DNA of 64,000 bases, taken from positions 1,888,001 through 1,952,000 of the forward strand of contig OZ241875.1 of the NCBI GenBank assembly GCA_965203325.1, written 5' to 3'. Shown here in pieces: positions 1 through 64,000 of the stretch. The notes below the pieces were generated by a model, which did not search any database, had not been told where the DNA came from, and worked only from the letters and a program-made list of their open reading frames with translations. This DNA comes from a bacterium. GTDB lineage: Bacteria; UBA8248. Within the stretch, counting starts at the first letter, position 1. Each line of letters starts with the position of its first letter. The position numbers and the translations under genes are program-made.

Positions 1-2
1 AG

Positions 3-449
3 AAATCCCTCGAATTCGCGCAAAGCCGCAAACAGAGCGGACGCCCCATTGCGCACCACCAGTCGGTCGGCATCAAGCTCGTCGACATGTACACGAAAAT
101 CCAGGCGGCACGCGCCTACGTGCACTACGCGGCGTGGCGTCAGGACATGCGCCACGAGATTCCCATCGACCCGCCCATGACGCTCACCGCCAGCGCGTTC
201 GCACACGAGATCTCCTGCGACGTCACGAAGATGGCGATGGAAATACACGCGGGCGTGGGCGTTCAGCGCGAGAATTTTCTCGAAAAATGGTTCCGCGACA
301 CGCACAACATGCTTTTCTCGAGCGACGGCGGCAACAACATGAAGAAGGTGCGCGCAATGTACGCCATCACCGGCGAGTGGGGCGCGCGGAGCGAGGACGA
401 GAACCCCGTTCCCGGCGGCGCATACGTCGCGGTCGGAGACGGCCTCTAA
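3..449 (+). CDS. Acyl-CoA dehydrogenase, C-terminal part (5'-truncated by window edge)
   Basis: Frame open from base 3: ..FAQSRKQSGRPIAHHQSVGIKLVDM..AMEIHAGVGVQRENFLEKWFRD, typical ACAD C-terminal motifs. Confidence 0.85.
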   Translation, partial: KSLEFAQSRKQSGRPIAHHQSVGIKLVDMYTKIQAARAYVHYAAWRQDMRHEIPIDPPMTLTASAFAHEISCDVTKMAMEIHAGVGVQRENFLEKWFRDTHNMLFSSDGGNNMKKVRAMYAITGEWGARSEDENPVPGGAYVAVGDGL

Positions 450-478
450 ACCCCATCACCATCAAGGGAGGAAAAAGG

Positions 479-859
479 GTGGCCTCACGAACCCATCACG
501 TGCACCACGTCGCCAAGGACCCCCAAGCGGCGGCGGATTTCTACATCAACCACTTCGGCGGCGAGCTGTTCACGCCCGAGATCGAATACCGGGGCTCCCC
601 CTACATCAGCGTGATGCTGGGCGAGGTGGAGATCCGCATTCGCGGCTTAAGGGCCGACGAGGACGATTCCATGGCGAAGGTGGGCCGCGGCCTCCACCAT
701 TTCGGAATCCAGGTCGAAGGCATCGACGAAGTGGCGCAGCGCCTGGAAAAAGCGGGCGTCGTCTTCACGAAAAAACCCGGAGACGGCGTTCTGGGTTCGC
801 GCACGGCCTTCATCATCGCGCCCGACAACGTCGTGATCGAACTGGTGGAAGAACCCTAA
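479..859 (+). CDS. VOC/glyoxalase family protein
   Basis: GTG start after GGGAGG; HHVHH..D..AA.FY..FG, GLHHFGIQV, AFIIAPDNVVIELVE. Confidence 0.85.
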   Translation: MASRTHHVHHVAKDPQAAADFYINHFGGELFTPEIEYRGSPYISVMLGEVEIRIRGLRADEDDSMAKVGRGLHHFGIQVEGIDEVAQRLEKAGVVFTKKPGDGVLGSRTAFIIAPDNVVIELVEEP

Positions 860-892
860 GAACGATTCGTTTACACACAGGAGAAAGACCTG

Positions 893-2113
893 ATGCCGGG
901 ATTCGCGCGGGGCCAATTCAACGTCGACTACGAGGAGCGCGTCGACGTGGGCGCGCTTCGCCGAAAGCGCGTGGACAAGGCGCAAAAGGCGATGGCCGAG
1001 CAGGACATCGACGCCCTTTTCCTCTGGAAGGTGGAGAACGTGCGCTACCTCACGAGCATGCGCTCCTCATTCCTGGCGCACCGGGAAGGTACACGAAACG
1101 CCGTCATCCTCCCGCAGGAGGGAGGAGCGCACATCATGACGAACGGCGGGGAGATACCCCGCGTCTCGCGCGACATGCCCTGGATAGAGAAATTCCATCA
1201 CTTGGCGAAGATGGAAGAACAGCCCCTCGTGGACAAGATGATCCGCGAGACGCTTCGCCCCCTCTTCGAGGAGTTGGGCCTCATCGGCAAGCGGGTGGGC
1301 CTGGATCTCATGACGTTCATCCAGTTCAGCGCCTACCAGAAGCATCTGGGCGACGTGGAGTTCGTGAACGGCGATTCGTTCATGCACAAGGTGCGCCGGC
1401 ACAAGATGCCCGAGGAGGTCTACATGATCCGCGAGGCCTGCGCGATCGCCGACGCCGTGAACGAGGAGGCCATGGACAGCGTACGGGCGGGAAAGCGCGA
1501 ATGCGACGTGGCGGCGGACGCGATGAAGGTGCTCCACCACTACGGGGGCGAAATGGCGCATCTCGTATCCCCCTTCGTCGCCTCGGGCGAGCACATGTCG
1601 CCGCCCTACCGCTTCGCGAGCGACAAGATCATCCGAAGCGGCGACCTGGTGTTCATCGACATCGGCGCGCAGTGGAACGGATATTTTGGCGACGTGGCCC
1701 GGACGATGATCTGCGCAAAACCCTCCAAACGGCAGAAGGAAATCTACACCGCCGTGCATGAATCCCTGCAGTTGGGACTTGAGCGCACCCGCCCCGGTTT
1801 CACGAACAAGCAGGTGGCAGAGCGAATCTGGGAGACGGGCGAGAAGTACGGCTTGAGAAAGAATTGGTTCTCGCTCAGCATCGGCCACGCGGTGGGCACA
1901 TCGCCCAACGAGCCGCCCTACATCGGGGAACCCGACCCCGATTCAGAAGAAGTCGACTTGGAGCCCGGCATGGTCTTCGCCATCGAGCCGCTCATCTGGG
2001 TGCCGGACGTCCCCGGAGGCGGCGGCGTGCGCATCGAGGAGACGGTGCTCATCACCGAAGAGGGGCATGAGGTGCTGACGCGCTCGCGCATGGACGACCG
2101 CCTGCTGCTCTGA
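893..2113 (+). CDS. M24 (Xaa-Pro peptidase/creatinase-like) metallohydrolase
   Basis: Creatinase-type N-domain; metal ligands in FIDIG, YFGDVAR, IGHAVG, AIEP, RIEE. Confidence 0.9.
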   Translation: MPGFARGQFNVDYEERVDVGALRRKRVDKAQKAMAEQDIDALFLWKVENVRYLTSMRSSFLAHREGTRNAVILPQEGGAHIMTNGGEIPRVSRDMPWIEKFHHLAKMEEQPLVDKMIRETLRPLFEELGLIGKRVGLDLMTFIQFSAYQKHLGDVEFVNGDSFMHKVRRHKMPEEVYMIREACAIADAVNEEAMDSVRAGKRECDVAADAMKVLHHYGGEMAHLVSPFVASGEHMSPPYRFASDKIIRSGDLVFIDIGAQWNGYFGDVARTMICAKPSKRQKEIYTAVHESLQLGLERTRPGFTNKQVAERIWETGEKYGLRKNWFSLSIGHAVGTSPNEPPYIGEPDPDSEEVDLEPGMVFAIEPLIWVPDVPGGGGVRIEETVLITEEGHEVLTRSRMDDRLLL

Positions 2114-2235
2114 GGCGTGTCGCCTCGCCCAGGCCAATCACCGGAAAACTCCCGAATATTCAAAGCGGCGACTTGCCTGCTGCGACACTCGCTCCCGATT
2201 GAAGGCGAGTCGTACGGGGCGTAGAATGCCGCGCG

Positions 2236-3369
2236 TTGTCCCTGTCCAAGTCATTGAGGAGGCTCGCCTTGACGCTTTTCGACAGAACAGAGCTCGGCGT
2301 CGCCGTCGTGGGCGCAGGACGCATCGGCACACACCGCTCGCGCCTCGCGGCGCAACACCCCGCCGTCCGCTTCCTGGCCATCTCGGACGCCGAGCCCGAA
2401 CGCGCCAAAGCGCTCGGCGCGCGCGTGAACGCGCAGGTAACATCGGGCAGCAACGAGGAGGTGATCTCCCATCCAGAGGTAGGCGCCGTCATCGTCTCGA
2501 CTTCCGAGTTCGCCCACGTGGAGCCGGTACTTCAGGCGCTCGAACTCGGCAAGCCCGTGCTGGTGGAAAAGCCCATCGCGATGACGCTGGAGGATGCCGA
2601 CAGGCTTCTCACCACAGCGGAAAAATACGAGACCGACCTCCGCGTGGGCTACATCATGCGATACAAGCGGCGCTATTTCCTGGGGAAAGAACAGATACAG
2701 CAGGGCCGCCTCGGAAGACTCATCGGCGCTACGGGCCGCGTATTCAACACCAGGGCGCAGGCGTTCGAGATACTCAAGCGCTCGGCCGACGCCACGCCCG
2801 TTCTCGACGTCCTCACCTACTGGGTCGATATGATGTGCTGGTTCATGGAAGGAAACCCGCCCGTCGAGGTCGTCTGCCGGGGAGGCGGCTTCGTCTTCAA
2901 GGAGGCGGGGTACCCCAAGGTGGACGACGTGAGCTGGTCGATCATGACCTTCGCCGACGGGGCGACCGTGAACCTCGGCATCTGCTACGCCCTGCCCGCG
3001 AAATATCCCACCGCCGGGCAGAGCATTCGTCTCGAAGTCATCGGCACGGACGGCGTGATGCTCTTCGACGAGGACCACAAGGAGAACATCCTCTACACCG
3101 AGAAGGGCTATCCGCACGCCTACGTTCCCGACCACCACCTGCCGATGGTCTTTCTCGGCAGCACGTCGTCTGGCGACTGGGCGCTCGACACCATGTACGG
3201 CCCCATCGGCGATGAGACCAGGAGTTGGCTCGACCACCTCGCCACGGGGCGACCCTGCCACCTCGCCACGGCGGAGGACGCGCGCCAGACCCTGGAGGTG
3301 ACCATCGCCATGGAGGAATCCGCACGCACCGGCGACGCCGTAAAACTCCCCCTGGGGGAGGGACACTAG
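2236..3369 (+). CDS. Gfo/Idh/MocA family oxidoreductase (start uncertain)
   Basis: VVGAGRIG Rossmann motif, GKPVLVEKP motif. Confidence 0.9.
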   Translation: MSLSKSLRRLALTLFDRTELGVAVVGAGRIGTHRSRLAAQHPAVRFLAISDAEPERAKALGARVNAQVTSGSNEEVISHPEVGAVIVSTSEFAHVEPVLQALELGKPVLVEKPIAMTLEDADRLLTTAEKYETDLRVGYIMRYKRRYFLGKEQIQQGRLGRLIGATGRVFNTRAQAFEILKRSADATPVLDVLTYWVDMMCWFMEGNPPVEVVCRGGGFVFKEAGYPKVDDVSWSIMTFADGATVNLGICYALPAKYPTAGQSIRLEVIGTDGVMLFDEDHKENILYTEKGYPHAYVPDHHLPMVFLGSTSSGDWALDTMYGPIGDETRSWLDHLATGRPCHLATAEDARQTLEVTIAMEESARTGDAVKLPLGEGH

Positions 3370-3502
3370 CGATTATGCTTTTTTCCTTGAACAAACGGCG
3401 CGCGCCGTGCCATATCTGTATGCAGGCGGCGAACCCGGCGCCGCGCCCGGCGCAAGGTGAAGAGAAGGCGTGGAAAACTACCCCGGTGAACGAGCCTTGG
3501 AC

Positions 3503-5029
3503 ATGAGCCAAACGAATCCGTTTCACGCCAGAAAAAGCGGGATTCTGCTCCACCCCACCTCGCTGCCGAGCGAGGCGGGCTTCGGCGATTTAGGCCCCGG
3601 GGCGTTCGAATTCGTCGACCAACTCGCATCCTCCGGCCAGAGCTGGTGGCAGATGCTGCCCGTATGCCCCACCGACGAGACGGGCTCCCCTTACGTTTCC
3701 TCTTCCACGTTCGCGGGAAACCCCCTGCTGATATCACTCGGCAGGCTCGCCGAAGAGGGCCTCCTCTCCACGAAAGATATGGAAGACCGCTGTCAGAGCG
3801 GCGGCGGGGACATCGAACCGGCGCAGGCGCTCCAGGCCCATGAATCACTGCTGGCCAAGGCGTTCGAGGCGTTCTCGAACGACGGCGGGGCGAATGTCGC
3901 GGGATTTACGGCGTTTTGCGAGGCGCAGGCCGGCTGGCTTGCCGATTACGCGAGGTTCCGGGCGCTCAAGCGTGCGCACGAAGGTTCCCCCTGGTGGGAG
4001 TGGCCGGAAGACGCAAGAGACCGCAATCCCGATGATCCCGGGTTCGAGGAAAACATTCGCTACACCCAATTCGAGCAGTTCATCTTCGACCGGCAATGGC
4101 GCGCGCTAAAAGACTACGCCGCCGGAAAGGGGATCGGCTTCATCGGCGACATTCCCATCTACGTCGCCCATGATTCAGCGGACGTATGGGCGCGGACGCA
4201 ACTGTTCGAACTCGACGAATCACGTCGCCCGCGCGCCTACGCCGGCGCGCCGCCCGATTACTTCAACCAGGATGGCCAGCACTGGGGGAATCCCCTCTAC
4301 GACTGGGCCGCGCACTTTGATGAGAATTTCGCCTGGTGGAAGATGCGCCTCGCCGTGAACGTCGCCCGTTTCGACGCCTTGCGCCTCGATCACTTCATCG
4401 GCTTCGCGCGGTTCTGGGCGATTCCGGCCGATGCGGAATCACCCAAAGACGGCGCCTGGCGCGAGGGGCCGGGCGAGGCCTTTTTCAGCGCGCTGGAGGA
4501 GGAATTGGGCTATCTGCCACTCATCGCCGAGGACCTGGGTTCGGTGGGCGACGACGTCCACGCCCTCAGGGACCGATTCGGCCTGCCCGGCATGCGCGTC
4601 TTGCAGTTCGCCTTCGACGGCAGCCCGGACAACCCGCATCTCCCCCACAACATTCCCGAGAACGCGGTGGTCTACACCGGCACGCACGACAACGACACCG
4701 CCCAGGGCTGGTTCCACGGCGCCGACCCGATTCTCCGAAACGAAACGCCCGCCGGCTTCGCCATATCGCGCGCCACGGCGCTCAGGACCTTCGGGGGCGA
4801 GCCTGAGGACATTCACTGGTCGATGATCCGCGCGGCGATGAAATCCGGGGCCGCGCTCGCCATCATCCCCGCCCAGGACGTGCTCGGCCTCGGCAACGAG
4901 GGCCGCATGAACCGCCCGGGCGTCCCGCAGGGCAACTGGGTCTGGCAAATGCGCGCGGGCGCATGGAACGGGGAAATCCAGGAGAGACTCCTGGGTCTCA
5001 CGCAGCGCAGCGGCCGGGCGCCTGAGTGA
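3503..5029 (+). CDS. malQ: 4-alpha-glucanotransferase (amylomaltase, GH77)
   Basis: GILLHPTSLP, GDIPIYVAHDSADVW, RLDHFIGF, IAEDLG, YTGTHDNDT, RMNRPG motifs. Confidence 0.95.
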   Translation: MSQTNPFHARKSGILLHPTSLPSEAGFGDLGPGAFEFVDQLASSGQSWWQMLPVCPTDETGSPYVSSSTFAGNPLLISLGRLAEEGLLSTKDMEDRCQSGGGDIEPAQALQAHESLLAKAFEAFSNDGGANVAGFTAFCEAQAGWLADYARFRALKRAHEGSPWWEWPEDARDRNPDDPGFEENIRYTQFEQFIFDRQWRALKDYAAGKGIGFIGDIPIYVAHDSADVWARTQLFELDESRRPRAYAGAPPDYFNQDGQHWGNPLYDWAAHFDENFAWWKMRLAVNVARFDALRLDHFIGFARFWAIPADAESPKDGAWREGPGEAFFSALEEELGYLPLIAEDLGSVGDDVHALRDRFGLPGMRVLQFAFDGSPDNPHLPHNIPENAVVYTGTHDNDTAQGWFHGADPILRNETPAGFAISRATALRTFGGEPEDIHWSMIRAAMKSGAALAIIPAQDVLGLGNEGRMNRPGVPQGNWVWQMRAGAWNGEIQERLLGLTQRSGRAPE

Positions 5030-5107
5030 GGGCGGCTCGGCGCGCTATTTGATTCGAATGACTGAGAGAGGAAAGTTTTGCGTGGCGCAAAAACGAGCGC
5101 GCATCAT

Positions 5108-5653
5108 TCACGACTCCGACAATACGCTTCTTAGCCGAGCAACGAACTCAACGGCCTCCTGCGCCTCGTCAAAGCTGATATGCGGTTTTCGCTCGACAAT
5201 TTCAGCCGCCATTGCATCGGGAGCTATTTCCTTTTTCTCTTTCGAGACATAATACGCTGTGGCGTATCTCTCCAAGGCCCTTGCCTTCATCGGCGCGAAT
5301 TTATCCACGATTTTTTGAACTTTATGGGCATATTTCTCAATGGGTTTCGGGTATGTTTTCTTCAAAAGTTCCGCCCTCTCGCCGGGTACCAGTTTCGGTC
5401 CATACGGCCTCTGTTGCGGACGCGGTTTCAAAAAATCGTTCGCCCACATCCAGGATATCTCGTCGCTCAGGTCAAAGGAATAGGGGCCGTGCTTATATAG
5501 AATGAAATCGAATGCCAGCGGGACTTCCAACAGATCTTGCAGAAAATAAGTCACCTTCTGAACGTGCGTTTCCCCGCACCAGCTGTCGGCGTCTCTCAGT
5601 CTCTCGGCCAAAGACAATAAAACGGCGGCCCTCTCGAATCGCTCCATGGCCAT
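5108..5653 (-). CDS. YwgA-like / winged-helix hypothetical protein coupled to the HD protein
   Basis: GETHVQKVTYFLQ..F.F.LYKHGPYSFDL motif; ATG overlaps the TAA of the upstream HD gene (TAATG) with AAGGAG RBS. Confidence 0.7.
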   Translation of the reverse strand: MAMERFERAAVLLSLAERLRDADSWCGETHVQKVTYFLQDLLEVPLAFDFILYKHGPYSFDLSDEISWMWANDFLKPRPQQRPYGPKLVPGERAELLKKTYPKPIEKYAHKVQKIVDKFAPMKARALERYATAYYVSKEKKEIAPDAMAAEIVERKPHISFDEAQEAVEFVARLRSVLSES

Positions 5654-6972
5654 TACTCCTTTCCGGCAAACGAAAGGATTTCCTCTCGCTTCCCACTCAA
5701 CCAAACATCGGCTTGTTCTTTCATTTCAGGTGAAACGAAAACATTCTCACAAGACGCCAGCGGAATGTTCGAGAATGTTTCTTTTTCACTCGCCGCTTCC
5801 GAGATTCTCGCGCCTTGTATGAGAACCGGAAAAAAGCTTTTTCTCCTGTCTTGAGTTCTCTGAATATGTTTCACATTTTGCTCACCGAATTTCCCGGATG
5901 CCGCTTCATATATTTTCCGACCCGGTTCCAAGAATTTCCGGTCCTCGGCGGCAGGTCTATAGATACTCTTGAAATGCCGACGACGAACGATGCGCTCGGC
6001 GTGCGCATGGGCGGGATGAGATTTATCTCCGGCAATGGATAACATAGCGGATATTACTTCAATATCCGTATATTTCAAATGGCCTTCATAATCTGTGGGA
6101 AACATTCCCCCCTCCAACCAGGAATTCAAGAAATCTACCAAATGCTGATCGTAAATGAGCCGGACGGAATGAAAATAAATCTGTGAAAACATGAAATATC
6201 GCGCAAGCAGCAACGCCTCGGCGGATTCCAAGCCGCCTTCCTCGACACCCAAAACCGGTTCCTGAGAACCATCCGCCCCCTCTTTCGGCAGTATCCTCAT
6301 CGTATCGATTAAGCGGTGATGATCGAATTTCCCGTAGGCAACCCCCGCGTGATACGAATCCCGAAGCAGATAATCCATCCTGTCGGCCCCGAAAACATCC
6401 CCCGTGATGATTTCCGATAAAATGCTCTCCCATTCATTCAACTCGACACTCATATAATCTTTCGATTTCTTCGCTCCAATCGCCAGTTTCGCCACGTCTT
6501 TCGGCTGCACGCCAATGTCTTCCCAAATACCCGCCATTTGCTCGCTCAAAATGATTTCCATCGTTATTCGTTCATGATCCCAGCCGCCCGGCAAGAGTTC
6601 TTCTGAAGCATGGGAAAACGGCAGATGGCCCAGATCATGGTATAACGCCGCGAGTCTTAATGTTCTTCGCCATTTCAGATGATCGAGGTCCCTATGCTTT
6701 GGAATAATACTCCTGACAGAAGCGGATTCCTGATAAACGTTCTCCGGTTCCGTCACGACATCATAAATCCTGCCGGCGAGTTCCATTACACCGAGTGAAT
6801 GCTCGAACCTCTTGTGGGTTGCACCCGGGTAAACGAGATAAGTCAGGGCCAGTTGGTGAATATGGCGCAATCGCTGAAACGGGAGCGAATCAAGAATTTT
6901 CCGCTCATCAGAATCCAGTCTGATGAAAACATGGATGGGGTCTCGTATTTCGTGTGTTCTTTTTCTCGCCAT
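5653..6972 (-). CDS. HD-domain phosphohydrolase, SAMHD1/YwfO-like dNTP triphosphohydrolase family
   Basis: IRDPIH, FQRLRHIHQL, YPGATHKRFEHSLG, AALYHDLGHLPFSH, ADRMDYLLRD motifs. Confidence 0.92.
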   Translation of the reverse strand: MARKRTHEIRDPIHVFIRLDSDERKILDSLPFQRLRHIHQLALTYLVYPGATHKRFEHSLGVMELAGRIYDVVTEPENVYQESASVRSIIPKHRDLDHLKWRRTLRLAALYHDLGHLPFSHASEELLPGGWDHERITMEIILSEQMAGIWEDIGVQPKDVAKLAIGAKKSKDYMSVELNEWESILSEIITGDVFGADRMDYLLRDSYHAGVAYGKFDHHRLIDTMRILPKEGADGSQEPVLGVEEGGLESAEALLLARYFMFSQIYFHSVRLIYDQHLVDFLNSWLEGGMFPTDYEGHLKYTDIEVISAMLSIAGDKSHPAHAHAERIVRRRHFKSIYRPAAEDRKFLEPGRKIYEAASGKFGEQNVKHIQRTQDRRKSFFPVLIQGARISEAASEKETFSNIPLASCENVFVSPEMKEQADVWLSGKREEILSFAGKE

Positions 6973-6978
6973 AGAAGA

Positions 6979-6987
6979 ACTATATCA
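6979..6987 (-). promoter_or_regulatory. Putative extended -10 promoter (TGA-TATAGT) just upstream of the HD gene ATG; possibly leaderless
   Basis: Minus strand reads TGATATAGTtcttctATG; no SD sequence visible. Confidence 0.4.
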
Positions 6988-7118
6988 TATTTTCGTATAA
7001 TTATCGCCATAAAAATTACGAATATCAAATCTGGTCAGTCGATAAAATGAAGACACAAACGACATGGCGTGGGTAGAACCAACATAAAAAATATTCTTGA
7101 CGGAAAATCAACTCCCCC

Positions 7119-7646
7119 TCACATAACCGGCGGTATCTCGAAGGCGTTGAGCGTCATGGAGATGGCCGAGTAAAAGCCCACGAGGGCGGTCAAGTCGACC
7201 ACGCCCTTCTCGCCGAGCAGAGAGAACGCCTCCTGATAAACGTCGTCGGACACCTCTTTGGTTTCGAGCAATTCCTTGCAATACCGGTGAACGCAAAGTT
7301 CTAGATCCGTGCCTTCGGTAGGCGTCTCCTGCGCCATCACGGCGGCCACAAGCGCGGGCGTAAGACCGCTGTCCAGAGCCTGCGCCTCGTGGGCGGAGAA
7401 AGCATAAGTCGCCCCCCAATGGCGCGTGGTGATGATGATGGCGAGTTCGCGGATGTCCTCTGTGATGACGCTTTCCTCATAATAAAACTTCATGAGATTG
7501 CGAAGGGCGATGACAAGGCCGGGGCTGCGCACCCAGACGCCGAAAGGCCCGCGCACGCCGCCACGCTGGTTGGCGATGAGTTCCTCATAGGCATCTCGTT
7601 GACGGGGCGGCATGGATTCGGGTTCAAGCGGTGCGAGACGGCTCAT
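7119..7646 (-). CDS. Carboxymuconolactone decarboxylase (CMD/AhpD-like) family protein
   Basis: RGGVRGPFGVWVRSP, RELAII....W...Y..AH, GVVDLTALVGFY. Confidence 0.85.
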   Translation of the reverse strand: MSRLAPLEPESMPPRQRDAYEELIANQRGGVRGPFGVWVRSPGLVIALRNLMKFYYEESVITEDIRELAIIITTRHWGATYAFSAHEAQALDSGLTPALVAAVMAQETPTEGTDLELCVHRYCKELLETKEVSDDVYQEAFSLLGEKGVVDLTALVGFYSAISMTLNAFEIPPVM

Positions 7647-7734
7647 CGGCGGTTCTCCTTATGGCGTCGTTCATTCAGAAATTTTGCTACAATGGCGAAA
7701 ACATTCGTTTCTCTCATTCATAGCGAGGTATCTC

Positions 7735-8160
7735 ATGAACTTCGAAGATGCAAGACCGTTTATGGAGAAAAACCACAAGGGCATGGTCACGAGCTTAAGG
7801 CCGGACGGCACGGCGCAATCGAGCATCATCGTCTGTGGGGCGTATGAGGATTGCGCCGCGTTCGTCATCGTGCGCGGCTGGTCGGTCAAGCTCAAGAACC
7901 TGCGCAAGAACCCCCAGTGCACGGTGCTCTACGTCACCCCCGACTGGCGCACCTGGGTGAGCGTGGAGGGCAAGGCCAGACTGTTCGACTACGAAAACAC
8001 CGAAAAAGAGGAAATGCGCGTGATGTTCCGCGAGGTGTTCCGCGCCTGCGGGGATTCGAACCACCCCGACTGGGAGGAATACGACCAAGCGATGATAGAC
8101 CAGGGCGCGGTCGCCGTACTGGTCACGCCTGAGCGCGTCTACGGGCGTCTGCCGGCTTAA
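7735..8160 (+). CDS. Pyridoxamine 5'-phosphate oxidase-like split-barrel (PPOX class) protein
   Basis: LRPDGTAQSS, KLKNLRKNPQCTV, VSVEGKA, HPDWEEYDQAM. Confidence 0.8.
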   Translation: MNFEDARPFMEKNHKGMVTSLRPDGTAQSSIIVCGAYEDCAAFVIVRGWSVKLKNLRKNPQCTVLYVTPDWRTWVSVEGKARLFDYENTEKEEMRVMFREVFRACGDSNHPDWEEYDQAMIDQGAVAVLVTPERVYGRLPA

Positions 8161-9086
8161 TTCTCGATCGACTCCAGGAAAGCGGCGATTCCCTCCTCGA
8201 GCGAGAAGCTGTGCCGCCAGCCGGTTTTTTTCGCAAACGCGCGCGCGTCGAGGCCGATTCTGAACACCTCGCCCGGGCGCAGGGGCGCTTTTTCCACGCT
8301 CACGGGGTTTTTCCCCATGCGGCGGCAGAGGATCTCGAGCAGCGCCTCGACTTCGGTGATGACGCCGGTGCCGATGTTGTAGACGCCGCCGTCCGCACCG
8401 CCCTTCCCCGCCGTGAGGAACGCTTCGACCACGTCTTTCACGAAGACGTAATCGCGCCCTGCGCGTCCGTGCCCGTATAGGGTGAGGGATTCTCCTTTCG
8501 TGAGTTTTTCCGCGAAAATCGATATCACGCCCGCATCGAGCGTCGCGCGCTGCCTCGGCCCATAGACGTTGGCCAGACGCAGCGAGACGACGGGAAGCCC
8601 GAAATGCGCCCCGTAGAAGGCGAGATACCGCTCGCCCGCCACCTTGCTCATCCCGTAGTGCGAAGCGGGGGCGAGGGGGCAGCTCTCGTTCACGATTTCC
8701 TCTTCCGGATCGCCGTAGCACGCCCCGCCCGTGGCGGCGTAGACGACCCGTGGTGACGCATCCATGCTCCTGGCCGCCTCGAGAACACTCAGCGTGCCCA
8801 TGACGTTCGCCCGCGCGTCGAGTTCGGGTTCGGCCAGGCTGTGCGTTACGCTCGACTGGGCTGCCAGATGATGGATGACGGCGGGACGCGCCTCTGCCAC
8901 CAAGCGGCGCATGAACTCCGCATCGGCCACATCGCCTTCTCGGAAAACGGCGCCCGGCGGGACATCCTCCACCAGGCCGGACGCGAGATTATCCACCACC
9001 CAGACGGTATCGCCCGCCTCTAGACAAGCTTCCGCCACATGGGAACCGACGAAGCCTGCGCCTCCCGTCACCAATACGTTCGCCAT
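8157..9086 (-). CDS. NAD-dependent epimerase/dehydratase (UDP-glucose 4-epimerase-like)
   Basis: TGGAGFVGSH, HLAAQ, YGMSK, RLANVYGPRQ. Confidence 0.9.
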   Translation of the reverse strand: MANVLVTGGAGFVGSHVAEACLEAGDTVWVVDNLASGLVEDVPPGAVFREGDVADAEFMRRLVAEARPAVIHHLAAQSSVTHSLAEPELDARANVMGTLSVLEAARSMDASPRVVYAATGGACYGDPEEEIVNESCPLAPASHYGMSKVAGERYLAFYGAHFGLPVVSLRLANVYGPRQRATLDAGVISIFAEKLTKGESLTLYGHGRAGRDYVFVKDVVEAFLTAGKGGADGGVYNIGTGVITEVEALLEILCRRMGKNPVSVEKAPLRPGEVFRIGLDARAFAKKTGWRHSFSLEEGIAAFLESIEN

Positions 9087-9259
9087 CTCGGATCCTCAAC
9101 CTATGTCATATCGAAACCGATATTTCAGTATGAAACCAACCATCATGGATTGCGGCGCGGATTTCAACCACGGGCCACGTTTTGCCGGAACCGCCCGCTC
9201 CTGATAGCCTTGGGCGCAAGTTCCAAGGCAAATGAGTTCGTTGCAAGGAGAAATCCGGT

Positions 9260-10252
9260 TTGGCCAGATACCTCGTCACGGGCGCTGCGGGCTTCATCGC
9301 GTCCAGGGTGTGCGAATTCCTGTTGGATGATGATCACGCCGTCGTGGGTATCGACGACATGAACGACGCCTACGACACCCGACTGAAGGACTACCGCCTC
9401 GCGCGCCTGAAGGCGCGGCCCGGTTTCGTTTTTCACGAAGCCGACATCACTCGTTCCGACACCCTGCGCGCGCTGTTCGCAGAAAACGCCGGAGGCGGCG
9501 CCCCGCCTTTCGACGCCGTTCTGAACCTGGCCGCGCGCGCTGGCGTGCGGCAATCCATCGAGAATCCCTGGGGCTATTTCGAGACCAACGTCACCGGCGC
9601 ACTGAACCTGCTCGAACTCTGCAAGGATTTCGGCGTCACCAAGTTCGTGCTCGCCTCCACCTCGAGCGCCTACGGGGCGGATACGCCCTCGCCTTTTCGG
9701 GAGGACGCCCCGACCGACAGGCCGCTTTCCCCCTACGCGGCTTCCAAGAAAGCGGCCGAGGCGCTCTGCCACACATACCACCACCTGTTCGGGATCGACG
9801 TGAGCGTGCTGCGCTACTTCACCGTCTACGGCCCGGCGGGGCGGCCCGACATGAGCCTGTTCCGCTTCACGCAGTGGATAGCCGAGGAAAAACCCGTTCT
9901 CGTCTATGGCGACGGTAAGCAGTCGCGCGATTTCACCTACGTGGACGACATCGCCAGAGGCACGATAGCGGCCATCAGGCCGGTCTCTTATGAGATCATC
10001 AACCTGGGATCGGACGAGCCCGTCGTCTTAAGCGACGCCATCGCCCGCATCGAAACCCTCACGGAGAAGAAGGCCCGGATTCGTTATGAGGAGAGCAACC
10101 CCGCCGACGTCAAGGCCACCTGGGCGAACATCGACAAGGCGGAAAGACTCCTGGGCTGGCGACCCCGAGTGAGGCTCGCAGACGGCCTCGCGCATCTGGT
10201 GGAGTGGTACGCCGCCAACCGCGAATGGGCGAAAGAGGTGCGCACCGACTAG
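9260..10252 (+). CDS. UDP-glucuronate 4-epimerase-like NAD-dependent epimerase
   Basis: TGAAGFI, LAARAGVRQS, YAASKK, RYFTVYGPAGRPDM, RDFTYVDD. Confidence 0.88.
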   Translation: MARYLVTGAAGFIASRVCEFLLDDDHAVVGIDDMNDAYDTRLKDYRLARLKARPGFVFHEADITRSDTLRALFAENAGGGAPPFDAVLNLAARAGVRQSIENPWGYFETNVTGALNLLELCKDFGVTKFVLASTSSAYGADTPSPFREDAPTDRPLSPYAASKKAAEALCHTYHHLFGIDVSVLRYFTVYGPAGRPDMSLFRFTQWIAEEKPVLVYGDGKQSRDFTYVDDIARGTIAAIRPVSYEIINLGSDEPVVLSDAIARIETLTEKKARIRYEESNPADVKATWANIDKAERLLGWRPRVRLADGLAHLVEWYAANREWAKEVRTD

Positions 10253-10354
10253 TAAAACCGTTCTCTCCGGCGAATTTTCCCCGACCGTTACCCCTTCGGG
10301 GCGCGATGCACTAGACTCACTGAATACTTTCACCTGTATACGGCAGGAGACGAC

Positions 10355-11395
10355 ATGAAGGCGATGGTATTGGCGGAGCCGGGCGCGCCGTTCGTTCTGG
10401 AAGAACGGCCCATCCCCGTGGCGGGGCCGGGCGAGGCCGTGGCGCGCGTGCTGGCCTGTGGTTCGGGGCTTACAATCGAGCATACCCGGGCGGGCCGCAT
10501 GGGCGGGAATTTCCCGCTCGTGATCGGACACGAAATTACCGCAGAGATCACGCAGGTGGGCGCGGGCGTGGAGGGCCTCAGCGAGGGCGCGCCCGTGACG
10601 GCGTATTATTACTTCACCTGCGGGCGCTGCCGCTGGTGCCGCGTGAACCGCGAGACCCTGTGCGAGAACCTCGCCGGGCAGGTCGGCCGCCAGGTGGACG
10701 GCGGCTACGCCGAGTACATCAAGCTGCCCGCCCGGAATTTCATCCCCCTGCCCGAGGGGCTGGACTACAAGGCGCACCCCGCCGAGGTCGGCGTCATCTC
10801 GGACGCCATCGCCACGCCGTATAAGGTGTTACGCCACGCAGGCGTGCGCCCCATGGAGAACGTTGCCGTGGTGGGCGCGGGCGGCGGCGTGGGAATCCAC
10901 ATGGTGATGATGGCGCGCTGGGCGGGCGCGCGCGTCATCGCCGTCGACGTGACGGCGGACAAGCTGGGCAAATGCCGCGACATGGGCGCGCACGACGCGG
11001 TGGACGCCTCTCAAGAGAACCTGGGCGAGGCGTTTCGGGATTTGACCGGTGGCGCGGGCGTGGACGTCGTCGTCGATTTCGTCTGCACCGCTGAGGGGGT
11101 CGAGGGCGGCCTGCGCGGGCTGGGCAAGGGGGGCCGCTTTCTCGCCATGGGGGCGAACCGGATAGAACGGTTTCCGTTCTCTCCGCGTGAGTTGCTCCGC
11201 GAGGAGCAGCAGATCATGGGCAGCCGCTACGCCAATAAACAGGAGGTCATCGACTCGCTCGAACTCGTGGCGCGCGGCGATGTCTGGCCCCTGGTGAGCG
11301 AGACCTATCCGCTCGAAGAAGCCAACCTCGTGCACGAGCGCTTGCGTGAGGGCCGAGTCACCGGACGCGCCGCCCTAGTAATGTCTCAAGAATAG
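10355..11395 (+). CDS. Zn-dependent alcohol dehydrogenase (MDR)
   Basis: GHE motif, structural Zn site CGRCRWC..C, GAGGGVG. Confidence 0.9.
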   Translation: MKAMVLAEPGAPFVLEERPIPVAGPGEAVARVLACGSGLTIEHTRAGRMGGNFPLVIGHEITAEITQVGAGVEGLSEGAPVTAYYYFTCGRCRWCRVNRETLCENLAGQVGRQVDGGYAEYIKLPARNFIPLPEGLDYKAHPAEVGVISDAIATPYKVLRHAGVRPMENVAVVGAGGGVGIHMVMMARWAGARVIAVDVTADKLGKCRDMGAHDAVDASQENLGEAFRDLTGGAGVDVVVDFVCTAEGVEGGLRGLGKGGRFLAMGANRIERFPFSPRELLREEQQIMGSRYANKQEVIDSLELVARGDVWPLVSETYPLEEANLVHERLREGRVTGRAALVMSQE

Positions 11396-11418
11396 AAGAC
11401 GCTTTCAGGCGAGGCCGC

Positions 11419-12879
11419 TCAACCCAAACCCACCGCTTCCTCCCCGAAGCGCTCGATCGTCTCGAGCGTCTCGCGCACGTCGTCCCAGGTCGTGTTGTGG
11501 TTGATGATGCAGAACCGGAGCGCGAACTTCCCCTTGAGAAGGGTAGAGGACACGAACGCCTTGTCGTCCCAGAAGATGCGGGCGAGAACCGATCTGTTGA
11601 CCTCCTCCAGCGCTTCCTCGTCCAGGCCGGCCTCCGCCGGATTGACCCGGAAGCAAACGATGCCCAGCGAGACGGGCGTCAGCATCTCCAGAACCGGACT
11701 CTCTCGAACGTACTCTTGCGTCTTATCGGCAAGTTCCATCCCCCTCGAGACGGCGCGCCTGAACGCGTCCATCCCGAAAGTCTGGACCGACATCCAGACC
11801 TTGAGCGCCCGGAACGAGCGGCTCAGCTGCAGGCCGCGGTCCGAGAAGTTCGGGTGGTTCGCGCCCCATATCGTGTCCTGAAGAATATCGTGCCGAACCG
11901 CAAACGCCTTTTCGAGCGTTTTCACGTCCTTTACGAGCAGCGCGCCCGCCTCGTAGGGCTGGAAGAACCATTTGTGCGCGTCCATCCCGATGGAATCGGC
12001 GCGCTCCATGCCGCCGAGGAGCTTTTTGCCCCGCTCGGTGACGGTCGCGAAGCCGCCGTAGGCGGCGTCGACGTGCAGCCAGATGCCCTGCGCCTCGCAG
12101 AAATCCGCCATCTCCCCCAGCGGGTCGATAGCCCCCGTGCTGACTGCGCCGGCGTTGGCGCACACCGCGATGGGGTGAAGCCCGGAAGCGCGGTCCTCGG
12201 CTACGGCGCGTGCGAGCACCTCCAAATCCAGGCGGAAGCGCGCGTCGCTCGGGAGTAGCCTGATGCGCTCGGGCCGGACCCCGATAATGCGCGCCGCGCG
12301 AATGTGCGCGCTGTGGCTCTGGTCGCTCATGTACACGCTCGCGCGGTCGGGATGACCCGCCGCTTCACGCGCCGCGACGAAGGCGTCCAGGCTCGCCGCC
12401 GAACCCCCGCTCGTGAAAAGCCCGCCCGCGCTCTCGGGATAGCCGATCCAGCGTCTAAACCAGTCGATGACGACCAGTTCGAGTTGGCTCGGGCCGCTCG
12501 CGACCAGCCAGGTGCATTGATTGATATGGAAGCCCGAGGCCATGAAGTCGGCCAGCACCCCGGGCCAGGTGGGCGAGGTTGAAACGAACGCGAGGGAACG
12601 GGGATGGTCCAGACGTAACGAAAACGGGAGAATATCGCGCGCGGCGCGCTCTAAAACCTCCGCAGCAGGGCGGCCGGCCTCGGGCGGCGCCTCCATCAGT
12701 TGCTTTTCGAGCTCCTGCTGAAAATCCCCATCCCAGGCGCCCTCACCGGGAAGGGTTTCGATTCGCTCCACCAGGAGTTCCGCTGCCCTGCGCGCCAGAT
12801 CGAGCATCTGTTCGGGCGCCATCCGGAGTCCATCGCCCTCCTCAGCCTGCGCTTCTCTTCTACCTTCCGATTTCTCCAT
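11419..12879 (-). CDS. Group II PLP-dependent decarboxylase (aromatic amino acid decarboxylase-like), copy A
   Basis: TSGGS, WLHVDAAYGG, DAHKW (PLP Lys), QLSRSFRALKVW. Confidence 0.9.
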   Translation of the reverse strand: MEKSEGRREAQAEEGDGLRMAPEQMLDLARRAAELLVERIETLPGEGAWDGDFQQELEKQLMEAPPEAGRPAAEVLERAARDILPFSLRLDHPRSLAFVSTSPTWPGVLADFMASGFHINQCTWLVASGPSQLELVVIDWFRRWIGYPESAGGLFTSGGSAASLDAFVAAREAAGHPDRASVYMSDQSHSAHIRAARIIGVRPERIRLLPSDARFRLDLEVLARAVAEDRASGLHPIAVCANAGAVSTGAIDPLGEMADFCEAQGIWLHVDAAYGGFATVTERGKKLLGGMERADSIGMDAHKWFFQPYEAGALLVKDVKTLEKAFAVRHDILQDTIWGANHPNFSDRGLQLSRSFRALKVWMSVQTFGMDAFRRAVSRGMELADKTQEYVRESPVLEMLTPVSLGIVCFRVNPAEAGLDEEALEEVNRSVLARIFWDDKAFVSSTLLKGKFALRFCIINHNTTWDDVRETLETIERFGEEAVGLG

Positions 12880-13095
12880 TACGCATCCCCACCTCTTTGT
12901 GACATCGGAATAGAATATGGAGCGGCTTCAAAGAGACTCATGAAGAGCCCTGCTCCAAGCGCCCTGTTCTACCCAAAAGGATACACATCACACAGATAGC
13001 GAACGATATTCGATTCCTTTCAGTCCCGTTTCCGGTGACTTGACCGGCAAATATCCAACCGCTACAGAAATCGGGAAACGCAGGGAAACGACCTC

Positions 13096-14562
13096 CTAAC
13101 CATTTTCCTTTACCAAAGCCTCCCCTCCGAAGCGCTCGATCGTCTCGAGCGTCTCGCGCACGTCGTCCCAGGTCGTGTTGTGATTGATGATGCAGAACCG
13201 GAGCGCGAACTTCCCCTTGAGAAGGGTGGAGGACACGAACGCCTTGTCGTCCCAGAAGATGCGGGCGAGAACCGTTCTGTTGATCTCCTCCAGCGCTTCC
13301 TCGTCCAGGCCGGCCTCCGCCGGATTGACCCGGAAGCAAACGATGCCCAGCGAGACGGGCGTCAGCATCTCCAGATGCGGGCTTTCGCGAACGTACGCCT
13401 CGGCACGCTCGGCCAACTCCATGCCCCTGGAAACAGCGCGCCTGAACGCGGCCATGCCGAAGGTCTGCACCGACATCCAGACCTTGAGCGCCCGGAACGA
13501 GCGGCTCAGTTGCAGGCCGCGATCCGAGAAGTTCGGGTGGTTCGCGCCCCATATCGTGTCCTGGAGAATGTCGTGGCGCACCGCGAAGGCGCGCTCGAGC
13601 GTTTTCACGTCCTTCACGAGCAGGGCGCCCGCCTCGTAGGGCTGGAAGAACCACTTGTGCGCGTCCATCCCGATCGAATCGGCGCGCTCCATGCCGCTGA
13701 GGAGTTCCTTGCCCCGCTCGGTGACGGTCGCGAAGCCACCGTAGGCGGCGTCGACGTGCAGCCAGACCCCCTGCGCCTCGCAGAAATCCGCCATCTCCAC
13801 AAGCGGATCGACGGCCCCCGTACTGGAGGCGCCCGCGTTGGCGCACACCGCGATGGGGTGGAGCCCCGCCGCGCGATCTTCCGCCACGGCGCGCGCGAGC
13901 GCTTCCATGTCCAGGCGGAAGCGTTCATCACACGGAAGAAGCCTGATGCGCTCGGGCCGAATACCGATGATCTTTGCCGCGCGGACGTGCGCGCTGTGAC
14001 TCTGATCGGCCATGTAGACGCTCGCGCGCTCGGGATGACCCGCCGCTTCGCGCGCCGCGACGAAGGCGTCCAGGCTCGCCGCCGACCCCCCGCTCGTGAA
14101 AAGCCCGCCCGCGCTCTCGGGATAGCCGATCCAGCGCCTAAACCAGTCGATGACGACCAGTTCGAGCTGGCTCGGGCCGCTCGCGACCAGCCAGGTGCAT
14201 TGATTGACGTGGAAGCCCGAGGCCATGAAGTCGGCCAGCACACCGGGCCAGGTGGGCGAGGAGGGGATGAAGCCGAAGAAGCGGGGATGATCGTTGCGCC
14301 CCGTGAGGGGAAGTATCTCACGCGCGGCGCGCTCCAGAACCTCCACCGCGGGCCGTCCGTCCTCGGGTGGAGCCTCCATCAGTTGTTTTTCGAGCTCCTG
14401 CTGAAAGTCTCCGTCCCAGGCGCCTTCCCCGGGAAGGTTTTCGGTTCGCTCCACCAGGAGTTCCGCCGCCCTGCGCGCCAGAGCGAGCATCGACTCGGGC
14501 GTCATGCGGAGGCCGTCGTCTCCAAAGTCCGACGCCTCTCTTCTCTCGGAACTCACCATCAT
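13096..14562 (-). CDS. Group II PLP-dependent decarboxylase, copy B (tandem paralog)
   Basis: Same motifs; HPRFFGFIP; near-identical to copy A over most of its length. Confidence 0.9.
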   Translation of the reverse strand: MMVSSERREASDFGDDGLRMTPESMLALARRAAELLVERTENLPGEGAWDGDFQQELEKQLMEAPPEDGRPAVEVLERAAREILPLTGRNDHPRFFGFIPSSPTWPGVLADFMASGFHVNQCTWLVASGPSQLELVVIDWFRRWIGYPESAGGLFTSGGSAASLDAFVAAREAAGHPERASVYMADQSHSAHVRAAKIIGIRPERIRLLPCDERFRLDMEALARAVAEDRAAGLHPIAVCANAGASSTGAVDPLVEMADFCEAQGVWLHVDAAYGGFATVTERGKELLSGMERADSIGMDAHKWFFQPYEAGALLVKDVKTLERAFAVRHDILQDTIWGANHPNFSDRGLQLSRSFRALKVWMSVQTFGMAAFRRAVSRGMELAERAEAYVRESPHLEMLTPVSLGIVCFRVNPAEAGLDEEALEEINRTVLARIFWDDKAFVSSTLLKGKFALRFCIINHNTTWDDVRETLETIERFGGEALVKENG

Positions 14563-15042
14563 GCCTCCACTGTCGTCCGGAACGATTGAAATACGTCGTG
14601 GGTCCAAGACGCCGGCGCAGGGCCCCGCCTCGCTCAACTCCCTTCACCGGAAGCTCGGACTTAAAGCGGAAATACCGGGATTTCTTCGATTCTATATCTA
14701 ACCACTATGGCCGACCGGCGTCATCCAGTCAAGAAAACTCCCAGGTATTCCATTCCCGCCGGAGCGCCGGCGGCATCCGGTCCAAGGCGCCGAAAGCGGT
14801 ATTGCGCCAGAAACATGACTATGAGTTGCCAAACATGAAGAAATTCTATATCGTAGGGAGCGCATTTCTTGGAGATGCAGTTCTGAATGACTACGTTGCC
14901 TATCCAGGAATTCGGTGGATGGGCTTGCGTTTATGTGAGATAATAAGGTATTACCCTAGGCACGTTACGTTTGTTGCCCATGCATACACTCTCGGGGTGT
15001 AGGGTCAGAGGAATCTCACGCTGTTGGGAGGCAGAGCCAAGC

Positions 15043-15381
15043 ATGGAAATTAAGACTGAGCAGGAAAGCGGGACGTTGGTCGTGCAGGTTGACGGCCGCA
15101 TCGACGGCGCCACCGCCCCGGATTTCGAGAGCACCATCAAGAACGTAATCAGCGAAGACGACCGCGCCGTCATCGTTAATTTCGAGGGAGTCTCGTATAT
15201 CAGCAGCGCCGGCCTCCGCGCCGTTCTTCTCGTCGCCAAGCAGCTTAGTCAAAGCAACACGAAGTTCGCCCTGTACGCGCTCGGAGAACTGACGCGCGAG
15301 GTTTTCGAGATATCCGGCTTCGACCGCATCATTCAGATCCACAACTCGAAAGCGGACGCCCTCGCCGCGACCGCGAACTGA
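15043..15381 (+). CDS. STAS-domain anti-anti-sigma factor (RsbV/SpoIIAA-like)
   Basis: GRIDG.TAP.FE, VSYISSAGLR (phospho-Ser), EVFEISGF. Confidence 0.92.
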   Translation: MEIKTEQESGTLVVQVDGRIDGATAPDFESTIKNVISEDDRAVIVNFEGVSYISSAGLRAVLLVAKQLSQSNTKFALYALGELTREVFEISGFDRIIQIHNSKADALAATAN

Positions 15382-15525
15382 CGGCCGGAGGCGAAGAAGG
15401 AAAAACCTTTTTTCGCCGTCTGACCTCCTGGATTCGCGAGTCGCGGCTTTCGCCGTGCCCCCCCAACCATCTTTCGTCTTCCTCGATATTTTCTCGAATC
15501 TTTTCGGGCAGGAAGTCAGCGCGGA

Positions 15526-17715
15526 TCACCGCGGCAATTCGACGATCATTTCCGTGAATTCGTCCGGCTCGGTTTCGACCCGTATGTTTCCCCCATGCTG
15601 ACGAATAATGTCGCTGGATAGAGAAAGGCCGAGCCCGGTGCCCTTGTCCGTCGGCTTGGTCGTGAAGAAGGGGTTGAATATCTTCTCGACGACCTCAGGC
15701 GGCATCCCGCTCCCGTTGTCGCGAATGCGGACCTCGATGCCGTCCGGCCTGCACCTGGTAACGAGCTTCAGCGTGGGATCGTAGCGCGGCGCATCTTCGA
15801 CAGAGGCGACTTTTTGCCGTTTCTCATGGGTGGCGTAGCAGGCGTTGCTCACCATGTTCAGGAAGACGCGGCCCAGATCCTGCGGAATGACCTCGCATTC
15901 CACCATATCCGGATCCAAATCCCAATCGAGCGTGAGGTTGAAATTTGGGTCTGCCGCCCGTGCGCTGTGGTAGGCGAGGCGCGCGTGTTCGTCGAGCAGG
16001 GTGTTGATGTTGGTCGGCTGCGCCTCTCCCGAACCCCTGCCCATCTGGAGCATGCTCTCCACGATGTTGTTGGCCCGCTCCCCGTGTTCGCGGATGCGCT
16101 GGAGGTTGCCGGTGAGGTCTTCTCCGATTTCGGTGATGAGCTCGATCGGATCCTCTTCGTCCTGCTTTTTCTCCTCCTTGTCCTCCTGCGGTTCCTGCCC
16201 GTTTTCCTGCCCGTTGCCGCCGTGAGCCGCCATCTTCTCCAACTCTTCCATCAACTCCTCCATCAGCTCTTCGGAGACTTCCGAGAAGTTCTTGATGAAG
16301 TTCAGCGGATTTCTGATCTCGTGAGCCACGCCCGCCGTCAATTCACCGAGCGCCGCGAGTTTTTCGCGCATGACAATCTGATCCTGCGCCTTTTCCAGAT
16401 CGCCGAGCGCGCTTTCGAGTTCCTCGTTTTTGCCCTTGATCTCCTCGGCCAGTTTCTCCACCAGGTTGAGGCGCTGCACCTCCAAGGCATGGCGGCGGAA
16501 GATTTCGAGCGCTGCGGCCATTTCCGCGACTTCGTCCTGCCCGCCGATATCGACTTTCTCCTCCAGATCGCCGTCGGCCATGCGGCGCATGCGGTCCGAG
16601 AGCCGACCGAGTCGACGCGAAAGCACACGGCCGATGAACAGCCAGCCGATCAGCACGGCGCCGATGAAACTGATGGCGCTCAGCGCGAGCAGGATGTTGC
16701 TGCCGGTGCTGATGGCCTGGGCGGAATCCTGGGTGGCCTGCTTCGCGCTCTTGCGGGCCGTGCCCACCAGCGTTTCGGTGGCGGCCAGAATTTTCGCTTC
16801 CTGAGATTCGTGAAACGCGAGCAACTCGCCCTGTTTCCTCTCGAGCGCCAGTTCACGCGCGCGCAGATTGAAACCGCCATCCTCCCCGATGCTCAACTCG
16901 ATCATCTGTTCGAAGAGAGGCTCGAGAGCCGCGCGCACCGGAACCTTTCCAAGCGCGTTCATACGCCGCCGGATACCGCGCGCCGTGGCCTCGAAGCGCT
17001 CGCGCAACGGCTCGATCTGGGCGGCGTCCGATACGCTGAAAGCGGTGGCGAGAAGCTGGGTCGCGATAGTGGCGTCCGACCGCAAGCCGGCGATGTAGCG
17101 GTAGAGGTTAAACCCCTCCTCCGAGAAGTGCTTTTCACGGGGAACGGGCGCCGCGTCGATTTTGCCGTAACCCGTCATCGCGTAGAACAACTGATCGTCG
17201 ATGGCGGGAACCATGACGTTGTTCAGCTCCTTGCGCACCCATGTGAGCTGGAGTTGCAGGGTATCGCGCAGATCGGTGAGATCGAAGCGCTGCAGCACCA
17301 ATCGTTTGATGGCATTGAGGTTCTCTATCAGCACGTCTCCGAGCTTCTTGATGCGCAAGGAGATTTCCTCATTCCCTTCCTGGCGAATCAGCGCCGCAAG
17401 CGCCGTCTCGAACGCCTCCTGGTCCTTGGCGACCTCGGTGGCTATTTGGTCCAGGATGTCAGGGTTCACCACTGCGGCCAGCCGCGGCGCGGCGGCCACC
17501 AGGGCGGTGCTCTCCTGGGCGATTCCGAAGGCGCTCGCCAGGAACGGGACGGTGCCTTCGTTCACGCGGTTCTGCACCTCGCCCACGAACCCGAACGAGA
17601 CCCATGCAACCACGCTCGCGATGACGGTGAGAGAAGCGGCGGCGCCGATGCTGAGGTAGAGTTGCGTCGATATCTGGTAACGCTTGTCCAGGAGGTTCTT
17701 CAGCGCGCTTTTCAT
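15526..17715 (-). CDS. Membrane sensor histidine kinase with TorS-like periplasmic helical sensor and HAMP domain
   Basis: Two TM segments, HAMP (DEVAEMA), H-box AGVAHEIRNPLN, N-box, DNGSG, FNPFFTTKP.KGTGLGL; ATGA overlap with the upstream gene. Confidence 0.9.
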   Translation of the reverse strand: MKSALKNLLDKRYQISTQLYLSIGAAASLTVIASVVAWVSFGFVGEVQNRVNEGTVPFLASAFGIAQESTALVAAAPRLAAVVNPDILDQIATEVAKDQEAFETALAALIRQEGNEEISLRIKKLGDVLIENLNAIKRLVLQRFDLTDLRDTLQLQLTWVRKELNNVMVPAIDDQLFYAMTGYGKIDAAPVPREKHFSEEGFNLYRYIAGLRSDATIATQLLATAFSVSDAAQIEPLRERFEATARGIRRRMNALGKVPVRAALEPLFEQMIELSIGEDGGFNLRARELALERKQGELLAFHESQEAKILAATETLVGTARKSAKQATQDSAQAISTGSNILLALSAISFIGAVLIGWLFIGRVLSRRLGRLSDRMRRMADGDLEEKVDIGGQDEVAEMAAALEIFRRHALEVQRLNLVEKLAEEIKGKNEELESALGDLEKAQDQIVMREKLAALGELTAGVAHEIRNPLNFIKNFSEVSEELMEELMEELEKMAAHGGNGQENGQEPQEDKEEKKQDEEDPIELITEIGEDLTGNLQRIREHGERANNIVESMLQMGRGSGEAQPTNINTLLDEHARLAYHSARAADPNFNLTLDWDLDPDMVECEVIPQDLGRVFLNMVSNACYATHEKRQKVASVEDAPRYDPTLKLVTRCRPDGIEVRIRDNGSGMPPEVVEKIFNPFFTTKPTDKGTGLGLSLSSDIIRQHGGNIRVETEPDEFTEMIVELPR

Positions 17716-18899
17716 CTCTTCTCCGGCCGCCGGATTTTTTCGGTCGGGATGTAGCGGCCGCCCTCGCCGACGACGGTGAGGAAAACGGCGTCCGAACCCT
17801 GGTTGTCGTCTTTGCCGAAGCGGAGCTTGAATCCGCCGAGGTCGATGGTGGCCGCGCGTCGCAGGCTTTTCAGAAGACAGTTGCGGTCGGGCTTGCGCCC
17901 GCACAACTCGAGGGCGCGAATGGCCAGTCTGCCGGCCATGTAGCCCTCGAATGAGACGAAGCTGGGAGTCGCGCCGGGTTTGTGAGCCTCCAGGTCCCGC
18001 CGGTAGTCGGCCGCGATCTCGAGATTCTCCATCGTCGGGAACGGAACCACCTGCGTGACGTAGATACCGACGCCGGCGGGGCCGAGTTCACGTACGAGCG
18101 CATTGCTGCCCACGAAGGATATTGTTACGAAAATCGGATTGAACCCCGTATGGCGCGCCCACGCGATGAAGGAGGCGACCGGTTTGTAGGCCCCCACGAG
18201 GACCACCGCTGCGGGGTCCGCGCGCCTGATGTCGAGCAGGGCCGTTTTGACCGCCGTCGTATTCCGTGGATAGACTCCGGTGACCGCCGGTTTCAGTTTG
18301 CGCCGCTCCAGGGCGCGGCGAACGCCCCGGTAGCCCGCCAGACCGAAAGAATCGTTCTGGTAGAGCACGGCGATCTTCTTGACGTCCAAGTCCTTGATCA
18401 GGCGATCTACTATCTCCTCGGTCTCCTGGAAATAGGAGGCCCGCAGGTTGATCACGTTCTTCCATTTGGGATCGCGCAAGAAGGCGGCGCCGGTGAAGGG
18501 CGCGATGTAGGGGACGTTCGCTTTTGCGGCGACCGGCGTGGCCGAGCGCGAGGTGGGCGTACCGACGGCCCCGATGAGCGCGAAAACCTTGCTCTGCTCT
18601 ATCAGCCGGCGGGTGTTCAGGATGGCGGCTTCGGGTTCATACGCATCGTCGAGGGATGTGAGTTCGAGCCGGCGTCCGTGAACGCCGCCGCGCTCGTTCG
18701 CCGTGCGAAAGGCGGCTTCGACCCCGAGACGCATTTCCTCGCCCAGAGCACTCGCGGGACCGGTGAAGGCGGCGGATTGACCGAAAAGAACCCGGTCAGG
18801 AGAAACCCCGGGCACGGCCGCCTGCGCCCCCGACGCCGAGCAGATTATCGCTGCAGCAAGGAGGATAAACGTCCGGCGGATTCGGAGCGGGAGGCTCAT
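17712..18899 (-). CDS. Type 1 periplasmic (Leu/Ile/Val-like) ligand-binding protein
   Basis: Signal peptide; GQSAAFTGP, GGVHGRRLEL..LDDAYEP, GAVGTPTS, LYQNDSFG. Confidence 0.9.
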   Translation of the reverse strand: MSLPLRIRRTFILLAAAIICSASGAQAAVPGVSPDRVLFGQSAAFTGPASALGEEMRLGVEAAFRTANERGGVHGRRLELTSLDDAYEPEAAILNTRRLIEQSKVFALIGAVGTPTSRSATPVAAKANVPYIAPFTGAAFLRDPKWKNVINLRASYFQETEEIVDRLIKDLDVKKIAVLYQNDSFGLAGYRGVRRALERRKLKPAVTGVYPRNTTAVKTALLDIRRADPAAVVLVGAYKPVASFIAWARHTGFNPIFVTISFVGSNALVRELGPAGVGIYVTQVVPFPTMENLEIAADYRRDLEAHKPGATPSFVSFEGYMAGRLAIRALELCGRKPDRNCLLKSLRRAATIDLGGFKLRFGKDDNQGSDAVFLTVVGEGGRYIPTEKIRRPEKR

Positions 18900-19315
18900 T
18901 CACTCCTCCGCTTGACAAGGCGCATATGGTTCTTGTTCTCCTCCCGTCGATAAGTCACATCGTCCATCATCGTCCGCACCAGGTGGATACCGAGCCCGCC
19001 CACGGCGCGGTCTTCGATGCCCGAGTCGGTGTCCGGTTCGGGCGCGTCGGTCAGGGGATCGAACGGACGGCCGTCGTCGATGATATCGATGATCACCGCC
19101 TCCGCGTCCGAGATGAGTTCGATGCTGATTTCCCCCTCTCCGCCTTCGCTGCCATGATGTACGACGTTGAGAATCAACTCTTCGAGCACGAGGTCGACCT
19201 GGAATTCGATGTCGGGCGGCCAGTCCTGCTCCCGGCTGAATTCCCCGATGGCGGACTGGATGCGCGGGAGATCCGAGGCCTCGAATCCCATTGTCAAAGA
19301 AAGTTTCGCGCTCAT
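18896..19315 (-). CDS. RsbW-like anti-sigma factor Ser kinase
   Basis: EELILNVVHHG (N-box), DDGRPFDP, GGLGIHLVR. Confidence 0.92.
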   Translation of the reverse strand: MSAKLSLTMGFEASDLPRIQSAIGEFSREQDWPPDIEFQVDLVLEELILNVVHHGSEGGEGEISIELISDAEAVIIDIIDDGRPFDPLTDAPEPDTDSGIEDRAVGGLGIHLVRTMMDDVTYRREENKNHMRLVKRRSE

Positions 19316-20529
19316 TCACTCACTCCACGGCGAAAAAGGGTCAGGCAAGTAATATCATCGAATTGAGGCGCTTTGCCCGCGAATTCCTTTACATCCTCAA
19401 AAACCTTCGTGTTGATCTCCCGGGCCGAGGCCGGCGACGCCCCCCCCAGAATCTCCCGGAGGCGGTCGAGGCCGAACTGCTCGGTCTTCTCGTTCTCCGC
19501 CTCCGTGACGCCGTCAGTGTAAAGGACGAGGGCGTCACCGGGGGCGAGAGTCGCATTGTACATGTCGTAACTGAACTCGGGCGCGATCCCGAGGGCGACG
19601 CCCGGATCCTGGGAAAGCAGGCTCGATGAGCCGTCGGCGTGAAGGACGAGCGGGGGGTTGTGCCCGCCGTTGGCGTAGACGAGTTCCCCGGACGTGGAGT
19701 CGTAAATGGCGAAAAAAACGGTGACGAACATCGCGGCCTCGTTGTTCTCCTGAAGCAGGCGGTTCACCTCGCTCAACACATCACCGGGCCGGAGCAGACG
19801 GTTCACCTCACCGAGCACATCGCCCGGATTGGCGCGAGCGACAGCGACGCTGTTGAGCAGCGTGCGGCTCGACATCATGAAAAGGGCGGCGGGCACCCCC
19901 TTGCCGGAAACGTCGGCGACCGTGATGCCGATGCGGCCATCGGACAGGTCTATCACGTCGAAGAAATCACCCCCTACGTCGCGGGCGGGCTCCATGCCCC
20001 CGAATATCTCGTAGTGGGGGCTTTCGGGGAATTTCGTCGGCAGAATCGATTGCTGCATCTTGCTGGCCAGGTCGAGGTCGCTCCTCAGGGCGACCAGCTT
20101 GTCGCGCGCCTCGAGCGCTTCGCGCAGCATGGCGAGGTGCTCCAGGGTCCGTTCTATGGTGATCCGCAAATCCTCGAAATCGATCGGCTTGGTGACGAAG
20201 TCGAAGGCGCCCCTGTTCATCGCCGTCCGGATGTTCTTCATGTCCCCGTACGCCGAAACCACTACGGAGCGCACGTTGGGGTCAACCGAGGGGATTTGCT
20301 TGAGCAGGGTGAGGCCGTCCATCTCCGGCATGTTGATGTCCGTGAGCACCATGTCGATAGGGTCGCCGCCATCGTTATCGTTCAAGCGCTCGAGCGCTTC
20401 GACCCCGTTGCGGGCGAAGACGAACGAATAGCGGCCTCTTCGTATCTCGCGCCGCATGCGCTGCAACACGAGCTGCTCGAGATCGGGCTCGTCGTCGACC
20501 ACGAGTATCCTGTGGGGTTCCTCCATCAC
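19312..20529 (-). CDS. Response regulator-PP2C (SpoIIE/RsbU-like) phosphatase
   Basis: REC (VVDDEP, TDINMP, KP) plus VGGDFFD, ADVSGKG, NGGHNPP, YTDGVTEA, DDIT. Confidence 0.93.
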   Translation of the reverse strand: MMEEPHRILVVDDEPDLEQLVLQRMRREIRRGRYSFVFARNGVEALERLNDNDGGDPIDMVLTDINMPEMDGLTLLKQIPSVDPNVRSVVVSAYGDMKNIRTAMNRGAFDFVTKPIDFEDLRITIERTLEHLAMLREALEARDKLVALRSDLDLASKMQQSILPTKFPESPHYEIFGGMEPARDVGGDFFDVIDLSDGRIGITVADVSGKGVPAALFMMSSRTLLNSVAVARANPGDVLGEVNRLLRPGDVLSEVNRLLQENNEAAMFVTVFFAIYDSTSGELVYANGGHNPPLVLHADGSSSLLSQDPGVALGIAPEFSYDMYNATLAPGDALVLYTDGVTEAENEKTEQFGLDRLREILGGASPASAREINTKVFEDVKEFAGKAPQFDDITCLTLFRRGVSE

Positions 20530-20966
20530 TGTCTCCCTTCCGCCAACATCTTGTCGCGCGCCTCGAAGGCTTCCCGCATCGACTTGAGATGCTCCAAAGA
20601 CTTCTCGATGGTAAGCCGCAAGTCCTCGAAATCAATCGGCTTGTTCAGGAAATCGAATGCGCCCCTGTTCATCGCCGTCCGGATGTTCTTCATGTCCCCA
20701 TACGCCGAGACGATGACACAGCGGAGCTTGGGGTCGAAAGCGGGGATTTGCTCGAGCAGGGTGAGGCCGTCCATCTCCGGCATGTTGATGTCCGTAATGA
20801 CGATGTCGATTTCATCGTCATTGTTTAAGCACTCTAGCGCCTCGACCCCGTTGCGGGCGAAGACGAACGAATAGCGGCCGCTGCGAATTTCGCGCCGCAT
20901 GCGCTGCAGCACCAGACCTTCAAGATCGGGTTCGTCGTCGACTACGAGTATCCTGTGCGAATCCAT
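20526..20966 (-). CDS. Single-domain response regulator, close paralog of the REC domain of the downstream phosphatase
   Basis: VVDDEP, TDINMPEMDG, KP; long DNA identity to 20140-20520. Confidence 0.9.
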   Translation of the reverse strand: MDSHRILVVDDEPDLEGLVLQRMRREIRSGRYSFVFARNGVEALECLNNDDEIDIVITDINMPEMDGLTLLEQIPAFDPKLRCVIVSAYGDMKNIRTAMNRGAFDFLNKPIDFEDLRLTIEKSLEHLKSMREAFEARDKMLAEGRQ

Positions 20967-21359
20967 CGTCCGGGTCTCTCCATCGCTTAGGCTTCATCCG
21001 ACCAACGATCGAGCACTTTCGAATTCCAGCTAAATGTATATAAGACTCACGCGGCGCGCAACTCATTTCTCACTCCGCCTCGTGCCCGAACGAACCTGCG
21101 CGGCGGCCTGCAACCCCCTGAAACCATGGCTTCACCGGCGACCGCTCCCGGCATGAGGCCGCTCGGCCGCCGGATTTCGTCCATACCGGTTTCTCTTCCC
21201 GCGAGCATCCAGACCTCCTGAACCCATGAGGCGATTCCGCGCCGAATGTGGGTAAAGCGGCGAAAATTTCATCCGCCGCCCGGTTGTCCAGGCCCTCGGG
21301 TTCGCGTATCTTGGTGGACGAAGCGCCGCCATGCGCGAACCACCAGAGGAATCCCTGCT

Positions 21360-21947
21360 TTGACCCGTAAACCCAAAAGCAAAAAGAAAGGCGCAAGAGC
21401 CGCCGGAAGAAGGGCTCCGCGCCCGGCGAGAACCATTGGCTCGAAGAAGAAAAGCGCCGCCCCGTTCGTGTGGGCGATCGTCATCGCCGCGGTCGCAATC
21501 GGCATCTACTACTTTACGGGCGCATCGGCGAACAAGGCGCGCGACGTGCCTTCCCTCGGCAACCGCCACATCCGCGTGGGCACGAGCGGCGCCGTCGCCT
21601 ACAACACGGACCCTCCCACCTCGGGGCCTCACTATCCGACCATCGTCCCCTGGGGCGTACACTGGAAGCCGATCGACAAAGGCTTCCAGGTCCATAACCT
21701 CGAAGACGGCGGCGTGCTCGTGCAGTATGGCTGCGGCGATTGCCCCGAACTCGTGAAAAAACTCGAGAAAATCGTACGCGGCTACCCGAAGTTCGTCATC
21801 CTCGCCCCGTACCCGCCGATGAAACACAGAATCGCGCTCACCGCCTGGGGCAAGATAGATACGCTGGAGACTTTTGATGAGAAGCGCATCACCGCCTTCA
21901 TCGACGCCTATCGAGGCCTCGACCACCACCCGCGGGGGAGGAGATAG
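21360..21947 (+). CDS. DUF3105 family membrane-anchored protein
   Basis: TTG after GAGGA; TM helix; YNTDPPTSGPHY, VHNLEDGGV..QYGC, IALTAWG. Confidence 0.8.
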   Translation: MTRKPKSKKKGARAAGRRAPRPARTIGSKKKSAAPFVWAIVIAAVAIGIYYFTGASANKARDVPSLGNRHIRVGTSGAVAYNTDPPTSGPHYPTIVPWGVHWKPIDKGFQVHNLEDGGVLVQYGCGDCPELVKKLEKIVRGYPKFVILAPYPPMKHRIALTAWGKIDTLETFDEKRITAFIDAYRGLDHHPRGRR

Positions 21948-22054
21948 GGGTTCGGAAGAGAATGACATGCTTCGGTTGACGACTTCTTTTCGCCGGTCGA
22001 TTCGGAGGCGGCCGCCTCGCAAGATGCGTTGGGGATGACTCCCGGGCGCGCGCC

Positions 22055-23827
22055 TCAACCCCCTCCGCCGCCGGCCGCGCCCGGAACCTCCACGCGCAGG
22101 GTCACGATGTCCGTGTCGTGGTATTGCTGGTGGTGAACCGAAGACGCGAGGTGGCGCAGCAGTCTGAGCGAGACTTCGCGCTCAATCGGGGAGCCTGCGG
22201 TCTGCTCGCCGAGCAGCGCGATTTTGTCCTGGAGGTTCTCCTCTCCGCCCGCGGCGACGAACTCCAGCACCGCGCCGCCGTCTTCTTTATGCGCCACCAT
22301 GAGCAGACGCCGCCGCTTGCGGCTCTCGTCGGCTTCGTCGGGGCGCAGGAGCGTCAGCAGCGTTTCCTCGCCCGCGGCGTCGAGGCGATGCGCCATCGCC
22401 TCATCCCAGCCGCTGGCCGAGGCGAACTCACCGAGAAACTCCCTGATCTTCGGCAAGGCGGAGATGTCGAACGCCACCTCGATACGGCTGCGGCGCGGTT
22501 CGGTGAATTCGACGAACAAGGTCATGATCATGGCGACGAGGCCGCCGGCCGTCATTCCGTTGTTCAAAAGGCCGCCCGCGAACGTCGAGAAATACTCGGG
22601 ATATATGACGCCGTTCTGGAAGCCGACACCCGCCCAGAACGCGACGCCCGCCACCAGCCCCTTGCGGTAGTCGATCCCGTCGTGAACGACCATCCGCATG
22701 CCGACCACGAAGAGCATCGCCAGCAGCACAGTAATGTAGGCCGCGGCGACCGGCCCTGGTATCGCCAGTACCACGGCGACCAGCTTGGGAAGAAACGCCA
22801 GGGCGAGGAACACCAGCCCGGCGGCGACTCCCACGCTGCGCGCGCCGACGCCGGTGAGTTCGGTGACGGACACGCTCGTCGAATAGGTCGTGTTCGGCAC
22901 CGTCGCCAAAAGGCCGGAGAGCAGGTTGCCCACTCCGTCGGCGGCCACCGCGCCCTGCACCGCCTTGAAGTCCACCGCCCGGGGCCGCCGCCAGGATACG
23001 CGCTGGATGGCGGCGCCGTCGCCGACCGTCTCGATGGCGCCGATGAGAGTCACGAAAATGAATCCCGGCAGAAGCGTCCAGAAAACCGGCCCGAAGCTCA
23101 AGTCCAGGCCCGGCCATGCGCCCCGTGGAAGACCGATCCATGAAGCTTCAGCGACGCGGGCCGTATCGTAGATGCCGAAATAGAGTCCGACGAGCGAGCC
23201 CGCGGCCACGCCGATCACGGGCGCCCACAGGCGCAGCGCGCCCGTCGCCTTGAGCGCGATGCCGACGATGACCACCGCCGACACGAACGCGCTCAGCGGA
23301 GCAGCGAGCGGGGAAGCGTCCTTGGGCGCGTCATCGAGCATGCCGAAGACGATGGGCATCACCGTCACCGCTATCAGCATGATGACGGTTCCCGCGACGG
23401 TCGGCGTCAGCACCCGCCGGAACAGTGAGAGACGCTCCGAGAGCACGAACTGAAAAAGCGAGGAGGCGAGGACGAGCGTGGCGAGCATCCCCGGCCCGCC
23501 CTTGGCGAGCGCCGCGATGCAGACCGCGATGAAAGCGCCCGATGTGCCCATGATGAGCACGTAGCCCGCGCCGAAGCGGCCGACCCGGAACGCCTGGAGC
23601 ATCGTGGTTGCGCCGCAGATCGCCACCGCGGCGAACACCGCCCACGAGAGATAGTCCTCGGTACCGCCGGCTGCGCGCACCACGATCGCGGGCGTGAACA
23701 CGATGCCGCCCACGCAGAGGACGGCGAGTTGCAGGCCGAGGCCGAACGCGAGCAGGGGCGGCGGTTTCTCGTCGGCCTCGTAGCGTACGTCGGTGTTCGC
23801 GCGCTGGTCGGCGTTTTCGGCGCTCAT
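22055..23827 (-). CDS. NCS2 (xanthine/uracil) permease with a C-terminal degenerate RsbW/HATPase-like domain
   Basis: GLGLQ, TPTVAGTVI.LI, IETVGD, ADGVGN...G, PNTTYSTS motifs; about 145-aa soluble tail resembling the local RsbW. Confidence 0.85.
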   Translation of the reverse strand: MSAENADQRANTDVRYEADEKPPPLLAFGLGLQLAVLCVGGIVFTPAIVVRAAGGTEDYLSWAVFAAVAICGATTMLQAFRVGRFGAGYVLIMGTSGAFIAVCIAALAKGGPGMLATLVLASSLFQFVLSERLSLFRRVLTPTVAGTVIMLIAVTVMPIVFGMLDDAPKDASPLAAPLSAFVSAVVIVGIALKATGALRLWAPVIGVAAGSLVGLYFGIYDTARVAEASWIGLPRGAWPGLDLSFGPVFWTLLPGFIFVTLIGAIETVGDGAAIQRVSWRRPRAVDFKAVQGAVAADGVGNLLSGLLATVPNTTYSTSVSVTELTGVGARSVGVAAGLVFLALAFLPKLVAVVLAIPGPVAAAYITVLLAMLFVVGMRMVVHDGIDYRKGLVAGVAFWAGVGFQNGVIYPEYFSTFAGGLLNNGMTAGGLVAMIMTLFVEFTEPRRSRIEVAFDISALPKIREFLGEFASASGWDEAMAHRLDAAGEETLLTLLRPDEADESRKRRRLLMVAHKEDGGAVLEFVAAGGEENLQDKIALLGEQTAGSPIEREVSLRLLRHLASSVHHQQYHDTDIVTLRVEVPGAAGGGGG

Positions 23828-24063
23828 GTCGTATCCTTCGCGGCTGGAAAATGGATCCGTCGCCGATCGCAAACCCTGTTTCGATGTCCTCGCAACGGAG
23901 CGTAAGTTTCTCACACCCTTTTCGGCCCCTCAAGAAAAAAGGCCCGCAAAGGATATCGACGGGCGAAAACCGACAAACCTGCGGTATTTTCAGGCGAATA
24001 TCGTGGTTTCGGGGGTTTTGGGTACGGAAATCGCACTTTTTTCGGTGCATGAATACATTTTTG

Positions 24064-24091
24064 TTGACGAAAGAAACGCAATATATATACT
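24064..24091 (+). promoter_or_regulatory. Putative sigma70-type promoter upstream of the RiPP precursor
   Basis: TTGACG-N16-TATACT in an AT-rich intergenic stretch. Confidence 0.45.
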
Positions 24092-24240
24092 TTTCCGATA
24101 GCCTCTTTATCTTTTTTTAGGCGGAGGGACTGCAAGGCGAACTCTCTCCCGAACAAAGCGGCCGTGGCGCCCCGGCAGTGGAAAACGAGGGAACACCACC
24201 TCCTTTTCGGCCAGGGACATATTCCGGAGAACTCGAGGCA

Positions 24241-24528
24241 GTGAAAACTGTAGAGGAAGTACGCGAAGAGATTGTCAAAAAAGCAAGCGAGAACGAGGCA
24301 TTCCGCGCCGAATTGGTGGCCGACCCCAAGGTCGCCATTGAAAAGGAATTGGGAGTCACCATTCCCGAGGGGTTCAAGATCGGCGTGCACGAAGACAACA
24401 TCATGAGCATCAACCTGGTGCTGCCGCCGGCCGAATTGAGCGAGGAGGAACTGAGCGCCGTCGTGGCCGGAGCACAGATGTGGCAAGAATTCGCCAACGC
24501 CTGGAACAGCTTGAACCAAAACTCCTGA
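24241..24528 (+). CDS. NHLP (nitrile hydratase-like leader peptide) RiPP precursor
   Basis: IVKKA..NEAFRAELVADPK.AIEKELG..IP....I.VHE......LVLP..ELSEEELSAVVAG leader; core AQMWQEFANAWNSLNQNS; GTG start after GGAG/GAGG. Confidence 0.9.
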   Translation: MKTVEEVREEIVKKASENEAFRAELVADPKVAIEKELGVTIPEGFKIGVHEDNIMSINLVLPPAELSEEELSAVVAGAQMWQEFANAWNSLNQNS

Positions 24529-24723
24529 TACGATATATCCAAATAGAGCAACAGTCCATTCGGTCGGTTCGCCGAAAAGCCCCGGGAAGGGGATGGTTCG
24601 GGACGTCGCTTTGCGGGTTGGAACCGCGCTGCGGCCCGCTTCGCCGAAGGGAGGCCGGGGTGTCGCGCTTGCTCATCGCCGCGTTGCCCCCAATGTAGGC
24701 GTCCCGCTCGGAAACAGGGTTCG

Positions 24724-25821
24724 ATGATGTCTGAGAATTTCGGGGACGTCTTTCCAAGGTTGCGCCGCTTCGTTCCACCGGCCTTACTCGACGGCCCGTG
24801 GTGGGACCGCCTGGTGGAGCGCGTCGGTGAACTTCCGAGTTGGCTGACTCTGAATTACGCGGCCTTCGAGTTTCGGCTGGGAGACCCTGCGCCCGCCGCC
24901 GATTATTTCGTCTCGGTTGCGCCGGGGCGTCCGTCCATGGAGTATTACGTTCGTCTGGGCGAGGCCGCAAAACCCGACTCCGCGGAGGCGGCTCTCGGCC
25001 GCGTCTACGCTCTCATGAACGGAGCGGGCCCCCCTTCCGAATCATCTCTCACCGGCTGGTTCAGGGCGTCGATGCTCGAATACGACATCGCGGAAGTCCC
25101 CCCGGACCTGCGCCCGGCCCCGGGCGTGTTCCTGGCGCTCAAGCCTCAATCCGAACTGGATGAAGACGTCGCGGGCGCAAGAACGCCCCACCGCCTGGCC
25201 GCCACCATAGCGAACGCGGTCGGGTGGGAGGAGGACGAGGCGGAGCGTCTCGCCGTGGAGCGGGCCTTCGCCGCCTTGCCCGGCAGCGGCGTGGTGGATC
25301 AGATTGGCGCCGCCCCCGAGCGCGGGCCGCGCCTGATTCGCCTGATCGTGGACGGGTTGAAACTGCGCAACGTGCCCGCATTCCTGAAACGGCTGAAATG
25401 GGACGGCTCCACCCGGAAAGTGATGGACACGCTGGAGGAGATGCGCGATATGACGCCCATCTTCCGGATGGCGCTGGACGTCTCCGCGCACGGCGTGGGG
25501 CCGCGCCTGGGTCTCGAGATGTACAGGCCGAGAAGCCCCTCGGACCTCGACTACTGGCTGACTTCGGGGCGCAACGCCTGGCGTCCCGTCGTGGACTACC
25601 TCGAAGAGATGAAATGGTGTCTGCCGGAGAAGGGGGACGGCCTGCGGGCGTTCCCGGGAATCGAGAGGCTCTTCGAGGAAAAGGGCATGTCCATCCTCTA
25701 CAAGGGAATCAACCACTTCAAGCTCTCGATCGAGGGCGACGCCGTAGAAGCCAAGGCCTACGCCGCCCTCGCCTACTTCCGGCTCTACGCCGACTCGGAG
25801 GGTGAGTCGGAGCAGGGGTAA
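24724..25821 (+). CDS. Hypothetical RiPP maturase, putative ABBA-fold (PT-barrel) prenyltransferase
   Basis: 365 aa directly after the precursor; five helix-helix-beta-hairpin units ending NHFKL..EAKAY; fold inferred by eye. Confidence 0.55.
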   Translation: MMSENFGDVFPRLRRFVPPALLDGPWWDRLVERVGELPSWLTLNYAAFEFRLGDPAPAADYFVSVAPGRPSMEYYVRLGEAAKPDSAEAALGRVYALMNGAGPPSESSLTGWFRASMLEYDIAEVPPDLRPAPGVFLALKPQSELDEDVAGARTPHRLAATIANAVGWEEDEAERLAVERAFAALPGSGVVDQIGAAPERGPRLIRLIVDGLKLRNVPAFLKRLKWDGSTRKVMDTLEEMRDMTPIFRMALDVSAHGVGPRLGLEMYRPRSPSDLDYWLTSGRNAWRPVVDYLEEMKWCLPEKGDGLRAFPGIERLFEEKGMSILYKGINHFKLSIEGDAVEAKAYAALAYFRLYADSEGESEQG

Positions 25822-25873
25822 ATTTCGGTGGGCACCGGCGGGCGGCCCGTCATCCCCTGAAATTCTGCGCCTC

Positions 25874-26194
25874 CTACGAAATCGCGCCATCCCCCGCCGT
25901 GAGGACGACGTGCTCGGCCCGGACGCGCTCTCGGAAGCGCGCGGGGGTGGAACCCCAGACGAAAACGTCCACGCGAAACGGCAGGTTGCTCTCCTCGAAG
26001 GCTTCTTTCAGATCGGAAACCCGGCGGCTTTGGGCGGGATCTGCGAACACGACCATATCCAGATCGGATTTGGGACGCGCCTCTCCCCTGGCGCGGGAGC
26101 CGTACAGCCAGGCGGCGGTGTTCGGCAGATGCTTATCGAGCAAATCCAAAATGAGTGCGCGCTGCGCCTCGGTGATGTCGACCCGTCCGCTCAT
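25874..26194 (-). CDS. Minimal nucleotidyltransferase (MNT) antitoxin
   Basis: LYGSRARGEARPKSDLD (GSx10DxD). Confidence 0.88.
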   Translation of the reverse strand: MSGRVDITEAQRALILDLLDKHLPNTAAWLYGSRARGEARPKSDLDMVVFADPAQSRRVSDLKEAFEESNLPFRVDVFVWGSTPARFRERVRAEHVVLTAGDGAIS

Positions 26195-26610
26195 TTCCAA
26201 CTCCGTCCGCTCATGGTTCGGTAGAGGGCCGCTGCGTCCTCCATGAAGTCGCCCACTACCTCCAGGGCGGCTCGCGCCTTCTCGCCGCTGTAGGCGTGGG
26301 CGGTATCGACGCGCCCCTCCGCATAGCCCAGCCATCGTTCTACAGGAGCGGGTATCAAATCGTTCTCGAAGGCGAGCCTGAAGATGGGCTTGGGGCTGTT
26401 CGGAGAGTCCGCGACGCCCAGTTCTTCGACCAGGTATCGCTTGAGAACCTTCCAGAGGCAGTCGTAGCAGGTCTCGAAACGCCGGATGACCGACTCGGCC
26501 ACGGCTTCCTGGAGCAGTTGGGGTAGCGCCGCATCGAGATTCCGGTAATTCTCGTATTGCTCCTCAAGACGTCCGAGGGACATTTGAAAATTATCGTATT
26601 CAACCATCAT
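26191..26610 (-). CDS. HEPN protein (HI0074/nucleotidyltransferase substrate-binding family)
   Basis: VIRRFETCYD..WK.LKRYL, SPKPIFRLA, RVDTAHAY (Rx4H); ATGA overlap with MNT. Confidence 0.85.
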   Translation of the reverse strand: MMVEYDNFQMSLGRLEEQYENYRNLDAALPQLLQEAVAESVIRRFETCYDCLWKVLKRYLVEELGVADSPNSPKPIFRLAFENDLIPAPVERWLGYAEGRVDTAHAYSGEKARAALEVVGDFMEDAAALYRTMSGRSWK

Positions 26611-26860
26611 GCGCCTCACACCGCCCAAAAACCTTTATCCGCATCAAGTCTCAGCCATCATCCCAAACGGCATGGATTTGTCAAAGAACCTCGCCGCGCA
26701 TTTGCGGTGTGTGTCGAACGGTCGGGCGGGTTTCAGGGCGCGTTTCCCGGAGGCGTATGAGGAGGCGTCGAAATTCAGCCGGATTGACACCTCGGAAGGG
26801 CCTTTTTAGTATGGGGTCATTCTCGGGAAGGGGCGTCCGGATCATTGATAAGGAGTGGAT

Positions 26861-27331
26861 ATGCGAATCGGGAAACGGGTGTGCGCGCCGGCTTGCGCGG
26901 TGCTGATGGCGGTGATTCTTCTCCCCTCTTTTTCCGCAGGCCAGGACGAGCAGACGCTGCGCGGCGTGCAGAGGGTGCGCGTGCGAACGATGAAGAGCAT
27001 CAGCCGCGCGATGCGCCGGGTCAAGGTCTATACGAAAAAGGCGAACTACAAGCGCGTCGCGGCCGCGGCGGAGGAAATCGCGCTGCTCTCGGCGGCGATT
27101 CCCTACTTGAGCCCCAAGGGCAGCGCTTTCGGCAAGACGCGGATCAAGGCGGAAGTCTGGAGCCGGTTCGACGATTATACGAAAATCGCCAGGGATTCGG
27201 TCCAGATCGCGAGAGACCTCGCCAAGGCGGCCGGTGCGAAGGATAAGGCAGGCGTCTTGAAAGCGTTCAGCGCCCTGTCGGACAGCTGTACGCAGTGCCA
27301 CAAGCCGTACCGGAAGAAGAAAAGAAAATAG
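26861..27331 (+). CDS. Cytochrome c' (class II) family protein
   Basis: Signal peptide, four-helix pattern, C-terminal CTQCHKPYR. Confidence 0.85.
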   Translation: MRIGKRVCAPACAVLMAVILLPSFSAGQDEQTLRGVQRVRVRTMKSISRAMRRVKVYTKKANYKRVAAAAEEIALLSAAIPYLSPKGSAFGKTRIKAEVWSRFDDYTKIARDSVQIARDLAKAAGAKDKAGVLKAFSALSDSCTQCHKPYRKKKRK

Positions 27332-27368
27332 ACCCGGCTACGCTCCATCAACAGATTCGAGGACGCGC

Positions 27369-28253
27369 TTGACGACACGGCCCACCATCCCCGGGCCCGA
27401 CCCGGATACGAAGCCGCCGACATTCGAGGTTCCCGAGGGAGCGGCGGATTGCCACTTTCATATCTTCGGGCCCGAGACGGATTATCCCTACGCGGAGCCG
27501 AGGCGCTACACGCCCGTCCAGGTACTGGAGAGCGACTACCGGAAGATGGCCGATGTATTGGGTCTCGCGCGTGGCGTCGTGGTGCAGGCGAGCCCCTATG
27601 GTGCTGACAACGCGCGAGTGCTCGAGGCGATTCGCGCCCTGGGGCCGGGCTATGTCGGCGTGGGCGTGGTGGATGCGGACGCCTCAGAAGAAAGGCTCGA
27701 TGAGCTGAACCGGCGCGGGGTCCGGGGCGCGCGCATCAACTCGGCCTCGGGCGGCAGGAGCGGAATCGAGCAGATGGAGGAGCTGGCCGCCAGAATCAAG
27801 GATTTCGGCTGGCACATGCAGTTTCACATACACGCTGAACAATTGGCTGAACTGGAGCCTGAGATAAGAAAATTGCCGGTCGACGTGGTGTTCGACCACA
27901 TGGGTCTTTTCCCCGCGGATTTGCCGCTGGCGCACCCTGATTTCCAGATGCTGCTGCGTTTGCTCGAAAGCGGAAACGCATGGGTGAAACTGAGCGGCGC
28001 CGAGCGGATATCCAGGAGCGGCCCTCCTTACCACGACGCCATCCCCGTGGCGCGCGCCCTGATCGACGCCGCGCCCGACCGGGTGGTGTGGGGCACGGAC
28101 TGGCCGCACACGAACGTGAAGCCCGTGATTCCCAACGACGGCGACTTGATGGACCTTCTCCCAGAATTCGCGCCCGATGAGAGGGTGCGCCGGAAAATAC
28201 TGGTGGATAATCCTTGTGCGCTCTACGGGTTCGGGGAACGAAAATCCCTCTGA
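27369..28253 (+). CDS. Amidohydrolase-2 family lactonase (LigI-like)
   Basis: DCHFHIFG, VVVQAS.YG.DN, GVRGAR.N, VFDHMG, WVKLSG, WGTDWPH, LVDNP. Confidence 0.88.
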   Translation: MTTRPTIPGPDPDTKPPTFEVPEGAADCHFHIFGPETDYPYAEPRRYTPVQVLESDYRKMADVLGLARGVVVQASPYGADNARVLEAIRALGPGYVGVGVVDADASEERLDELNRRGVRGARINSASGGRSGIEQMEELAARIKDFGWHMQFHIHAEQLAELEPEIRKLPVDVVFDHMGLFPADLPLAHPDFQMLLRLLESGNAWVKLSGAERISRSGPPYHDAIPVARALIDAAPDRVVWGTDWPHTNVKPVIPNDGDLMDLLPEFAPDERVRRKILVDNPCALYGFGERKSL

Positions 28254-28310
28254 GACGGGAAGCCCTGATTCCGTGATTTGGCGAATATAGTCGAGCGGAG
28301 AAGGGGGTCC

Positions 28311-28338
28311 GTAGGGGCGGTTCGCGAACCGCCCCTAC
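28311..28338. repeat. GTAG-type REP palindrome
   Basis: GTAGGGGCGGTTCGCGAACCGCCCCTAC, perfect palindrome; related GTAG-REPs at 28563-28588 and 56118-56144. Confidence 0.8.
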
Positions 28339-28390
28339 AATGCGGATACGGTTATCTTTCGTCATTCCGGTGTCGGACCTGACCACCGCC

Positions 28391-28532
28391 GCCATTCCGG
28401 CGAAAGCCGGAATCCATTTTCAAGCAGAATGACAATACGCCGGCTTTTCATCTCTCCGTCATTGGCAGGAACAAATCAGAAAATAAAAAACAAAAGCAAA
28501 ACAAATGGATTCCGGCTTTCGCCGGAATGACG
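28391..28532. repeat. Inverted-repeat element bounded by CATTCCGGCGAAAGCCGGAATCCAT hairpins (short variant)
   Basis: Same termini as the 37721-37940 and 56165-56379 elements, different interior. Confidence 0.8.
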
Positions 28533-28671
28533 AACAAAACCGCACCGCCTTGCAGCGACCTCGGACAGGCACAGGGGCCTGTCCCTACAGGCTCCTCTCT
28601 AATCGGCTCCATGCGCTGAATTACGAAATCAGGACTATTTCAATAACCTCAAGGCGAAAGGCCTTCGCGGG

Positions 28672-30123
28672 TCAGCTCCCCAGTTTCTCCCGGAGTATCT
28701 CCTGCAAGGCCTTGGGGTTGGCCTTGCCTCCGGTCGCCTTCATCGCCTGGCCGACGAAGAAACCCATGAGCTTCGTTCTTCCGCCCCGGTAGGCTTCGAC
28801 TTCTTCGGGGTTCGACGCGATCACATCATCCACGACGCTCTCGATGGCGCTCGTGTCCGTAATCTGCCTGAGTCCCTTCTCTTCCACGATGGCCTCGGGG
28901 TCCTTTCCGCTCTCCGCCATCTGGTCGAACACGGATTTCGCGATTTTCCCGCTGATGGTGCCGTCTGTGATGAGCGAGAGCATCCGGGCCAGCCGCTCGG
29001 GCGTTACAGGGCATTCCTCGATGGTGATCTTCCGTTCGTTCAACAGGCGCAACACGTCGCCCATCACCCAGTTGCTCGCCGCCTTGGCCTGTTCTTTTCC
29101 GGTCGCCGCAACGACCTGGTCGAAATAGGCGGCCAGTTCCTTCTCCGCCGTCAGCACTTCCGCATCGTATCGGGGGAGGCCGAACTCCTCCTGAAAGCGC
29201 TTGCTTTTGGCGTCGGGCAACTCCGGCAATTGCGCGCGGACTTCATCGAGCCATTTCGCATCCACGGTGAGCGGCACCAGATCGGGGTCCGGGAAATAGC
29301 GGTAGTCATGCGCGTATTCCTTCGACCGCATCCCCCGCGTCACGCCGCCAGATTCATCCCAAAGCCTGGTCTCCTGATGGATGGCGCCGCCGGCATCCAG
29401 GACTTCGCGCTGGCGCTTTTCTTCGTATTCGAGCGCGCGCCGAAGGTTTCTGAAAGAGTTCATGTTCTTGATTTCCACTTTCTCGCCGAATTTCTCCGAG
29501 CCTTGCGGCCTGAGGGAGATGTTGGCGTCGCAACGCAGGCTGCCTTCCTGCATGTTGCCGTCGGATATCCCCAGGTAGCGCACCAGGGTCCTGAGTTTCC
29601 GCATGTAGGATTCGGCGTCCTCGGGGTTTCTCAGTTCGGGCTCCGAGACGATTTCGAGCAGCGGCACGCCGGCGCGGTTGAGATCGGAATAAGAATGTTC
29701 CGGGTCTCCCAACTCGTCTCCATGAATCAGCTTGCCGGCGTCTTCTTCCATGTGGATTCTCGTGAGGTTGACGTTCACGTCCCGCCCGTCCCTGGTGACG
29801 AAATGAACGTTCCCCCCCGTGCAGATGGGCTCTTCGTATTGGCTGATTTGATATCCCTTGGGGAGGTCCGGATAGAAATAATGCTTTCGGGCGAACCGGC
29901 AGACCGGCGCAATCTCCGCCCCGACGGCCAGCCCGAGCCGCAGGGTGTATTCGATGACCTGCCGGTTCAAGACCGGCAGGACGCCGGGCAGCCCGAGGTC
30001 CACCGTGCAGGTATGTTCGTTCGGGCCTCCCCCGAACGCGGCGCTCGAGCCGCAGAATATCTTGCTTTCCGTATTCAGCTGGGCATGTACTTCAAGGCCT
30101 ATAACCGTTTCGTATGCCATCAT
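28672..30123 (-). CDS. gatB: Asp/Glu-tRNA amidotransferase subunit B
   Basis: IGLEVHAQL, YFYPDLPKGYQISQY, RIHMEEDAGK, LRCDANISLR, YRYFPDPDL. Confidence 0.98.
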   Translation of the reverse strand: MMAYETVIGLEVHAQLNTESKIFCGSSAAFGGGPNEHTCTVDLGLPGVLPVLNRQVIEYTLRLGLAVGAEIAPVCRFARKHYFYPDLPKGYQISQYEEPICTGGNVHFVTRDGRDVNVNLTRIHMEEDAGKLIHGDELGDPEHSYSDLNRAGVPLLEIVSEPELRNPEDAESYMRKLRTLVRYLGISDGNMQEGSLRCDANISLRPQGSEKFGEKVEIKNMNSFRNLRRALEYEEKRQREVLDAGGAIHQETRLWDESGGVTRGMRSKEYAHDYRYFPDPDLVPLTVDAKWLDEVRAQLPELPDAKSKRFQEEFGLPRYDAEVLTAEKELAAYFDQVVAATGKEQAKAASNWVMGDVLRLLNERKITIEECPVTPERLARMLSLITDGTISGKIAKSVFDQMAESGKDPEAIVEEKGLRQITDTSAIESVVDDVIASNPEEVEAYRGGRTKLMGFFVGQAMKATGGKANPKALQEILREKLGS

Positions 30124-30145
30124 CTCCCTCTATCGTTCATATGGT

Positions 30146-31618
30146 TCACAGCGGCGGGCGCGCTTCGTGGTGCGTCGTCGCGCTTTCGAACGCCGCCGCC
30201 GCTTGAAGAATCGTTTGTTCGGCAAAAGGTTTTCCGACCAGTTGAAGCCCTATCGGCAATCCTTCCGAGGTGAATCCGCAAGGCTGGCTGATGCCGGGAA
30301 GGCCGGCCAGGTTACACGGTATGGTCAGAATATCGGAGAGGTACATGCTGATGGGGTCATCGAGGCGCTCACCAATCTCGAAAGCGGGAGTCGGCGCCGT
30401 GGCCGACAGCACCACGTCGACGTTATCGAACGCGGTTTTGAAATCCCGGGAAATCAGTGTGCGGACTTTTTGCGCTTTCGTATAAAAGGCGTCGTAATAC
30501 CCGGAAGACAGCGCATAGGTGCCCAGCATGATGCGGCGTTTCACCTCATCGCCGAAGCCGGTTTTTCGGCTGGCCGCGTACATGCCGAACAGGGAACCGA
30601 ACGCGGAATCCCCTTCCTTGCGCACGCCGTAGCGGACCCCGTCGTAGCGCGCCAGATTGCTGCTCGCCTCCGCGGGGGCGAGGATGTAATAGACAGGCAG
30701 GGCGTATTGGGTATGAGGGAGAGAAATTTCGAGAATTTCCGCTCCCTGCTCCTCGAAGACGGCAATCGCATCCTGAACCGCCGCCTCGACCTCGGGGTCC
30801 ATCCCCTCGATAAAGTATTCTTCGGGAATGCCGATCTTGAGACCCTGAACCCCGGCCTCGATATTTTCCGTGTAATCGGGGACCGGTTCATCGGCCGAAG
30901 TGGAATCACGGGAGTCGTGACCGCTGACGGCGCCCAGCAGGATGGCGGCGTCCCGGACATTTTTCGCAAACGGGCCGATCTGGTCGAGAGAGCTGGCGAA
31001 GGCGATGAGCCCATAGCGCGAGATGCGTCCGTACGTGGGCTTCATGCCCACGACGCCGCAGCAGGAGGCCGGCTGGCGTATGGAGCCCCCGGTATCCGAA
31101 CCCAGGGAGACGACGCAGGAGCGCGCCGCGACGGCGGCGGCGGACCCGCCGCTGCTTCCTCCCGGGGTGGTTTTCAGGTTCCATGGGTTGTGGGTCGGCC
31201 CGAACGCGCTTTGCTCGCACGACGAACCCATGGCGAATTCGTCCATGTTCAATTTGCCGAGGATGACCGCGCCCGCGTCCTTGAGCCGGGCCACGGCGGT
31301 GGCGTCGTACGGGGCTTCGAAATTCTCCAGAAACCGCGAAGCGCAAGTGGTCTTCGTGCCCTTCATGCAGAGAAGGTCCTTGACGGCCACGGGGACCCCG
31401 AGAAGGGGGGAATCGTCGTCGCCGGCGCCGATTTTCTGATCGGCGGCGCGGGCGGCGACGATGGCCTCGTCCTCGAGAACGCTCAAATAGGCATGCACCC
31501 TCGCTTCGGTTTCGTCGATGCGTTCGAGATAGGCCCTGGCCAGTTCCTCTGCGCTGAATTCTTTGGCTCTCAGGTTTTCTGCGATTTCCGCGACGCTCAG
31601 ATAAAGCAACTCGTTCAT
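30146..31618 (-). CDS. gatA: Asp/Glu-tRNA amidotransferase subunit A
   Basis: [56 protein letters not shown]. Confidence 0.97.
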
Positions 31619-31806
31619 TCGCACTCCTCGTCGATGTGTCCGTCAATACGCATTGCTTCGGGAGAAAACACCACGGGCGGACGGCTCGTCAAACCCGGCC
31701 CCCCGGAATCTTCATCGGGGCATCGGAAAAAAGCCGCTCCCGGCGAGAGGGGCCCGGCATTCGATACGCCTCCTTGCCCGCCTGGACCCGAGCGTTCGTT
31801 TTTTCC

Positions 31807-32559
31807 TCATGGGCGCCGGAGCAGAAAAGTGGCGTAGCCGAGAAACTGCCTGCCACCGCCGTCGTGGTATATCTCGAGGTCCCGTTGCCATCCATCGAGC
31901 GTATCCTGGGCTTCGAGCGAGTCCGCATATTCGAGCCGGTTCTCGATAATGGCGCGGGCTTGCGGGGCAAGAAAAGTTTCCCAGGCGTTCTCCGATTCGT
32001 GTTCCACGAATTCGACGCCGTATCCCTGTTCCGTAAAGTGGCCCCGGAATTCCTCCACGTCAATCGGTTCGCAGGGAAGGTAGGCGTCGAGCCATCTCGC
32101 CAGCCGTTCAGAGTCGCCGTCTTCATCTTCGGGTTTCCAGACCAGGCCGGAGAAGGCGATCCATCCCCCGGGCTTCACTATCCGGGTCAAGCTCCTCAGC
32201 TTGCCCGTGCCGTTCGAGGGGTAAGCGGGTCCGCACAAAAGCGCCAGATCAAAATAATCGTCATCGAAGGGAAAATCATCGCTCGAATGCGTCAGCAAGT
32301 CGATGAGATGGGACAAATCTTCGAACAGAATTCGCCGTCTTCCGTCTTCCACGAACTCGGGGCGATCATCGAGGCCGATTGCCGAACATCCGAACATCCG
32401 CGCGAGCGAAATGACGCTCCCGCCCTTGCCGCACGATGCGTCGAAAACCTGAAAATCCGCCGACAAGCCGATATGCTCGCCAATCTTTTTGAGCGTGCTT
32501 ACCGAGATGGGAACGAGGAAATGATTGTGCTTGAAACGCTCGAACAGGTCGGGTTGCAT
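31807..32559 (-). CDS. Class I SAM-dependent methyltransferase
   Basis: VFDASCGKG motif I, FPFDDDYFD, IVKPGGWI. Confidence 0.8.
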   Translation of the reverse strand: MQPDLFERFKHNHFLVPISVSTLKKIGEHIGLSADFQVFDASCGKGGSVISLARMFGCSAIGLDDRPEFVEDGRRRILFEDLSHLIDLLTHSSDDFPFDDDYFDLALLCGPAYPSNGTGKLRSLTRIVKPGGWIAFSGLVWKPEDEDGDSERLARWLDAYLPCEPIDVEEFRGHFTEQGYGVEFVEHESENAWETFLAPQARAIIENRLEYADSLEAQDTLDGWQRDLEIYHDGGGRQFLGYATFLLRRP

Positions 32560-32718
32560 GAAGCGGGCTTGAAAGAGAGCTAAAAAATCGAGAGGCCGAT
32601 TAAATCGAGCATCAGGATAATCGTGCTCAAGCCCAGGATTCCACCAATGATGAGGGCGAACAATCCGAAAAGTTTTCCGTATACCATGACTGCTTTCTCC
32701 CAACGATTAGAACAACGG

Positions 32719-33642
32719 CTATTTCTTTTTGCCTTTCCCCTTCGCGGACGTCCTGGCAGGCTGCGACTTGCTGATCTGCATGAACACCTTGCCGTCCTTC
32801 AATACAGTAACACTTCCCGTCGACTCGCTGATAGCGAACGATATGGCCGTGCTTACTTCCGTTATACCCGCTCCGGCCATATGACGCGAACCCAGCCCGG
32901 GGGGCAAATCATTCTCGGGCGCCGCGTTCAGGTGCCTGCCGGCGGCTTCGATGATCCCGTCTCCCCGGATGACGAATGCGCCGTCGATGGCGCTGAACTC
33001 CTTGATGGTCTCGCGCAGGGCCGGGTCCATGATGTTTCTCTGCTCTTCCGGGTATCCATGAAAGGGGTTGATGACGAGTTGGCGTGAATACTGCAGCACC
33101 AGATCATGGTCTCCCAGAACGAAAAGCGCGCCGCGGGGCTTTCCCTCCCGCCCTTCGGCGCCGAGTTCGAGAGCGAGCGACAAGACCGTCTCGAACACCT
33201 TCGGGTCTACGCCTTCGACGGCGCTTTGCGTTTCCGATGTCTGGAGCATTTCTTTTTCGCGGTCCAGATGAAAGACCATGAGCGTGTCGATTTCTTCGTT
33301 CTCCGGCAAGCCCGAGAGGCAAACTACGGTGTCGTTCTGTGTGATGGAGCCTTCGCTCAAGGCGATCACGACGCCCATCTTGATGATGTCGATCCGGTTC
33401 AGGGACAGGGCGGGCAATTGCATGACCTTGCAACCCCGCTTTTCCAATTCCTCGTAGAGGTCGGGGGAGCAGGTGGTGGTGAAATGCTCCACGCCGACGG
33501 GGAGGTCCATCAAGGCGTCCAGATCCTTCATCGCGTCCGCATGAATGAAAACGGCCTTGGCTTCGAGTTCGTTGCAGATTTGCGAAGCCGCGGCGATGAT
33601 GCTTTCGCTGAGGCCGGCTTGTTTTTCGGCCGCTTCTCTCAC
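32719..33642 (-). CDS. Diadenylate cyclase (DisA_N/DAC domain) with N-terminal extra domain, DacZ-like
   Basis: EGREGKPRGALFV, IDGAFVI (DGA), GLGSRHMA, ISESTGSVTV. Confidence 0.85.
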   Translation of the reverse strand: MREAAEKQAGLSESIIAAASQICNELEAKAVFIHADAMKDLDALMDLPVGVEHFTTTCSPDLYEELEKRGCKVMQLPALSLNRIDIIKMGVVIALSEGSITQNDTVVCLSGLPENEEIDTLMVFHLDREKEMLQTSETQSAVEGVDPKVFETVLSLALELGAEGREGKPRGALFVLGDHDLVLQYSRQLVINPFHGYPEEQRNIMDPALRETIKEFSAIDGAFVIRGDGIIEAAGRHLNAAPENDLPPGLGSRHMAGAGITEVSTAISFAISESTGSVTVLKDGKVFMQISKSQPARTSAKGKGKKK

Positions 33643-33644
33643 CC

Positions 33645-35117
33645 TTATCCCTTTCCTTCCAGCGCCACGTAGAACGTCGTGCCCCGCCGCTCGACCACCA
33701 GCAGATTTCCCTTGTTTTTTCCTTTTTTCAACGCTTCCCGCAACTGTTCCGTATCGGCGATCGCCTTGCGGTTGGCCTCGATGATGACGTCGCCCCGGCG
33801 CAGACCGGCTGCTGCCGCGGGGCTGTCGGGCATTACGTTGGTGATGACGACGCCCTTCTTCGCCTTCGCCCCGACTTGCTTTTTGACCTCGGGCGTCAGT
33901 TTTTGCCCCTCGATGCCCAGATCCTTCTGGAGCGTGGGTTTCGTCGCTTTCGCCATTTCTTCTTTCGAACCGGGCAGCCTGGCGACTTTCAGCTTGACCT
34001 CGCGTTTTGCGCCGTCCCGAATGATGCCGACTTCGGCGGTGGAACCCGGCTTCAAGTCGGCCGCGGTCATGGAGAGTTGACGGGGGGTTTTAATTTTTTT
34101 CTCGTTGATGCTTACGATCACGTCGCCTCTTTTGATGCCGGCTTTTTCCGCGGGCGCGTTTTCAATCACATTGGAGACCAAAGCGCCGTGCGTATCCTTC
34201 AGGCCCAATCCCTTCGCCAGACTCTCGTTGACGGGTTGAATGGACACGCCCAGGAATCCGCGGGTCACCACGCCCGTGCGAAGCTGGGGGAGCAGCTTTT
34301 TGGCCATGTTGATCGGTATGGCGAAACCGATGCCAATATTTCCGCCGCTTCTGCTGAAAATGGCGGTGTTGATGCCCACGACGTTTCCGTTCAAATCGAA
34401 GAGGGGCCCGCCGCTGTTTCCCGGATTGATGGAGGCGTCGGTTTGAATGAAGTCGTCGAACCGGCCCGATCCGATGACGCGCCCCTTGGCGCTCACGATC
34501 CCGGCCGTCACCGTGTGGGATAATCCGAACGGATTTCCGATGGCCATCACCCAGTCGCCCACGCGAAGTTTTTCGCTGTCCCCGAGCTTGAGCGCAGTGA
34601 ACGTATCTCCGGGTTTCGTTTCTATCTGGAGCAGCGCGATGTCGGTTTGGGAATCTCGGCCCACGACTTTCGCTTTTCGCTTCTTCTGATCCTGGAAGCG
34701 GATCGTGATTCGGGACGCTTTTTCGACGACGTGGTTGTTCGTGAGGATCAGGCCCTTCTCGCTCACGATAAAGCCCGATCCCTGGCTCTGCTGTCTGGGC
34801 TGCGGCCGCGAACGGCCGCGAGGTCCGGGGCCGAAGGGGCCTTCATGGAAACGCCGGAAAAATTCGTTCCACATATCACCGGGAAATCCCGGGAACTGGC
34901 TTCCCGAACTCGCTTCCACCCTGGTTTCCGTACTGATGTTCACCACCGAGGGGCTGAGTTTTTCGACCAGTCCGGCCAGGGACGGTAGTTTCCCTGCACT
35001 GACTGCGGACTGGGCGTTCGCCGGCGCGAAAAACAGGGCCAGACCCAGGAACGTCGCGGCGAGAACGCAGGTGGAACGCACCGATTTGAATTTTGGAAGA
35101 TAAAGAGTATTCCGCAT
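33645..35117 (-). CDS. degP: HtrA/DegP (Do) serine protease with two PDZ domains
   Basis: TNNHVV, TDIALL, QTDASINPGNSGGPL; signal peptide. Confidence 0.9.
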   Translation of the reverse strand: MRNTLYLPKFKSVRSTCVLAATFLGLALFFAPANAQSAVSAGKLPSLAGLVEKLSPSVVNISTETRVEASSGSQFPGFPGDMWNEFFRRFHEGPFGPGPRGRSRPQPRQQSQGSGFIVSEKGLILTNNHVVEKASRITIRFQDQKKRKAKVVGRDSQTDIALLQIETKPGDTFTALKLGDSEKLRVGDWVMAIGNPFGLSHTVTAGIVSAKGRVIGSGRFDDFIQTDASINPGNSGGPLFDLNGNVVGINTAIFSRSGGNIGIGFAIPINMAKKLLPQLRTGVVTRGFLGVSIQPVNESLAKGLGLKDTHGALVSNVIENAPAEKAGIKRGDVIVSINEKKIKTPRQLSMTAADLKPGSTAEVGIIRDGAKREVKLKVARLPGSKEEMAKATKPTLQKDLGIEGQKLTPEVKKQVGAKAKKGVVITNVMPDSPAAAAGLRRGDVIIEANRKAIADTEQLREALKKGKNKGNLLVVERRGTTFYVALEGKG

Positions 35118-35325
35118 TTTTCCCCTTCTCCATACATCAAATGCGACGGCGGCGACAAACACCACATCACTGGTTTTAGATATACCAAAGTTCCATCCAT
35201 GTGAAAATCGACAAATAGCTGAAAAAAGCTTGATTATCGCTTTCATCGCGGTTGGTGCGGATGAAAAGGGGCGATTCCCCGCTGTTCGCATCGACGCGGG
35301 GCGGGTGGAGGGATATTCTCTCCGT

Positions 35326-35635
35326 GGGGTTGTTGAAAAAATCCGTAAGGGATGGTTTGACCCGACAAATCCGGGAAGGCGTGGCAAATCCGCTTTTGAT
35401 CGTCATTCCGGCATGTCTCGGAATGACGGCAATCCCGGCATTACAGGGTTTTTGAACAACCCCTTGACAGGGGTAAAGGCAACCCCCCCTACCCCCCCTT
35501 GTCAGGGGGGCAAGAAAAAGCAAAACCCCCTCGGCCCGGCGGGGGCGAATCGTCTTTTTATACCCCCCTGACAAGGGGGGGTAGGGGGGGTTGGTTTTAT
35601 GGGGTTTCCCTTTCAGGGACTTTTTCAACACCCCC
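35326..35635. repeat. Composite palindromic repeat mosaic (IS-like GTTGAAAAA/TTTTTCAAC ends, GTCATTCC hairpin, CCCCCCTACCCCCCCTTGTCAGGGGG inverted repeat)
   Basis: Inverted repeats at 35326/35449-35463, 35401-35428 and 35481-35592. Confidence 0.75.
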
Positions 35636-35698
35636 TCCCTCGTCTGTGAGAAAACCGCCCAGGCCTCACCCGGGAGAGTTTTTGGAAACGATGAGCGT

Positions 35699-36574
35699 AT
35701 GAGTCTTGAATCCCAAACCATTCTACTGGCCATTTCGGCGGCTTTCGTGAGCGCGGCGACCAACATCACCTTCGCGCCCGCCCTGCGGCAGATGGGTTCG
35801 TTCGCGCTCGCCCAGTTCAACAACCTGGGCAACACCCTCATGCTGGGGGCCATCGGTTTCTGGCTCTACGAGGCGGGGAGTTTCCGCTGGGAGGCGTTCG
35901 CCTGGTTCGGCGTTCTGGGCGTGATGAACTACAGCATCAACCGCTGGGTCTTCTACACCGGCATGAACATCGTCGGCCCCGCGCGCCACATCACCATCAC
36001 GAGCATGGTCCCGCTTCCCAGCCTGATTCTGGCCGTCGTCTTCCTGGGAGAAGAACCCGGCCGGTGGGTGGTGCTCGGCACGGTTCTCGTCGTCTTCGGC
36101 ATCGCCGCCGTGAGCTACGAACCCTCGGGCGGAAGATGGTTCCGCGCGGGCGTCGGCTGGTCGCTCATGAGCATGCTCATGCTGGTCGCAAGCGCCTTCA
36201 TGCGCAAGCAGGGCATGTCGTACATGGCGGCGCCCGCCCTGCTCACGGCGTGGTCGGCCATGGTCGCCATACCGACTTCCGAGGCCTTCCGGCATTTTCT
36301 CCCGAAGCGTTATTTCGAGTGGGGCTCGAAGCGCTATCTTCCGCTGCTGATCTTCGGAACGATCATCAACGGGCTGATGCAGATACTCATCAACCTCTCG
36401 CTCAAGGGAAAGCTCTCGCTCGCGGTTCCCATCTTGAGCAGCACGCCGATTTTCGCCTTGTGCCTCTCGGCCCTGTTCCTGCGAAAGATCGAACGCCTGA
36501 ACGCGCGCGTGGTGTTCGGCATACTCATCGCCGTGCTGGGCATCGTGGCGGTGAGCATCGGGCGGCACGGTTAG
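35699..36574 (+). CDS. EamA/DMT family transporter
   Basis: About 10 TM segments, two EamA repeats, FLGE motif. Confidence 0.88.
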   Translation: MSLESQTILLAISAAFVSAATNITFAPALRQMGSFALAQFNNLGNTLMLGAIGFWLYEAGSFRWEAFAWFGVLGVMNYSINRWVFYTGMNIVGPARHITITSMVPLPSLILAVVFLGEEPGRWVVLGTVLVVFGIAAVSYEPSGGRWFRAGVGWSLMSMLMLVASAFMRKQGMSYMAAPALLTAWSAMVAIPTSEAFRHFLPKRYFEWGSKRYLPLLIFGTIINGLMQILINLSLKGKLSLAVPILSSTPIFALCLSALFLRKIERLNARVVFGILIAVLGIVAVSIGRHG

Positions 36575-36580
36575 GCGGCC

Positions 36581-37450
36581 ATGGACAACACGATGGGGAT
36601 CGTCTGGGCGCTGGCCGCGGCGAGCATGGCGGCGTTCACGGGCGTTCTCGCCGCGCGGCCCCTGCGGCACATGGGCCTGATGTCCGCGACCCTGCTCACC
36701 AACGTCTTCAACATGCTCGTTCTGGCCCTTTTCGGCTGGTGGGAATACGACCCTGCGGACGTGACGCTCGAGGGACTGCTCTGGTTCGCCCTTCTGGGCG
36801 TCACCGCCTACAGCTACGGGCGGCTGGTGTATTACAAGGCGATCGACTCCATCGGCCCGCCGAGGCTGATGACGCTCATGAGTACGTCCCCGCTGCTCAG
36901 CCTGTCTCTGGCCGTCCTGTTCCTGGGCGAGCAGCCCGGCCCGGCCGTTCTCGCGGGCACGGGCCTCGTGGTGGCGGGCGTCATCCTGGTGAGCTACGAA
37001 CCCGCCAAAGGGCGCTGGTTCCAGCCGGCGATTCTCTGGGGTTTCGCGAGCGCCGTCTCGCTCGGCGTGAGCGTGTTCATCCGCAAGAAGGGCCTCGACG
37101 CCATGCCGAACGTCGCCCTCACGGTGGCGTGGTCGAACATGGTGAGCATCCCCATCATCTACAGCTTGAGATACATCACCCCGCCCGCGCTGTTCGACTG
37201 GGGGCCGCGCTGGGCGGTCGTGACCATCATCGTGGTCGGCGTGCTGAACTCGGGCAACCAGCTCCTCTACAACCTCGCCATCATCAACGCCGAGGTCAGC
37301 GTCGTTGGCCCCATCATCGCCTCGATGCCGATCTTCTCGGTCATCTTCACCGTCCTCATGCTGCGTGACATGACGCGCGTGCGGCCCCGCCTCGTCGCGG
37401 GCGTATGCGTCACGGTGGCGGGGATGATCGCCGTCGCGCTGGGGCGTTGA
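36581..37450 (+). CDS. EamA/DMT family transporter (tandem paralog)
   Basis: About 10 TM segments, FLGEQ, VSYEP..GRWF shared with the upstream gene. Confidence 0.88.
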   Translation: MDNTMGIVWALAAASMAAFTGVLAARPLRHMGLMSATLLTNVFNMLVLALFGWWEYDPADVTLEGLLWFALLGVTAYSYGRLVYYKAIDSIGPPRLMTLMSTSPLLSLSLAVLFLGEQPGPAVLAGTGLVVAGVILVSYEPAKGRWFQPAILWGFASAVSLGVSVFIRKKGLDAMPNVALTVAWSNMVSIPIIYSLRYITPPALFDWGPRWAVVTIIVVGVLNSGNQLLYNLAIINAEVSVVGPIIASMPIFSVIFTVLMLRDMTRVRPRLVAGVCVTVAGMIAVALGR

Positions 37451-37720
37451 GGGGCGGAACAAAAACGCCGCAGGCTCACTCCGGCGGGCCGGCGCTTCAT
37501 GCACGGTTGCACTCGCTCACCACTTCCTGGAACCGCGCAGGGTTTCGCCGCCGAACTCATGACTCAACCGGAGATGAAGCATGAAGAGCTAGAGTTTTTC
37601 TTGCAATTAGCGGGTGATATCCGTCTGATGTTTTTCTCTTTTCCTCACCCTGAGTAGCGGCGAAAGTAAAACGCGACTAAGAAGGGGTCGTTGAAAAAGC
37701 CCCTCGATGCGAGAAAACCA

Positions 37721-37940
37721 CCGTCATTCCGGCGAAAGCCGGAATCCATTTTATGATTTTTACTTTCAGTTTTCGCATTTGACTCCGACTCGCGAGAAGG
37801 AGCGTCATGCCCGAATCCGGAACGGATGAGGCGGATATATATGGCGGCGTCCGTATCTCCCCCGGTCGGGAGAGAGGACGTCCAGCCGAAAGGCCAAAGA
37901 CAAAGGCGAAAATGGATTCCGGCTTTCGCCGGAATGACGG
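37721..37940. mobile_element. About 220-bp MITE/REPIN-like element, copy 1
   Basis: About 30-bp terminal inverted repeats CGTCATTCCGGCGAAAGCCGGAATCCATTTT; interior homologous to 56165-56379. Confidence 0.75.
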
Positions 37941-38015
37941 CGGTGGTCAAAACCGAGCGAGAAGCGAGGTTTTGCGGACCGCTGATATCCTGCTCCGCCT
38001 ACAATCGCTCCTTCA

Positions 38016-38150
38016 TCAGGAACACCCTCCCTTAGCTTCGGCGACCGTCCAGACTCGGCGGGACTTGGGATGTCGTTCGCTCATGGCTCCTTCAAATGAA
38101 AAAACACAGTCCAATGCAGACTATATTATTAGTCGGCGTCAAACGGGGAA
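38016..38150 (-). pseudogene. Truncated duplicate of the Phd-like antitoxin 5' end and its promoter
   Basis: Reads MSERHPKSRRVWTVAEAK then diverges and stops; DNA similar to 41531-41645. Confidence 0.75.
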
Positions 38151-38212
38151 TGCGCGGGGCCGCGGGCCGGCGAAAAAAGTCTGTTCGACGTCCCTCTCCG
38201 AGAAACCTGCTG

Positions 38213-38719
38213 TCAGGTAGCCACTCCGCCGGATCCCAGAACAAACCTCGCTCCTTCCCGGCGCAACATCGTGTATGGGTTCACGCAGCGGAGGCCTAAA
38301 CTGACGCAGGCAGTTGGAATCTTGATTTGCCTGGTCGTATCGGCAGGCACTTCATGTGTGACGACGATACAACCATGCGCCAGCGCATGGGAGATGAGCC
38401 AGTAGTCGGCGACCTGAAGAAACGTGGCGATGGCAGCGGGCTCATAGTCTTGATTGCTCGCCCATTCGCTGACGGTACGGAGAGAAGGCAAAACGGCATC
38501 ATCCGGCTTCAAGAAGAAAGTATCATTTCGCGCCTCGGCCCATTGGGTCAATTCGTCCTGGCCTGCATACAGTTCGTCCCCGACCTTCTCGACACTCGCC
38601 ACCTTCCCGGCGAGATTCTGCTCATCCAGCCATTGCCAAAACGCCGGACAGAAATCGAACCCGTAATGCAGATTCTTGGCCTGGATAAAGACGTTTGCAT
38701 CGAGAAGGTAATCGATCAT
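38213..38719 (-). CDS. DUF4411 family PIN-like protein
   Basis: YLLDANVFIQAKNLHYGFDFCPAFW, ADYWLI..A, VVTHE, KIP..C. Confidence 0.85.
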   Translation of the reverse strand: MIDYLLDANVFIQAKNLHYGFDFCPAFWQWLDEQNLAGKVASVEKVGDELYAGQDELTQWAEARNDTFFLKPDDAVLPSLRTVSEWASNQDYEPAAIATFLQVADYWLISHALAHGCIVVTHEVPADTTRQIKIPTACVSLGLRCVNPYTMLRREGARFVLGSGGVAT

Positions 38720-39867
38720 TCGATCACTCCGACTTCCCGTCCGAGATTTTCGAATGTCTCCGTCCTGGAGATTCCGAGCATCCGGAAGGCGTCACGATAG
38801 AGCGTATGCCCTTCCAGCGTGCTTACCACCAATGCGCGCGTAAACCTGCGACTCACACGGGCTATGGTCGTGTGATAAAAGTTGCCTCCACCGCCGTCCT
38901 TCGAGGGTTTCTGTAATCGCCTGCGTTCTTGTTCCCATGCCGAATTGAAGGAAGCCCGATCCAGCCTGCCTGCGTCCAGAAGCCGGCGCAGCACGACCAA
39001 GGTGCTCACCTTGAAAGTCCTCGCCAGACGCGACAGCGTATCGTCCAACAATTCTTTATCGCGCAGTTCAGCGCGCAAGGCGGACAGGGGAACCAGCAAC
39101 TCGGCGGCCACGGCGTTGCACCATATCTCTTCTCGTCGAAAACCCTGCCGGGGCGTTGTCCCTATGTTCGACAACGCCGAAGCGCCCAGCCACAGATGGG
39201 CCAGTTCATGCGCAAGCGTGAACATCTGAGCCGCCTTGGTATCCGACCCATTGATGAAGATTAGCGGCGCAAGGGGATCGGAAAGCGCAAAGCCACGAAA
39301 TTCGACCGGGTCAAGACGCCGGTGATTGTTATTCATGACAACTCCGCTGATCATCACAAGCACGCCAGTCTTCTCGGCTTGAAGGATGAACATCCTGAGT
39401 GCGTCGGCCCATGTTCGGCACTCTCGTCGAGCGTCGAGATTGAAGCTGAGGATATTCCGCATTCGGGTTGCGACTTCTTCTGGCGGTATTGCAATCGTGG
39501 CGCTGCCGACGAAGCTGCGTTCAGCCTGCCGCGTGATGCGGACGAAATCTCTATACCAACTCTGTCGTTCCTGACAGGCGTAGATCGTATCCAGCAGATT
39601 CGGGCTCGGGCGTCTTACATCCTCCCCGGGAAAGGTGCGGAAGTCGGGGATGGGCACCGCTTCCTCTGGAGGTTTTGTGAGGAACAGGTAACCGACCGGC
39701 ACGTGAACGGCGCGAGCAAAGTCTTCTACTTGTTTCAGAGTGGGTTGTGTCTCGCCGGTTTCCCACTCAGGCAATCTCTTGAACTTGCGAATCAGCTCGT
39801 CTTGCGTCAGCCCGGCGCGTTCTCGCGCCCAGCGCAGAAGCTCTTTACTGATAGCGATGCGGGTCAT
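38716..39867 (-). CDS. XRE-HTH plus ImmA/IrrE-type Zn metallopeptidase
   Basis: LLRWARERAGL..WE.G..QPTLKQ HTH; FTLAHELAH (HExxH); E..CN.VAAELLVP. Confidence 0.9.
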   Translation of the reverse strand: MTRIAISKELLRWARERAGLTQDELIRKFKRLPEWETGETQPTLKQVEDFARAVHVPVGYLFLTKPPEEAVPIPDFRTFPGEDVRRPSPNLLDTIYACQERQSWYRDFVRITRQAERSFVGSATIAIPPEEVATRMRNILSFNLDARRECRTWADALRMFILQAEKTGVLVMISGVVMNNNHRRLDPVEFRGFALSDPLAPLIFINGSDTKAAQMFTLAHELAHLWLGASALSNIGTTPRQGFRREEIWCNAVAAELLVPLSALRAELRDKELLDDTLSRLARTFKVSTLVVLRRLLDAGRLDRASFNSAWEQERRRLQKPSKDGGGGNFYHTTIARVSRRFTRALVVSTLEGHTLYRDAFRMLGISRTETFENLGREVGVIE

Positions 39868-39947
39868 TCGACGTTCTCCACCACTTCCTCGGCATCACGA
39901 AGGCGGATTTCACCCGACACGAGCTTCGGCAGCAACGCATCCCGCAA
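39864..39947 (-). pseudogene. hsdS: C-terminal remnant of type I R-M specificity subunit
   Basis: Reads LRDALLPKLVSGEIRLRDAEEVVENVE*, the canonical HsdS C-terminus; ATGA overlap with the next gene. Confidence 0.8.
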
Positions 39948-39988
39948 AGGTCCCCTCCAATTGCCAATTCTTCCGGGTTCCCGGCGTT

Positions 39989-40093
39989 CGCGTCACGCTC
40001 GTAGTCCGCAAACGCCTTGCCGGTGGTAAACTCCATCAGCAGGTCGGCGGCGTGCTGAATGTCTTACAGGTATTTCCTGGCTTCAAGACGCAT
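39989..40093 (-). pseudogene. DUF86/HepT-like HEPN toxin remnant (premature stop and truncation)
   Basis: Reads MRLEARKYL*DIQHAADLLMEFTTGKAFADYERDA then breaks; overlaps the MNT stop. Confidence 0.7.
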
Positions 40094-40391
40094 AGATGGG
40101 AGTCCTCGTCTTATCTACCGACTGCAGGAAATACGGATTCCTGATGGCCGAGCCGACCACCAAATCAACCTGCTTTCCAAAGAGTTGCTCCAGGGACTCC
40201 AGTAAACCGAAATAGGCGTCCGCATAAGTGGAAAGAGCCTCCGGTTTGAACTCGACCACGAAGTCCAGGTCACTCACGCCCGAATCGTACCGCTCCGTCG
40301 AGGCCGACCCGAACAGGTCGAGCCGCTGTACGCCATAACGAATACAAAGACGCTTCAGATCGTCTGCTCTCTCCTCGACGGCGGGAATCAT
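40083..40391 (-). CDS. Minimal nucleotidyltransferase (MntA-like antitoxin)
   Basis: LFGSAS.......SDLDFVVEF, LE.LFG..VDLV, IRNPYF. Confidence 0.88.
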   Translation of the reverse strand: MIPAVEERADDLKRLCIRYGVQRLDLFGSASTERYDSGVSDLDFVVEFKPEALSTYADAYFGLLESLEQLFGKQVDLVVGSAIRNPYFLQSVDKTRTPIYAS

Positions 40392-40552
40392 CGCCTCTCC
40401 TTTACTCCAAACCCCAGACTCTCAATATTGGCCTCGATGGCCGCATCCATCGCGCCGCGCAGGGTGTCGGCCATCTGCCAAAGTTCGCGCTCACAGCCCG
40501 TCGTGGCTCCGCCCCCGGATTCCTGGTTCTTCTTCAATGCTGTCCGCGCCAT
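40388..40552 (-). pseudogene. hsdM: Internally deleted type I R-M methyltransferase (N- and C-termini fused)
   Basis: 54-aa ORF MARTALKK..ATTGCERELWQMADTLRGAMDAA|IEANIESLGFG: HsdM N-terminus joined to HsdM C-terminus. Confidence 0.75.
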
Positions 40553-40715
40553 GGTTCCTTTATCTCATCTGTCAGGCGTCATCGGTGGATATGTCATTCG
40601 CCGCCGGGCAGTTTACAAATCGAGGCAAAGGTTGTCATCCGGCGAATCCGGTGAGCCGGTTCCGACACCGGAATGACGGGCAAAGGTGCGTTCGGCTTGC
40701 CCTCTCTCGCCCTGA

Positions 40716-40836
40716 AAAGCAACCCCCCCTACCCCCCCTTGTCAGGGGGCAAGAAAGAGCAAAGTCCCCTTAACCCGGCCGGGGCGTATCGCCTTTTTAT
40801 ACCCCCCTGTCAAGGGGGGGTAGGGGGGGTTGCTTT
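40716..40836. repeat. CCCCCCTACCCCCCCTTG(T/A)CAGGGGG inverted-repeat element
   Basis: Terminal inverted repeats; interior similar to 35481-35592. Confidence 0.8.
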
Positions 40837-40883
40837 CAAAGAGGTAGGTCGGGGTTCGGGGCGGCGGGCGACCTGCCGGGTGG

Positions 40884-41303
40884 CTACGGCGCGGCCCAGG
40901 GGTTCACGACGTCGACCTCGAGGCCGTCGAAATCGCGGACGTTCCTCGTCGCAATCGAAAGCGCATGCGCCACCGCCGTACCCGCGATGAGCGCATCCCC
41001 CATATCCAGGACGCGGCCCGCGCGGTGCGCCCGCGCCCTCAGGGCCGCGGCCCGTGCGGCTTCGGGCCGGCCCACCGGCAGCACCCGGTCCGCGTATTCC
41101 GAGACGAACGCGGAGAGTACCGCCCGGATTCCCTCGCGGCGGCGTCCGGGCGGGAGCAGTTCGACGCCGAAGTCCAGTTCGTGCAGGACGACGGTGGAGA
41201 GCCACAGATCCTCAACGTCGGCGAGGAACGCCGTCACCCCCGAATCCGGCGCGTCCTTCGTCAACTCCGAGATGACGTTCGTGTCGAGCAGAAACCCGCT
41301 CAT
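40884..41303 (-). CDS. vapC: VapC PIN-domain toxin
   Basis: FLLDTNVISE, LSTVVLHEL, DALIAGTA, ATRNVRDF. Confidence 0.9.
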   Translation of the reverse strand: MSGFLLDTNVISELTKDAPDSGVTAFLADVEDLWLSTVVLHELDFGVELLPPGRRREGIRAVLSAFVSEYADRVLPVGRPEAARAAALRARAHRAGRVLDMGDALIAGTAVAHALSIATRNVRDFDGLEVDVVNPWAAP

Positions 41304-41584
41304 TCGGCATCGCCGCCCGCGAAGGGAATCTCTCTCCGGGAGCCTCTCGTCCCCGGGATATCCAGGTTCGCGCCGCGCGGCATGTTCTCGACGAGCCACC
41401 GCCCCATGGGCTTGCGGGGCGACTCTTTGGCATACCACTTCGCGGCGGGCACGACCACGAAGGGCCGCCTCGCGCCGATATGCTGCGGCCCCTCCTCCTC
41501 GGCGAGGCGCAACACCTCGGACAGGCGCGCCTTGGCCTCGGCGACGGTCCAGACTCGGCGGGGTTTGGGATGTTGTTCGGTCAT
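41300..41584 (-). CDS. Phd/YefM-like antitoxin
   Basis: WTVAEAKARLSEVLRLA..EGPQ.I; ATGA overlap with vapC. Confidence 0.85.
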   Translation of the reverse strand: MTEQHPKPRRVWTVAEAKARLSEVLRLAEEEGPQHIGARRPFVVVPAAKWYAKESPRKPMGRWLVENMPRGANLDIPGTRGSRREIPFAGGDAE

Positions 41585-41602
41585 GGCTCCCTCAAGCGAA
41601 AA

Positions 41603-41625
41603 ATATAGTCTAATATAGACCATAT
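41603..41625. promoter_or_regulatory. Putative autoregulatory operator of the Phd-VapC module
   Basis: ATATAGTCTA-ATA-TAGACCATAT inverted repeat about 20 bp upstream of the antitoxin ATG. Confidence 0.5.
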
Positions 41626-41668
41626 TGTCGGTCGGTGTCAAGGGGTAGAAAACCACATGCGGGGGATC

Positions 41669-42005
41669 GCATTTCCCCGCATTTGCGGCGAAGTGCTCAT
41701 CACTCCCTCCCGGGGTCCGTACGAAAATTCTTTACGTCTCGTTCGAAACCACCCGCATTTGCCCGCAATTGCCGCCGCGCCGCCCGGGGCGCGAGCGCGT
41801 ATGATGGCGAAGCCGGTCGCTTCGTTCGAAAATATGGAATTTCCGTAAATTTCGATAAAATTAGATAAATTCACGGGGTTTTTCGATAAATTGTCGGGGT
41901 ATTTCCGGGAATTATTTTTTGAGAAATGACGCCGCGGAATCGGAGCGCAGGGGAATCCTGCCACAATCCGCCGGCCCCGCCATGACGGCAAATGCGGGGA
42001 AATGC
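41669..42005. mobile_element. About 340-bp non-coding MITE-like element, copy 1
   Basis: Perfect 18-bp terminal inverted repeat GCATTTCCCCGCATTTGC; inverted homolog at 53750-54149. Confidence 0.7.
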
Positions 42006-42083
42006 GGGGTCGAAACGCGCGGAAAAGCTTGATCCTCTTGCCCCTTAGAGGGCCGAGGCCGTGATTCGCTAAGTATTTGTATT

Positions 42084-43265
42084 TTAGCGCGTTAGCGATT
42101 GCACGACACCATCTTTGCGCAGGCGGGCGATTTCCTCTTCGCTATAGCCCAGCTCTGCGAGAATCTCATCGGTGTGCTCGCCCAGCATCGGCGCAGGCCT
42201 TGAAAAATCAAGCGTTTCGCCCCCGAACGCAACCGGCGGGGCGGGCATGAGACCCGGCCCCGCAGCGGGGTGGTCGACCTCGACGAAGGCTTCCGGGAAG
42301 CGCTCTTTGACCTGCGCCACGTCGTTGATGGCGCTCACCGTAACCCCTTGCGGGATAAGGAGTTCCTCCCATTCGGCGGTCGTCTTTTGGGTGAGGACTT
42401 CCTCCAGGATTTCGCGCAGGGCGGCGTCGTTCGCCACGCGATCCTTGTTCTCACGGAAGCGGGGATCGTCCGCAAGCGCAGGCTTTTCAATGGCTTCGAC
42501 GAAGACGCGGTAGCGGTTCGTGTTCGAGATCGCCACGTACAAGAGGCCGTCCCTGGTCTTATAGCCCGAAAAAGGGGAGACCACCGGATGGGAAAGTCCT
42601 TCCGGTTCAGGCACTTGGCCGGTAAACGTGTGGCGCGCCACCGGGTTTTCCATGATGTTGACTGTCGCGCCCATCATGGAGGCGTCCACGCGGGCGCCCT
42701 CGCCGGTGCGCTCCCGGCGCAGGAGGGCGGTGAGGATTCCCGAGAGCAGGTAGAGGCCGCTCGTCACGTCGACGATCGAGACGCCAACGCGCACGGGCGC
42801 TCCGCCCACAGGCCCCGTCACGCTGATGAGGCCGCCCGCGGCTTGCAAGAGGCTGTCGAAGGCCGGGCGTCGCGCGTGTTCGCCGGTCTGGCCGAAGCCG
42901 GACACCGCGCCGTAAACGAGCCTTGGGTTTTCGGCTTTGAGAGCCTCCCAGCCGACGCCCAGGCGGTCCATGACGCCGGGGAGGAGGTTTTCCACGAGAA
43001 CGTCCGCTCCCCGGCAGAGTTTCCTGAAAACCTCGACGCCATCAGGGTTTTTCAGATCAAGCGCGATGGAGCGCTTGCCCCGGTTCAAGCTCATGAAGTA
43101 GCTGCTCTCGCCGTTCTTGAACGGGCCGATGGCGCGGCTGTCCTCCCCGCCGGGGCGCTCCACCTTGATGACCTCGGCGCCATAGCCCGCCAGATAGAGC
43201 GATACGATGGGGCCGGCGTTGAACTGGCTGGCGTCGATGACCTTCAGACCCTGGAGGAGTGGCAT
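42084..43265 (-). CDS. CaiB/BaiF family III CoA-transferase
   Basis: LQGLKVID, GAEVIKVERP, NRGKRSIALDLK, ADVLVEN, SGFGQTG, APMLGEHT. Confidence 0.93.
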   Translation of the reverse strand: MPLLQGLKVIDASQFNAGPIVSLYLAGYGAEVIKVERPGGEDSRAIGPFKNGESSYFMSLNRGKRSIALDLKNPDGVEVFRKLCRGADVLVENLLPGVMDRLGVGWEALKAENPRLVYGAVSGFGQTGEHARRPAFDSLLQAAGGLISVTGPVGGAPVRVGVSIVDVTSGLYLLSGILTALLRRERTGEGARVDASMMGATVNIMENPVARHTFTGQVPEPEGLSHPVVSPFSGYKTRDGLLYVAISNTNRYRVFVEAIEKPALADDPRFRENKDRVANDAALREILEEVLTQKTTAEWEELLIPQGVTVSAINDVAQVKERFPEAFVEVDHPAAGPGLMPAPPVAFGGETLDFSRPAPMLGEHTDEILAELGYSEEEIARLRKDGVVQSLTR

Positions 43266-43283
43266 CGGATGAGAAAATGCGCT

Positions 43284-44219
43284 CTAGCGGCGTTTTGGGG
43301 TGGTTTTGGAGGCCGTTTTCTTCCGGGTGGCTTTGGAGGTGGAGGTTTTCGCCGCCGTTTTCGTCGTTGCCCTCGCCCCGGCCGCCTTGCCAGCGGCGGT
43401 TTTCTTGGCGGCGGCGCTCCTGTTCGTCGTATTCGCGGCCTTGGCGGTGCTCGTTTTCTTGCTGGCCGCCGTTTTCCGCGTCGCCGCCTCTTTTTTCTTA
43501 ACGGCAGGCGCTTTCGCACTGGCCGCTTTGCTCTTCGCCGATACGGGCTTGCCGGGAGCGGCAGTCGATTTTTTCTTCAACGCGGAGGTTTTTCCCCTCG
43601 TTTGCGTTCGCGTTTTCTGTGCCGCAGCTTTCGGGGGGGCTTTTTTCTGCCGCCGAACCTTTTGTTTTTTCGCGTGTTTCTCATTTGCCACACGCGAAGC
43701 CTCAGCCGCCCGTATTTCTTCTTCGGTGGGCGGGAAAACGGGTTTTCTGCGTCCCGTTATCAAGCGAAAGGCGTACCCCACCTGCGTTTCCCGCCATTCA
43801 TTCTCTCCAAGATCCTGTAACACGAGTTCCACCGGGGAACCGGGAACAAGCAAGTCCCGATAACCTTCCCAACCAATCAAATGGGAATTTATCTTGATCC
43901 CCTCATCCAGGAGTATGACTGCGGAGACATGTTCTGCATTCCCATCCGTGGAAGAACGCGTGATCGTGGCCGAAAGGAGCTTGCCCTTCCCGCTCAAAAG
44001 CACTTCACTCGTGCTGCGCGGACAGACAGGATTATCGCAAGTCGTTTTCGAGCCGGTCTTCGGGAAAAAATATTCCTCGCATTCCCTGCAGACGGACCCG
44101 ATGAGCTTGGGTCTATGACGGGAATTCCTGGGAATCGTAAAAACATCGCGCATAAACGGAACGACAACTTTATTCTTGCCAGGAATGAAAATCGAAGGCT
44201 CATTTTCGGGGAAAATCAT
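43284..44219 (-). CDS. DUF35-like Zn-ribbon/OB-fold protein fused to a long Lys/Ala-rich tail
   Basis: LIGSVCRECEEYFFP..C....C, LSGKGKL, GYAFR; tail of KKTAA-like repeats. Confidence 0.7.
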   Translation of the reverse strand: MIFPENEPSIFIPGKNKVVVPFMRDVFTIPRNSRHRPKLIGSVCRECEEYFFPKTGSKTTCDNPVCPRSTSEVLLSGKGKLLSATITRSSTDGNAEHVSAVILLDEGIKINSHLIGWEGYRDLLVPGSPVELVLQDLGENEWRETQVGYAFRLITGRRKPVFPPTEEEIRAAEASRVANEKHAKKQKVRRQKKAPPKAAAQKTRTQTRGKTSALKKKSTAAPGKPVSAKSKAASAKAPAVKKKEAATRKTAASKKTSTAKAANTTNRSAAAKKTAAGKAAGARATTKTAAKTSTSKATRKKTASKTTPKRR

Positions 44220-44503
44220 ATACTACCCTGCTTTTCAAGTTTCGAAGAACCAAATCTACTTGAACGAAATGTAAACGGCTAGTTAAATCTCATAGGCATT
44301 CCGGGATTAGTGCGCGAACACTACCAAGGGGTCGGGCGGGTGTCAATATGAATTCAAATCGGAGAAATCCTCCAATTCTCCTTACGAGAGATGACCTCCA
44401 TTCATGATACATTGCCTCCCAAGCCAACCTTGATATTGACGACTTGACCATTCAAAACCTGCAATCTTATAGTCGACAATCGTATTCATATAAGGGATGC
44501 GGC

Positions 44504-45946
44504 ATGACTTCTCCAAACGCTCGAAATCTTCCATCCAAGCTGCTTCGACTATTGCCTTCGGTGGATGAAATCGTTACCCACCTCAAAAATGACGGTGTCA
44601 ACGGCTCATCAGACACCGCCCTATCCGATGCCGTCAGAAAAGCAATCGGAATAAAAAGACAGCTTCTGCTCGAGCAAATAAACCAGGAATTCCCGAATAC
44701 TGCGGAAAACGCATCGCTGTGCGAGCAAACGCTTCGGGATATTGTTCTCGATGAAGCAAAACAAATACTTACCTCGAACAAACAACTTGGGCTAAAAAAA
44801 GTCATCAACGCCACAGGAATCGTCCTGCATACAAATCTGGGTCGAGCCCCGTTAAGTGACGCCGCAAGGGCCGCCCTCATAGATGTGGCCCAGGGATATT
44901 CAAATCTGGAATTCGATTTGAACCTCGGGCAGAGAGGGAAAAGAGGGTCCGACGTGGAATCCCTCCTTTGCCAACTGACAGGGGCGGAGGCGGCGCTGGT
45001 CGTCAACAACAACGCTGCCGCCGTGATGTTCGCGATTCATACGATGGCCCATTCCGCCGAAGTGATCGTTTCCAGGGGCGAGTTGGTCGAAATTGGCGGT
45101 TCTTTCCGAATCCCGGATATCATGCGGCAAAGCGGCGCAAAATTGGTAGAAGTAGGAACGACAAATAAAACGAGAATATCCGACTACCGCAACGCCATTA
45201 CCCAAGATACGGCTTTGCTGCTCAAAGCGCATACCAGTAATTACAGGATTGTCGGCTTCACGGAAGAAACATCTCGCGATGAGCTCTCGGAACTCAGCAG
45301 GGAAACAAACATACCCACGCTGGAAGATCTCGGGAGTGGTTCGCTTCTTCATATCGATGGTCTTCCGCATGAACCCACTGCCATTGAATCAATTCAGGCA
45401 GGAATCGATGTCGTTACATTTTCCGGGGACAAGCTTCTCGGTGGCCCGCAGGCCGGCATTGTCGTAGGCAAGGCGACGTGGGTGGGAAAAATGAAAAACC
45501 ACCCGCTCATGCGCATTCTCAGGCTCGACAAGCTTACGCTCGCCGCTTTGGAGGCGACACTCAGGGCATATCTCGATCCTGATGCCGCCCACACTCAGAT
45601 TCCGACACTTCACATGTTGTCCACCAACCGTGAAAAGCTGAAAAAACAGGCCGAATACCTGATGAATCTGATGGGGGAACACACTTGTTCCGTCCTTGGC
45701 GCCAAGGTGGGCGAAACGTCGGGTATGGTAGGCGGTGGGGCCATGCCCCTGGCGGAACTTGAAAGTTACGCCGTGACGTTATCTCCCAAAAACTCCTCCG
45801 CCAAATCATTGGAAACCAAGTTGCGTAATGCGACCCCACCTGTCGTGGCGCGCATTCATGAGGATAAAGTAATACTGGATATGCGGTGTATTCGAGAAGG
45901 TGAAATGGATCAGCTTGGCGTGATTCTCAACGAATTTGCAAAGTAA
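44504..45946 (+). CDS. selA: L-seryl-tRNA(Sec) selenium transferase
   Basis: VINATGIVLHTNLGRAPL, VNNNAAAV, SRGELVEIGGSFRIPD, FSGDKLLGGPQAG. Confidence 0.97.
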   Translation: MTSPNARNLPSKLLRLLPSVDEIVTHLKNDGVNGSSDTALSDAVRKAIGIKRQLLLEQINQEFPNTAENASLCEQTLRDIVLDEAKQILTSNKQLGLKKVINATGIVLHTNLGRAPLSDAARAALIDVAQGYSNLEFDLNLGQRGKRGSDVESLLCQLTGAEAALVVNNNAAAVMFAIHTMAHSAEVIVSRGELVEIGGSFRIPDIMRQSGAKLVEVGTTNKTRISDYRNAITQDTALLLKAHTSNYRIVGFTEETSRDELSELSRETNIPTLEDLGSGSLLHIDGLPHEPTAIESIQAGIDVVTFSGDKLLGGPQAGIVVGKATWVGKMKNHPLMRILRLDKLTLAALEATLRAYLDPDAAHTQIPTLHMLSTNREKLKKQAEYLMNLMGEHTCSVLGAKVGETSGMVGGGAMPLAELESYAVTLSPKNSSAKSLETKLRNATPPVVARIHEDKVILDMRCIREGEMDQLGVILNEFAK

Positions 45947-46006
45947 CCTTATACCTTCCGTACAAGTACTTTTCTCGTTATCACAATAAGAAGGAATAAT
46001 TTTCCG

Positions 46007-46810
46007 ATGCCAACCGTAAATTCCGAAGGTGTTGCAATAGATTATGAAATCATCAATCCCCAGCATACCAATACGCCTGTATTCTTAATCACCGGGCTGG
46101 GGGGTATACGCGGTATATGGGCAAAGCAATTCGACGCCTTTTCTGCTACGAGACCGCTTATCCTTCATGACCATAGAGGAACGGGAAAGAGCGACAAACC
46201 AAGTGGGGTTTATAGCGTCCCCAACATGGCGAAAGATATCATCGCCATCATGAATGATCTTGAAATAGAACAAGCGCATCTCGTCGGCAGTTCAACGGGG
46301 GGAGCCATTATCCAGGTGATGTGTATCGACTATCCCGAGCGTGTCAAAAGCGGGTCTATCGTAAGTTCCTGGCCCAAGAGCGACGCATATTTCACCCGCC
46401 AGTTCAGCGTACGCAAAGAAGTTCTACTTGAAATGGGATGGGAAACCTATACGAGATTTTCCACATTCACCTTGCATAGCCCGAAGTTTTTCGCCGATAA
46501 CTTTCAAGAAATTCAAATGCAGGAAAAACAATCGATCGCAAACGCGCCTCCCGCCGAGATCATGGCTGAGAGAATCGACTGCATTATTGCGCACGATCAG
46601 TTGGACCGCCTGGGTCAAATCACATCTCCGGTGCTGGTGGCCGTTGCAAGAGACGATGTTGTCACTCCGCCGTATTATTCTCATCAATTGAGTGAAGCCA
46701 TTCCTGGAGCCGAATTGAAGATTTTTGATGAAGGCGGCCATTTCGTTTATATCGAGAAACCGGTTGAATTCAATGAGTCCATCCTGGAATTCATCCATCG
46801 CCATGACTGA
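46007..46810 (+). CDS. Alpha/beta hydrolase (PcaD/RutD-like)
   Basis: DHRGTGKS, GSSTGG nucleophile elbow, D and GGHF catalytic residues. Confidence 0.88.
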   Translation: MPTVNSEGVAIDYEIINPQHTNTPVFLITGLGGIRGIWAKQFDAFSATRPLILHDHRGTGKSDKPSGVYSVPNMAKDIIAIMNDLEIEQAHLVGSSTGGAIIQVMCIDYPERVKSGSIVSSWPKSDAYFTRQFSVRKEVLLEMGWETYTRFSTFTLHSPKFFADNFQEIQMQEKQSIANAPPAEIMAERIDCIIAHDQLDRLGQITSPVLVAVARDDVVTPPYYSHQLSEAIPGAELKIFDEGGHFVYIEKPVEFNESILEFIHRHD

Positions 46811-46858
46811 TCGATATTTTCATATTTCGCCTATCAAACACGAAGACGAAATCACCTT

Positions 46859-48769
46859 ATGAAACATGTTGTCATCGGAACCGCCGGCCACATCGATCAC
46901 GGCAAAACCTCTCTCGTCAAAGCATTGACCGGCACAGATACCGATCGCCTCAAAGAGGAAAAAGAACGCGGTATCACGATCGAGCTCGGGTTCGCCGAGT
47001 TGACTCTCGACAATGTCCACGCAGGCATCGTGGACGTTCCGGGCCATGAGCGATTCGTAAAAAACATGCTGGCGGGAGTCGGCGGCATAGACTTGGTCAT
47101 GCTGATCGTTGCTGCCGATGAAGGCATCATGCCGCAAACGAGGGAACACCTGTCCATTTGTCGACTTCTCGGGATTAAAACAGGCCTCATCGTGCTCACC
47201 AAGACAGATCTGGTCGAACCGGAATGGGTCGAACTTGTCACGGACGACATACTAGACTTCGTAAAAGATACATTCCTGGAAGAAAAACCCATCGTGCCGG
47301 TTTCGGCTCACACCGGGGATGGTCTGGAAAATCTCAAAAATGCCGTAAGCGAAATCGCCAATCAGACGCCTGTAAAAAGCGAAACGGGCATATTCCGAAT
47401 ACCGATTGACCGCGTCTTTACGATGCGGGGTTTCGGGGTCGTGATTACAGGAACCTTGTTCAGTGGGAGTGTGGCTGTAGGTGAGCAGGTTGAAGTTTAT
47501 CCCAGGACCCTCCAGGCGCGCGTTCGTGGCCTGCAAGTACATGGGGAGTCCGTGGAAAAATCGACTGCCGGTCTCAGAACCGCCGTGAATCTCCAGGGCC
47601 TCGAGCGGACCGAAGTGTTCAGAGGAGACATTATCGGTCATCGTGGTGAACTGAAGTCGACGTACATGCTCGACGTTCATCTGGAACATCTGGCCGACGC
47701 GCCACGCCCGCTGAAAACCCGCAATCGGATCCGGTTTCATGCAGGGACCGCCGAAATCATGGGCAGGATATCTCTCATCGGACGAGATGTGCTCGAACCG
47801 GGAGAGAGCTCATTTGCGCAAATACGGCTGGAGGAACCTATCGTCGTACTACCCAGAGATCGATTCGTCATCAGGAGTTATTCGCCAATCATCACGATAG
47901 GTGGTGGGGAAATCCTGGATATCATGCCTCGCAAGCATAGAAGATTGCGGAGTTCATCCCTAGCTCATCTGAAATCACTCTATCAAGGAGATGAGACGGA
48001 AAGGCTGCTCATATTGCTCCGGGATGCCCGGTTGAACGGAGTCGAACTCGCTGACCTCACAGGCCGTCTCACATTAAAGCCAAGCGACATCCAGAAATCC
48101 ATTCAGGAATTATCCGCCCAGGGAGAAGTGCAAATTATCGACCAAGCCAATTTCTTCTCCATGACAACGGCGCATTTCAATACAGCCCAGAAAAATATTC
48201 TTTCTTTTTTGAATGAATACCATGCTCAAAACCCTCTTCGCACAGGGGCGCCCAGAGAAGAAGTTCGCGGCAAGGCGGGCGATATGAATGAAAAAATCTT
48301 TGCTGCCGCACTCAGATACTTAAGCGAATCGAACGAAATCGTTGAAAATGGCGCCACCTTAAGACTCGCTTCCCATTCAGTAGAAATTGATGAAACGCTC
48401 GAAGAAGTGAAAGCGAAACTGGAGTCTGTTTTCAAAAATGCCCATTTTCAACCGCCATCCGTCGAAGACGCATTCTCACAAAGTGGCGGCAAAGGCAACT
48501 CAAATCGAAACGCTCTGCAACTCCTCATCGATCAAGGTGTTTTATTGCGGCTGAAAGACAACATTGTCTACCATCGACTCGCTTTGAGCGAAGCAGAAAA
48601 CCTACTTAGAGAGCATCTATCGCAAAACAACGAAATTACGGCGGCGGAATTTCGAGATCTCCTGGGCATTACCAGAAAACACGCCATCCCTTTACTTGAA
48701 TATTTTGATACTGCGCGGATTACCCTACGGGTGGAAGATAAAAGAGTGCTTCGACCAGACGCGAGATAA
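46859..48769 (+). CDS. selB: Selenocysteine-specific elongation factor
   Basis: [36 protein letters not shown]-terminal winged helix ([20 protein letters not shown]). Confidence 0.97.
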
Positions 48770-48792
48770 AATCCCTTTATAAGGAATGAAAA

Positions 48793-49980
48793 ATGCCTCT
48801 CGATAAGAGCAAAATCAAACGGCTGCGTTCCGATGTCCCGGCCCTGAGAAATCAAATTTACGTAAATTGGGGTGGCGGGGGACCATCATCGAAATCGATT
48901 CTTCGTGAAATGGACAAGTTCACAAAACGTGATTTGGAACTCGGCTCGTTTCACCCGAAAATCAGGAATGAAACCACCAAGGTCTTAACACGCACCCGAG
49001 ATAGCTGCGCGAAACTCATTGGCGCAGAAGCTTCGGAAATCGCCCTGACGAATAATACAACGGTCGGAATCAACATAGCGGCTGCAGGACTAAACTGGGA
49101 GCCAGGAGACGAGGTGATTGTCTCAGATTTGGAGCATCCGGGCGGCTACCTGCCCTGGTTGGTATGGCGAAAGAGAAATCCCATCAAGGTGAAACTATTC
49201 AAAACCGGTGAAAATGATGAGGAGCTTCTCCGAAACCTGGAAAAGGCCATCACGCCAAAAACAAGAGTGGTTTGCGTGAGTCATATTTCGTGGCTGAATG
49301 GCAGGAGACTCCCTCTCGAATCAATCGGGCGAATTTGCGTCTCCGCTGGTGCCCTCCTCATCGTGGACGGCGCCCAGTCCGTAGGACACATACCAGTCAA
49401 AATCAAAGACACCGGCGTAGATGTCTACACCATTTCCGGCCAGAAGTGGCTGATGGGTCCGGACGGCACGGGCGCCGTGTATATCAGGCGAGGGGCAGGC
49501 AAAAAGATTCAACTGTCATCCGCAAGCTTTCGCTCGGCGCAAAAAAAGAGATTAAAAACCCTGTCTTTTACCCCTGAGCCGAGCGCGATGCGCTATGAAG
49601 TCGGCACTCTCAATACAACTGGGTTCTTAGGATTCCGTGCTGCGGTCGAACACTTCAAAAGAACAGGGCCCGTATCCATCGAAAAAAGGATACTGGCGCT
49701 GGCGAATCGCCTGATGTCGCAAATGCGTGGGATCAAAAATATTGAAATCATTACGCCTGAAGGAAAGGCTCAGTCTGGTCTGGTTTCTTTCCGGATGAAA
49801 AACGTCGAATCTCAAAACGTGGTGGACAGGCTCTACAGGAAACACCAAATCATCCTCCGGGCAGTGGTCACGGAGCCTCCCGCCGTGAGAGTTTCGATTC
49901 ATTATTTGAACACGGAAGAAGAGATGGACTCGATTGCAAATGCGATATCCGCAATAGCGACTGGCAGAAAAAAGGGATAA
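48793..49980 (+). CDS. Class V PLP enzyme (CefD/C-S lyase-like)
   Basis: NTTVG, DLEHP, VDGAQSVG, SGQKWLMGP, RVSIHYLN. Confidence 0.85.
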   Translation: MPLDKSKIKRLRSDVPALRNQIYVNWGGGGPSSKSILREMDKFTKRDLELGSFHPKIRNETTKVLTRTRDSCAKLIGAEASEIALTNNTTVGINIAAAGLNWEPGDEVIVSDLEHPGGYLPWLVWRKRNPIKVKLFKTGENDEELLRNLEKAITPKTRVVCVSHISWLNGRRLPLESIGRICVSAGALLIVDGAQSVGHIPVKIKDTGVDVYTISGQKWLMGPDGTGAVYIRRGAGKKIQLSSASFRSAQKKRLKTLSFTPEPSAMRYEVGTLNTTGFLGFRAAVEHFKRTGPVSIEKRILALANRLMSQMRGIKNIEIITPEGKAQSGLVSFRMKNVESQNVVDRLYRKHQIILRAVVTEPPAVRVSIHYLNTEEEMDSIANAISAIATGRKKG

Positions 49981-50002
49981 AAAAGCTCAAAATCCAAACA
50001 CA

Positions 50003-50036
50003 AAAAAAGCGGCGGTTCTTTCACCGCCGCTTTTTT
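50003..50036. terminator. Bidirectional intrinsic terminator
   Basis: A-tract GCGGCGGT-loop-ACCGCCGC T-tract between convergent genes. Confidence 0.85.
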
Positions 50037-50051
50037 ATGTCTGGTTCGTGA

Positions 50052-50792
50052 TTATTTTTTCAGCGTTACGTTCACCGCCGTGGCAGCGCCGCCCTTCACC
50101 GACACTTTCATGGATTTCTTGCCCAAAACCTCGTGCCAAATCTCGAGGGTGTAAGAGCCTGCGGGAACATCTTTTATCTCGAATTTTCCCCCGACTCCCG
50201 TGATGCCGACATAGGGGTTTTCCGCCACGACGATATAGCCCCTCATCCAGTCATGAACGTCACAGGTCACTTTCATGATGCCGGGCTTCTTGAAATAGCG
50301 GGTCGACATTCTCAGTTTTTTCTTGAACTTGGGCTGCGCGATATTGGCCACCGAGTTTCCCGTTTTGCTAGGGTGCGTGTGGACGTTGTGGAGAATTTTG
50401 TCACTGTTCTTCATCAACAGTTTCGTCTTTTGCTTCATTACGACCACGCGGGGAAGGTACACGCATCCTTTTTGATCCATCGTCGCTTTTTTCTGGCTCT
50501 TCGACCATTTCTTGCCGGATTTCACGCCCTTCAAGGACACGACGGCCCATACCACGCCGCCGTCTTTCACGACCAGACTCTCATCCTTGATCGGTTTTTT
50601 TGCGCAAACTTTCTTGTCTTTATTCACGGACAACGTTTTTTGTTTCGGGGCAGCGCCGTCGAACTTGATTGCCCCTGTAATCGAACCGCCGCCACTTACC
50701 TTGCCTGCTTTATAAGCGTCCGCGGAGCCAGCCAATGCGATGCTCAACAACACCGCAAACATCCAGCACAATGGAAAGCGTTTGGGAACCAT
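50052..50792 (-). CDS. Secreted cupredoxin-like / carboxypeptidase-regulatory-like domain protein
   Basis: Signal peptide; DQKGC, HNVH, CDVHDWM (possible Cu ligands), VPAGSYTLEIWHE. Confidence 0.7.
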   Translation of the reverse strand: MVPKRFPLCWMFAVLLSIALAGSADAYKAGKVSGGGSITGAIKFDGAAPKQKTLSVNKDKKVCAKKPIKDESLVVKDGGVVWAVVSLKGVKSGKKWSKSQKKATMDQKGCVYLPRVVVMKQKTKLLMKNSDKILHNVHTHPSKTGNSVANIAQPKFKKKLRMSTRYFKKPGIMKVTCDVHDWMRGYIVVAENPYVGITGVGGKFEIKDVPAGSYTLEIWHEVLGKKSMKVSVKGGAATAVNVTLKK

Positions 50793-51200
50793 GCCTACTC
50801 CTCTCGAATAATTTTTCAGGTTGGCAGCAACTGTTTTCAAAAAAGCGTGCGCGCAATCATTCGCACACGATATCGGTGGCTTCAGATGCAGGACCTCTAA
50901 AATTGACTTCAAATCAAATCGGAACCGCCAGGAAATCAAACCTGCTCCATTCAAGTAATCCACCTTTCAAATTAAGTCAACCCTCTGGATGGTCGACCCG
51001 TCAATTCGCCTGAATTCATTGTGTCATCCGGTCGAATCCTGCTACGAAAGAAAGCGCAAATCCAGCCGCCAGAAGACACAAACCTTTCCCGGCAGATCGA
51101 ACGACTCCCAAGCCGCGATGTTTGCAACACGGCGGACTCTGGGGTATCTCTTTGGAAAAGCGGCGCTTAGCCGACACACGTCATCCTGCGGGAGCAAACA

Positions 51201-52049
51201 GTGAATCCGAACCTGAAAGACGCCAAAATGCCCGAAACGCTCGATGGGTGGGCCATTCTGCACCATATCTTCCGGGTGAACTGGCCCGCCTGGAACCGCC
51301 TGGAGAGCGCCCGGAGGCACCGTATCCTCGATGAAGCGACGGAATTCTTCGCCTCGGTCGCCCGGCCCGAATCCGGCGAGAGCGCACTCTTCAGCCTGCT
51401 GGGGCACAAGGGAGATTTGCTGTTTCTTCATTTCAGGCCCACGCTCGATGCGCTGAATGAAGTCGAGCTGGGGCTGCGGCGGCTGGCGCTGGCGGAATAT
51501 ATGGATGAGACCACCTCCTACCTCTCGTTCCTGGAACTAGGCCTCTACGAAATGACCGTGAAGCTCCACGCCCGGTTCGTGGATGAGGGTCTCGAGCCTG
51601 GAAGCGACGACTGGAAGGCGAAATGGTCCGAAGAGATGGACAGCCAGCGCGAGCGCATGAAAGAGCGCCTCTACATGGACATCCCCGAGACGAGATATCT
51701 GTGTTTTTACCCGATGAACAAGCGCCGGGGCGAGGAGAAGAACTGGTACGGCCTGCCCATCGAGGAACGCCAGCAGATGATGCGCGAACACGGCTTCGTC
51801 GGCAGACGCTACGCCGGCCGCGTTCAGCAAATCATCACGGGCAGCATCGGCTTCGACGACTGGGAGTGGGGCGTATACCTGTTCGCAGAAGACCCGCTCG
51901 TCTTCAAGCGCCTCGTATACGAGATGCGCTTCGATGAGGCCAGCGTCTGGTATGGCGAGTTCGGCCCCTTCTACACCGGGCTGCGCGTCATGCCGCACCA
52001 TTTGAAGAGCATCTTCCGCGGCCAGGTTCCCTCGCTTGAAGCGCCCTAA
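51201..52049 (+). CDS. chdC: Coproheme decarboxylase (chlorite dismutase-like family)
   Basis: ETLDGW..LH, GHKGDL, FYPMNKRR..NWY.LP.EER..MM.EHG..GRRY, GSIGFDDWEWGV, YEMRFDE..YGEFG. Confidence 0.8.
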   Translation: MNPNLKDAKMPETLDGWAILHHIFRVNWPAWNRLESARRHRILDEATEFFASVARPESGESALFSLLGHKGDLLFLHFRPTLDALNEVELGLRRLALAEYMDETTSYLSFLELGLYEMTVKLHARFVDEGLEPGSDDWKAKWSEEMDSQRERMKERLYMDIPETRYLCFYPMNKRRGEEKNWYGLPIEERQQMMREHGFVGRRYAGRVQQIITGSIGFDDWEWGVYLFAEDPLVFKRLVYEMRFDEASVWYGEFGPFYTGLRVMPHHLKSIFRGQVPSLEAP

Positions 52050-52078
52050 GTCGAGCGATTTCAAAGATCAGGCCCGTC

Positions 52079-52939
52079 ATGGCGAATATTCTCATCATAG
52101 GTTGCGGCTACGTCGGCGCTGCGCTCGGGGCGGCCCTAGCAGGTGAGGGCCACCTCGTCCGGGGCATGCGCCGAAACCCCGAAAGCCTGCCCGAATCCAT
52201 CATGCCGCTGAGGGCCGACGTCCACGACAAGGACCTGTGCGATCTTCTCCCCGAGGGCCTCGATTTCATCTTCTACACCCTCTCCTCGGGAGGCGGCGGC
52301 GAGGCCAGCTACCGGGCGGCGTATGCGGAAGGCCCGGGAAACCTCTTGGAAGCCATTGATAAAAAAGGAGAAAGGCCTAGGCGCATCTTCTTCACCTCGA
52401 GCACGGCCGTCTACGCGCAAACAGACGGCGGCCGGGTGGACGAGGAATCCCCCGCGCAGCCCGCCCATTACGCGGGCCGCATCCTGCTCGAAGGCGAGCG
52501 CGCTTTTCTGGAGAGCGGCCATCCCGCCACAATCCTAAGACTTTCAGGCATTTACGGCCCCGGCCGAACGCGCCTGATAGACGCCGTCCGGGGGGGCCAG
52601 GCCTTTGTCCATGAGGGTCCCCCCCGCTTCACGAACCGGATTCACCGCGATGACTGCGCGGGCGCGCTCGCTCACCTCATGAAGATGGATATGCCTGATG
52701 AGATATACATCGGCGTCGACGATGCGCCTGCGGATCGCCGCAAGGTATTGAATTGGCTGGCCGAGCGGCTGGGCGTCCCGCAACCGCGCGCAGCCGCGGG
52801 CGGCGAAGCCCCCTCCCCGCGCGCGACGACGAACAAGAGATGCTCGAACGCCAAGCTTAAATCGACAGGCTACCGCTTTCTCTATCCGTCCTACCGGGAG
52901 GGTTACGCCGAGATGATCGCAGATATGGAAACCACGTAA
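52079..52939 (+). CDS. Atypical SDR / NAD-dependent epimerase
   Basis: IIGCGYVG, SSTAVY, RLSGIYGPGR, NRIHRDD. Confidence 0.85.
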   Translation: MANILIIGCGYVGAALGAALAGEGHLVRGMRRNPESLPESIMPLRADVHDKDLCDLLPEGLDFIFYTLSSGGGGEASYRAAYAEGPGNLLEAIDKKGERPRRIFFTSSTAVYAQTDGGRVDEESPAQPAHYAGRILLEGERAFLESGHPATILRLSGIYGPGRTRLIDAVRGGQAFVHEGPPRFTNRIHRDDCAGALAHLMKMDMPDEIYIGVDDAPADRRKVLNWLAERLGVPQPRAAAGGEAPSPRATTNKRCSNAKLKSTGYRFLYPSYREGYAEMIADMETT

Positions 52940-52951
52940 CCAGCAAACAAA

Positions 52952-53647
52952 TCAACTGTTTAGCAGGACCCTCAAATCCTTCCTCAGCTTCTCGAGAGAT
53001 TCCGCGTCGTTGCTGTGGTAATAGCCCCGGATAGTGAAGTTCCTGTCGATGAGCACGAAGCGCGAGCTGTGGGAGATCAGGATTCCCGGCGTCTTTCCCC
53101 CCTCCTGATGCCCGGGATGATGCGCGTGCGCATGGGGCACAAGAAGCCGGAAGACCCGCTCGCCGACCGAACCGGGTAAGCGCATGGCTTGTTTCGTCGC
53201 ATAGCTCAGCCGAAAGCCCTTGAGCGCCAAGTCCTTGATTTCCTTTTCCTTGCCCGTCAGGAAGAACCAGCGAGCCCTGTCCGCGCCGAACTTTTGCGCA
53301 TAGGCAGAGAGGCGCTCCGCCTTATCGAAAGCAGGGTCCGTGGTGATGGAGATCTGCCGGAAATCCTCTGAGCCCGAGAACGCTTGCTGAAGCCGCCGCA
53401 TCTCGACGCTCTGGAGGGGGCAGGTATCCTCACACCGCGTGTAGATGAAGTCCGCCACCCAGACTTTTCCCTTCAAGCGCTCTCTCGCGAACGCCCGGCC
53501 CGATGCGTCAACCAGCGTAAAATCAGGCAGTTGCGAATATACGGGCAGGCTCTCGAAAAGGCTTCTCTCGAGCCACCGCCACGCGGGCGCGGCCATCAGG
53601 CCGGCGAGAACGCCAAGTGTCAACACCAGAATCATGCGCCGCACCAT
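52952..53647 (-). CDS. SCO1/SenC copper chaperone
   Basis: FIYTRCEDTCP (CxxxC), SITTDP..D, HSSRFVLID; His-rich insert. Confidence 0.9.
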   Translation of the reverse strand: MVRRMILVLTLGVLAGLMAAPAWRWLERSLFESLPVYSQLPDFTLVDASGRAFARERLKGKVWVADFIYTRCEDTCPLQSVEMRRLQQAFSGSEDFRQISITTDPAFDKAERLSAYAQKFGADRARWFFLTGKEKEIKDLALKGFRLSYATKQAMRLPGSVGERVFRLLVPHAHAHHPGHQEGGKTPGILISHSSRFVLIDRNFTIRGYYHSNDAESLEKLRKDLRVLLNS

Positions 53648-53749
53648 ATCCGCCTCTCCCAGGAAACTCAAGAAAATCAGGCCCTTGCGACCACCCGTAT
53701 TCTTACAATACCCGCGCGCCGGTGCAAAGCGCGCCCGGAGGGATTCCTC

Positions 53750-54149
53750 CCCCGCAACTGCCCGCATTTGCCGTCATGGCGGGACCGGGCGATCGTGGCA
53801 GAATTCCCCTGCGCCCCGACCCGGCGGCGTCATTTCCCAAGAAAAAAATTTATCGTTTTTTATCGAAAAACCCCGTTAATTTATCTAATTTTATCGAAAT
53901 TTACGGAAATTCCATTTTCTCGAACGAAACCGCCCGGCTTCGCCATCATACGCGCCTGCGCCCCGGGCAGCGCGACGGCAATTGCGGGCAAATGCGGGTG
54001 GTTTCGAACGGGATGCGGAGAATTTCGTCCGGACGCCGGGAGGGCATGATGAGCGCTCCGCTGCGTGAAAAACCAAAAGCAAACGGGCGGCCTCTCCAGC
54101 ATATCCCATCGACGCGAAAACCCGGCGACGGCAATTGCGGGGAAATGCG
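53750..54149. mobile_element. MITE-like element, copy 2 (inverted relative to 41669-42005)
   Basis: Reverse-complement similarity including the AT-rich core; degenerate terminal repeats. Confidence 0.7.
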
Positions 54150-54284
54150 CCCCGCGCGGGAGGGATGAATACCCGGACGGATGGTGCGGAATCGAATCCG
54201 ACACCGGAATGACGGCCAAAACCGAAACCAGGCGGAGGCGCAGGCTCTCGACTTGAAAAGCCTCTCCCTATCCTCCCTCCTCAG

Positions 54285-54467
54285 GGGGGGAAAGACCTGA
54301 ACCTTCCCCTGAAAATGGCGCGTCTAAAACCGTGGTGTGAAGATGTAAACGCCACTCGGAACGGCACGGAATACGACTTCGTTTTCGTCGATCAAGAAAG
54401 TTTCGAGTCTTACAGGCCGGACAGCTTCGAAGCACTCATGGCGGGATTCCAAGAGTAGAAGTCTTAA
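54285..54467 (+). pseudogene. C-terminal remnant resembling a type III restriction (Res) subunit
   Basis: Reads GGKDLNLPLKMARLKPWCEDVN..YDFVFVDQESFESYRPDSFEALMAGFQE*KS*. Confidence 0.55.
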
Positions 54468-54595
54468 TCCCCCCCTTCCCTCTCCGCGCATTCGGGTTCA
54501 TAATTCGGCTATACTCGTTCCCGAAGCCATCGACAAAAAGCCAGGGCCAGTCGGGCAACCCCCCGGCTTTACCGGAAACCCCATGAGGAGAAACC

Positions 54596-55867
54596 ATGAA
54601 GCGCGTGATCGCTCCTGCAAACTGCCCGGCCTCCCCGAAAGCGCAGTCAGAGGCCATCGAGACCGAACACCTGCTGTTTTTCGCCGGACAGATGGCGACG
54701 GACTACGCCACCGGCGTCGCGCCCGAGGCCGCCGTGGACCCCGACAACCCGTTCGCCGGTCCTCCGCCGATGGCCCGGCAGACCCACGTCATCCTCCGGC
54801 GGATGGGGGAAATCCTCGAATCAGCGGGCCTCGGTTTCGAGGACCTGATCCGCATCGAGCAGTTCATCACCGGCCGCGAGGAGGCCGCGTGGTATTCCGC
54901 GACGAGGCAGGCCTACATGTCGAAGGCGCACCCGACCAGCACGCGGGTGGTGGCGCGCGCCCTGGAGGTGCCCGGTGCGCTCATCGTATGCGACGGCTTC
55001 GCGCTCAAGCCCGGCTCGGGATGGGAGAAGCAGACGCACGACCTGGAACTCGTGCCCAAGTCCCTCACAGGCTACCCCGCGGCCCAGTCCGCAGGTCCTT
55101 TCGTGCTGATGCCGGGCATGATCGCCACCGACTACGCGACCGGGATCCACCCCGACGCCCGCGTCGACCCGGTTTTCTGGCACCAGTCCGCCATCAAGCG
55201 CCAGACCGAGTACATCCTCCGCACCAAGCGGAAGGTGCTGAACGAACTCGGCCTCGACCTCGAGAACATCGTCCAGACCTCCGTCTACCTCACCCACATG
55301 GAGGACCTCCCGGCGGTGGACCTCGTGTGGCGCGAGTTCTTTGGCGACGCCCCGCCCGCGCGCAGCGTCATCCCCTGCGACGATCTGGCCATCGGCGGCG
55401 CGCGCATCGAGGTCAGCTCCATCTCCCTGCGCCCCGACGGCGGGCTTGCGCACCGAACGATTCACGCGCCCGACGCCCCGCCGTCCCCCTTCCACGAACC
55501 GCACGCCGTCAAGACGGGGCCGTATCTGTGGCTTTCGACGCAGATCGCAGCAAACGAAAGCGGCCTCGCGCCCGAGGTCCGCGTGAACCCGGGCCTTCCC
55601 TGGCATTCCTCGCCGGTCAAGCGCCAGACCGAATACATATTGGGGAACGCGGACGCCATCTGCCGCGCTGCGGGCGGGAGCCTCGCCGACGTCGTGAGAA
55701 GCCAGACCGTGTTCGTCGACATGGCCGATCTGCACGGCGCGTTCGAAGTCTGGGGCGGCGCATTCACGGACGCGCCGCCGGTGAACATGAGCGCGCAGAC
55801 CGCCACCCCGATGCCCGTGCCGGGGTGCCGGGTCCTGGCGTCGCTCGTGGCCTACATCCCGGATTGA
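54596..55867 (+). CDS. RidA/YjgF family protein with three tandem Rid domains
   Basis: Three repeats of (GQ/GM/TQ)(M/I)A....RQT..IL......G..(F/L).(D/N); PPARS in domain 2. Confidence 0.85.
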   Translation: MKRVIAPANCPASPKAQSEAIETEHLLFFAGQMATDYATGVAPEAAVDPDNPFAGPPPMARQTHVILRRMGEILESAGLGFEDLIRIEQFITGREEAAWYSATRQAYMSKAHPTSTRVVARALEVPGALIVCDGFALKPGSGWEKQTHDLELVPKSLTGYPAAQSAGPFVLMPGMIATDYATGIHPDARVDPVFWHQSAIKRQTEYILRTKRKVLNELGLDLENIVQTSVYLTHMEDLPAVDLVWREFFGDAPPARSVIPCDDLAIGGARIEVSSISLRPDGGLAHRTIHAPDAPPSPFHEPHAVKTGPYLWLSTQIAANESGLAPEVRVNPGLPWHSSPVKRQTEYILGNADAICRAAGGSLADVVRSQTVFVDMADLHGAFEVWGGAFTDAPPVNMSAQTATPMPVPGCRVLASLVAYIPD

Positions 55868-55923
55868 GGGGAGGTGTCTCGGCCTTCGGGGATGAAGGAG
55901 ACGCCCCGCTCGACTGAAAAACC

Positions 55924-56088
55924 AACCCCCCCTACCCCCCCTTGACAGGGGGGCAGAAAAAGATCCCCCCCTCGCCGAGGGCGCCGCTTTTATCCCCCTG
56001 AGGAACGTCCGGGCGTAGACGACGGAAAGCGAATTCCTGCCGAGGGGTTTTGACTTTACCCCCCTGTTAAGGGGGGGTAGGGGGGGTT
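55924..56088. repeat. CCCCCCTACCCCCCCTTGACAGGGGG inverted-repeat element
   Basis: Same termini as 35481 and 40721. Confidence 0.8.
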
Positions 56089-56164
56089 GCCTTTCAAGCA
56101 AAGGCGGGCGGCCACACGGTCAGACATATATGTCTGACCCCTACAAAACCGCAGACCCTCCCAC

Positions 56165-56379
56165 CGTCATTCCGGCGAAAGCCGGAATCCATTTTATGAT
56201 TTTTGTTTTCGTTTTCGCATTTGATCCCTACTCGCGGGAGGGAGCGGCGCGCCCGAATCCAGAACGGATGAGGCGGATATATGGCGGCGTTCGTATCTTC
56301 CCCGGTCGTGAGAGAGGACGTCCGGGCAAAAGGCCAAAGACAAAGACGAAAATGGATTCCGGCTTTCGCCGGAATGACG
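56165..56379. mobile_element. About 215-bp MITE/REPIN-like element, copy 2
   Basis: Same terminal inverted repeats and homologous interior to 37721-37940. Confidence 0.75.
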
Positions 56380-56671
56380 AACAAAGGCGAAGGTCAATCC
56401 CTAGCGAAGCGGCAACACAACAACCGCCCCAGGCCGGGATTTCGGGGAGCAGGCGCCTCGCGCGTGGTTTAATCCGCGCATATATTGTGCTAGTGTCAGG
56501 TACATACAGAATATAAAGTGCGCTTGAGATCGCGAGCGAGCGATGCGGAATCGAGGCGGGACCACGATTTTCACGTCGTTTCTGCTTCATGCGATATGGC
56601 CCCGTTTCCCCGCCGTCTTTTGCGTGCCGTGTCCGCCGGGCTCCGGCCCGGCCAGGAGAGGGAGTGGTTAT

Positions 56672-58027
56672 ATGGAACAGGCGGCGGGTATGCCCGAACA
56701 TCGGGAGAAGGTCTGGGCGGCGATCGACAAGGGGCGCCTCAAGAAGCTGGGGATGGACCTGGTCGACATCTGGAGTCCCACCGGAGAAGAAGAGGAGATC
56801 GCCCGCTTCCTCGGCGAGCACTACGAGTCCATCGGGCTCGCCTCGCGCCTCCAGGAGTTCGAGACGGAACGGTTCAACGCGCTGGGGACGCTCAAGGGCG
56901 ACGGCACCGGCATCGAGTTCCTCTTCTGCGGACATATCGACACCTCCTACTCGGGCAAGGAGCCCGGCCTCCCCAAGCTCCCCGCCTACCAGCCCAGCGC
57001 CTGGAGCGAGACCGACCCCGCCACGGGCGAGGAGTGGATATACGGCCTGGGCATCTACAACATGAAGGGCGCGATCGCCTGCTACGTCGAGGCCCTGAAC
57101 GCCATCCAGGACGCGGGCGTCAAGCTCAAGGGGAACGTCACCGTCGGGGCGGTGGGCGGCGAGATCGAGATGGGCGCGATCGACCAGTACCAGGGCAAGC
57201 ACTACCGGGGCGGCGGCTGCGGCGCCTGCTATCTGGCCACCCACGGCGGCACCGCCGACATGGCGGTCATCGGCGAGCCGTCCGAGATGCGGGTGGTTCT
57301 CGGCCACATGGGCTACGTCTACCACAAGATCACCGTCTACGGGACGCCGGCCCACACGACCTACGCGCACAACGCGGTCAACGCCATCCTGAAGATGAAG
57401 AAAATCCTCGACGCCCTGGAGCGCTGGGCGCCCAAGTACCGCGAAGCGCACCCCTACGGCAACTCGCACGCCAACGTGAACATTGCGGCCATCGAGGGCG
57501 GCTGGCCCTGGCGGTGCAGCCGCACCCCCGTCTTCTGCAACCTCTACATGGATACGCGCCTTCTCCCCAGGCAGCACCCCCTGGAGATCAAGCGCGAGAT
57601 CGAGGACATCATCGAGGAGATCGTGGCGGGAGACCCCGACCTCAAGGTGGATCTGGAGATGTACATGTCCAACCCGGGGGCCGAGATCGAAGATGACGAA
57701 TACATCTACGGCGCCATCAAGCGCGCCCACAAGTCGGTGCACGGACAGGACCCGGAAACGGTGACGGAGGGCTGGATATCGGACGCCTCCCACATCACGC
57801 GCTACGGCGTTCCCACCCTCAACTACGGACCCTCGGGCAGGACGCGCTCAGGCGTTCCGGGGTGGGACCCGAACATCGGCGAGCACGTGAGCCTCGAGGA
57901 CCTCTACCACACCACGAAGGTCTATGCGAGCCTGCTGCTCGAGGTTTGCGGTAGGCCGAAGGAGGAAATCCTCCCCCACATCAAGCGGAAGATCGAAGAG
58001 CAGCGCCACAGCACGGTCACGCTCTAA
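56672..58027 (+). CDS. M20 (ArgE/DapE-like) metallohydrolase
   Basis: GHIDT, GLGIYNMKG, GGEIE, VIGEP, SDA...G.P..NYGP, GEH. Confidence 0.85.
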   Translation: MEQAAGMPEHREKVWAAIDKGRLKKLGMDLVDIWSPTGEEEEIARFLGEHYESIGLASRLQEFETERFNALGTLKGDGTGIEFLFCGHIDTSYSGKEPGLPKLPAYQPSAWSETDPATGEEWIYGLGIYNMKGAIACYVEALNAIQDAGVKLKGNVTVGAVGGEIEMGAIDQYQGKHYRGGGCGACYLATHGGTADMAVIGEPSEMRVVLGHMGYVYHKITVYGTPAHTTYAHNAVNAILKMKKILDALERWAPKYREAHPYGNSHANVNIAAIEGGWPWRCSRTPVFCNLYMDTRLLPRQHPLEIKREIEDIIEEIVAGDPDLKVDLEMYMSNPGAEIEDDEYIYGAIKRAHKSVHGQDPETVTEGWISDASHITRYGVPTLNYGPSGRTRSGVPGWDPNIGEHVSLEDLYHTTKVYASLLLEVCGRPKEEILPHIKRKIEEQRHSTVTL

Positions 58028-58057
58028 GCCGCGGGAGGAGGAAGACGACGGATAGTC

Positions 58058-58290
58058 GGGGTTGTTGAAAAAGACCCCTTTTCAGGGGGCAGAGAGAACG
58101 CTCCTTTCTTCTGGAAAGGCAACCCCCCCTACCCCCCCTTGACAGGGGGGTATGAAAAGGCGACGCCCGCCGCCGGTAGAGGGGTTTTTGTTTTTTCCTG
58201 CCCTCCAGACAAAGGGGGTAAAAAAGAAGGCCCCCCTGACAAGGGGGATAAGAAAAAACCCCCCTGATAAGGGGGGGAAAGAGGGGTTGC
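58058..58290. repeat. Composite repeat: IS-like GGGGTTGTTGAAAAA end plus several CCCCCCTGACAAGGGGG hairpins
   Basis: Seen directly; same family as 35481, 40721 and 55924. Confidence 0.75.
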
Positions 58291-58387
58291 TGTTCCGGAG
58301 AAGGGGAACCCGGGTTTCACCTGGACGTTTGAGGAAGTTCCTGAAGAAGTTCGCTTTTCGAGGCAATCACTACAGGGAGGTTGAGCT

Positions 58388-59377
58388 ATGCGTCACACGG
58401 CAAACAGGATGTTCGGATTCGCGCTGATTCTACTGGTAGCGTTCGCCCTGGTTGCGGCCGTTCCGGCAGAGGCGGCGCCCAAGAAGTCCCAGTACACTTA
58501 TCTCATCGGCTCCACGCCCCAGTTCGCACCGATGGTGACGGCGGTCCACAAGGGGTTCTACAAGAAGCTGGGACTCAACGTGAAACTCAAGCACTTCACC
58601 TCGGGCGGCGTCGCCGCGCAGTCGTTCATCGCGGGACGCGGAGACTTCGTCAACACGGGCGACTGGCCCGCCGTACGCACTTGGCTCCAGACCAAGGGCA
58701 AGATCGTGGGGGTCCACCCCTCCGCGCACTACACCGAGCTTTCGGTGGTGGTCGCCAAGAAATCGATCAAGAGCGCCAAGGATTTCATCGGCAAGACGAT
58801 GGGCGTATGGCTGGGGACGACGTCGGAGTTCTTCGCGGCCAAGTATCTCGACGCGAACGGCGTCAAGCTCTCCGACGTGAAGTACAAGAACGTCAAGCCG
58901 GCCGAGATGGTCGTCGCCCTCGACGGGGGCGACCTGGACGGCTTCACCATCTGGCAGCCCTTCGGCTGGCGGTCGGTCGAGGTGTCGGGCGCGAAAAAGG
59001 TGCACATCCTGAGCACGGGCAAGGGCTTCTTCACCGAGTACATGGTCACGTCCGCCCGCAAGGACCTCATCGACAACGACTTCGACGCCGTGACGGCGCT
59101 CATCAAGGGGACGATGCAGGGCGCCGAGTTCTCCGCGAAGAACGTTGACGAAGCGTCGAAGATCGTGGGCAAGGAGTTCAAGGTCCCCGCGGACAAGGCC
59201 AAGCGGATGATCGCGGTCATGAACATGGACGTGTCCTATACGGCGCAATTCCGTAAAGACATGGACTCCCTCAACAACTTCATGATCTCGAAGGGCAAGT
59301 CGAAGGCCAAGGTGGACTGGGGCAAGCTCTTCGACACGCGGGGACTGAAGTCGGTGAGCCCCAAGCTCATCAAGTAG
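58388..59377 (+). CDS. ABC transporter substrate-binding protein (SsuA/TauA/NMT1-like)
   Basis: Signal peptide; KGFYKKLGLNV..F.SG, GTTSEF, IWQP. Confidence 0.88.
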   Translation: MRHTANRMFGFALILLVAFALVAAVPAEAAPKKSQYTYLIGSTPQFAPMVTAVHKGFYKKLGLNVKLKHFTSGGVAAQSFIAGRGDFVNTGDWPAVRTWLQTKGKIVGVHPSAHYTELSVVVAKKSIKSAKDFIGKTMGVWLGTTSEFFAAKYLDANGVKLSDVKYKNVKPAEMVVALDGGDLDGFTIWQPFGWRSVEVSGAKKVHILSTGKGFFTEYMVTSARKDLIDNDFDAVTALIKGTMQGAEFSAKNVDEASKIVGKEFKVPADKAKRMIAVMNMDVSYTAQFRKDMDSLNNFMISKGKSKAKVDWGKLFDTRGLKSVSPKLIK

Positions 59378-59405
59378 GCAAGGGACGAAAACGCGGTTCG
59401 GGCCA

Positions 59406-59709
59406 GTTGAAAAAGTCCCTTGAGGGTCGGGGTTCTCCTCCTCGGGAAACCCGGCGCCAAGACGAGCAAAGGCGAGATTCACTCCCCCCTTGAGGGGGGG
59501 TCAGCAAGGCAAGGACGAAGTCCGCAGCCGCGCTGGTGGGGGGAGCTTTTATTTCAGAATCGTTCCCCCATCGCATCAGCCTTCGCACAAAACGCTCGGC
59601 TTCTGCGTCTGGCTTTCCCCTCGGGAAGCCAGACCCTCAAGGGGGGAGTGGATTTGAAACCTGACCGAGGAGAGAGGGGTCGCTCCCCCTCAAAGGGGTT
59701 TTTTCAACA
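59406..59709. repeat. Intra-operon palindromic element (GTTGAAAAA..TTTTTCAAC ends; CACTCCCCCCTTGAGGG inverted repeat)
   Basis: Inverted repeats at 59406/59700 and 59480/59634. Confidence 0.7.
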
Positions 59710-59769
59710 GCGCTGTTTCCCCCGCCTCCGGCCGGCCGAGCGGCCCGGGGGCGGGGACGAGGAGGCGGA

Positions 59770-60555
59770 GTGAGCTGGCGGGTCTTACGCCTGGAGGGCG
59801 TGGGGAAGGATTTCACCCGCGCCGACGGGGGCGTCGCGCAGGTGTTGCGGAACGTCACCCTGACCGTGGAGCGGGGAGCTTTCTTCACCCTCCTCGGACC
59901 GAGCGGGTGCGGCAAATCCACCCTCCTCAACATCGTCGCCGGCTTCGAGGGGGCGACGACGGGAGGCGCTTCGCTCGACGACAAGCCCGTCGCCGGACCC
60001 GGAACGGACAGGACGGTCATCTTCCAGGACGTCAGCAACGCTCTTTTCCCATGGATGAACGCGCGCGAAAACGTGGAGTTCGGCCCGAAGATGGCCCGTC
60101 TCGGCGCCGGGGAGCGCAATGAGCGGGCCGAGAAGTACCTTCGGCTCGTGGGCCTCGACGCCGACGCCGGGAAGTTCCCCTTCGAGCTCTCGGGCGGGAT
60201 GAAGCAGCGCATCCAGATCGCCCGCGCGCTGGCGAACGACCCGGACATCCTCCTCATGGACGAGCCTTTCGCGGCCCTGGACGCGATAACGAAGAAACAC
60301 CTCCAGGTCGAATTCCGTAAAATCTGGTCCGAGACGGGCAAGACCATTTTCTACATCACCCACGACATCTTCGAGGCGCTCCTGCTGAGCACCCACCTGG
60401 CGGTGATGACGGCAGGTCCCAAGGCGGGGATCAAGGAGGTCTTCCAACTCGACCTGGAAGAGCCCCGCTCTCCGTCGAATCCCGATTTCGCCGCCATGTA
60501 CAGCCGGGTCGAGACACTCATCGACGAAGAAGTGCAGAGGATGCGCGCCCGGTGA
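59770..60555 (+). CDS. ABC transporter ATP-binding protein (SsuB/TauB-like)
   Basis: GPSGCGKS, LSGGMKQR, LLMDEPF, ITHD. Confidence 0.95.
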   Translation: MSWRVLRLEGVGKDFTRADGGVAQVLRNVTLTVERGAFFTLLGPSGCGKSTLLNIVAGFEGATTGGASLDDKPVAGPGTDRTVIFQDVSNALFPWMNARENVEFGPKMARLGAGERNERAEKYLRLVGLDADAGKFPFELSGGMKQRIQIARALANDPDILLMDEPFAALDAITKKHLQVEFRKIWSETGKTIFYITHDIFEALLLSTHLAVMTAGPKAGIKEVFQLDLEEPRSPSNPDFAAMYSRVETLIDEEVQRMRAR

Positions 60556-61319
60556 GCCGCCGGATGGTCTTCTGGAGAACGCTCTCGGTCGCCGCGGCGT
60601 TCTCCCTGTGGTGGCTGAGCAGCGGCACCCTCTTCAACCCGATCCTGGTTCCCGCGCCGCACAAGGTCGCCGTGCACCTCTGGGAGATGACGGCGGACGG
60701 CGAGATACTCTTTCACGCCTGGGCCAGCCTCCGGCGCGTGATCGTCGGTTACGCCTTGGGCTCCGTCTTGGGGATTCTCACGGGCGTCGCCGTCGCGCGG
60801 ATCCGGATAGCCGAAGACATGCTGGAGCCGCCCCTTCAGTTCGTGCGCAACATCACTCCTGTCGCCATCATCCCGCTGGCGGTGAACGCCTTCGGCCTGG
60901 AGGAGCCCAGCAAGTATTTCGTCATCATCTATTCGACCATCATTCCGGTCGTCTTCAACACCGCGGCGGGGGTGGCGTCGACCCCGCAGATTCGCGTCCG
61001 CGCGGCCATGTGCCTGGGCGCGGGGCGTTGGGATATCTTCGTGCGCGTGGTGCTGCCCTCGGCCTGGCCGTTCATCCTCACAGGCCTCAGGGTCGCGCTC
61101 GGCTTCGCGTTCATGGGGGTGGTGGCCGCGGAGATGATCGCGGCCGAGTCCGGCGTGGGCTACCTCATCATGCAAAGCCGGAACATGCTGCTGCCCGAGC
61201 AGATGTTCTCGGGGCTGTTCCTGCTGGGCCTGATCGGTCTCGTCACGGATCGCGCCTTCCAGTTCACCATCGGCAGGCTCATGCGGCGCTACATGCTGCA
61301 GACGGCCGCGTTCGACTGA
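60552..61319 (+). CDS. ABC transporter permease (SsuC/TauC-like)
   Basis: ASLRRV..GY, EAA-loop RAAMCLGA, VVAAEMIAAESGVG. Confidence 0.92.
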   Translation: MSRRMVFWRTLSVAAAFSLWWLSSGTLFNPILVPAPHKVAVHLWEMTADGEILFHAWASLRRVIVGYALGSVLGILTGVAVARIRIAEDMLEPPLQFVRNITPVAIIPLAVNAFGLEEPSKYFVIIYSTIIPVVFNTAAGVASTPQIRVRAAMCLGAGRWDIFVRVVLPSAWPFILTGLRVALGFAFMGVVAAEMIAAESGVGYLIMQSRNMLLPEQMFSGLFLLGLIGLVTDRAFQFTIGRLMRRYMLQTAAFD

Positions 61320-61342
61320 TACGGGATGGGAGACGGGAAAGA

Positions 61343-62101
61343 ATGAATGCGGGCAAATTGGCGAGGCTGTCGGTTTCGATCCTGGTGTTCACAGGGGTCT
61401 GGTGGACGTCGAGCGGGACCTTCTTCGAGGAGGCGATCGTTCCCTCCCCCGTCTCGGTGGCCGGGAAGCTCGGCGAGATGATCTGGAACACCGAGCTGTT
61501 CGCCCACCTCGGCGCGAGCCTGAGGCGCATCGTACTGGGCTACGCCCTGGGCTGCGTCATCGGGGTCGTGGTCGGCGTGGCGACCGGGGCGATTCGCCTG
61601 GCCCGCGACCTCATCGAGCCGCCGCTCGAGTTCTGCCGGAACATCCCACCGGTGGCCCTCATCCCGCTGGTCGTCTCGATCTTCGGCATCGGCGAGATCG
61701 GAAAATACTTCATCATCTCCTACGCCTCGGGGATCGCGGTGCTGTTCAACACCGCCGCCGGGGTGCTCTCCACTCCGCAGATCAGGGTCCGGGCCGCCCT
61801 GTGCCTGGGCGCGCGCAAACAGGACATCTTCTTGCGCGTCGTTCTCCCTTCGGCCTGGCCCCACATCCTCACCGGGCTCAGGCTCGCGCTGGGCTTCTCC
61901 TTCATGGGCGTCGTGGCCGCGGAGATGCTCGCCGCCGACCAGGGCATCGGCTTCCTCATCATGCAGAGCACGAACATCATCGCGCCCGCCGAGATGTTCG
62001 TCGGTTTCCTGATGCTGGGCTCGTTCGGCCTCATCACCGACCAGCTCTTCCGCATGACCATCCACAAGCTCATGCGGCGATATATGATACCCATGGCGTG
62101 A
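61343..62101 (+). CDS. ABC transporter permease (second, paralogous)
   Basis: ASLRRI..GY, RAALCLGA, VVAAEMLAADQGIG. Confidence 0.92.
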   Translation: MNAGKLARLSVSILVFTGVWWTSSGTFFEEAIVPSPVSVAGKLGEMIWNTELFAHLGASLRRIVLGYALGCVIGVVVGVATGAIRLARDLIEPPLEFCRNIPPVALIPLVVSIFGIGEIGKYFIISYASGIAVLFNTAAGVLSTPQIRVRAALCLGARKQDIFLRVVLPSAWPHILTGLRLALGFSFMGVVAAEMLAADQGIGFLIMQSTNIIAPAEMFVGFLMLGSFGLITDQLFRMTIHKLMRRYMIPMA

Positions 62102-62220
62102 CGCAAGCGTGAGACTTAGGCTCGGTCGCCACGGCGGGTGGTTCCGCCTCCATGAAGCGGCGCGGGCTGACACACGGCGCGCCGGATTCATGAATCCCCG
62201 AAAGCCGGGAAGGAGAAAGG

Positions 62221-62766
62221 TTGCGCAAGACCGATTCGAAAGCGGGGCCGCTCGTCCGCGACGCCGCAGAAGCCGACCTCCCCGCGATCCGGGAGATATA
62301 CGCCCACCACGTGCTGCGCAGGCAGGCCACGTTCGAGGAGGAGCCGCCCGATCTGGAAGAGATCCGCCGCCGCTTCCGCGCCGTAAAAGAGAAAGGCCTC
62401 CCCTGGCTCGCCGCTGAGGTCGACGGCGCCGTTTGCAGCTACGCCTATGCGGCGCCCTACCACCGAAGGCCGGCCTACCGCCACGCCGTCGAAAATTCCG
62501 TCTACGTCGATCATCGCGTCATGCGCCAAGGGCTGGGTGCTGCGCTGCTCGACAGGTTGATCGATTCATGCGCCCGCCAGGGCTTTCGCCAGATGGTCGC
62601 GGTCATCGGCGACAGCGCGAATGCGGCCTCGATCAAGCTGCACGAGCGCGCCGGGTTCGGGCTCGTCGGCACCCTGAAGTCCATCGGCTTCAAGCACGGC
62701 CGGTGGCTCGACTGCGTGATCATGCAACGCGCCCTCGGCGAGGGCGACGAGAACTTGCCTTCGTGA
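62221..62766 (+). CDS. GNAT acetyltransferase (phosphinothricin/methionine sulfoximine acetyltransferase-like)
   Basis: ATFEEEPP, RPAYRHAVENSVYV, QGLG, NAASIKLHERAGF, GFKHGRWLD. Confidence 0.88.
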   Translation: MRKTDSKAGPLVRDAAEADLPAIREIYAHHVLRRQATFEEEPPDLEEIRRRFRAVKEKGLPWLAAEVDGAVCSYAYAAPYHRRPAYRHAVENSVYVDHRVMRQGLGAALLDRLIDSCARQGFRQMVAVIGDSANAASIKLHERAGFGLVGTLKSIGFKHGRWLDCVIMQRALGEGDENLPS

Positions 62767-62932
62767 ATCGTGCGCGGGGCGTCGAGCGTCAGCATGGGAT
62801 CGGCGGCGATGCAAAGTTGCTCTAAGGTGTGAATGCCCAGTTTTGAAGAGAGTGGCCAAGAGCGAGTAGGTTCATTCGTCATTAAAGTTGGCACCCTTCC
62901 CTATTTGATATGCCGAAAATGTAATGCTTTAG

Positions 62933-62961
62933 TTGACACAACAAATATGGGATATTAAAAT
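62933..62961 (+). promoter_or_regulatory. Sigma70-type promoter of higBA, likely giving a leaderless mRNA
   Basis: TTGACA-N17-TAAAAT, ending 7 nt before the ATG at 62969; no SD. Confidence 0.65.
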
Positions 62962-62968
62962 TACACCT

Positions 62969-63250
62969 ATGATCAAGAGCTTCAGGGAGCGAGCGTTGAA
63001 GCGTCTCTGGGAATGGGATGACGACTCCCGTATCAACGCCAACATGAGAAAGCGAGTTCGGTTGCTCTTGAATGCTCTGGACGCTTCGGCGCGGCCTGAA
63101 GACATGAACCAACCCGGCTTCGGGTATCACCCACTCCGAGGCGAACCGAAGCGATATGCCGTGCGCGTAACCGCAAACTGGCGGCTCACGTTTGAGTGGA
63201 GCAAAGACGACGACGCGGCCATCCGCGTCGATTTGGAGGACTATCACTAA
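62969..63250 (+). CDS. higB: HigB (RelE-like) toxin
   Basis: MIKSFR..AL, PGFGYHPLRG, VRVTANWRLTFEW, DLEDYH. Confidence 0.9.
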   Translation: MIKSFRERALKRLWEWDDDSRINANMRKRVRLLLNALDASARPEDMNQPGFGYHPLRGEPKRYAVRVTANWRLTFEWSKDDDAAIRVDLEDYH

Positions 63251-63603
63251 TGCGAAAGAAAGAACTCCCCGCAGGCGAGCGTAGCATGCGCGCCTCCCAT
63301 CCGGGTGAGGCCTGGGGCATCATCCTGAAAGAGGGTCTCCATCTGAGCATCACCGATGCCGCAAAACGGATGGGGATCTCCCGCCAGCGGCTACACGCGG
63401 TTATACGTGAAAACAAGCCGGAGCGCGTTACACCCAACCTGGCGCTCCGCTTTACCCGGCTGTGCGGCAAGGACGACGAGGCGGCAAAACTATGGCTGCG
63501 CATGCAGATGACCTATGACATTGAGGAGGCCAAAGTCGAACTCGCCGAGGTTCTGCCCGGCATCGAGCCTGTCAGTCCGCCCAAAGACGCCATATCCGCC
63601 TGA
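63250..63603 (+). CDS. higA: HigA XRE antitoxin
   Basis: HPGE, LSITDAAKRMGISRQ.L, VTPNLALR, WLRMQ..YD; TAATG overlap. Confidence 0.9.
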   Translation: MRKKELPAGERSMRASHPGEAWGIILKEGLHLSITDAAKRMGISRQRLHAVIRENKPERVTPNLALRFTRLCGKDDEAAKLWLRMQMTYDIEEAKVELAEVLPGIEPVSPPKDAISA

Positions 63604-63636
63604 AAATTCCAGGGGCTGAATCAACACACCCCCCCC

Positions 63637-64000
63637 CTACACGCCCAGAATCTTCTTCGCGCACTCCCGCGCCTCATCCAGGGTCTCGACGACCCGCTCC
63701 CCGGGCGCGTCGCGCAGAACGTCGAACGCGCGGAGGGTGCGCGCGACGTCGCCCGCCAAGCCCATCACGATGAACGCCGTGCGCTCCTGCGCGGCGACGT
63801 CCATGAGCCGCCTGATGAGCATGGCGGCGCTGTCGTCGAGATGCTTGGCGCCCGTGAAATCGAAGATGACGACCTCGTGGTCCTTGATGTCCGCGCTGAT
63901 GGCCGCGACCAGCTCGTGCGATGAGGCGACGGTGAAGCTGCCCCGGAGCGACACCAGGCCGACGCGCGCCGCATAGGGGTTCACCTCGCCTGCGTCTTTC
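63637..64000 (-). CDS. C-terminal STAS domain of a probable SulP family transporter (truncated by window edge)
   Basis: LRGSFTVAS, VVIFDFTGAKHLDDSAA, FIVMGL...V..TL. Confidence 0.7.
   Translation of the reverse strand, partial: KDAGEVNPYAARVGLVSLRGSFTVASSHELVAAISADIKDHEVVIFDFTGAKHLDDSAAMLIRRLMDVAAQERTAFIVMGLAGDVARTLRAFDVLRDAPGERVVETLDEARECAKKILGV

Follow-up and report, generated by a model that had tools for sequence, protein, structure and literature searches.

Transporters of the SulP/SLC26 family, the family closest to NCS2, end in a STAS domain (excerpt of PMC3988826). RsbW-fold proteins that bind their partners without phosphorylating them have also been described, namely RsbW1 and RsbW3 of Mycobacterium smegmatis and UsfX of M. 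tuberculosis (excerpt of PMC7693655). A third point of reference is SupE (ABE03914), the "permease" of the Sup PKS cassettes of sponge symbionts, which is named in tabulated data of PMC3908369; in the tabulated data of the same source, a SupE-like permease on a Plakortis fosmid is flanked on either side by STAS ("anti-anti-sigma") genes. PMC4245539 contains nothing on SupE.

Here we analyse a permease encoded in the window (the whole stretch of 64,000 nucleotides under study), the host of which is probably a sponge symbiont. We show that this permease belongs to a large NCS2 subfamily which current annotation misses, and in which the membrane core is followed by a predicted RsbW-fold domain. 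We found no description of this architecture in open-access papers or bioRxiv.

The permease gene and its neighbourhood

The longest open reading frame of the permease (22055..23914, minus strand) starts at a GTG codon at 23914 and encodes 619 aa, while an ATG at 23827 yields a protein of 590 aa. Since homologues measure 580-590 aa, the latter start fits, and the gene coordinates of the original prediction are upheld (Table 1). The protein passes the gathering score of Xan_ur_permease (PF00860) with 149.5 bits (cut-off 27), over 373 residues. It also matches NCBIfam NCS2 models, each below its cut-off: TIGR00801 (NCS2 superfamily; 170.6 versus 291.8), pbuX (190 versus 414.15) and NCS2_1 (39.9 versus 40). 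At the place expected for the NAT signature motif of NCS2, the sequence reads ...TYSTSVSVTELTG..., with T-S in the position of the usual Q/E-N; a nucleobase is therefore not assured as the substrate.

The STAS, RsbW and PP2C neighbours that had been named for this locus were all recovered as such by Pfam. The RsbW gene is the sole stand-alone HATPase_c_2 gene of the genome (four matches in a genome search, one of them in a small frame), and S54, S55 and G57 of the STAS protein are invariant among 35 homologues. Stand-alone STAS proteins number three in this genome.

Table 1. Features of the permease and of the neighbouring rsb operon in the window
Feature	Position	Strand	Basis
Permease with C-terminal RsbW-like tail, NCS2-type	22055..23827	-	ORF list and translation, homologue lengths
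Membrane core, Xan_ur_permease match, residues 30-402	22622..23740	-	Pfam E 1.4e-43
Predicted kinase-dead RsbW/SpoIIAB-fold domain, residues ~447-580 (tail residues 8-141)	22088..22489	-	AF2, Foldseek, VIA-align, hhalign, conservation
DUF3105 gene, between permease and rsb operon	21246..21947	+	Pfam E 2.2e-26; syntenic in 13 loci
Stand-alone response-regulator receiver, first rsb-operon gene in the window's sub-lineage	20526..20966	-	Pfam Response_reg E 5.1e-26
Receiver-PP2C (SpoIIE-type) phosphatase	19312..20529	-	Pfam SpoIIE E 1.2e-54, Response_reg E 6.6e-24
RsbW-type kinase, N, G1 and G2 motifs intact	18896..19315	-	Pfam HATPase_c_2 E 1.9e-25
Periplasmic binding protein (Peripla_BP_6), within operon	17712..18899	-	Pfam E 1.7e-58
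HAMP-HisKA-HATPase_c histidine kinase, start probably downstream of 17904	15526..17904	-	Pfam
STAS anti-sigma-antagonist-type protein, convergent with kinase gene	15043..15381	+	Pfam STAS E 1.4e-20

Fold of the C-terminal tail

The permease continues for ~145 residues after the NCS2 core, of which the domain itself takes up ~135; a conserved basic linker (E-x-T-x-P-R-R-x-R) lies ahead of it. Neither Pfam nor NCBIfam gives a call for this tail, and PF13581 (HATPase_c_2) does not match it at E values up to 1. The tail text quoted in the original prediction is present in the translation, and its by-eye alignment to the nearby RsbW is returned by BLASTP of the last 151 aa against that protein (46 residues, 28% identity, E 1e-6 for this single comparison). 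Profile-profile comparison of 46 tails with 25 RsbW sequences (hhalign) gave a probability of 84.5% and an E value of 7e-6 over 76 columns. Furthermore, 16 RsbW ORFs were found with an HMM of the tails (E 2e-5 to 2e-3) and, in the reverse direction, eight distant permease ORFs with an HMM of RsbW (E 4e-5 to 2e-3). When the 46 tails were scanned singly against Pfam, HATPase_c_2 was the only family matched by more than one of them (10 tails among hits at E up to 10, best E 8.9e-6); a match to this family appears in relatives, but not in the window tail itself. A weak lead in the same direction comes from the ESM atlas, where the rank-2 cluster has PF13581 in 15% of its members. By these sequence comparisons, the similarity between the tail and RsbW is more than chance.

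DUF5691 was rejected as the identity of the tail (18.3 bits against a Pfam cut-off of 27, matched by one of the 46 members). The hits of a PDB sequence search (designed armadillo-repeat proteins, D-Ala ligase) and of a PDB profile search (GAL4, centrin) were taken as compositional or chance matches.

The AF2 model of the tail, built on the 46-sequence alignment (pLDDT 83.9, pTM 0.79), has the element order beta-alpha-alpha-beta-beta-alpha-alpha-beta-beta. Its best Foldseek matches are UsfX, SpoIIAB and RsbW (E down to 8.5e-7, probability 1.00). Superposition on RsbW, SpoIIAB and UsfX with VIA-align covers the whole domain, with 100-122 residues aligned and Z scores of 13.5-15.6: 15.6 for 8ih8_C, 15.3 for 6m37_C, 14.5 for 3ke6_B and 13.5-13.7 for 8jzt UsfX and SpoIIAB. 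The corresponding values are 11.2 for SiaB and at most 7.3 for histidine-kinase CA domains. On the strength of this model, the tail is confidently predicted to adopt the RsbW/SpoIIAB/UsfX anti-sigma-kinase (GHKL/Bergerat) fold, in line with the RsbW-like domain originally proposed.

Loss of the ATP-binding motifs

In a joint MAFFT alignment, RsbW E46 and N50 correspond to E49 and T53 of the tail, D80/D81/G82 lie opposite G89/E90/E91 (hhalign sets D80 opposite A86), G106/G107 face a gap, and L108/G109 face V113/S114. N50, D80-G82 and G106-G109 are invariant in the alignment of 25 RsbW homologues. Among 217 tails, position 53 is T (67%), S (19%) or A (4%) and never N, positions 86-88 read A/A/G-T-P, and GxxG is absent throughout; the N-box Asn, the G1 DxG and the G2 GxxG are missing family-wide. 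The replacement of these motifs, which had been noted by eye, is borne out by both alignments and by the conservation data. Since the tail is devoid of ATP motifs, "pseudokinase" is a fair description, and we infer that the domain is not a kinase.

The 217 tails nevertheless share a set of polar residues conserved at 92-100% (E48, E49, E83, N92, D95, S114, R116, R119, H120, S124 and H127) and a likewise conserved QQYH run, and the Glu that corresponds to RsbW E46 never varies. Judged by secondary-structure position only, this polar set may lie at the former ATP site.

Extent and conservation of the family

The tail family comprises 2666 matches in 587 clusters at 50% identity, and its titled genome records are mostly MAGs, several of them sponge-derived. 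PF00860 is present in 119 of the 120 best matches, and for all 120 the precomputed annotation shows only the other Pfam domain and not the tail. The premise that NCS2 permeases normally lack such a tail needs to be narrowed, as it is not unusual in this subfamily and thousands of NCS2 proteins possess it. Identity is alike in tail and core across 131 full-length homologues (70.4% and 70.6%), and stands at 44.1% and 41.0%, respectively, in the 14 most distant homologues. The tail is an integral part of the transporter, conserved as well as the membrane core. At least some of the seemingly short forms are fragments: one of 152 aa shares its cluster with a 591-aa member. A local fusion with the neighbouring rsbW was rejected, because the fusion is family-wide and old, and the two proteins share 28% identity over just the 46 aligned residues.

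A paralogue in the window's own genome, with a 60% identical tail, adjoins a hydrolase, a PPTase and a 2014-aa PKS, with no rsb genes at this cassette. The same PKS cassette occurs at at least 15 of 78 metagenome loci, and no Sup-type PKS, hydrolase or PPTase was found beside the window permease or any of its 80 closest loci. SupE itself is probably a member of the tail family. The "permease" of the Sup PKS cassettes of sponge symbionts, cassettes long known but of unsolved function, would thereby gain a candidate regulatory domain.

Association with partner-switching genes

Related loci were sought both with the single tail and with a six-sequence alignment. The proposed link to partner switching has partial support. 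Within the window's genus, the permease sits next to the rsb operon in 18 of the 19 genomes that possess the tail; in the basal loci L118 and L119, the permease is co-directional with the RR-PP2C gene and lies ~96 nt upstream of it. Partner-switching genes also occur beside or near distant members in three other permease clades (L175/L181, L152 and L190). At L175, the permease (67% identical) abuts a differently arranged module, 32-48% identical, with a convergent RsbW gene followed by STAS, RR-PP2C, PBP and HK; L152 has an RR-PP2C and an RsbW-like ORF ~7 kb from the permease, and L190 a divergent STAS gene ~200 bp upstream. On the permease tree, a FastTree with SH-like support values only, in which long branches meet near L190, such neighbours appear at four separate points. 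This four-fold recurrence is a hint that the tail has a STAS partner outside the transporter and that its role is not wholly internal. Of the 151 loci outside the window's clade, three show immediate adjacency; ~0.28 would be expected, given 23 stand-alone STAS/RsbW genes over the 25 Mb of six genomes. The four associations need not be independent, since L131 carries tandem arrays of divergent paralogues.

However, a general or necessary link between permease and rsb genes is not supported. No STAS, RsbW or PP2C genes lie within 10 kb at 147 of the 151 loci outside the window's clade, and the cluster is absent at two loci inside it (L007 and L012). Three genomes of this genus, 94-99% complete, have retained the rsb operon but encode no tail; conversely, RsbW is missing from a 96%-complete genome whose tail is 85% identical and which gives one weak STAS match only. 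None of five distant complete genomes has a stand-alone RsbW or STAS gene next to its permease, and in four of them the nearest is more than 250 kb away. Genome G003 has a 117-aa STAS frame ~38 kb from the permease and a weak 33-bit HATPase_c_2 match in a 356-aa frame at ~30 kb. No neighbour family occurs at more than 13 of 65 permease loci, and STAS, HATPase_c_2 and SpoIIE are missing from the 150 small flanking ORFs scanned, out of 171, at loci L019-L075. Fusion and rsb cluster occur together in several lineages, but operons without the permease and permeases without the operon both exist.

Possible roles of the tail

With moderate confidence, we propose that the tail is a kinase-dead module built into the transporter for its regulation or assembly, corresponding in NCS2 to the STAS domain of SulP, and that partner-switching input to it is optional. 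Such a module would be cytoplasmic and work through protein contacts. Proteins of the RsbW type form dimers, and the tail could for this reason sit as a dimer beneath the membrane part. The remodelled polar site might serve in place of the ATP site. In some lineages, including the window's genus, the tail may take input from STAS-type partner-switching proteins, a coupling that would be an option rather than the defining function of the domain.

A possible, though clearly less probable, reading gives this coupling the central place: the tail would dock the neighbouring STAS protein, so that either partner switching would respond to the transport state or STAS phosphorylation would control transport. 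The predicted fold of the tail belongs to a family of STAS-binding proteins, the genome's single stand-alone RsbW lies 2.7 kb from the permease, and the conserved adjacency in the genus, the modules of the other clades and the flanking genes of the SupE-like fosmid permease all point the same way. This reading sits poorly, however, with the many loci and genomes in which only one of the two partners is present, and with the own-genome paralogue and its cassette. Moreover, the opposite-strand DUF3105 gene separates the window permease from the operon, a terminator-like hairpin follows the permease in L118, and the STAS genes of L190 and of the fosmid may belong to an adjacent PKS operon. Co-folding of the tail with the neighbouring STAS protein scored 0.11 and 0.09 (mark 0.32) in runs without controls, and counts neither way.

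Slightly less probable is a broader version, in which the sister families each hold one half of a partner-switching pair (STAS in SulP, a dead RsbW in NCS2) and the tail captures unphosphorylated STAS, either free or perhaps that of SulP. If the tail did capture STAS, the permease would serve sigma-less partner-switching modules directly, as their output or their input, a new coupling of solute transport and phospho-signalling in symbiotic bacteria. The tailed permease is a candidate target for partner-switching modules that lack a sigma factor, few outputs of which are, to our knowledge, known from Gram-negative bacteria.

We regard it as unlikely that the tail is a small-molecule sensor, with a remodelled pocket that binds a cytoplasmic metabolite, a metal or, in a non-canonical manner, a nucleotide, and so exerts feedback control by gating transport. 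The near-invariant polar residues on elements of the GHKL nucleotide cleft, the QQYH run and the retained Glu would suit such a pocket, but the conserved charges could equally represent internal salt bridges or a protein interface. That the tail is a membrane-tethered anti-sigma factor, sequestering a sigma factor at the membrane, is highly improbable: its best structural matches are indeed anti-sigma factors, including kinase-negative UsfX-type proteins, but there is no Sigma70-family match in 300 small flanking ORFs (of up to 210-230 aa only) and, by Pfam, no sigma gene in the window's rsb cluster.

Comparison with known systems

The tail may be set beside several described systems. It has the fold of the RsbW/SpoIIAB/UsfX kinases (HATPase_c_2) over the entire domain and keeps the Glu of the N-box helix; its resemblance to them in sequence lies chiefly in the first strand and two helices. 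It differs from these kinases in being fused to a 14-helix-type permease, in falling under any Pfam threshold, and in having a conserved residue set of its own without the N-box Asn, DxG and GxxG. The kinase-negative homologues RsbW1, RsbW3 and UsfX share the RsbW fold with it, UsfX being the best structural match; those proteins are soluble and stand-alone with known sigma or STAS partners, whereas the tail is permease-fused. With the characterised NCS2 nucleobase permeases (PbuX, UraA and RutG models of NCBIfam), the window permease has the Xan_ur_permease match over 373 residues in common, but it scores under every NCBIfam cut-off. The likeness to SupE lies in the own-genome paralogue, which resides in a similar cassette, whereas the window copy is outside any such cassette. 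In the sister family SulP/SLC26 (PMC3988826), a cytoplasmic domain of the partner-switching toolkit likewise follows the membrane part; the tailed NCS2 permeases end instead in the opposite partner, with a predicted RsbW fold in place of the STAS fold.

The permease and its gene neighbourhood

Pfam analysis assigned residues 30-402 of the permease to Xan_ur_permease (E 1.4e-43). The NCBIfam NCS2 models also match, every one under its curated cut-off, so that the protein is, on sequence grounds, a divergent NCS2 member. Since homologues measure 580-590 aa, the ATG start is favoured over the upstream GTG. For the last 151 residues neither Pfam nor NCBIfam gave a match at E values up to 1, a sub-threshold DUF5691 match excepted.

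The STAS, RsbW and PP2C genes originally predicted close to the permease were confirmed by a Pfam scan of the window, with a DUF3105 gene lying between the rsb operon and the permease (see the table). The stand-alone receiver is a close paralogue of the receiver domain in the receiver-PP2C protein, each query matching both ORFs at about E 1e-70. The extra receiver is also absent from two basal members of the genus (L118 and L119), which suggests, at the sequence level, that it arose by recent tandem duplication. A 365-aa ORF without a Pfam family lies upstream of the permease, its synteny conserved at 10 related loci. Three STAS matches at and just past the window end fall in tandem frames of 545-565 aa, which are probably SulP-type transporters with a C-terminal STAS domain, some 40 kb from the RsbW-tailed permease.

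Coordinates of the features discussed, in the window unless a locus is named
Feature	Coordinates	Strand	Remark
STAS	15043-15381	+	
Histidine kinase	15526-17904	-	
Periplasmic binding protein	17712-18899	-	
RsbW	18896-19315	-	
Receiver-PP2C	19312-20529	-	
Receiver, stand-alone	20526-20966	-	
DUF3105 gene	21246-21947	+	
Permease ORF	22055..23914	-	619 aa from GTG start
Permease, preferred start	ATG at 23827	-	590 aa
ORF upstream of permease	24241-25821	+	365 aa
Tandem STAS-matching frames	~63670-63966	-	continue past window end (own genome C1:1951670-1955816)
L181 truncated permease	9821-10495	+	224-aa ORF, tail kept
L181 RsbW	10607-11050	-	intact, convergent with permease
Second-copy cassette L003 (own genome, C1:2812000-2831999)	ORFs 9271-10170, 10667-12397, 12654-13394, 13889-19933	all -	
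L131 tandem permeases	8729-16120		three copies
L159 tandem permeases	8729-12306		two copies

The predicted fold of the tail

The resemblance of the tail to the window's RsbW, originally aligned by eye, was recovered by BLASTP over the same 46 residues (28% identity, E 1e-6). An alignment of 46 tails reached a probability of 71% in hhalign against one RsbW, and of 84.5% (E 7e-6, 76 columns) against 25 RsbW homologues. Scanned singly, 10 of the 46 tails match HATPase_c_2 (best E 8.9e-6), the sole Pfam family matched by more than one of them. Local HMMs of the tail and of RsbW each detect the other's family (E 2e-5 to 2e-3), and the Pfam HATPase_c_2 model itself detects the tail inside a 616-aa frame of one distant genome. 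These matches mark the tail as a homologue of RsbW-type proteins.

AlphaFold2 modelling of the tail from the 46-sequence alignment (mean pLDDT 83.9, pTM 0.79) predicts a first strand followed by two helices, two strands, two further helices and two final strands; one loop, modelled at low confidence, takes the place of the ATP lid of GHKL proteins. Foldseek against the PDB ranked UsfX, SpoIIAB and RsbW on top (E 8.5e-7 to 2e-4, probability 1.00). VIA-align gave Z scores of 15.6 and 13.5 for UsfX (the latter for entry 8jzt), 15.3 and 14.6 for Bacillus subtilis RsbW, 14.5 for the RsbW domain of Rv1364c, 13.6-13.7 for SpoIIAB and 11.2 for SiaB; no histidine-kinase catalytic domain scored above 7.3. 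Such a drop from the anti-sigma kinases to every other GHKL domain assigns the tail to the anti-sigma-kinase subgroup. We regard the modelled RsbW-type fold as secure; the HATPase_c_2 matches in relatives and the leading structural matches both uphold the original prediction in this respect.

Loss of the ATP motifs

Three motifs are invariant in the 25 RsbW homologues: N50, D80-D81-G82 and G106-G109. In a joint alignment these stand opposite T53, G89-E90-E91 (A86-A87-G88 according to hhalign), and a gap plus V113-S114 of the tail, respectively. The 217 tails compared have T, S or A at position 53; two A and then a variable residue occupy positions 86-88, and no glycine box was found. The replacement of the N-box, DxG and glycine motifs, as first proposed, thus holds in both alignments and throughout the family. 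Because these RsbW-invariant residues are replaced or missing, the tail, judged by its sequence, cannot be a canonical kinase.

Other residues are 92-100% conserved in the 217 tails, namely E48, E49 (the equivalent of RsbW E46), E83, N92, D95, S114, R116, L117, L118, R119, H120, S124, H127 and a QQYH run. From their secondary-structure position alone, we infer that they would sit on elements lining the GHKL nucleotide cleft. A short, conserved linker (E1 100%, P5 80%, R6 94%, R9 88%) follows the last membrane helix.

A widespread family, including Sup-type cassettes

A search with the tail only yielded 2666 proteins at E up to 0.001; PF00860 is present in 119 of the 120 best, most of them 580-590 aa long. 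An exhaustive search of 50%-identity representatives gave 587 clusters, and at least some short matches are fragments, since a 152-aa match co-clusters with a 591-aa protein. Identity to the window protein among 131 full-length homologues is 70.4% for the tail versus 70.6% for the membrane core; among the 14 most distant the tail is slightly more conserved (44.1% versus 41.0%). These sequence comparisons show the tail to be built into a large protein family. No report of such an NCS2/RsbW-like fusion was found in open-access papers and bioRxiv.

Of 51 genomes in the window's phylum, 21 carry the tail: the window's own, 19 of 22 others of the genus, and one from another family at 85-88% identity, a distribution that suggests transfer. 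The 80 closest genomic loci belong to MAGs labelled Nitrospinota, Alpha- and Gammaproteobacteria, Binatia, Thermodesulfobacteriota, Opitutales and Gemmatimonadota, with sponges named in several record titles. Outside the phylum, copies 60-73% identical turn up in MAGs from six or more phyla, several of these MAGs being sponge-derived, and this spread suggests horizontal movement among sponge symbionts.

The window's own genome holds a second permease copy, its tail 60% identical, in a Sup-like cassette (L003) that lists, by coordinate, alpha/beta hydrolase, permease, PPTase and a 2014-aa methylating PKS of MT-ER-KR-ACP-KS-AT organization. Such cassettes occur in at least 15 of 78 metagenome loci, one of which (L203) has the order PKS, PPTase, hydrolase, permease on a single strand. 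The Sup cassette permease is named SupE in a published table (PMC3908369). The 'permease' of Sup-type PKS cassettes therefore probably bears an RsbW-like tail.

Several arrangements were also observed among homologues. P0016 (423 aa) joins an N-terminal integrase Arm-type DNA-binding domain (PF13356) to the permease's last membrane helices and tail, probably the outcome of integration or truncation in some metagenome. Divergent tail-bearing permeases stand in tandem in L131, where the copies belong to different tree clades, and in L159. In the clade of L149, L151 and L152, a 102-aa ORF, a PEMT/ICMT-type methyltransferase, an LRR protein and a NUDIX hydrolase are conserved downstream of the permease.

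Linkage to partner-switching genes

The original prediction saw in the tail a docking domain linking solute transport to the neighbouring STAS/RsbW/PP2C circuit, with the fusion expected to accompany rsb clusters elsewhere. This co-occurrence stands within the genus. The window's genome has a single stand-alone RsbW gene, 2.7 kb from the permease, and tail and RsbW lie at most 5 kb apart on the same contig in 18 of the 19 other tail-bearing genomes of the genus, the nineteenth being split across contigs. In the basal L118 and L119 about 96 nt separate the permease from the receiver-PP2C gene downstream on the same strand, and in L118 a terminator-like hairpin and T-run follow the permease stop.

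More distant cases also exist. In L175 (permease 67% identical) a convergent RsbW abuts the permease, followed by STAS, receiver-PP2C, binding protein and kinase; these proteins are just 32-48% identical to those of the window and their order differs. In L181, of the same lineage and with matching upstream synteny, a 5'-truncated permease still adjoins RsbW. L152 (58%) has receiver-PP2C and RsbW-like ORFs about 7 kb upstream, and L190 (46%) a Pfam-confirmed, divergent STAS gene about 200 bp upstream, beside a PKS. In the fosmid table of PMC3908369, 'anti-anti-sigma' genes flank both sides of a SupE-like permease next to SwfA. The STAS genes of L190 and of the fosmid may, however, belong to the PKS operon. 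The linked cases occupy four separate places in a FastTree phylogeny of 161 permeases, but the tandem arrays of divergent paralogues mean that differential loss, rather than independent gains, could explain different paralogues beside like modules. Six genomes (25 Mb) have 23 stand-alone genes for STAS or RsbW, from which about 0.28 immediate neighbours would be expected among 151 loci; three were seen (two if L175 and L181 count as one), in a rough, post hoc comparison of non-independent loci.

Outside the window's clade, however, the association is rare: STAS, RsbW and PP2C genes are absent within about 10 kb at 147 of 151 loci, comprising 66/66 genomic loci (phmmer and HMM screens), 72/76 metagenome loci and 9/9 paralogue loci of the genus. 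Pfam scans found none in 150 of 171 small flanking ORFs of L019-L075, and solely the L175, L181 and L190 genes in 150 of 170 small flanking metagenome ORFs (L135, L136, L186 and L188 left out). Two loci in or beside the clade, L007 and L012, lack an rsb cluster. Three genomes of the genus (94-99% complete) keep the rsb operon intact without the tail gene. In the L012 genome (96% complete) the permease is present, RsbW is missing and STAS gives a single weak match. Five distant complete genomes have no stand-alone RsbW or STAS gene beside the permease; in four of them the nearest is more than 250 kb off, and in the fifth, G003, a 117-aa STAS frame is about 38 kb distant and a 356-aa frame with a weak 33-bit HATPase_c_2 match about 30 kb distant. 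Even the most widely common neighbour family reaches at most 13 of 65 loci.

A probable kinase-dead module in an NCS2 subfamily

Taken together, the modelled fold and the sequence motifs make a kinase-dead RsbW-type module, fixed within an NCS2 subfamily, the best description of the tail. We lean towards a regulatory or assembly role, which would operate by protein contacts and perhaps by way of a remodelled pocket. Its main rival, a dedicated STAS-docking transceptor, is kept alive by the recurrent adjacency to partner-switching genes, and we consider it rather unlikely. RsbW homologues without kinase activity that work by binding are known (PMC7693655). Finally, SulP/SLC26, the sister family of NCS2, carries a C-terminal STAS domain (PMC3988826) at the position which the RsbW-type tail takes in this NCS2 subfamily.
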